Of a DNA stretch of 20,000 nt, positions 1 to 20,000 are shown piece by piece; the first letter of the stretch is position 1, and each line of letters begins with the position of its first letter. The position numbers and the translations under genes are program-made. The notes beneath the pieces are model-generated. The model searched no databases and was not told where the DNA came from. It was given only the letters and a program-made list of their open reading frames with translations. Origin of the DNA: an uncultured virus (IMG/VR IMGVR_UViG_3300042884_001034) (Duplodnaviria > Heunggongvirae > Uroviricota > Caudoviricetes); IMG/VR virus record IMGVR_UViG_3300042884_001034, positions 53,168 through 73,167 of that record; one strand, written 5' to 3'.

Positions 1-266
1 GATAATGTATAATTACCACCAATAGTGGTGTCTTGTAATAAAGATCCGCCTAATTGTACTATATTTCCTGGGGAAAGTTGATAAATACCGTTATTAAAAG
101 CATAGCCTGCTGTAATATCACCAAACTTAGCATCTATTTTTTGTAGAGCATCCTCTAACGTGTCATTTGTATTTATAGAAGTGTATATTAAATTAGCACC
201 TTCGTAAAAAACGCAGGTGCTAGATAGTATCACTGGACACACTTCAGCAGAACAAGTAACGTTCAT
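1..266 (-). CDS. 5' part of a probable virion structural (tail/fibre-like) protein, truncated by the window edge
   Basis: Not in the ORF track because the stop lies outside the window. ATG at 266..264, open to base 1: MNVTCSAEVCPVILSSTCVFYEGANLIYTSINTNDTLEDALQKIDAKFGDITAGYAFNNGIYQLSPGNIVQLGGSLLQDTTIGGNYTL. It has an AT-rich leader (TAATATATTTAATT-ATG) and an upstream promoter motif. The Cys-rich start and the G/T/N-rich LGGxLxxxTxI segment resemble Bacteroidota phage structural proteins; the product call is inference. Confidence 0.75.
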   Translation of the reverse strand, partial: MNVTCSAEVCPVILSSTCVFYEGANLIYTSINTNDTLEDALQKIDAKFGDITAGYAFNNGIYQLSPGNIVQLGGSLLQDTTIGGNYTL

Positions 267-296
267 AATTAAATATATTAAGGCGAGATTAAGATG

Positions 297-325
297 CAAA
301 GATACCTTTTTCTCTTTATTATCAA
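297..325 (-). promoter_or_regulatory. Bacteroidota primary-sigma promoter (-33 TTG / -7 TAnnTTTG) for the downstream gene
   Basis: The minus strand reads TTG(325..323)-N18-TATCTTTG(304..297)-CA. This matches the Bacteroides/Flavobacterium TAnnTTTG element exactly. It lies in the only sizeable intergenic gap, 30 nt upstream of the ATG at 266, in the correct orientation. Confidence 0.7.
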
Positions 326-369
326 TACATTACATAAAATATTCAGATATAATATAGCAATACAACTCC

Positions 370-3300
370 TTATTTCATACTACTTTCTTTTTGTATAGTT
401 ATATCAAATTCTTTGGCAAACTCATTATTTAAAATTGCTCCATATGTTAAAGCAGACTTTGCTACAGGTAAAGCTTTTGCAGCATATTTAATAGGCATAG
501 CTTTTTTCCTCACCTCTTCAGCAGATAATGTAGGATCTGTAATATCAAATCCTGTCACTTCTCTAACAAAGTGACTAGTAAACCTAGTATAATCTGTTAT
601 AAGTCCTATAGCTGGGAACATACTTCCACTCAAAAGACTTTCAAAATTGACAGGATTATAGAAGAAAGAAAGCTCTCCAACAAATTTATCTACCACTCTT
701 TGTGAATACCTAAAGAAATTTTTGGTTGCTTTATCTTCTTCATCATCAGGAGCCATAAATCCTAGAGAAATCATCACACCTAATAAAGCCCCAAGAATAG
801 CTAATTCTTTAATCTCGTTTCTTAGATTGGTTCTAATCATATCAGCAAAATCTTCTTTAGTCATGTTAAGAGTTTCACCTGTTCTTTTTTCGTATTTTTC
901 AGCAAAATCCTCATACATTTTATCTATCAAAGCAATTCCCTTGTCATTCATTTGAATTAAATTCGTAATATTTGCTGATTTATCACGAATAGATGTTCCT
1001 AAAACATAAGCCAAAAGTCTAATTCTTCCTATATCATATTTCTCCCCTTTAACACCATCTTCATCCACTGTTACAGAAAAATCATCGCTCACTTTTCTAA
1101 ATTCTGAGAAACGTGTATCAGCAAGTTTTGGTATCCAGCTTTTAAATAGCATCATACTATTTGTCCAAACAGACATTGACATTCTGTTAATATCTCCGTC
1201 AGACATACCTCCTGTTGCATTTCTAGAAATTCTTCTAGTTAGTTCTGTCAATCTTTGTAACTCCCTTTGATTTGAAAGATCTAATCCAGGAATTTCTAAT
1301 TTACCGTTTACAAGTTTTTTAGTTACAGCTATAGACTTTGTTTTCTTAAGTTCTTCCACCTCTGCTTTTATAGCTTCTTTAGACTGTTTATATTCTGAAG
1401 AGGATTTATATCTATTTTTGTATTTGTTTTTTACAAAATCATTAATATTAACAATTCTACCATTATCCACCATCATGTTTTCCAAAAGTGTGACAAAAAT
1501 AGACTTTTCAATAAGTTGTTCTGGTTTTCTCATAAAAACCATTAGCATATCCCCTAAATTTTTTCTAGTGAGAGCAGTCATCCCTGCTTCATATTTATAT
1601 ATATCTGTAGATGGATCATCTTTTAGAGGCATGAATGTATTAACTAATTGTACAAATATTTCTCTATCTTCTTCATTATCAAATCTTTGTACAGCTAATT
1701 TAGCTTGATTTTTAAGAAAGTCTCTTGCTTTAAAATAATCACCAGCTTGTGTAGCCACCTGTATATTACCTCCAAACATATTTACAGCTCCAGATATAAA
1801 TTCAAACCCTAAAGCTTTTAATTGGAATGCTCTATTTGCTGCGTCCATAGTTTTTACTAAAGATGTAGCAGAAGGCTCCTCATCTATTTTAAATACTTCT
1901 CTGCCTGTAATAGTGTTTACACCATTTTTTACAAAGTTTAACACTTTACCTACATTTAAAGGAGTGTCTGTATCAGAAAGAACATACTTTTGTCCGTATA
2001 ACAACACTCTTAAAAAGTCATCATACATTTTAGTGTTTTCTTCATTTCCTGGTATTTCTATTATTTTACCACCTTGTTTAACAACATTTGCTGATCTATC
2101 TGTAGCTAAATGCCCTTTAAATTGCTCTACAGTTTTTACTAATTGTAATTGTCCTTCTACAGCAGAAAGATATTTATACTTTTCCATTTGTTGGATGTAT
2201 AAAATCATATTCTTAAAAAGATCTTCGCTTACGTCAGAATAATCATTTACACCATCTTTTCTAGTAAAATCATATGTGTAATACTTAGGAACAGAATTTT
2301 CTAGTTCACCTGTAAGCTCATTAAAACTTCCAAATCCTACATCATCTGTTTGCATTTTAAGACTCTCTGAAAAATTCTTTAAAGGAGAAATACTATGATC
2401 CCAAGCTAGTTCTTCAGCAGCTCCTTTCCTAACAAACGGTAGGAATGTTTTCATCACTTTATTAGTGATATATCCAGCCTCTTTAGCTTCTTCATTTATA
2501 CTACCTATGAAATTATAAAGTTCTAAAAGAATTGGATTTTTAAGAATGTTTTTGTATTCTTCTGAATACCATTTTGGGAGAGGATGTCTTTTAATGATAT
2601 AGTTATTCCAACCATTAAAGTTTTTATTATCAATATCCCACATCTCTTGAGCTTCTTTAATATTTTTAACTCTTATAGCCTCATTCTCATTTTTATCACT
2701 TGTATATATCTGTCTTTCTATTTTTTTAATTTGATCTTCAAGACGTTTATTAGCTTCTTTTTTATACTCCTCTACATCAATATTGTCTAAAAGCCATTGT
2801 TTATCTCCACCTTCTTTAGCTTTTGCATCCACTTCTTCATGGAATTTTCTGCTATATCTATGAATAAGTTTATTAACAATACCTCCTTTATCATCCTTTT
2901 GATATATCTGTTGCACTATTGTTCTAAGATCTCCCCCCTGTTCTGCTAATTTCTTCCTAATATCCATTAGTTTTTGTACTCTTTCTAACGATGCTTTAGA
3001 AGCTTCTCCTTGGGCACCTCTCACCACTTTGTATAACAATTGTAATGCTTTAGAAGGAAGTTCTGATATACCTCTAAAATTAGAAGAAAGTCCTTTAATA
3101 ACAGCTTCGGGGGATAGAAGTCCAAATACAAGGTTTCTTTGCCCTACATGTTTATCTGCAAAATCCTGAGCAGCTTTCGTTAATTGTTCTTTTGATCTGT
3201 AAATAGCATTAGATTGGGCCATCAACTGATCATGTATATCTTTTCTTCTTGCTACATCTTCTCTTTCTTCTTCTGTCTTAGCATTTTCCAACATATCCTT

Positions 3301-6300
3301 TGTATACACAAGGTGGCCTATGTCTCTTCCTATATTTTCAAAAACATCAATAATTCTTAAGTGCACTCTCATCTTCTCTGCAAAATCTGAAAGTTCTTTA
3401 TTATTTGAATCGTTAGAAGAAGCTGGTCTATTTTTATAAATAGTGTTATAATCATTTAATAGCTGGTCACCCTCTTCTCTCATAATACCTACAACATCAA
3501 TTAAAGAAGCAATATTATTTTGTCCCTGTAAAAGACGAACAGCTTTTCTAATAGTGTTTAAACGCTCTATTTTAAATAAACGCTCATCATCATCTGTTAC
3601 TTCTTCCTTGCCTATTTGTTTAAGCATGGAATTTAGTTTTTTAATAATATTATCAAGATCTTCATATCCTGTAGATTCTGTTTGTTCAGAAACAGGCACA
3701 AGTCTAAGATCTTGTATTTTAGTTTTATCTATAGAACCTATAGCTATTCCTTTTAATTCAAGGCCAGAACTCTTATTGCCTTTTTCTTTATACCCAAAAT
3801 CCATAGCTATTGGAATAGCTCTATTCATTCCAAATTCTTTTATTCCATAAAAGTCTTTAAGAATATTTTTATATGTACCAAGCTGAATATCAAAGGCTCC
3901 TTGTTTAAACCATGCAACATCTTCACCGTTTATTTGCATAAACTTCCAATCAAGAATATGTCCTTTCCCCGAAGGATCTACAGCTAAGAAGTCTATTGTA
4001 CCAGCTCTTTTATCTTTAGGATTGTAAACTATAACTTCCGAGAAAACTAATGCATCTTTATCTAATGTTTGTAAAAGACTTACATAATAGTTTTCCAACA
4101 TATTATACATTTCTTCAGAAGGAAGATTGAATTTTACAGGTCTTGGATCAGGAGTGGTCTTTTTTGTACCATCTTTATTATAATATCTATTATGTATTTC
4201 TTCAAAATCAGCATGCCCCTCCACCCCATATTTTCTTTTCATCTCGTTAAAAGCCTTTTCTTCTGGAGTGAATTTTTTATCTTTAAATCTTTTCTTATAC
4301 CACTCTTTAACAAGATCTGTCACCCTTTTGGTTATTTTTTGTTTTGTACCATCAGGAAGAGATATTTCATACCAGTTGGTAGACTCATCTGAATCTGCTA
4401 ACACTTCATCAGACTTTTCATCACTAACCACTTTGTTAATAGAATTTCTTGTTTCCTGTATTTTTTCTTGCACTTTCTTTTGTGCATCAGATAGTTGGTA
4501 AAATATTCCTCCTTCAGAAATATCAGAAATGGTTCCTCCCACCTCACCTTCAATCACTCTAGCTCCCACTTCTTCAAATATAGATATGTTGGATTTTCTA
4601 TATACACCTCTTATAAGATCTAATATTTTATTCCAAAAGTTTCTAAATAATGATTGAGTGGCTTCCTCCATTAATTCAGGATAGGCTTCTGTAGCTCCTG
4701 CTTTATTAATAATTACTTCCACTAAAAGTTTATCTACAGCTTCTTTCTTTATTTTACGTATATCTGGTTTTCCATTAGGAAGTTTATATACATCTTTATA
4801 TTGATCATAGACTTGTTTATATATCTTAAATCTATCTATTTTAGAAATCATTTCTGTAACAAGTCTTGGGTCCATTTGTTCTAAAATAGCTGTTGCTACG
4901 TGTACCATTTCTTCTGTGAGAGCAACATCTTCTTTCCCCTCTGCTACAGCAATTATCCCTCTAACAAGATCTGCCAGTCCATTTATTCCTTTTGTTGTTA
5001 CGTCTTTATTACCTTTTAAATAATCAGAAAGCTGCTGAATACTAATACCCATTTTTTTAGCAGCTTCCTTCACCTTAGAAAGTGTTTCAGCAGAAGCCTT
5101 AGAAGCAGGCATTCCTTCTTTTTGTAAAAGAATTTGTTTCTGTTCTCTTTCAGGAACAATTTCTACTTCATTCCATGTATTACCATATTCATCTGTAATT
5201 TGTTTTACATTATCCTTTCCGTATTGTTTATTTAAAATATTCTTTACAGTGTTCTCATAGAAGTTGTATATAGGTTTTAAAGCACCAAAACCATTTTTTT
5301 CAACATCTTCAAGCTCTTTTTTAAGTTGATTTATTTCATTTTTAGTTTCTTCTGAAAACTTACTTTTTAAAGATTCAATTTCTTCTTTAGTAGCTGTTTT
5401 TTCTCTACCTGTTTCATTGCTTACTTTTCTCCAAGTTAAAACCTCATTACCATTTTCATCTTCTAAATATCTTTGAATATAATAAAATCCATCAACATTT
5501 TTATTTTTTAAAATACTAGATTCTTCAAGTTCTTTAATTCTATTTTCTTTTTGTTTCTTAAACTCTTCTAATGTTGTATGTCCTTCTACTTTACTAGCTG
5601 TATTACCAGAAGGGAATAACACTTTCTCATATCCTTTTTTAGCACTATCTTGTAGAATAGATTTAATAAAGAATGTAACCCAGTTAGAGTTTTTGTTTAG
5701 AAGTTGGAGGAATTGATTATCTGAACTATTATCTCCTCTTTCATCAAATCTTTTTTCTAACGCACTTCTTCTTAAAGTAGCTGTTTTACCTTCTTGATTT
5801 GAAATTGTAATTAATTCATAAAGATTAGAATCTGTGTCAATATTTGTAACTGTAAACTTTTCACCATTAGATATAAATGTATCTCCTACTTTTTTAATAT
5901 CAAGCTTTTTAGAAAGAACTTTACTATCTCTACCCTTCTGAAAAAGATCAGATTGTACTTCTAGTATTCTACGAGTTGTAGTAGGTGTACCTCCAACACC
6001 AGGAATGCCATTTTTTTCTAATTCTTTAGCTGCTTGAGCACCTTCAGTATCTCTAACTTCTTCTATTTCTTGAGGTAGTGCTTTTCTATTTTGAATACCA
6101 ACTATAGAATCATCACTTCTAAACCAACCAATACCTTGATCTGTAGCAAACTGAGCATGTCCTTTAATAGAAGGAGTAATAGCTGGTGTAGCTATTTCAT
6201 TTTCTGTATAATTGGTTCCTCCTGGAACTGTTAGGTTAGAATATACAGAACTATTATTAGCAGCTCTTTGAGTATTAAAAGCTCTGTTAGCCTCTTCTAA

Positions 6301-6822
6301 TGTTTTAAAAATTGCTATATCAGGATCCCCATCTTCTGTAATATATTCAATAAAATAATCCCCAACTTCAGCTCCTAAAGCCATAGCAGAATTTTCATCG
6401 GTTATTTGTTTAGGTTCAGAACTTTTACCATAAATATCAGAACCTATTTTATTTTTAGCAACATTAATCTCAATAGCATAACTATAATTAGCTAACATGT
6501 TGGTAATCAACTCATTACGATCTGTTGTATTAAATGATTTGAGAAGTTCTATTTGGTCTTTAGGAATACTAAGATCAGATTGTACCTTGTTCCAAAAAGC
6601 ATCTCCTTTCACTCTATTCTTTTCTAAGGAAGAAAAAAGTTTAATAGCCTTCTCAGATTGTAAAGCATCTACAGATTTTAATCCAGCTTTAACAATAGAA
6701 CTTTTACTCTCACTTTCAGGAACATTTCCTTCATAAAGATCCCATAAAGCATAAGCAACATTCTCTCCTCTAGCTGCTACTAACAATTTCCAAGAATCAA
6801 GATTTATATTAGGACATGCCAT
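370..6822 (-). CDS. 2150-aa multidomain (polyvalent) virion cargo protein: EVQSD domain, zincin-like domain, PD-(D/E)xK nuclease, helical C-terminus with a hydrophobic segment
   Basis: Uninterrupted 6.4-kb ORF (ATG..TAA) starting 3 nt after the RNAP gene stop. Motifs: MACPN, LEVQSDLFQ, TEEMVH...KEAVDKL, GTIDFL...ILDWK...QLGTY, LAILGALLGVMISLGFM. A large gene next to the virion RNAP gene is typical of crAss-like phages. Confidence 0.85.
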   Translation of the reverse strand: MACPNINLDSWKLLVAARGENVAYALWDLYEGNVPESESKSSIVKAGLKSVDALQSEKAIKLFSSLEKNRVKGDAFWNKVQSDLSIPKDQIELLKSFNTTDRNELITNMLANYSYAIEINVAKNKIGSDIYGKSSEPKQITDENSAMALGAEVGDYFIEYITEDGDPDIAIFKTLEEANRAFNTQRAANNSSVYSNLTVPGGTNYTENEIATPAITPSIKGHAQFATDQGIGWFRSDDSIVGIQNRKALPQEIEEVRDTEGAQAAKELEKNGIPGVGGTPTTTRRILEVQSDLFQKGRDSKVLSKKLDIKKVGDTFISNGEKFTVTNIDTDSNLYELITISNQEGKTATLRRSALEKRFDERGDNSSDNQFLQLLNKNSNWVTFFIKSILQDSAKKGYEKVLFPSGNTASKVEGHTTLEEFKKQKENRIKELEESSILKNKNVDGFYYIQRYLEDENGNEVLTWRKVSNETGREKTATKEEIESLKSKFSEETKNEINQLKKELEDVEKNGFGALKPIYNFYENTVKNILNKQYGKDNVKQITDEYGNTWNEVEIVPEREQKQILLQKEGMPASKASAETLSKVKEAAKKMGISIQQLSDYLKGNKDVTTKGINGLADLVRGIIAVAEGKEDVALTEEMVHVATAILEQMDPRLVTEMISKIDRFKIYKQVYDQYKDVYKLPNGKPDIRKIKKEAVDKLLVEVIINKAGATEAYPELMEEATQSLFRNFWNKILDLIRGVYRKSNISIFEEVGARVIEGEVGGTISDISEGGIFYQLSDAQKKVQEKIQETRNSINKVVSDEKSDEVLADSDESTNWYEISLPDGTKQKITKRVTDLVKEWYKKRFKDKKFTPEEKAFNEMKRKYGVEGHADFEEIHNRYYNKDGTKKTTPDPRPVKFNLPSEEMYNMLENYYVSLLQTLDKDALVFSEVIVYNPKDKRAGTIDFLAVDPSGKGHILDWKFMQINGEDVAWFKQGAFDIQLGTYKNILKDFYGIKEFGMNRAIPIAMDFGYKEKGNKSSGLELKGIAIGSIDKTKIQDLRLVPVSEQTESTGYEDLDNIIKKLNSMLKQIGKEEVTDDDERLFKIERLNTIRKAVRLLQGQNNIASLIDVVGIMREEGDQLLNDYNTIYKNRPASSNDSNNKELSDFAEKMRVHLRIIDVFENIGRDIGHLVYTKDMLENAKTEEEREDVARRKDIHDQLMAQSNAIYRSKEQLTKAAQDFADKHVGQRNLVFGLLSPEAVIKGLSSNFRGISELPSKALQLLYKVVRGAQGEASKASLERVQKLMDIRKKLAEQGGDLRTIVQQIYQKDDKGGIVNKLIHRYSRKFHEEVDAKAKEGGDKQWLLDNIDVEEYKKEANKRLEDQIKKIERQIYTSDKNENEAIRVKNIKEAQEMWDIDNKNFNGWNNYIIKRHPLPKWYSEEYKNILKNPILLELYNFIGSINEEAKEAGYITNKVMKTFLPFVRKGAAEELAWDHSISPLKNFSESLKMQTDDVGFGSFNELTGELENSVPKYYTYDFTRKDGVNDYSDVSEDLFKNMILYIQQMEKYKYLSAVEGQLQLVKTVEQFKGHLATDRSANVVKQGGKIIEIPGNEENTKMYDDFLRVLLYGQKYVLSDTDTPLNVGKVLNFVKNGVNTITGREVFKIDEEPSATSLVKTMDAANRAFQLKALGFEFISGAVNMFGGNIQVATQAGDYFKARDFLKNQAKLAVQRFDNEEDREIFVQLVNTFMPLKDDPSTDIYKYEAGMTALTRKNLGDMLMVFMRKPEQLIEKSIFVTLLENMMVDNGRIVNINDFVKNKYKNRYKSSSEYKQSKEAIKAEVEELKKTKSIAVTKKLVNGKLEIPGLDLSNQRELQRLTELTRRISRNATGGMSDGDINRMSMSVWTNSMMLFKSWIPKLADTRFSEFRKVSDDFSVTVDEDGVKGEKYDIGRIRLLAYVLGTSIRDKSANITNLIQMNDKGIALIDKMYEDFAEKYEKRTGETLNMTKEDFADMIRTNLRNEIKELAILGALLGVMISLGFMAPDDEEDKATKNFFRYSQRVVDKFVGELSFFYNPVNFESLLSGSMFPAIGLITDYTRFTSHFVREVTGFDITDPTLSAEEVRKKAMPIKYAAKALPVAKSALTYGAILNNEFAKEFDITIQKESSMK
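748..804 (-). other. Predicted transmembrane/hydrophobic helix near the C-terminus of the 2150-aa protein
   Basis: LAILGALLGVMISLGFMAP is 19 uncharged residues, flanked by EIKE and DDEEDK. Confidence 0.6.
3760..4380 (-). other. PD-(D/E)xK (RecB/Cas4-like restriction-endonuclease fold) nuclease domain
   Basis: Motifs occur in the expected order: RVTDLV, YGVEGHADFE, FSEVIVY, AGTIDFLAV (D at 3991..3993), ILDWKF (DWK 3943..3951), QLGTY (3871..3885, the RecB-family QxxxY motif). Domain boundaries are approximate. Confidence 0.8.
4600..5080 (-). other. Degenerate zincin-like (metallopeptidase-fold) domain
   Basis: Beta-strand-like NGLADLVRGIIAVAEG is followed by helix TEEMVHVA (EEMVH 4900..4914; HExxH with the first His replaced by Glu), a downstream KEAVDKLL helix and FWNKILDLIR. 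The layout parallels the zincin-like domain in the RNAP protein. Confidence 0.55.
5158..6260 (-). other. EVQSD-motif domain of unknown function (possibly GNAT-like fold) with insertions
   Basis: Motif blocks PGGTNYTE, GHAQF, IGWFR, RILEVQSDLFQ, WVTFFIKSILQDSAKKGYEKVLFP, FYENTV, TWNEVEI. I recognise this pattern from large phage virion/polyvalent proteins. The fold assignment is inference. Confidence 0.5.
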
Positions 6823-6825
6823 ATT

Positions 6826-9800
6826 TTAACATTTATTATTTTTAATTATTGTTCCTGCTTCAGCCAATGTGTAGCCCATGTCTACAAGCATTTTTGTGTT
6901 TAATTGCTCAGATGAATATGTTTTTCCATCTTTAAGAGACACTGTTTTTTCAGTAGTTGTAGACTCCAAAGATACTAAATTTTCATCTAAATATGATAAA
7001 ATTTCATCATCTTCTTTTTCTTGTTCCACTTTTAAAAATCCATTATCTATCTTAGATTTTTTAGCTACATCATACATTTCTACAGCCCTGAAAGAGTCTC
7101 CCCAAGCATTAACCATTTTATAAATATATTCAGTAATAACAATATTTTGTCCATCTTTATTCATTGTATATTCATTAGTAAATGGTATATCTCCATTATA
7201 TATTTTTTTGAAAAGTCCTTTTTTGATATAAGAATAATCACCTTTCTTTCTCATAGCTTCTTTCTCATATTTATTTCCCACTTCCCATGTAAACACAACA
7301 TAGTCAGAGTCTGCTTCCCTGGATTTTGTATTAAACTTAATCAATTGAGGAATATCTCCAGTTTCCATAGGTTTATTAAACCCAGATAAATTTCTAAAAA
7401 AGTCAAAATTTTTATATCTCCAATTACCAAATTGATCTTGTTTTTTAACTAGTCTTCTACTAGGAACAACATCTCCATCATTCCAATTATTTCTTTGAAA
7501 AACTCCTAATTTATAAAAATCATTAAGATTTGGAATTGTCTCAAGCTTTGATAGGGTCTTATTGTAGATTTCTTTAAAATCTTCATAAGGAATAAGAGAT
7601 GTAAATGATATTGGAGACCTATTTAATCCAGATTGCAAAACAGCGAGCCTAACTAAGTTTCCATATAAAGGACTTTTTATACCTTTAAAATATTGTTTTA
7701 GTTCTTCAAAAGCATAGATAATTTGATTTTGATCATACACTTTATTATCTCTACCAACAATCTTTAAATTGTTTGTTCCGTTTTCTAGTTTTTGAGAAAA
7801 TACAGGAACAAGACTATTTATTAAAATATTATCTTTTAAAGGATGTTTGCTAGATTTTTTAACATCTACAATAAAATCTGACATTTGTTTAGCCACATTA
7901 TTATCTTCTAAAAGAATTCTTTGTACCATTGTATTAAGATCTCTATCATTCTGCACTGCCCAATCAAAAAGATCATTCACTGCCTTTTGAGAAATTTTAA
8001 CAAAATCCCTATCCGATTCATTTATATACGGAAGTAACACTTTTTCCATAACTCCTCTAACATTAGTTTGGTCAGAAACAAGTATTGTAGAAAGAGCATT
8101 TCTTAATTTAAGCAATAAATCACTTAAATTTCCTATGAAAGAATTTTCTAATATATCATCTACGGAAGATACAATAGATGTTTTTGCTTTTTTAAGTTGT
8201 TCCATTTTCTTAAATACTAAAAATGGATCATTAAAAGAAGCTGTATCAAAATTAGAACCCTGTGTAACTAAGTATAGCTGATTAGCCATCTTAGCATACT
8301 TAACAAACTCAGATAGGATAAATCTTTGATCTGCTTTCTGCTCTGGAGATAAATTTTCTCCCTCCCCAATCATATCCCATAATTTACTCTTGCTAGGTAT
8401 TTTAGTGGGCTTTGTAATAGATGAATCATATTTAGAAATAACATCTTCAAATATGTCCCCAATAAATAACCAAGAATACCCAGACCTTTCTATGGATTTT
8501 AAATAATCTCTCACAATGGGTTGGTTCATGAAATAAGCAATAGTGTCGATTGGTACACCTATCTTAGCTAAAAACAACCATGTACTAGCTACATTAGGAG
8601 TGGCTCCTAATTCCATAATCCAGGGTCCTTTAGATATATCCACATATCCATCAATAAACTGTCCATTTATATCTGATATATCTTGGCCTTCTGCATTTTC
8701 TATCATAGAAAGTGTAGGAACTTTTTCTCCATCCACTTCTATACTGTTATACTGTTCAAAGTTAATTTCTGCATCACCCAACCACTCTCTGTCAGCAGCA
8801 TCCTGTATTGCTAATTTATTTTTATCTATGTAAATAGGAGATCTCTGATTTAATGAGTGATTAGTTTGACTTACAGCAGCAATACCAATAGCATATTTAC
8901 CACTAACAAATGCTTGTCTAAGTCTTGACATAAACACCCTGTTTAACATGTTTCCTGTAGAATCATAGTTAAAAGCCCCCACTCCTAATTTATCAGAGAT
9001 TTTTTTAGATAAATCTTTAAGTTGATCTGCGGAGTTTGGAGAAGTAAGTCTTTTGAAATTTTTAGGATGAGAAACAAGTTTTTCACAAGACTCTATATAT
9101 TCATTTTCTAAAGACTCTTTGTACATTTTGTCTTTAAACTCTTCTAATAAAATCTGCTGTACATCCCAATTAGTTAATTCAGAAAGTTTTTTACCAAGTT
9201 TTTCTAATCTTTTTATAAAAATTTCCTCAATATCAGCAACTAATAATTTACCGTCTTCAGTTTCTTTTTCAAACATTTGTTTAAAAATAGGAATCCATTT
9301 ATTAGCTGTTTTGTCACTAGATATTCCCAAAGAAATATCACTGAATAAAGACTGTAAATCAGCTGTAGATATTTTTTTAGCTTCTGCTTTATCTATTTTG
9401 CTTTGTAAAATATCAAAGAAAATATCTTCATATTTATTTTTGTTATTAGGATCTATACCAAAAAATGGTACAATCTCTATATTTCCTTTAGCATTTTTAA
9501 ATACGTTTTTAAAGTATATAGAAAGTTTATCTATATCAAAGTCAGATCCCACTTTCTGAACCAATGCTGAAGGAATTACAACAGAGTCTCCAAATTCCTT
9601 AGGAAGAAATCTTTTAATTTTAAAAACATCAATAGAGTTTTGCTTTTGTGTAGGAATACGGTATGCAAGTCCAGATAGAATTTTTTGTCCTTCTGGAGTT
9701 TCATTTAAATATTTTAAAAGCTCTTCGTCAGACAAATCACTCTTAAACCATCTACCCACCATTATTTCACACACACGTTTACCATCCTCATCCTTATAAA

Positions 9801-12800
9801 ACTCAAGAGTGTCAGATGTATATCCTAGTTTTCCGTTAATTTCTCTTAATTCTGTTTTTGTAGATTCTAATAAAGCAGCAGGAATTTGTACTTTTAATCC
9901 ACCAGAAATTTTAGGAGAAATTACTTCCTTATCTGCTATGGAATATAAAATATTTCTTATTTGTTGGTAGGCAGGTGTGGCCTCTAATATTACAGAACCT
10001 TCTGCATAATTTCTTACAGCCTCACTTATATTATCATTAACCTCTCTTTTTAATAACTCTTGTCTTAAAAACTCTGCAACTTTTTCAATATTCTCTGGTT
10101 CAATAACATATCCATCAGCAGTTTCTGTTATATGCAATTTATTCAATAAAGACTTATATCCATTTACAGCAATAGCTTCTAAAAGATTTTGGTTGTTTTT
10201 TATCTCTTTGTAGAGAGAAGATTCTTTTATTCTACCTTCTTCGTCTAATGCATACCAAGCTTTATACCTTTCTGGAAATGTTTTTGTTTCTTCAAAGTCT
10301 ACAGGAACTCCTGCTTCCATATAATCCATAGTGATGAGTTTTGTCACCTGGGATCCTCTAGTTACCAAAGGAGTGTCTTTAGAAGGCACTTCAGATTGAA
10401 CACTCATTATGTCAAAAGGAACATTGAACACTCCTTCAAACTCATTAGTGTTAAAACTACCATCCTCGTTATATACAGAATTAGTTTTTTCAGCTCCCAC
10501 TTTTCTAGCACTCTTAAACACTACATAATCAATGTTTTCTTCCTGCATTTTATCATAAAGCTTTAATGCGTTGGAAGAAGCATTTATCTCATACATCACT
10601 CTATATGATAATGGATATAATGCAAACTTGTCTAGCATTACATCATTGTAATTTTTACCATTATCTTTATTTCCAGCTACAATAGGTTTAACTGGTGTAT
10701 AAGTACTCTTTGCAGCAGGATTCTTATTAAGAAGCTTTTGTAACTCTTCTTTAGAGGCTCCTGATTTAGCAGCTTCTTCAAATTTAATATCAAACTTATA
10801 TTGAAGCTCTTCGTTTTCATTCCATTCTCCAGAACGAATTCTAAAATTTCTATACGCTTTAAAAGAAATTATACCACTACCATCCGTTTCTTCATATTCT
10901 TTATATCCAGGAAGATCAATCACTCCTACAATATCAGCTAGTGTTGTGGTCTTAAAGTAATTCTTATTAAAATCTGTATACCCTAAATCTCCTTTTTTAA
11001 AGCCTTTATTCCAAACATTATTTAATAGCGAATTTATATTGTCCGATCCTAATAAACGTTGTCTAGGAGAGAGAAAGTTTTTAATACGTTTTAATTCATC
11101 ACTGTATTGATAAGGATCTGAATACAATAACTTATGAAACTCTATATTGTTAATCATAAAGTTGATATTCAAAGCTGTCAACTCTCTGTTTAAATCATCA
11201 ATATTTTCAAACACAGACTCTGAAAGTGCTATGTTTTCCACTTCCCAGCCTAAATCTGTTTTATTTATAATACCATAAGAAAGTAAATTATTTCTAAATT
11301 TATTTACATCTTCCCCAATAAAACTCTTTAGAGCAGCATTAATTTTTGACTCATATTTTTTATAAACTTCTTCTGGAGTTCCAGTTTCTTTCACAATATC
11401 ATTATGCAACTTCTCTCCAAGAATAGGTTTAAAGAATCTAAGATCTGTACTTTTTCTAGTTTTTGTCTCTTTTGTGTTTCTATTTACATCTCTAGATAAT
11501 AGTAATTCTGAAATAAAATATCCTTTAAATATTTTATTAACATCTTCCATTCCTGTAGCTCTTAATCTTTTTACAGAAACATGATTACCCATATATGCCA
11601 TCCATTCCATAGAAGCATCTCCAGGGACAAGATTCATATAATATCCATTAAGATTTAAATTAATTTCTTGTATTAATCTTTCTCTATAGGTTAACTTAGA
11701 AGATTCTTTTTTCTTACCACTCTGTTCATTAATTGTACCATCTACATATCCTATAGATAAATAGTTTTCAATATCTTCTCTTTTTTCCCCTGTCTCTAAA
11801 TTAAACATTTTGTTTAATATAACAGAATTCTTAACAAAAGAATCTGTTAATAAATACTGATATTGAGCGGGAACATCATTTAAATTGTTAACCTGAGAAA
11901 GTACATCGTAAAGATCACTACCAGGATTGGTTCCTATAAAAGACTGCACTCTTTCTCCATTAAGATTGAAATATGTACTGTCAAATTCTGGAGTGGTAAT
12001 TATTGCTTTTATTGTAGCTAGTTTTAATAGCTGGCCCTCAATATCTAACACCTTACCAGATATAGTGGCTATTTCTTTAGCTTGCTCAATACTTGTTCTA
12101 ATACCATCTACAGCTGTGTTAAATACTTTTAATTTATCACTGTTAAGAGATTTTAATTCTTCCTCTGTAAAAGATATTCCTAATTTTTCTAAAAACGCTA
12201 TTCTTGCTGATGCACTTAAAAGAGTTTTAGGAACAGATTTAGGCTCTCCTTTAAATCTTCTAGTCTTATCATCATATACAAAATAAGAACTTTTCTTAGT
12301 TTTTATTGCATCAACTATTTGAGAAATAAAATCTGATCTTAATTGTCTTGCTGCAGAAGAAAGATTTGAATCTCCTATTACAACATCATCATTAGAAAGA
12401 ATAAATACTGCTTTTACATCAGCATTCATTTTCTTAAATGTTTTCCAGAATGAAGCAAGTAATTGGGCCTCATGTGGTTCTGTTAAATTAGAATAATCAA
12501 TTCCTTTAACAGTTATAGCAGATTTAGTAAGTCTTTCATATAATGTTTTATAATTATTATCTTTTAAACCTAATTCTTTAAGTCCTTGTAACATTTCTTC
12601 TATAGTCTTGGCACTATGAACTTGGTTCATTACTTTCATAAAAACCTCACTAGTAGGAATTAACTTAGCACCATTCACTGTAGAACGGTCCATATTACCA
12701 TCTCTATCCACTCTAGCAACAGTGGATAATAACATTTTTATAGCTGCATTAGCCTTTTTAAAATTGTCAATTTTTCTAGCATCTTGATAATCTGATTTTC

Positions 12801-15800
12801 CAGAGTTATTTTCATCTGTTAATGTTGCATTATCATTCTCATCAAATTCTATTGAATATCCTCTTAAATATTCCTCGTGTTTAAATTTAAACTCATCCCA
12901 ATTATCTTCTACAGCCTTCCATAAAGCAAGAGATTTTTCTATGTGAGGAGCCCCTTGTTTTTCTGTAAATGTACCTTTCTCAATTAAAGCTTTTGTAGAA
13001 CTTACAGTTTTAAGAATGTCTTTTTGAACTTGGTCTTTTAATTTTATATATAATTCCGTTTTGTTAATATTTGGAATAGTAAAAAAGCTTTTATTATCTC
13101 TGAAAATATTCTTTAAAGTGAGGTAGGTCATGTTTTGTATAACATCATGTCTCTCCTGACCATTCATTCCAATTATACTAAACTCTGCCCCAGCATTTGC
13201 AATAGCTTCTTCTATATCAATCACTCCTTCTTTAGCGAAAGAAAGTGCTGAGTGATATGGAGAATATTGTTTGTAATATCCATTTCCTATTTTAGAGAAT
13301 AGTTTTTCTGTATTACTTTCAGCTTTATTTCCTGTAAAAAATTCCTTAATAAAACTAACAAGGTCTGCAAATAATTTTAATATAAATGGTCTTCCAGAAG
13401 TTGGTTTACCTGGAATTTTTTTATACATTACATAATCTCTAAACTCTTCTGCTAGTTGTTCTTTAGCTTCTTGATTAGTGGCCTCAGAATATTTAACTTC
13501 TTTTCCTGTAGGTCTGTCTATAAAAGAACCTTTTCTAGCTTTAAACTCAGCTAATACATTAGCTTGTTCTTCAGCATCAGAAAACATTTTCCATACAGCT
13601 TCAAAAACCTCATGGTAAACAGTGCCCACTTCCGCATTCTCATATATGTATATAGCACCGTCTTGAAACATACCCCAAGCTTGTCTACCATTAGTAGCTT
13701 GTATTACATTCTTCACTCTATATACAGGAACATTTGGAAAGTTTTCTTTTAACCACTTTTCCACCTTCTGCCAATTCTCTCCCTCAAATTTTTCTATTTC
13801 TTTAGCAATCTTTTCTCTAAACACAGGACCATCTTCATCAGAAGATTCCATCATTTGTCTTCTTATTTTGTCAAGATCTGACTCTGTCATTCCTTCAGAT
13901 GCAACTTCTGTTTTAGCTTCCTCACTTATAATTTTTGCTGCTACAGGAGCTGTTTGTTCAGTCACTTTCTTTTTATATTCTTCTATCTGTGGAGCTAAAG
14001 TTTTTACAATTGATCCTGCAAAAGCATCTTTAATTTGTTCTTCTGGTGCGTTAAGATCAGCTATTGCTTTTTCAATACCATCTCCAGACAGTTCTCCTTG
14101 AAACACTCCTTTTATAGCATCATATGAAAAATTAATATTATATTTACCTAAAAGGGTAATGTTATTTTTTGCCTCTCCATCAAATGTATAGCCATCAACA
14201 ACTATTTTAGCTGCTGGTGTAGGAGCTACAGGAGCTGCTGGGGCTGTTGGGGTTAGCACCTTCGGTGTTGTTACCACTGTTTTTGGAATAACAAACTTAT
14301 CTGCATTATCAGTGATTGTAAAATAAACCCCTTCTCTATTAACATCTTCCTCATTTTTTAAAGGACGAGCTATTGTTGTAAGAGGAATATTCTCTGCATT
14401 TCTTTTATTACCATCCGCATCTTTATTAGATAGTAGATAAGATTGGTAGTTAGGCCATGTTTTTATTTCTAAAGATCCATCTTTTTTAACACCAATAATT
14501 TCAGAATAAGGTTCATTCCAAGATTTATTTATAATAGTGGCATTAACATTATTATACATGTCCTGTATAAGAGACATTAAATTATCTTGGTTTTCTTGAA
14601 TGGATAATGGACCAAAAGGAATGTTTCCTCCTTTTCCAGATAAGAATAATTTTAATATTCCATCTGCATCTTTTTCAAACCATATACTATTATATCCTGG
14701 ATTCTTTCTGTTACCATCAACCACTTTAGGAACTCCCCAATATACAACAGATTTGAGCCAATCTAATATAACTAAAGAATCTGCTGATTTAGCATTACCA
14801 TCTTTTTCTACATTTCTAGAAAGTCTTAAAATCATATTATATATTAAAGAAGCTTCTTTCTCATTAAACTTTCTATTGTTTAGTTTAACAAGACCATTTG
14901 CTGTCTTTAATAATGGTCTACCTTTAGCATTAGTAAATGTAACGCTACCATTTTCTTCCGCACCTTCTGTAGTACGAAGAACAATTACATTATTGTTTTC
15001 TAATCCTTTTGGAACAAGTCCAGCCTCTTCTACAGAGTTTTTAGCTCGGTAGTTAGTCTGTTCAACTCCTTTATCATCTGTATATTTTTCATTTTGTAAA
15101 ATACCAAATGAAGCGTCTATTCTATATTGTACAAGGTCAACAGTTGATAATATACCATCTCTCCATGTTTTATACTGCTCTATTAATGCCTTTTTAACAT
15201 TATCTGGAGTGGTATTTCTAAACATAGAAGATGGCTTACCACTCTTACTATATTCAGCACTCCATTCTAATCCCTCATCAGGCATCACCTGATATATTGC
15301 ATTATCTAATTTATCTACTCCTTCAGGAATAACTTCTCCATTAACATCAACAAGTTCTCCATCTGTATTAACCATAACAAGAGCTATCACTCCTGCTTTT
15401 TGCTCTGGTGTGCCTTCTCCAAAAAGTCTATCTATTAATCCAGGTATAAGACTAACTTGGTTGTTAATTGTAACTAATACACCACGGATATTTGCTTTAT
15501 TAGGAAGAGTGGGGAAATTGTTACCAAACTTATTAGCTCTTATATGATGAGGCTTGTCTGACTTTGAAGGCACCTTTGTACTAGTGACAATAGAAATGTC
15601 ATCCTTTTTAGCATCAGGCTCATAAGTTTCATCATACTGAAGAGTTTGTTGATCAGCTACCATTGTTCCTAAAATAGCTTGTTTAAACTCTTCATTTTTA
15701 GCCAGTCTAGCTTCCTGTTCTTTTTGTTGTTTATGTTTTTTAGCTACTTCCTCAAATGTATTTAAAATTAATTCTTTTGCTTTAATTTCTTTTTCTACCT

Positions 15801-18800
15801 CTTTAAGCTGATTTTGTAACCCCTCCATTTCTTTCCTAAGTTCTTCTAAAGATCTTTCATTAGGAATGACGTCAAGTTCATCTATATCAGCAATATCTCT
15901 TTCAAATTCAGAAAGATCTGATAATAGATTTGGGTTTGCCTGTAAGTAAGATTGATAATCTGGATAGACACCTTTAGCAGAAAGATCTTTATTTAAAAAC
16001 TCTACAAGTCCTAATGGTGTATATGGAAGATTTGGATATTTTGCTTCAAATTTCTTAATAAGATTTAATGCAAAATCAACAGCAGTTTTTAATGCACCAT
16101 CCACTTGATCCATTAATTTAGACAAAGCATTAATTTGTTTTCCTACACTTTCTTGTAATAGGTTTAAATTTAAAGCTTGCTCATTAAGATCTTCTAGTAG
16201 CTCTCTACTGTTTTCAGGGAACTCATCAATATTTTGAGCCATATCAGCTACATAAGACTGATTAAACTCTATCTCATCTCTTTCAGCTTCTAATGCTTCT
16301 ATTTCTAAACGAAGGTCTTCCTTCATTCTAGAAAGTCTATTAGCAGCTTTAATTGCTTTATTTGTAGAAGATTTAAAATTGTTTTTCTTAGTGATAGCAC
16401 CACTACTAATTTTTTCTTCTAATACTTTCATCTCCTCAACAATCCTATCCACTTGCTCTTTTTTCTGAGCAATAAGTGTATTAGTTTTGTCTAGCTTAGC
16501 AGAAAGATTGTCAAATAAATTAGTAAGTATTTCAAGTCTACTAGCTCTTCTTGCTTCTATTCTTGCGTCTCTTTCAGCAGCAAACTCTTCTTCTGATTTT
16601 TGTTGAACAGCTGTAAGAGTACCAAAAGCTTTTATCATTCCATGTTGGTAGCCTTCTTTAGCTTTAAAGTCTTGTCCTACAATTTCTTTTGTTCTTATTT
16701 TTCCTTTTGCATCTTTGTATACAAATAATAAAATTCCTTCTTTAGGAGAATATTGAAGTCTTCCTTTTGCAGGCTGTCCATTCACTTTAATACCGTAATG
16801 TTCATATACGGTATTAATATTATCCATGTAAAACTTAGCTTTTTTATTTTTTTCTGTATCACTCACCTTCCCCAACTTATAACTAGCCAGTTCTTCCTTA
16901 GATATATTTTTAATAATTCCTGTAGACCCTTTTATTCTTATTGTGCCATCCTCATTTTCACCAAGAATTGTTAACTTAGGAAAGTTATGAACTTCTTTAC
17001 CATCTTTACTATAAGAGACAACACTACCTAAATAATACTCTGTACCCACTTCAATATCTTCTTCCCCATCTTTTGTCTTAATTTTAACAATCTGCTTTTC
17101 TTTAATTTTTGTATCAGGAGCAAATTCTTCTTCTTCCTCTTCTGTATATTTCTCTGGATTGTTTTTAATATCATTATATTCATCTAAAAACTTTGCTCTA
17201 CGTGCTGACAATTCAGCTACATCTTCTAGAGCTGTTTTAAGATCTGCCACTTTTTCTGGTAATAAATTTTTACCAAGAGCATCAATTTCTGCCATAGCAG
17301 CATTGAAAGAATCACTACTTCCAGCTACAACATCATTAATAACTGTATCAACATCTATATTTATAGCCTCCAAAGAACCAGATAGTTGTGGTATTCTTTT
17401 ATCATAATCTGCCACTTTAGTAGCAGCATAAATCATTTTATTTATTGTCTCTGGAGAGTATACAGGTTTACCATCTTTGGTGATAAGATTACCATATCTT
17501 AAATTAATAGATTGGTATAAAGATTTTATGCTATCAGCAGTTTGTTCAAGATTTTCTATTCTCTGTAAATATTGCTCTCTAGTGTCTCCCTCTAATGCTT
17601 TACCCTCCGCCTTTAATTGTGCAAATCCTTCTTCAGTCATTGCTAATTTTCTATAATCTTCTATGTCAGAACGAACAAGATCCATTCTGCCATATTTAAT
17701 TCTAGGTGTTAGGTAGTTGATAATATAATCTTGTTCAAGATCTTTACTCTCTAAAACATCTCCTTGTCTTAAAGCTTTTTCTCTATCCTCTTGAATAGCA
17801 GTGCCTCTATTAACAGCAGATATTGTTTCCTTTGTAAAATCAGAGAATTTCCATTCATTGGCTTTTTTAATAAATTCTGCTGTATCTTTTGCTTTTTCTC
17901 TACTCTCTTGTATTTTCCCTTTAGCCATCATTAAGGCCCCAGATAAACCACCAATAAGGACATTTTCCATTCCCTCGTTAGTAGTGAGGGTTTGTTTAAC
18001 TCCTTCTTTAAGACTATCAATAAAATCAGCTGAAGCTCCTCTGTATTTTTTATTATAATAATCTTGTGTGCCTGATTGAATAGCAAATTGTGCGCCTTCT
18101 TCAAAAGCTTCAGATATAGAAAATGTGTAAGGCCTTATATTATTTAATGTAGATAAAACTCTGTTTTTAAAGAATGAAGGGGCCTTTACTAAATTACCAG
18201 CAGCATCTTTAGTAACATCTGCCACTTCTTTTGTAAGACCATTAACAATCCCTTTTTCAGCCTTATACGAAGCTCCTAGTATTTTAGGAAACTGAATATA
18301 GTTAGTAGCTGTTAATAGAGCAGTGTTAAGAAGGAAAGAAGATGTACCTACATTTTCTGCCTCATTATTAATTTTTTCAAGATCTTTACCTGTTGGAGCA
18401 AGTCCAAAGTTTTGTGCTTTATATTCCTCTATTTTCTTTTTTCTAAATTCATTAGAATTATTATAAGCTTCAAATCCTGCCTCTCCTGTTGTAGCAAGTC
18501 CTGCAACAACAGCTCTACCACCAGCATTAAGACTATTATATGTAGATAGGTATTTATCAGAAATACTTTTTATCTTACCAAACATGCTAGCTCCTTTATC
18601 AGCAGCAAGAAGAGCCTCTTCTGTAGCCACTAAAGCTTCTGCAGATTTACCTGCTGCAAATAGTTTTGATGTAAGAGGAAGAGCTTTTAAAACAGAAGCA
18701 TACACACCTCCAGATAAAGCAGCTCCTGCTGAAAATCCCATATTTTTAATAATGCCATCCCAGAAGAAATTAGCTGTAAACCATTTCTTAGGAGAGTACC

Positions 18801-19299
18801 AATCTGCGTCTTTTTCTTCTTTTGTATAATAGTTAGCCCATTTATCTTCAAGATCTTGATTAAATTCATCTAGACTTCTATTAAAATCATTATCATAAAA
18901 TGATGAAAACTTTCCTGTTTGGGCCCAATTAGCCACACCATTAACCAATCCAGCTGTAGACTGTAAAAATGTGGTTCCTGTTAAAGCAAGTCCTTTGCCT
19001 ACACCATTAATCATTTTGTTTGTCCAAGCTTGTCCTTGGGCATATAACTCTTCATTATCAACATTCCTAAATGTTTTAGGGTATCTCTTGGAAGTTTCTT
19101 GGGTGGAATAAGCATATTTGCTTGTATCTTCCATACCGAAAGCTTCCATTCTAGCTCTCTGAAGATCTTCTAAAGGATTGTTTCTATTCTCTCCACCAGA
19201 CCCACTAGGTCCCACTCCTTGAGGAATACCCTCATCCAATCTAGCTAGACCTTCATTTTTAATATTATTTGCCCAATCTAAGAAGTTTTGATCACTCAT
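6826..19299 (-). CDS. 4157-aa giant virion protein containing a crAss-like single-chain two-barrel DNA-dependent RNA polymerase (phi14:2 gp66-like)
   Basis: Uninterrupted 12.5-kb ORF. It contains YRIPTQ (9646..9663) followed by GDSVVIP...GSDFDIDKL (DFDID 9529..9543, about aa 3253-3257), plus ETDGSG, KPIVAG, DKFALYPL, SARKVG, GKYAIGIAA and YVDISK. DFDID is the catalytic DxDxD variant of crAss-like virion RNAPs. Confidence 0.93.
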   Translation of the reverse strand: MSDQNFLDWANNIKNEGLARLDEGIPQGVGPSGSGGENRNNPLEDLQRARMEAFGMEDTSKYAYSTQETSKRYPKTFRNVDNEELYAQGQAWTNKMINGVGKGLALTGTTFLQSTAGLVNGVANWAQTGKFSSFYDNDFNRSLDEFNQDLEDKWANYYTKEEKDADWYSPKKWFTANFFWDGIIKNMGFSAGAALSGGVYASVLKALPLTSKLFAAGKSAEALVATEEALLAADKGASMFGKIKSISDKYLSTYNSLNAGGRAVVAGLATTGEAGFEAYNNSNEFRKKKIEEYKAQNFGLAPTGKDLEKINNEAENVGTSSFLLNTALLTATNYIQFPKILGASYKAEKGIVNGLTKEVADVTKDAAGNLVKAPSFFKNRVLSTLNNIRPYTFSISEAFEEGAQFAIQSGTQDYYNKKYRGASADFIDSLKEGVKQTLTTNEGMENVLIGGLSGALMMAKGKIQESREKAKDTAEFIKKANEWKFSDFTKETISAVNRGTAIQEDREKALRQGDVLESKDLEQDYIINYLTPRIKYGRMDLVRSDIEDYRKLAMTEEGFAQLKAEGKALEGDTREQYLQRIENLEQTADSIKSLYQSINLRYGNLITKDGKPVYSPETINKMIYAATKVADYDKRIPQLSGSLEAINIDVDTVINDVVAGSSDSFNAAMAEIDALGKNLLPEKVADLKTALEDVAELSARRAKFLDEYNDIKNNPEKYTEEEEEEFAPDTKIKEKQIVKIKTKDGEEDIEVGTEYYLGSVVSYSKDGKEVHNFPKLTILGENEDGTIRIKGSTGIIKNISKEELASYKLGKVSDTEKNKKAKFYMDNINTVYEHYGIKVNGQPAKGRLQYSPKEGILLFVYKDAKGKIRTKEIVGQDFKAKEGYQHGMIKAFGTLTAVQQKSEEEFAAERDARIEARRASRLEILTNLFDNLSAKLDKTNTLIAQKKEQVDRIVEEMKVLEEKISSGAITKKNNFKSSTNKAIKAANRLSRMKEDLRLEIEALEAERDEIEFNQSYVADMAQNIDEFPENSRELLEDLNEQALNLNLLQESVGKQINALSKLMDQVDGALKTAVDFALNLIKKFEAKYPNLPYTPLGLVEFLNKDLSAKGVYPDYQSYLQANPNLLSDLSEFERDIADIDELDVIPNERSLEELRKEMEGLQNQLKEVEKEIKAKELILNTFEEVAKKHKQQKEQEARLAKNEEFKQAILGTMVADQQTLQYDETYEPDAKKDDISIVTSTKVPSKSDKPHHIRANKFGNNFPTLPNKANIRGVLVTINNQVSLIPGLIDRLFGEGTPEQKAGVIALVMVNTDGELVDVNGEVIPEGVDKLDNAIYQVMPDEGLEWSAEYSKSGKPSSMFRNTTPDNVKKALIEQYKTWRDGILSTVDLVQYRIDASFGILQNEKYTDDKGVEQTNYRAKNSVEEAGLVPKGLENNNVIVLRTTEGAEENGSVTFTNAKGRPLLKTANGLVKLNNRKFNEKEASLIYNMILRLSRNVEKDGNAKSADSLVILDWLKSVVYWGVPKVVDGNRKNPGYNSIWFEKDADGILKLFLSGKGGNIPFGPLSIQENQDNLMSLIQDMYNNVNATIINKSWNEPYSEIIGVKKDGSLEIKTWPNYQSYLLSNKDADGNKRNAENIPLTTIARPLKNEEDVNREGVYFTITDNADKFVIPKTVVTTPKVLTPTAPAAPVAPTPAAKIVVDGYTFDGEAKNNITLLGKYNINFSYDAIKGVFQGELSGDGIEKAIADLNAPEEQIKDAFAGSIVKTLAPQIEEYKKKVTEQTAPVAAKIISEEAKTEVASEGMTESDLDKIRRQMMESSDEDGPVFREKIAKEIEKFEGENWQKVEKWLKENFPNVPVYRVKNVIQATNGRQAWGMFQDGAIYIYENAEVGTVYHEVFEAVWKMFSDAEEQANVLAEFKARKGSFIDRPTGKEVKYSEATNQEAKEQLAEEFRDYVMYKKIPGKPTSGRPFILKLFADLVSFIKEFFTGNKAESNTEKLFSKIGNGYYKQYSPYHSALSFAKEGVIDIEEAIANAGAEFSIIGMNGQERHDVIQNMTYLTLKNIFRDNKSFFTIPNINKTELYIKLKDQVQKDILKTVSSTKALIEKGTFTEKQGAPHIEKSLALWKAVEDNWDEFKFKHEEYLRGYSIEFDENDNATLTDENNSGKSDYQDARKIDNFKKANAAIKMLLSTVARVDRDGNMDRSTVNGAKLIPTSEVFMKVMNQVHSAKTIEEMLQGLKELGLKDNNYKTLYERLTKSAITVKGIDYSNLTEPHEAQLLASFWKTFKKMNADVKAVFILSNDDVVIGDSNLSSAARQLRSDFISQIVDAIKTKKSSYFVYDDKTRRFKGEPKSVPKTLLSASARIAFLEKLGISFTEEELKSLNSDKLKVFNTAVDGIRTSIEQAKEIATISGKVLDIEGQLLKLATIKAIITTPEFDSTYFNLNGERVQSFIGTNPGSDLYDVLSQVNNLNDVPAQYQYLLTDSFVKNSVILNKMFNLETGEKREDIENYLSIGYVDGTINEQSGKKKESSKLTYRERLIQEINLNLNGYYMNLVPGDASMEWMAYMGNHVSVKRLRATGMEDVNKIFKGYFISELLLSRDVNRNTKETKTRKSTDLRFFKPILGEKLHNDIVKETGTPEEVYKKYESKINAALKSFIGEDVNKFRNNLLSYGIINKTDLGWEVENIALSESVFENIDDLNRELTALNINFMINNIEFHKLLYSDPYQYSDELKRIKNFLSPRQRLLGSDNINSLLNNVWNKGFKKGDLGYTDFNKNYFKTTTLADIVGVIDLPGYKEYEETDGSGIISFKAYRNFRIRSGEWNENEELQYKFDIKFEEAAKSGASKEELQKLLNKNPAAKSTYTPVKPIVAGNKDNGKNYNDVMLDKFALYPLSYRVMYEINASSNALKLYDKMQEENIDYVVFKSARKVGAEKTNSVYNEDGSFNTNEFEGVFNVPFDIMSVQSEVPSKDTPLVTRGSQVTKLITMDYMEAGVPVDFEETKTFPERYKAWYALDEEGRIKESSLYKEIKNNQNLLEAIAVNGYKSLLNKLHITETADGYVIEPENIEKVAEFLRQELLKREVNDNISEAVRNYAEGSVILEATPAYQQIRNILYSIADKEVISPKISGGLKVQIPAALLESTKTELREINGKLGYTSDTLEFYKDEDGKRVCEIMVGRWFKSDLSDEELLKYLNETPEGQKILSGLAYRIPTQKQNSIDVFKIKRFLPKEFGDSVVIPSALVQKVGSDFDIDKLSIYFKNVFKNAKGNIEIVPFFGIDPNNKNKYEDIFFDILQSKIDKAEAKKISTADLQSLFSDISLGISSDKTANKWIPIFKQMFEKETEDGKLLVADIEEIFIKRLEKLGKKLSELTNWDVQQILLEEFKDKMYKESLENEYIESCEKLVSHPKNFKRLTSPNSADQLKDLSKKISDKLGVGAFNYDSTGNMLNRVFMSRLRQAFVSGKYAIGIAAVSQTNHSLNQRSPIYIDKNKLAIQDAADREWLGDAEINFEQYNSIEVDGEKVPTLSMIENAEGQDISDINGQFIDGYVDISKGPWIMELGATPNVASTWLFLAKIGVPIDTIAYFMNQPIVRDYLKSIERSGYSWLFIGDIFEDVISKYDSSITKPTKIPSKSKLWDMIGEGENLSPEQKADQRFILSEFVKYAKMANQLYLVTQGSNFDTASFNDPFLVFKKMEQLKKAKTSIVSSVDDILENSFIGNLSDLLLKLRNALSTILVSDQTNVRGVMEKVLLPYINESDRDFVKISQKAVNDLFDWAVQNDRDLNTMVQRILLEDNNVAKQMSDFIVDVKKSSKHPLKDNILINSLVPVFSQKLENGTNNLKIVGRDNKVYDQNQIIYAFEELKQYFKGIKSPLYGNLVRLAVLQSGLNRSPISFTSLIPYEDFKEIYNKTLSKLETIPNLNDFYKLGVFQRNNWNDGDVVPSRRLVKKQDQFGNWRYKNFDFFRNLSGFNKPMETGDIPQLIKFNTKSREADSDYVVFTWEVGNKYEKEAMRKKGDYSYIKKGLFKKIYNGDIPFTNEYTMNKDGQNIVITEYIYKMVNAWGDSFRAVEMYDVAKKSKIDNGFLKVEQEKEDDEILSYLDENLVSLESTTTEKTVSLKDGKTYSSEQLNTKMLVDMGYTLAEAGTIIKNNKC
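9529..9543 (-). other. RNAP catalytic Mg-binding motif DFDID
   Basis: GAC TTT GAT ATA GAT on the minus strand, about 40 codons after the RxP motif, as expected in the catalytic double-psi beta-barrel. Confidence 0.92.
13270..13780 (-). other. Zincin-like domain with non-canonical HEVFE motif at the junction between the N-terminal half and the RNAP
   Basis: AWGMFQDGAIYIYENAEVGTVYHEVFEAVW (HEVFE 13600..13614, about aa 1896-1900), then EQLAEEFRDY (starting 13461) and LFADLVSFIKEFF. This is the usual layout of phage polyvalent-protein zincins, but the second His is Glu. Confidence 0.7.
14209..14280 (-). repeat. Pro/Ala/Thr-rich low-complexity linker
   Basis: TVVTTPKVLTPTAPAAPVAPTPAA; the DNA is locally GC-rich with repeated GCTCCTG units on the coding strand. 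Confidence 0.75.
15680..16600 (-). other. Long predicted coiled-coil region of the giant protein
   Basis: E/K/L/Q-rich heptad-like stretches such as LSAKLDKTNTLIAQKKEQVDRIVEEMKVLEEKI, MKEDLRLEIEALEAERDEI and LEELRKEMEGLQNQLKEVEKEIKAKE. Confidence 0.7.
17920..19015 (-). other. Gly/Ala-rich hydrophobic helical region (candidate membrane-inserting domain)
   Basis: GVGKGLALTGTTFLQSTAGLVNGVANWA, MGFSAGAALSGGVYASVLKAL, AVVAGLATTG, FLLNTALLTATNYIQF and VLIGGLSGALMMA, plus an EAFEEGAQ motif. Confidence 0.55.
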
Positions 19300-20000
19300 T
19301 TTTTAAAGTTTAATCCACTAAGTGTTTTAATTGTTTGAAGTCTACCTGGAGTTAAGCTATTTATAAAAGACTGTGCTGCATCAGCAGATGGATATGCAAC
19401 AGGGTATATATCTCCTGGATTTTTATCAGCAATACCTCTTACATTACCTTCTCCATCTTTTATATAAAAGTAAATATTATGTTGACCAAGATCATTAACT
19501 TTTATATCTGCTCCTAAAATATCTGTTTCTTGTCTTTGATGAAAGAATGATGGTGGATAATAAGCACCTGTATATGCAACAGGGTTGTTTGGATCTCCTG
19601 TTATAGAATTTGTTGTTCTGTTGTTTTCACTCCATGCAATTTTTCTATTAACATCTGAAACAGGGGCAGGAAGATTAATAACTGCTCCTTTTATATAATT
19701 TGCTGATCTTTTATCAATAGGTAATTGTTGTACTAAAGTGTTTCCATCATAAAGGTCTAATGTAAAAGTTTCTCCATAACTTCCAGGAGTTCCTCTATCA
19801 ACACCAATAGAAACATTATACTTGTCTTTATCTTTTCCTGCTAAAAAGTTAGTAAATTTGTCAACATCTATTGTTCCTTTATAATTATCAATCACTTCAT
19901 TAAGTCGTTGATTGACAGATTTAATTTGGGGCTCCTTAGCATCCTCAGGATATAACGAAACAACTAGAGGCTCATTGCCTAACATTTTTTGTTTTAACAC
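19296..20000 (-). CDS. 3' end of an unidentified protein, probably another virion/cargo protein; start lies beyond the window
   Basis: Frame is open from the window edge to TGA at 19298..19296 (at least 234 aa). The stop overlaps the next ATG (ATGA). No recognisable motif; the 'M' in the ORF track is probably an edge artefact. Confidence 0.75.
   Translation of the reverse strand: MLKQKMLGNEPLVVSLYPEDAKEPQIKSVNQRLNEVIDNYKGTIDVDKFTNFLAGKDKDKYNVSIGVDRGTPGSYGETFTLDLYDGNTLVQQLPIDKRSANYIKGAVINLPAPVSDVNRKIAWSENNRTTNSITGDPNNPVAYTGAYYPPSFFHQRQETDILGADIKVNDLGQHNIYFYIKDGEGNVRGIADKNPGDIYPVAYPSADAAQSFINSLTPGRLQTIKTLSGLNFKK

Follow-up and report, generated by a model that had tools for sequence, protein, structure and literature searches.

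The 20,000-nucleotide stretch of DNA analysed here, referred to below as the window, is part of a 73-kb virus record and contains three giant ORFs, all on the minus strand (Table 1). The 4157-aa ORF, which carries D-F-D-I-D at aa 3253, is a putative crAss-like virion RNA polymerase, judging from its motif, size and position; a PDB sequence search with its C-terminal half gave no match. A cysteine is found at both facing ends of this protein and of its 2150-aa neighbour, as the last residue of the former (6826-6828 region) and as residue 3 of the latter. Neither protein matched directly any solved structure or cultured phage, and aa 781-2150 of the 2150-aa protein had no tblastn match in 50,697 phage records. 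The gene layout is of the crAss-like cargo block type: in the crAss001 block (gp47/49/50, PMC10172136) giant genes likewise stand in a row with a D-F-D-x-D polymerase, and the giant cargo proteins have been detected by proteomics in crAss001 virions (PMC10172136). A polymerase with D-F-D-x-D is also described for phi14:2 (bioRxiv 2020.03.07.982082). The window differs from the cultured crAss-like phages in the domain studied here, which has no detectable copy in them (tblastn, 50,697 phage records); neither the window domain nor that of locus L030 had a tblastn match among cultured phages.

Table 1. Features of the window; strand and helix labels follow the predicted GNAT topology.
Feature	Position	Strand	Basis
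Cut giant ORF	19296-20000	minus	ORF listing
4157-aa putative virion RNA polymerase	6826..19299	minus	D-F-D-I-D at nt 9529-9543; C-terminal Cys
2150-aa cargo protein with the domain	370..6822	minus	sole Cys is residue 3 (window 6814-6822)
N-module (aa 42-127): helices, then strand (aa ~115-123), predicted GNAT beta1	6442..6699	minus	co-occurrence and complex model
Variable insertion 0 (aa 128-190), at the site of GNAT alpha1-alpha2	6253..6441	minus	5% mean identity; position inferred from topology
Core block: PGGxNYxE strand (beta2; E207), GHAQF loop (H222), GIGWFRSD strand (beta3; W233, R235)	6112..6252	minus	
Variable insertion 1 (aa 239-280)	5983..6108	minus	low identity among homologues
beta4 E288-V-Q290-S291-D292, then Q295-K-G297-R298 (rebuilt motif A region)	5929..5973	minus	
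Variable insertion 2 (aa 304-366), separating the motif A loop from alpha3	5725..5913	minus	model and low identity
alpha3 (from W381), GY, beta5 (K-V-L-F-P-S-G)	5605..5682	minus	model; no other block resembles canonical GNATs by profile
Long helical arm, antiparallel, following beta5 and tipped by variable insertion 3 (aa 433-494)	5293..5604	minus	model
alpha4 with F521-Y522-E523 (motif B-like) and terminal beta-hairpin	5158..5292	minus	alignment and model
Zincin-like segment	4483..5097	minus	E-E-x-x-H at aa 637-641 (window 4900-4917)
PD-(D/E)xK-like nuclease segment	3643..4482	minus	motif at aa 941-961; PF12705 on 2/120 homologues

A first-pass annotation, made from the sequence of the window, had reported an enzyme-like domain at the front of the 2150-aa protein, built of motif blocks whose polar residues (H, R, E, Q, S, D) resembled an active site. 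The span examined was the translation of 5158-6261 on the minus strand, that is, aa 188-555 of the 2150-aa ORF. All the blocks are present in the order claimed, namely PGGxNYxE (aa 200-207), GHAQF (221-225), GWFR (232-235), LEVQSDLFQ (287-295), W381 followed by GY (397-398) and V.FP, and FY (521-522), and they are near-invariant in 120 homologues. The polar residues proved conserved, far beyond what chance would give, and in the alignment of the 120 homologues with the query 14 positions reached 1.00 (rounded): E207, H222, W233, R235, E288, Q290, S291, D292, Q295, W381, Y398, G406, F521 and Y522. The domain is a real, strongly conserved unit. Identity to the window is 79-90% in the blocks, 5-11% in the insertions and 29-45% in the rest of the protein among 60 co-linear full-length homologues, a contrast which is inflated because these (the first 60 of 75) were selected on the domain itself.

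The extent first reported needed revision. The blocks do lie within aa 188-555, but about half of this span is variable insertion, and the unit begins upstream, near aa 42 (nt 6699). An N-module (residues 46-127) accompanies the core in 203 of 253 homologues irrespective of the carrier protein. It is also found in 62 of 71 loci; in the other nine the contig ends, an insertion is very long or the gene is split. Since the N-module travels with the core and docks on it in the complex model presented below, the unit was set at aa ~42-555 (window 5158-6699, minus strand), in which conserved blocks are parted by four variable insertions. Insertion 2 of the window is modelled as a small beta-barrel similar to KOW/SH3, although its matches to EF-P and eIF5A fragments (E 0.3-0.8) are not significant. 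The placement at the front of the protein holds in this phage, but carriers elsewhere show other arrangements: among 253 of them, 78 have the same layout as the window protein, 101 have none of the tested flanks, and 27 also contain polymerase-core sequence, with the domain before or after it.

The region search retrieved 723 relatives out of 7,992 candidates, with at least 120 homologues listed and aligned, and a search with a profile built from 61 sequences gave 1,567 clusters (50% identity) at E<=0.001 and 532 at E<=1e-30. No name for the window domain came from Pfam, PHROGs, NCBIfam or PDB sequence searches; Pfam and NCBIfam gave no GNAT family for it, for 44 A3 members or for 42 A2 (second-subfamily) members, and the best ESM Atlas matches (0.83-0.84) were hypothetical proteins only. 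Two candidate identities were rejected. The PDB match 6n7m (E 0.003) is confined to the coiled arm, and phrog_7348, a giant of 2,564 positions labelled endolysin that is matched by 41 of 42 A2 members, owes its label to the whole protein.

The motif E-E-I-Q-S-D-W-H-Q served as the lead to a second subfamily. It was found in 121 viral stretches in 7 of the 64 parts of the collection (about 1,100 are estimated for the whole), and these have the block order of the window family. A comparison of 42 second-subfamily members with the window family by hhalign (96.2%, E 2.5e-9) shows that the two are homologous, even though they are mutually only 14% identical; their N-modules are weakly alike (E 0.033). 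The second-subfamily profile matched 1,694 and 2,148 proteins in two length classes among 8,000 candidates. In prokaryote assemblies 291 of 600 stretches were confirmed as second subfamily and are labelled with many phyla, but most of them are MAG contigs, so that the labels are weak evidence of host. E-x-Q-S-D occurs in 252/253 window-subfamily and 240/240 second-subfamily proteins and Q-S-D-x-x-Q-x-G-R in 236/253 and 238/240, respectively; across the whole domain the invariant set comprises E, H, R, E-x-Q-S-D, Q-x-G-R, W and F/Y-Y-E/D.

Structural models were obtained for the window domain (pLDDT 73, pTM 0.58) and for a second-subfamily member of compact size (231 aa; pLDDT 71, pTM 0.68). 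The proposed check by structure prediction had a divided outcome, in that Foldseek returned no PDB match at E<=0.001 for the window model whereas a wider structural search returned GNAT folds. Of the 50 rows that this search listed for the window model, 26 cover the entire core and all of these are GNAT-fold (Z 6.6-8.4, 95-124 residues aligned, rmsd 3.4-6.5), the other 24 aligning helical parts only; the best row is a spermidine acetyltransferase (Z 8.4, rmsd 5.1, 108 aligned). For the compact member all 50 listed rows are GNAT-fold (Z 5.8-7.3), a label that for about a dozen of them is absent from the title and is our own assignment. It should be noted that, according to the search tool, Z below 8 can reflect a common arrangement, and that identity to solved GNATs is 4-18%. 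No GNAT subfamily is prominent among the matches. In a viral library Foldseek gave 21 matches at E<=0.001 for the compact model, all large uncultured-phage or unnamed proteins.

Two further observations bear on the fold. In a profile alignment with 28 canonical GNATs the alpha3-beta5 block falls in register (score 18.5, E 0.012, against 11.7 for the highest of 30 column shuffles), although the window subfamily profile by itself has no GNAT similarity (E 0.41) and a forced global profile alignment to GNATs fails, leaving the beta4 and motif B registers unconfirmed. The N-module, modelled as a separate chain, docks on the core with a score of 0.71 (best of 3 controls 0.01), with at least 71% contact agreement between runs and partner pLDDT of at least 77. 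The mark for docking is reached by 116 of 157 solved pairs and by 2 of 215 mismatched pairs, a calibration that is approximate here, own alignment and ligand having been used (CoA was included but unscored). In the complex model the last strand of the N-module pairs antiparallel with aa 206-212. The models contain the mixed GNAT sheet arrangement (antiparallel beta1-beta4, alpha3, beta5 parallel to beta4, alpha4 and terminal strands); the helices alpha1-alpha2, expected between beta1 and beta2, are not seen, and an insertion of 5% identity takes their place. This region is variable among GNATs (PMC4964394). Based on the unanimity of two models at 14% identity, the alpha3-beta5 match and the docking of beta1, we predict that the domain has a GNAT fold, with beta1 supplied by the upstream N-module. 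The GNAT-like topology first noticed from the sequence is in this way upheld by both subfamilies (Z 5.8-8.4).

In GNATs the P-loop, Q/R-x-x-G-x-G/A, sits directly N-terminal to alpha3 (PMC4964394). Its absence had already been remarked, and at normal spacing it is indeed missing from 253/253 window-subfamily and 240/240 second-subfamily proteins. Anywhere between beta4 and beta5 the pattern occurs in 1/237 and 48/179 proteins of the two subfamilies, respectively; the latter probably represent R-x-K-G-Y in degenerate form with an insertion after it, possibly a vestigial P-loop. In both subfamilies the place of the loop is taken by S-D-x-x-Q-x-G-R, an insertion and an invariant Trp that starts alpha3. 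The absence of the P-loop and the 45-160 residue stretch that parts beta4 from beta5 make CoA binding doubtful. In the complex model I119, N208 and I210 point toward alpha3, and A122, E207, E209 and W233, and with it R235, occupy the other side of the sheet. In GNATs the face opposite alpha3 is the acceptor side. The invariant E288 on beta4 and F/Y-Y-E/D on alpha4, a helix longer than the canonical one, correspond by topology in the model, with profile register unconfirmed, to the base and acid elements of GNATs, in which a Glu base and a Tyr acid are common (PMC4964394). E288 would be the base and Y522 the motif B Tyr acid.

The domain is an accessory element, mobile between cargo proteins. 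Five relatives that are 57-61% identical over the remaining protein lack it: in L209, L210 and L213 the sequence passes from about aa 35-72 straight to aa 767, and L211 and L212 have a different short N-terminus in its place. The records of these five do not match the window-family profile (0/5), which in a control found 3/3 same-subfamily records and 0/2 of the other subfamily, and the three complete ones do not match the second-subfamily profile either. Among 29 relatives selected on the polymerase the domain is present in one, a 91%-identical near twin, and in none of eight near-complete records; 12 of the 29 match the end of the 2150-aa gene at DNA level. This patchy presence counts against a core structural role. 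The near twin (L208:4841-12028) is 91% identical over aa 388-2150 and 51% over the first 440 residues, and its cassette seems to have been swapped by recombination.

Of 76 non-identical loci, 6 have the domain divided by GIY-YIG endonuclease genes, as does the near twin. Three or four different sites are affected, and the pieces have Cys-tipped ends and retain the catalytic-type residues. In the near twin the core is divided between alpha3 and beta5, with new Cys-tipped ends, and in L048, L049 and L059 the interruption lies at insertion 1. By eye, entire domains are nested within the core of other loci: about 550 aa with an ART-PolyVal-like look after beta2 in L024:2914-5589 and L066:8357-11032, one that is zincin-like, with H-E-x-x-H, inside the helical arm in L028, and a P-loop kinase-like one after beta3 in L041.

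Within the window protein the zincin-like segment is gained and lost jointly with the domain, as a cassette of aa ~36-766, and the nuclease segment is retained in relatives without the cassette. In the former, Glu replaces the first His of H-E-x-x-H (giving E-E-x-x-H), both in the window and in the eight variants most common among 60 homologues, and the segment may be catalytically dead. The multi-effector payload suggested by the first-pass annotation is backed only in part: the zincin-like segment is perhaps inactive, and the nuclease is seen just as a motif and as PF12705 on 2 of 120 homologues. The effector context itself agrees with the patchy presence, the clean losses and the polyvalent Pfam domains of an accessory, mobile, cargo-borne domain.

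The search for other architectures found podovirus, jumbo-phage and plasmid proteins. Pelagibacter phage HTVC028P gp34 carries the domain within the internal virion protein block, one protein of Dolichospermum phage Dfl-JY45 has two copies, Nostoc phage Nsp-JY18 is another named carrier, and the carrier of Pseudoalteromonas phage PH1 adjoins TerL. Six plasmid records have a second-subfamily domain. Large Pseudomonas aeruginosa plasmids are among the carriers (NZ_CP111035, NZ_CP115292, NZ_CP115286, LC685027), two P. aeruginosa plasmid carriers being annotated just as 'LPD23 domain-containing'. Of 17 complete carriers chosen from 80 second-subfamily loci, 11 contain polyvalent-protein Pfam domains (LPD1/3/22/23/39, ART-PolyVal, InPase, MuF_C, ddrB-ParB), and carriers combine unlike effector domains in a single large polypeptide encoded among late or virion genes, as polyvalent proteins do. 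By analogy, from gene position, relatives and the crAss001 proteomics (PMC10172136), they are likely packaged in the virion and injected. P0263, P0269, P0271 and similar proteins of 660-730 aa are near-solo, with N-module and core after a Pro/Gly/Ala-rich N-terminus; such compact natural members, with a core of about 230 aa, are expressible.

The reading we prefer, to which we give close to an even chance, though less than that, is that the domain is a cargo-borne acyltransferase of the GNAT fold whose donor site has been rebuilt, and that it modifies an amine on a molecule conserved among hosts. It would be injected together with the virion RNA polymerase and act in the earliest minutes of infection. 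In the predicted sheet, which runs from beta1 to beta7, alpha3 lies on one side and E207, E209, W233 and R235 lie on the other, open side, where a variable insertion replaces alpha1-alpha2. This open face together with E288/Q290 and H222 would recognise and deprotonate the amine acceptor; S291-D292-x-x-Q295-x-G297-R298, W381 and K387 would form a non-canonical thioester donor site, with acyl-CoA as a first guess for the donor, and Y522 would serve as general acid. The acceptor is probably near-universal, since phages associated with widely differing bacteria retain these residues, and candidates are a core component of transcription or translation or a small molecule. The purpose may be host takeover or counter-defence, on the pattern of the phage GNAT Rac, which acts on host RNA polymerase (PMC7552054), and of AcrVA5, an acetyl-CoA enzyme acting on Cas12a and Cas2 (PMC11021501). 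A broader joint claim is rather unlikely: that crAss-like phages, podoviruses, jumbo phages and plasmids share a widespread class of GNAT-fold enzymes, so far without a name and delivered by the virion, whose donor site is rebuilt and which perform at DNA entry an undescribed acyl or aminoacyl modification of a universal bacterial target, e.g. an immune signal or the transcription/translation machinery.

Fem/aminoacyl-tRNA transferases and LuxI-type synthases have the GNAT fold without a classical P-loop, and FemA carries a helical arm. A transferase with a similar non-CoA donor (aminoacyl-tRNA as in Fem/ATE, acyl-ACP as in LuxI), whose arm would hold the bulky donor, fits the missing P-loop and the long arm of the window domain, and FemA (Z 6.7, 122 aligned, window model), Sbb17 (Z 6.0) and LasI (Z 5.9, both with the compact member) are among the structural matches. 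We nevertheless consider it unlikely. These rows are level with or under ordinary GNATs, the arm is absent from compact members such as L083, and the Fem-like profile score does not exceed shuffles, in a test flawed by about half of its 16 rows coming from the wrong strand. A FemAB search returned one gene; set beside the Fem and LuxI types, the window domain is a single GNAT unit, against the tandem of Fem transferases.

It is likewise improbable that the domain is a non-catalytic binder, which would sequester a nucleotide signal or acyl-CoA or inhibit a host protein as antizyme or PanZ do. The non-catalytic antizyme (Z 7.4) and the ICL2 C-terminal domain (Z 7.0) match the window model on par with enzymes, the P-loop is lost, and large insertions and gene splits are tolerated; however, invariant E, H, R, Q, S, D and Y common to subfamilies only 14% identical are more typical of catalysis. 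Phage Mom enzymes are GNAT-fold DNA modifiers (PMC7824862), and a domain that would enter with the DNA, next to a helical N-module that might bind it, could acylate bases of the incoming genome against restriction. This we regard as very unlikely, given that no Mom-family match was found in Pfam or NCBIfam and that the few virion copies at entry would presumably be too slow against restriction.

That the domain helps to build the ejection conduit, or acts as scaffold to the virion RNA polymerase, might be expected from the site in the cargo genes, the long coiled arm and the polymerase-core sequence of some carriers, but a structural role is hardly tenable for a domain that is missing from 28 of the 29 relatives selected on the polymerase, including all 8 near-complete records, that is cleanly deleted in close relatives and that recurs in unrelated podovirus, jumbo-phage and plasmid proteins. 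Finally, E-x-Q resembles the E-x-K/Q motif of nucleases, and E-V/I-Q does lie on the third strand of a beta-beta-beta-alpha-beta unit; a divergent PD-(D/E)xK-type nuclease is yet scarcely credible, with no restriction fold over the core in 100 listed fold-search rows (one R-M entry aligns the helical arm only) and no conserved P-D aspartate where the preceding strand starts.

If the domain is indeed a transferase working without the standard CoA loop, it would represent new GNAT chemistry and a new route of host takeover or counter-defence. Apart from the polymerase, little has been described of the cargo that enters with the DNA of crAss-like and other phages, and a frequent cargo module, with thousands of sequences in two subfamilies, now has a boundary, a predicted fold and residues for mutation. 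A description of the domain was not found in the literature searched, which excluded most subscription papers.

Among known systems, the domain is GNAT-like by fold, lacks the P-loop and is filed in no named GNAT family. In polyvalent proteins Iyer et al. 2017 (PMC5512222) describe 40 LPDs and two GNAT families of RimI-like type; unlike those RimI-like families, the window domain has no Pfam GNAT match, no P-loop, and four insertion sites. It may be one of LPD1-LPD40, which were compared here through the LPDs present in Pfam: none of these matched it, and the best stretches in 17 carriers fall outside the domain. The alignment with AcrVA5 (PDB 6iuf; PMC11021501), a phage GNAT of minimal core, covers 87-95 of 95 residues (Z 6.7-7.0, rmsd 3.0-3.7), level with many other GNATs, but AcrVA5 is a small solo protein with 7-9% identity to the domain. 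Rac of phiKMV-like phages (PMC7552054), to which the domain is likened by description only, is likewise a predicted phage GNAT for host takeover, but a stand-alone expressed gene instead of a cargo domain. In their setting the carriers resemble the polyvalent proteins of Iyer et al. 2017 (PMC5512222), which are also multi-domain proteins of the late region predicted to be injected.

Follow-up and report, generated by a model that had tools for sequence, protein, structure and literature searches.

Among described systems, the locus examined here is best compared with the RNA polymerase (RNAP) cargo sets of the crAss-like phages crAss001 and phi14:2, each consisting of three proteins to which we refer as part A (gp47 in crAss001, gp67 in phi14:2), part B (the RNAP, gp50 or gp66), and part C (gp49 or gp65). 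The crAss001 cargo is reported to have been found in the virion by mass spectrometry, and the virion status of the phi14:2 cargo proteins is taken from record annotation. Ejection of the megadalton cargo of crassviruses, the relation of the three RNAP-associated proteins to one another, and the activation of the RNAP are described as open questions in two sources (PMC13434306; bioRxiv 2020.03.07.982082). We analyzed a 20,000-nucleotide stretch of DNA (the window) from an uncultured virus (IMGVR_UViG_3300042884_001034, positions 53168 to 73167), which forms the end of a 73,167-base contig with its replication genes on the opposite strand. The window carries an open reading frame (ORF) for a chain of 4,157 aa (6826..19299, minus strand) with 0 internal stops. 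By homology, this chain genetically joins two members of the crAss three-part RNAP cargo set, a gp47/gp67-type cargo protein (part A; aa ~45-2000, zincin included) and a gp50/gp66-type virion RNAP (part B).

The start of the giant ORF overlaps the upstream gene by 4 nt, and 3 nt past its stop begins the gene for part C, a 2,150-aa gp49/gp65-type cargo protein (370..6822, minus strand). The family profile of part C matched crAss001 gp49 (E = 2e-13), its match to phi14:2 gp65 was not significant, and hydropathy analysis places a hydrophobic helix at aa ~2007-2025. On the upstream side, the window contains the C-terminal 234 aa (19296..20000, minus strand) of a gene that occupies the gp46 (cargo 2) position and encodes a Cys-free protein of 919 aa; the full gene was obtained from a near-identical genome and has homologues in Lbo-JY46, crAssE-Sib, and phi4:1 by profile matching. 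A 1,388-aa gene lying further upstream contains an uncharged, Gly-rich stretch of 34 residues similar to the one in gp45, a protein to which the gene gave a weak match (E = 6e-4 by phmmer in a set of 13 sequences); sequence and profile comparisons did not establish homology of either upstream gene (1,388 and 919 aa) to gp45 or gp46. In the near-identical 112-kb genome (G001), the cargo block comes after crAss-type genes for TerL, portal, capsid, and tail. Its TerL is nearest to that of Lbo-JY46 (41%), then phi4:1 (33%), with Crassvirales at 23-31%, and its capsid protein matched only 2 of 50,697 phage records, which makes an unclassified environmental lineage likely. Judging from gene content and TerL identity, the source is likely an environmental crAss-like phage outside the named families. 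Pfam and PHROGs returned no family for the 4,157-aa chain.

The RNAP half of the chain (aa ~2030-4157; 6829..13212, minus strand) was assigned to the gp50/gp66 type by both blastp and profile comparison. By blastp, aa 2575-3760 matched gp50 (E = 4e-20) and aa 2658-3760 matched gp66 (E = 2e-24), and a 42-row RNAP-core profile searched against the PDB had a sole match, 6VR4 (gp66; E = 4.2e-27), in an alignment that spans the catalytic motif. This motif is DFDID at aa 3253-3257 (9529..9543, minus strand); DxDxD occurs nowhere else in the chain, and DFDxD is present in 121/121 close homologues. The ~2,100-aa RNAP with DFDID near aa 3253 described in an earlier reading of the sequence was therefore recovered as a gp66-type enzyme, and phi14:2 gp66, at 2,180 aa, is indeed about half the length of the giant. 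From homology to 6VR4 we infer that this half contains two double-psi beta-barrels. The polymerase is thus gp66-like rather than a T7-type single-subunit enzyme of the kind found in N4-like vRNAPs; its gene sits in the cargo block, and the chain is Cys depleted.

The N-terminal half begins with an all-helical module (N-module; aa ~46-745; 17065..19164, minus strand) containing uncharged Gly/Ala helices. Residues 46-745 matched crAss001 gp47 (blastp E = 1e-34; N-module profile iE = 2e-44) and residues 64-738 matched phi14:2 gp67 (blastp E = 1e-7; profile iE = 2e-7). The module is homologous to the N termini of gp47, gp67, phi4:1 gp038, and the cargo proteins of Lbo-JY46 and crAssE-Sib, and it heads a large protein in 5/5 named phages searched. 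That a separate protein had been fused to the polymerase, as the sequence-only reading proposed, is borne out by the existence of the N-terminal half as its own gene in crAss001 (gp47) and phi14:2 (gp67); the accompanying suggestion that any novelty lies in this half is not, as it is a known cargo family and not a new one. The same reading described hydrophobic helices near the N terminus. Those at aa 103-129 and 316-338 are Gly/Ala rich and uncharged as described, but their hydrophobicity is marginal: the best 19-aa Kyte-Doolittle windows of the N-terminal half score 1.21-1.26, versus 1.73 in gp45, and the two best N-terminal helices, whose windows are nearly charge-free, exceed 1.6 in 1/51 and 0/52 aligned rows. 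Among close homologues, aa 151-600 rank with the best conserved stretches (mean identity about 0.6). The N-module was modeled with a pTM of 0.40. By analogy with the N-terminal domain (NTD) of N4 vRNAP, described as membrane binding (PMC13434306), our best guess is that the N-module may be an inner-membrane anchor.

Beyond the N-module lie two small beta domains (aa ~735-895, or ~737-894 in the model; 16615..17097, minus strand) with a weak, nonsignificant SH3/Tudor likeness (Foldseek E about 0.1), and then a heptad-rich (coiled-coil) segment of about 300 aa (aa ~905-1205, or ~925-1186 by a crude heptad score; 15685..16587, minus strand). In 21/203 fused relatives the coiled-coil stretch measures 175-299 aa rather than ~530 (~250-350 aa shorter), and by this comparison the coiled coil is dispensable in some relatives. 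An alpha/beta globular region follows (aa ~1230-1670; 14290..15612, minus strand), for which the model is confident (block pLDDT mostly 85-97 at aa ~1225-1675) and whose BFVD matches are mostly crAss-like cargo proteins; searched as part of an 841-residue model, it had no solved-structure match, which does not imply a new fold. The last element before the zincin domain is a Pro/Ala hinge (aa ~1675-1830; 13810..14277, minus strand) into which a small domain is inserted; the hinge is modeled with low confidence, varies between relatives (104-667 aa across 232 of them), and is one of two natural split points. The full N-to-C order given in the earlier reading (helices, beta domains, heptads, globular region, hinge, zincin, RNAP) was thus present.

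Further comparisons of the N-terminal half gave little beyond crAss-like proteins. Slices covering aa 730-1690 had 0 matches to gp47 or gp67, and the middle region gave weak Foldseek rows to structural proteins of phi14:2 and phi4:1 (E = 0.02 and 0.007). Neither N-half model had a PDB match at E <= 0.001 in Foldseek. Globin rows obtained with the N-module profile against the PDB (E = 0.3-0.5) and actin rows from a single-sequence PDB search (E about 0.04) were set aside as chance, and VIA-align rows for the N-module (Z up to 8.4 over 54 residues) as generic helical hairpins. In a structure atlas, the nearest neighbors of the N-module were unnamed viral clusters (0.96), LPD22 was a weak lead (12% of members, below the recognition threshold), and the middle domain had no usable match.

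The domain between hinge and RNAP (aa 1842-1997; 13309..13776, minus strand) is colinear with the zincin near the C terminus of crAss001 gp47, with aa 1813-1995 aligning to gp47 residues 2069-2236 by blastp (E = 6e-10). Its top VIA-align rows were zincin domains (Z 6.7, a middling value; rmsd 3.5; 128 residues aligned), the 11 leading rows agreed on the same region, and the zincin fold is confirmed. An earlier call of a zincin-like domain accordingly stands; the motif reads HEVFE at aa 1896-1900 where gp47 has HEAFH; HExxH is absent from the whole 4,157-aa chain. Among 121 close homologues (this chain included), HExxE occurs in 63 and HExxH in 58, and HExxE was found in 83 of the 104 long N-module matches with a scored motif. 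Glu1951, at the third-ligand position on the following helix, is conserved without exception across 44 aligned rows. That half the family does without the second His speaks against an essential role in processing, with residual activity possible; a structural or weakly active domain is more likely here than a protease needed for processing. These counts bear on the alternative that the chain is a polyprotein precursor from which the zincin cuts part A away from the RNAP, in the head or after injection. Drobysheva et al. are on record as suggesting cleavage of fused crAss forms (bioRxiv 2020.03.07.982082), the zincin fold and the 58 intact motifs would suit it, the flexible, length-variable hinge adjoins the zincin, and P1 DdrB is a described precedent for MPTase autoprocessing (PMC5512222). 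The giant itself, however, is among the 63 homologues with HExxE, phi14:2 gp67 is without any such zincin motif, and N4 vRNAP is reported to be packaged uncut although it bears a zincin; together with the split relatives described below, which appear to re-join their parts through Cys, this makes a cleaved precursor improbable in our view.

Fused forms were found well beyond this contig. The 120 matches listed of 712 were 3,760-5,083 aa long, in a search limited to 2,286-7,275 aa. The zincin frame continued stop-free into the RNAP, or to the end of the locus, in 80/80 loci collected with a query that spanned the zincin-RNAP junction and so favors fused forms; on this uninterrupted frame, sequencing error was rejected as the origin of the fusion. 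Mapping of fused and split forms at aa ~1700-2030, as the sequence-only reading had envisaged, gave an unbroken frame in all 80 loci and a split ahead of the zincin at another, L113. Among the best 150 of 3,087 N-module matches of any length, 117/144 new ids exceeded 3,400 aa. Classified phages with A+B fusions include cr4_1, cr118_1, cr272_1, cr10_1, cr108_1, and FpV4, in agreement with the earlier statement that fused giant RNAPs exist in other crAss-like groups. The A+B fusion is typical of its clade, is of a known kind, and occurs in classified Crassvirales. The N-module is also present in Lbo-JY46, phi4:1, and crAssE-Sib, where the RNAP profile matched 0/3; crAssE-Sib is described as having a divergent virion RNAP (PMC11054128), and the RNAP-less status of all three is therefore insecure.

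It had been proposed from the sequence that the N-terminal half is itself a trans-envelope conduit, with membrane helices and a coiled-coil tube, and that genome uptake is driven by the RNAP fused to it. The conservation of the uncharged Gly/Ala helices and the ~300 aa of heptads would be in keeping with such a conduit, and the occurrence of the N-module in three phages without an RNAP-profile match points to a role independent of the RNAP. Against it, the coiled coil is missing in the 21/203 fused relatives noted above, hydropathy is marginal, and the genes in the gp45 and gp46 positions are separate, the 1,388-aa one carrying the gp45-like uncharged Gly-rich stretch (on weak homology). The chain itself had no blastp or profile match to gp45 or gp46 and so does not resemble the channel-forming gp45/C1 type; Bayfield et al. 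are cited as assigning the channel to gp45/gp46 and not to gp47, and whole-model searches returned no likeness to solved ejectosome tubes. We regard a conduit built by this one chain as very unlikely.

Stronger than any sign of a conduit is the placement of the few Cys residues in the cargo. The 4,157-aa chain contains only 3 (3177, 3405, and 4157), with 0 in its first 3,176 aa. Cys4157 (6829..6831, minus strand) is the C-terminal residue and a proposed link to the next protein; its proposed partner is Cys3 of part C (6814..6816, minus strand), the only Cys in 2,150 aa. Across 236 distinct fused proteins, 235/419 Cys fall within 12 residues of the C terminus, where 0.5 would be expected; the N-terminal 12 residues contain 0, and the post-zincin junction 2. 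When duplicates and 3'-truncated sequences were dropped from loci L003-L082, 60 distinct complete giants were left; all 60 have a C-terminal Cys, and the next gene begins with Cys in 57/60 loci. The other 3/60 loci have an inserted gene for a hydrophobic protein of ~150 aa, and there it is the gene beyond the insert that begins with Cys. Terminal Cys counts were 0/56 and 0/54 for the upstream gene, and 4/36 and 2/36 for control ORFs of the same genome, a set that includes the giant and the next protein themselves.

Natural breaks in the cargo put this rule to the test. At L113, a 4-kb insert cuts the A+B fusion ahead of the zincin; part A there ends in its sole Cys, and the zincin-RNAP begins with the sole Cys of the 1,994 aa available. 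Since both ends of this split carry Cys and so appear to re-join the parts, selection seems to favor a lasting connection over cutting. Part C is split in two at L006, with Cys on both new ends. A C-terminal Cys is present in 14 of the 27 N-module matches shorter than 3,400 aa, and most of the remaining 13 break off within aligned sequence, as expected of fragments. The breaks at L099, L121, and L033, where the facing Cys is missing or was not seen, were tentatively read as frameshifts or introns. In named phages, the A-containing protein has a C-terminal Cys in 18/18 and no N-terminal Cys in 18/18, and the last protein of the set is without a C-terminal Cys in the 15/15 examined. Free RNAPs of these phages have Cys at both ends and B+C fusions only at the start, so that the B+C fusions (p-crAssphage, jaberico, and cr110_1) mirror the A+B fusions in Cys placement. 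Some records fit less neatly: cr110_1 obeys the rule only if a later start is assumed; the IAS RNAP ORF is without an N-terminal Cys, but its record contains ambiguous bases, and an ORF that overlaps it on the upstream side does start with Cys; near-terminal Cys occur in some gp45-position proteins (p-crAssphage, jaberico, FpV4, and Lbo-JY46); and internal Cys are numerous in gut phages such as cr272_1. As a sequence pattern, then, the nearly Cys-free cargo proteins have a single Cys wherever an end faces a neighboring part, and free ends and fused junctions have none. Read with this rule, the A+B fusion fixes the order A-B-C.

Two further analyses concerned the facing ends themselves. With RNAP-core similarity taken into account, the 25-aa ends that face each other still co-vary across 67 loci, at a partial r of 0.41 versus 0.08 in a control segment. 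Co-variation extends to residues 60-85 of part C (r 0.26), and because the facing ends adjoin in the DNA, it can be explained by co-inheritance. A complex prediction for the two facing ends scored 0.39 versus 0.02 for the best control, with at least 90% of contacts agreeing between runs and partner pLDDT of at least 72. In the calibration, passes with scores of 0.60 or lower came from only 18/157 solved complexes and from both of the mismatches that passed (2/215), and we take the prediction as weak support for pairing of the ends. The sequence rule and the co-variation speak for pairing and not for its chemistry, and the terminal Cys could instead mark head-to-tail docking that is noncovalent or metal bridged, or a packaging signal, with the fusion replacing one such contact. 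The rule holds also in phages of strict anaerobes, and the ejected proteins of N4-like phages are described as avoiding Cys wholly (PMC11445570), both of which would be compatible with docking. Each end, however, has one invariant Cys among highly variable neighbors, a pattern more readily explained by a disulfide than by a metal site with several ligands; the reported structure of cyanopodophage A4 displays just such a terminal disulfide between ejection proteins, gp27 Cys1715 to gp26 Cys5, in a cryo-EM map (PMC12002296); and tail disulfides are reported in crAss001 virions despite the anaerobic host (PMC10172136). Docking without a disulfide is consequently unlikely, though less so than the precursor considered above.

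The explanation that we judge probable overall is that parts A, B, and C form a thread held together by a peptide bond and a terminal disulfide, with the N-module as its anchor, and the terminal-Cys pattern best explains why the A+B fusion is tolerated. Under this explanation, facing cargo ends would dock and form a disulfide within the virion, and A-B-C would be packaged and then ejected via the tail as one ~6,300-residue thread. In the phage described here, a peptide bond would stand in for the A-B link, and Cys4157-Cys3 would provide the B-C link. The subsequent steps are the least certain: separate gp45/gp46-type proteins may first open a channel; the helical N-module may lead the thread and hold at the inner membrane; the RNAP may refold inside, tethered on the cytoplasmic side, and transcribe early genes; and cytoplasmic reduction could release part C. 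A broader form of the model has, in our estimate, about an even chance of being right, namely that crAss RNAP cargo in general is a covalent thread of at least ~6,300 residues with interchangeable peptide and disulfide links and swappable end cassettes, in which the N-module is the anchor and reduction frees the parts and may activate a self-inhibited RNAP. If true, swappable end cassettes would let any domain join the injected string. The fusion and the Cys rule together suggest that what matters is a lasting connection and not cleavage. The fusion itself was already known; its value lies in providing a natural control for the terminal-Cys thread, for which A4 offers a structural precedent. 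We found no statement of terminal-Cys links in crAss cargo in the literature searched, including the main text and one supplement of PMC10172136 and the main text of bioRxiv 2020.03.07.982082.

Compared with known systems, the layout of the chain is like that described for the vRNAPs of Schitoviridae (N4 gp50 and DEV gp71), which have a helical membrane-binding NTD, a linker, an RNAP, and a zincin part, and which are reported to be ejected along with two separate channel proteins. The N4 vRNAP differs in having a T7-type polymerase, a zincin after the RNAP, and zero Cys, and no sequence or fold link to it was found. Cyanopodophage A4 shares the proposed chemistry, the C-terminal Cys of one ejection protein (gp27) being described as bonded to the N-terminal Cys5 of the next (gp26), but there the link is single and lies within an ordered pre-ejectosome (PMC12002296). 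No A4 ejection chain was matched by the N-module or RNAP profile in the PDB, and crAss phages have 0 mentions in the available text of the A4 paper (PMC12002296). Closer in kind are the B+C fusions of Intestiviridae (p-crAssphage, 4,070 aa; jaberico, 4,098 aa; cr110_1, 4,417 aa), which are similar in size and follow a mirror-image Cys rule, but in which the other junction is joined and the RNAP is N-terminal; they are annotated as an RNAP plus a further subunit. The A+B fusions of Suoliviridae (cr4_1, 4,491 aa; cr118_1, 4,946 aa; cr272_1, 6,386 aa; cr10_1, 4,460 aa), as well as cr108_1 and Flavobacterium phage FpV4 (4,287 aa), resemble the chain in having a C-terminal RNAP, a C-terminal Cys, and, where it was fetched, a next gene that starts with Cys; the zincin precedes the RNAP in cr4, cr118, cr10, and cr108, as it does here. 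Their N-terminal halves, in contrast, were unmatched by the N-module profile and were assigned by position, length, and zincin, with HExxH intact where it was seen. The three-gene sets of the Steigviridae, crAss001 gp47, gp50, and gp49 and phi14:2 gp67, gp66, and gp65, differ from the chain in that all three genes are separate, in the intact HEAFH of the gp47 zincin and the motif-free gp67, and in an identity to the chain of 21-25%; they nonetheless consist of homologous parts in the same order, with terminal Cys residues that face one another.

Across loci L003 to L082 of relatives, the C-terminus of the giant (the 4157-aa fusion of cargo part A with the virion RNA polymerase [RNAP]) and the facing N-terminus of the next protein fall into several unrelated types, and these types do not track RNAP-core similarity (rho of about 0.03). 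Judged from sequence, the giant/next-protein junction behaves as if it were swapped like a cassette. A hydrophobic gene lies between the giant and part C (the gp49-type cargo protein) in L014 (16846-17304), L018 (12929-13414), and L024 (16739-17194); its products, of 151 to 161 aa, are without terminal Cys, and the proposed chain, in which parts A, B, and C would be linked head to tail through facing terminal Cys, appears to bypass them. In L113, seven small genes clustered over 4 kb (7169-11199) interrupt the A-RNAP fusion ahead of the zincin domain. Part C itself is split in L006 (17081-20723) into a first piece of 421 aa with Cys at both ends and a second piece with Cys at its start, separated by a 230-aa gene that, by eye, looks like a homing endonuclease. 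The giant is interrupted at unusual places in L033, L099, and L121, where no facing Cys were seen; these breaks are probably frameshift errors or introns.

Some fused relatives, including P0025, P0026, P0032, P0056, P0066, and P0099, among others, carry additional Pfam domains (PF08719, PF12694, PF25176, and PF09397; one source label reads 'YbiA, DUF1768'), which suggests that accessory effectors might be carried along as passengers of the proposed thread. In the giant itself, the predicted structure contains an alpha/beta region of ~440 aa modeled with high confidence (window 14290-15612, minus strand); searched within a larger model, this region gave no solved-structure match, and its BFVD matches were mainly crAss-like cargo proteins.

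In the gp49-type protein (window 370-6822, minus strand), an EExxH at aa 637 reads as a degenerate zincin-like motif, and a stretch near aa 940-965 resembles, by eye, a PD-(D/E)xK nuclease motif. The protein also has a clearly hydrophobic helix at aa ~2007-2025 (KD 2.14), so this last part of the proposed thread may be membrane-seated as well. At the window edge (3-299, minus strand) starts a 1315-aa gene, which in a near-identical genome has weak matches to tail-protein PHROGs.

Lbo-JY46 (L091), although its recorded host is cyanobacterial, has the terminase and capsid protein closest to those of the near-identical genome. No polymerase in the records of Lbo-JY46, phi4:1_18 (L094), and crAssE-Sib (L093) matched the RNAP profile used here; in all three, a Cys ends part A and a Cys starts a large gene downstream.
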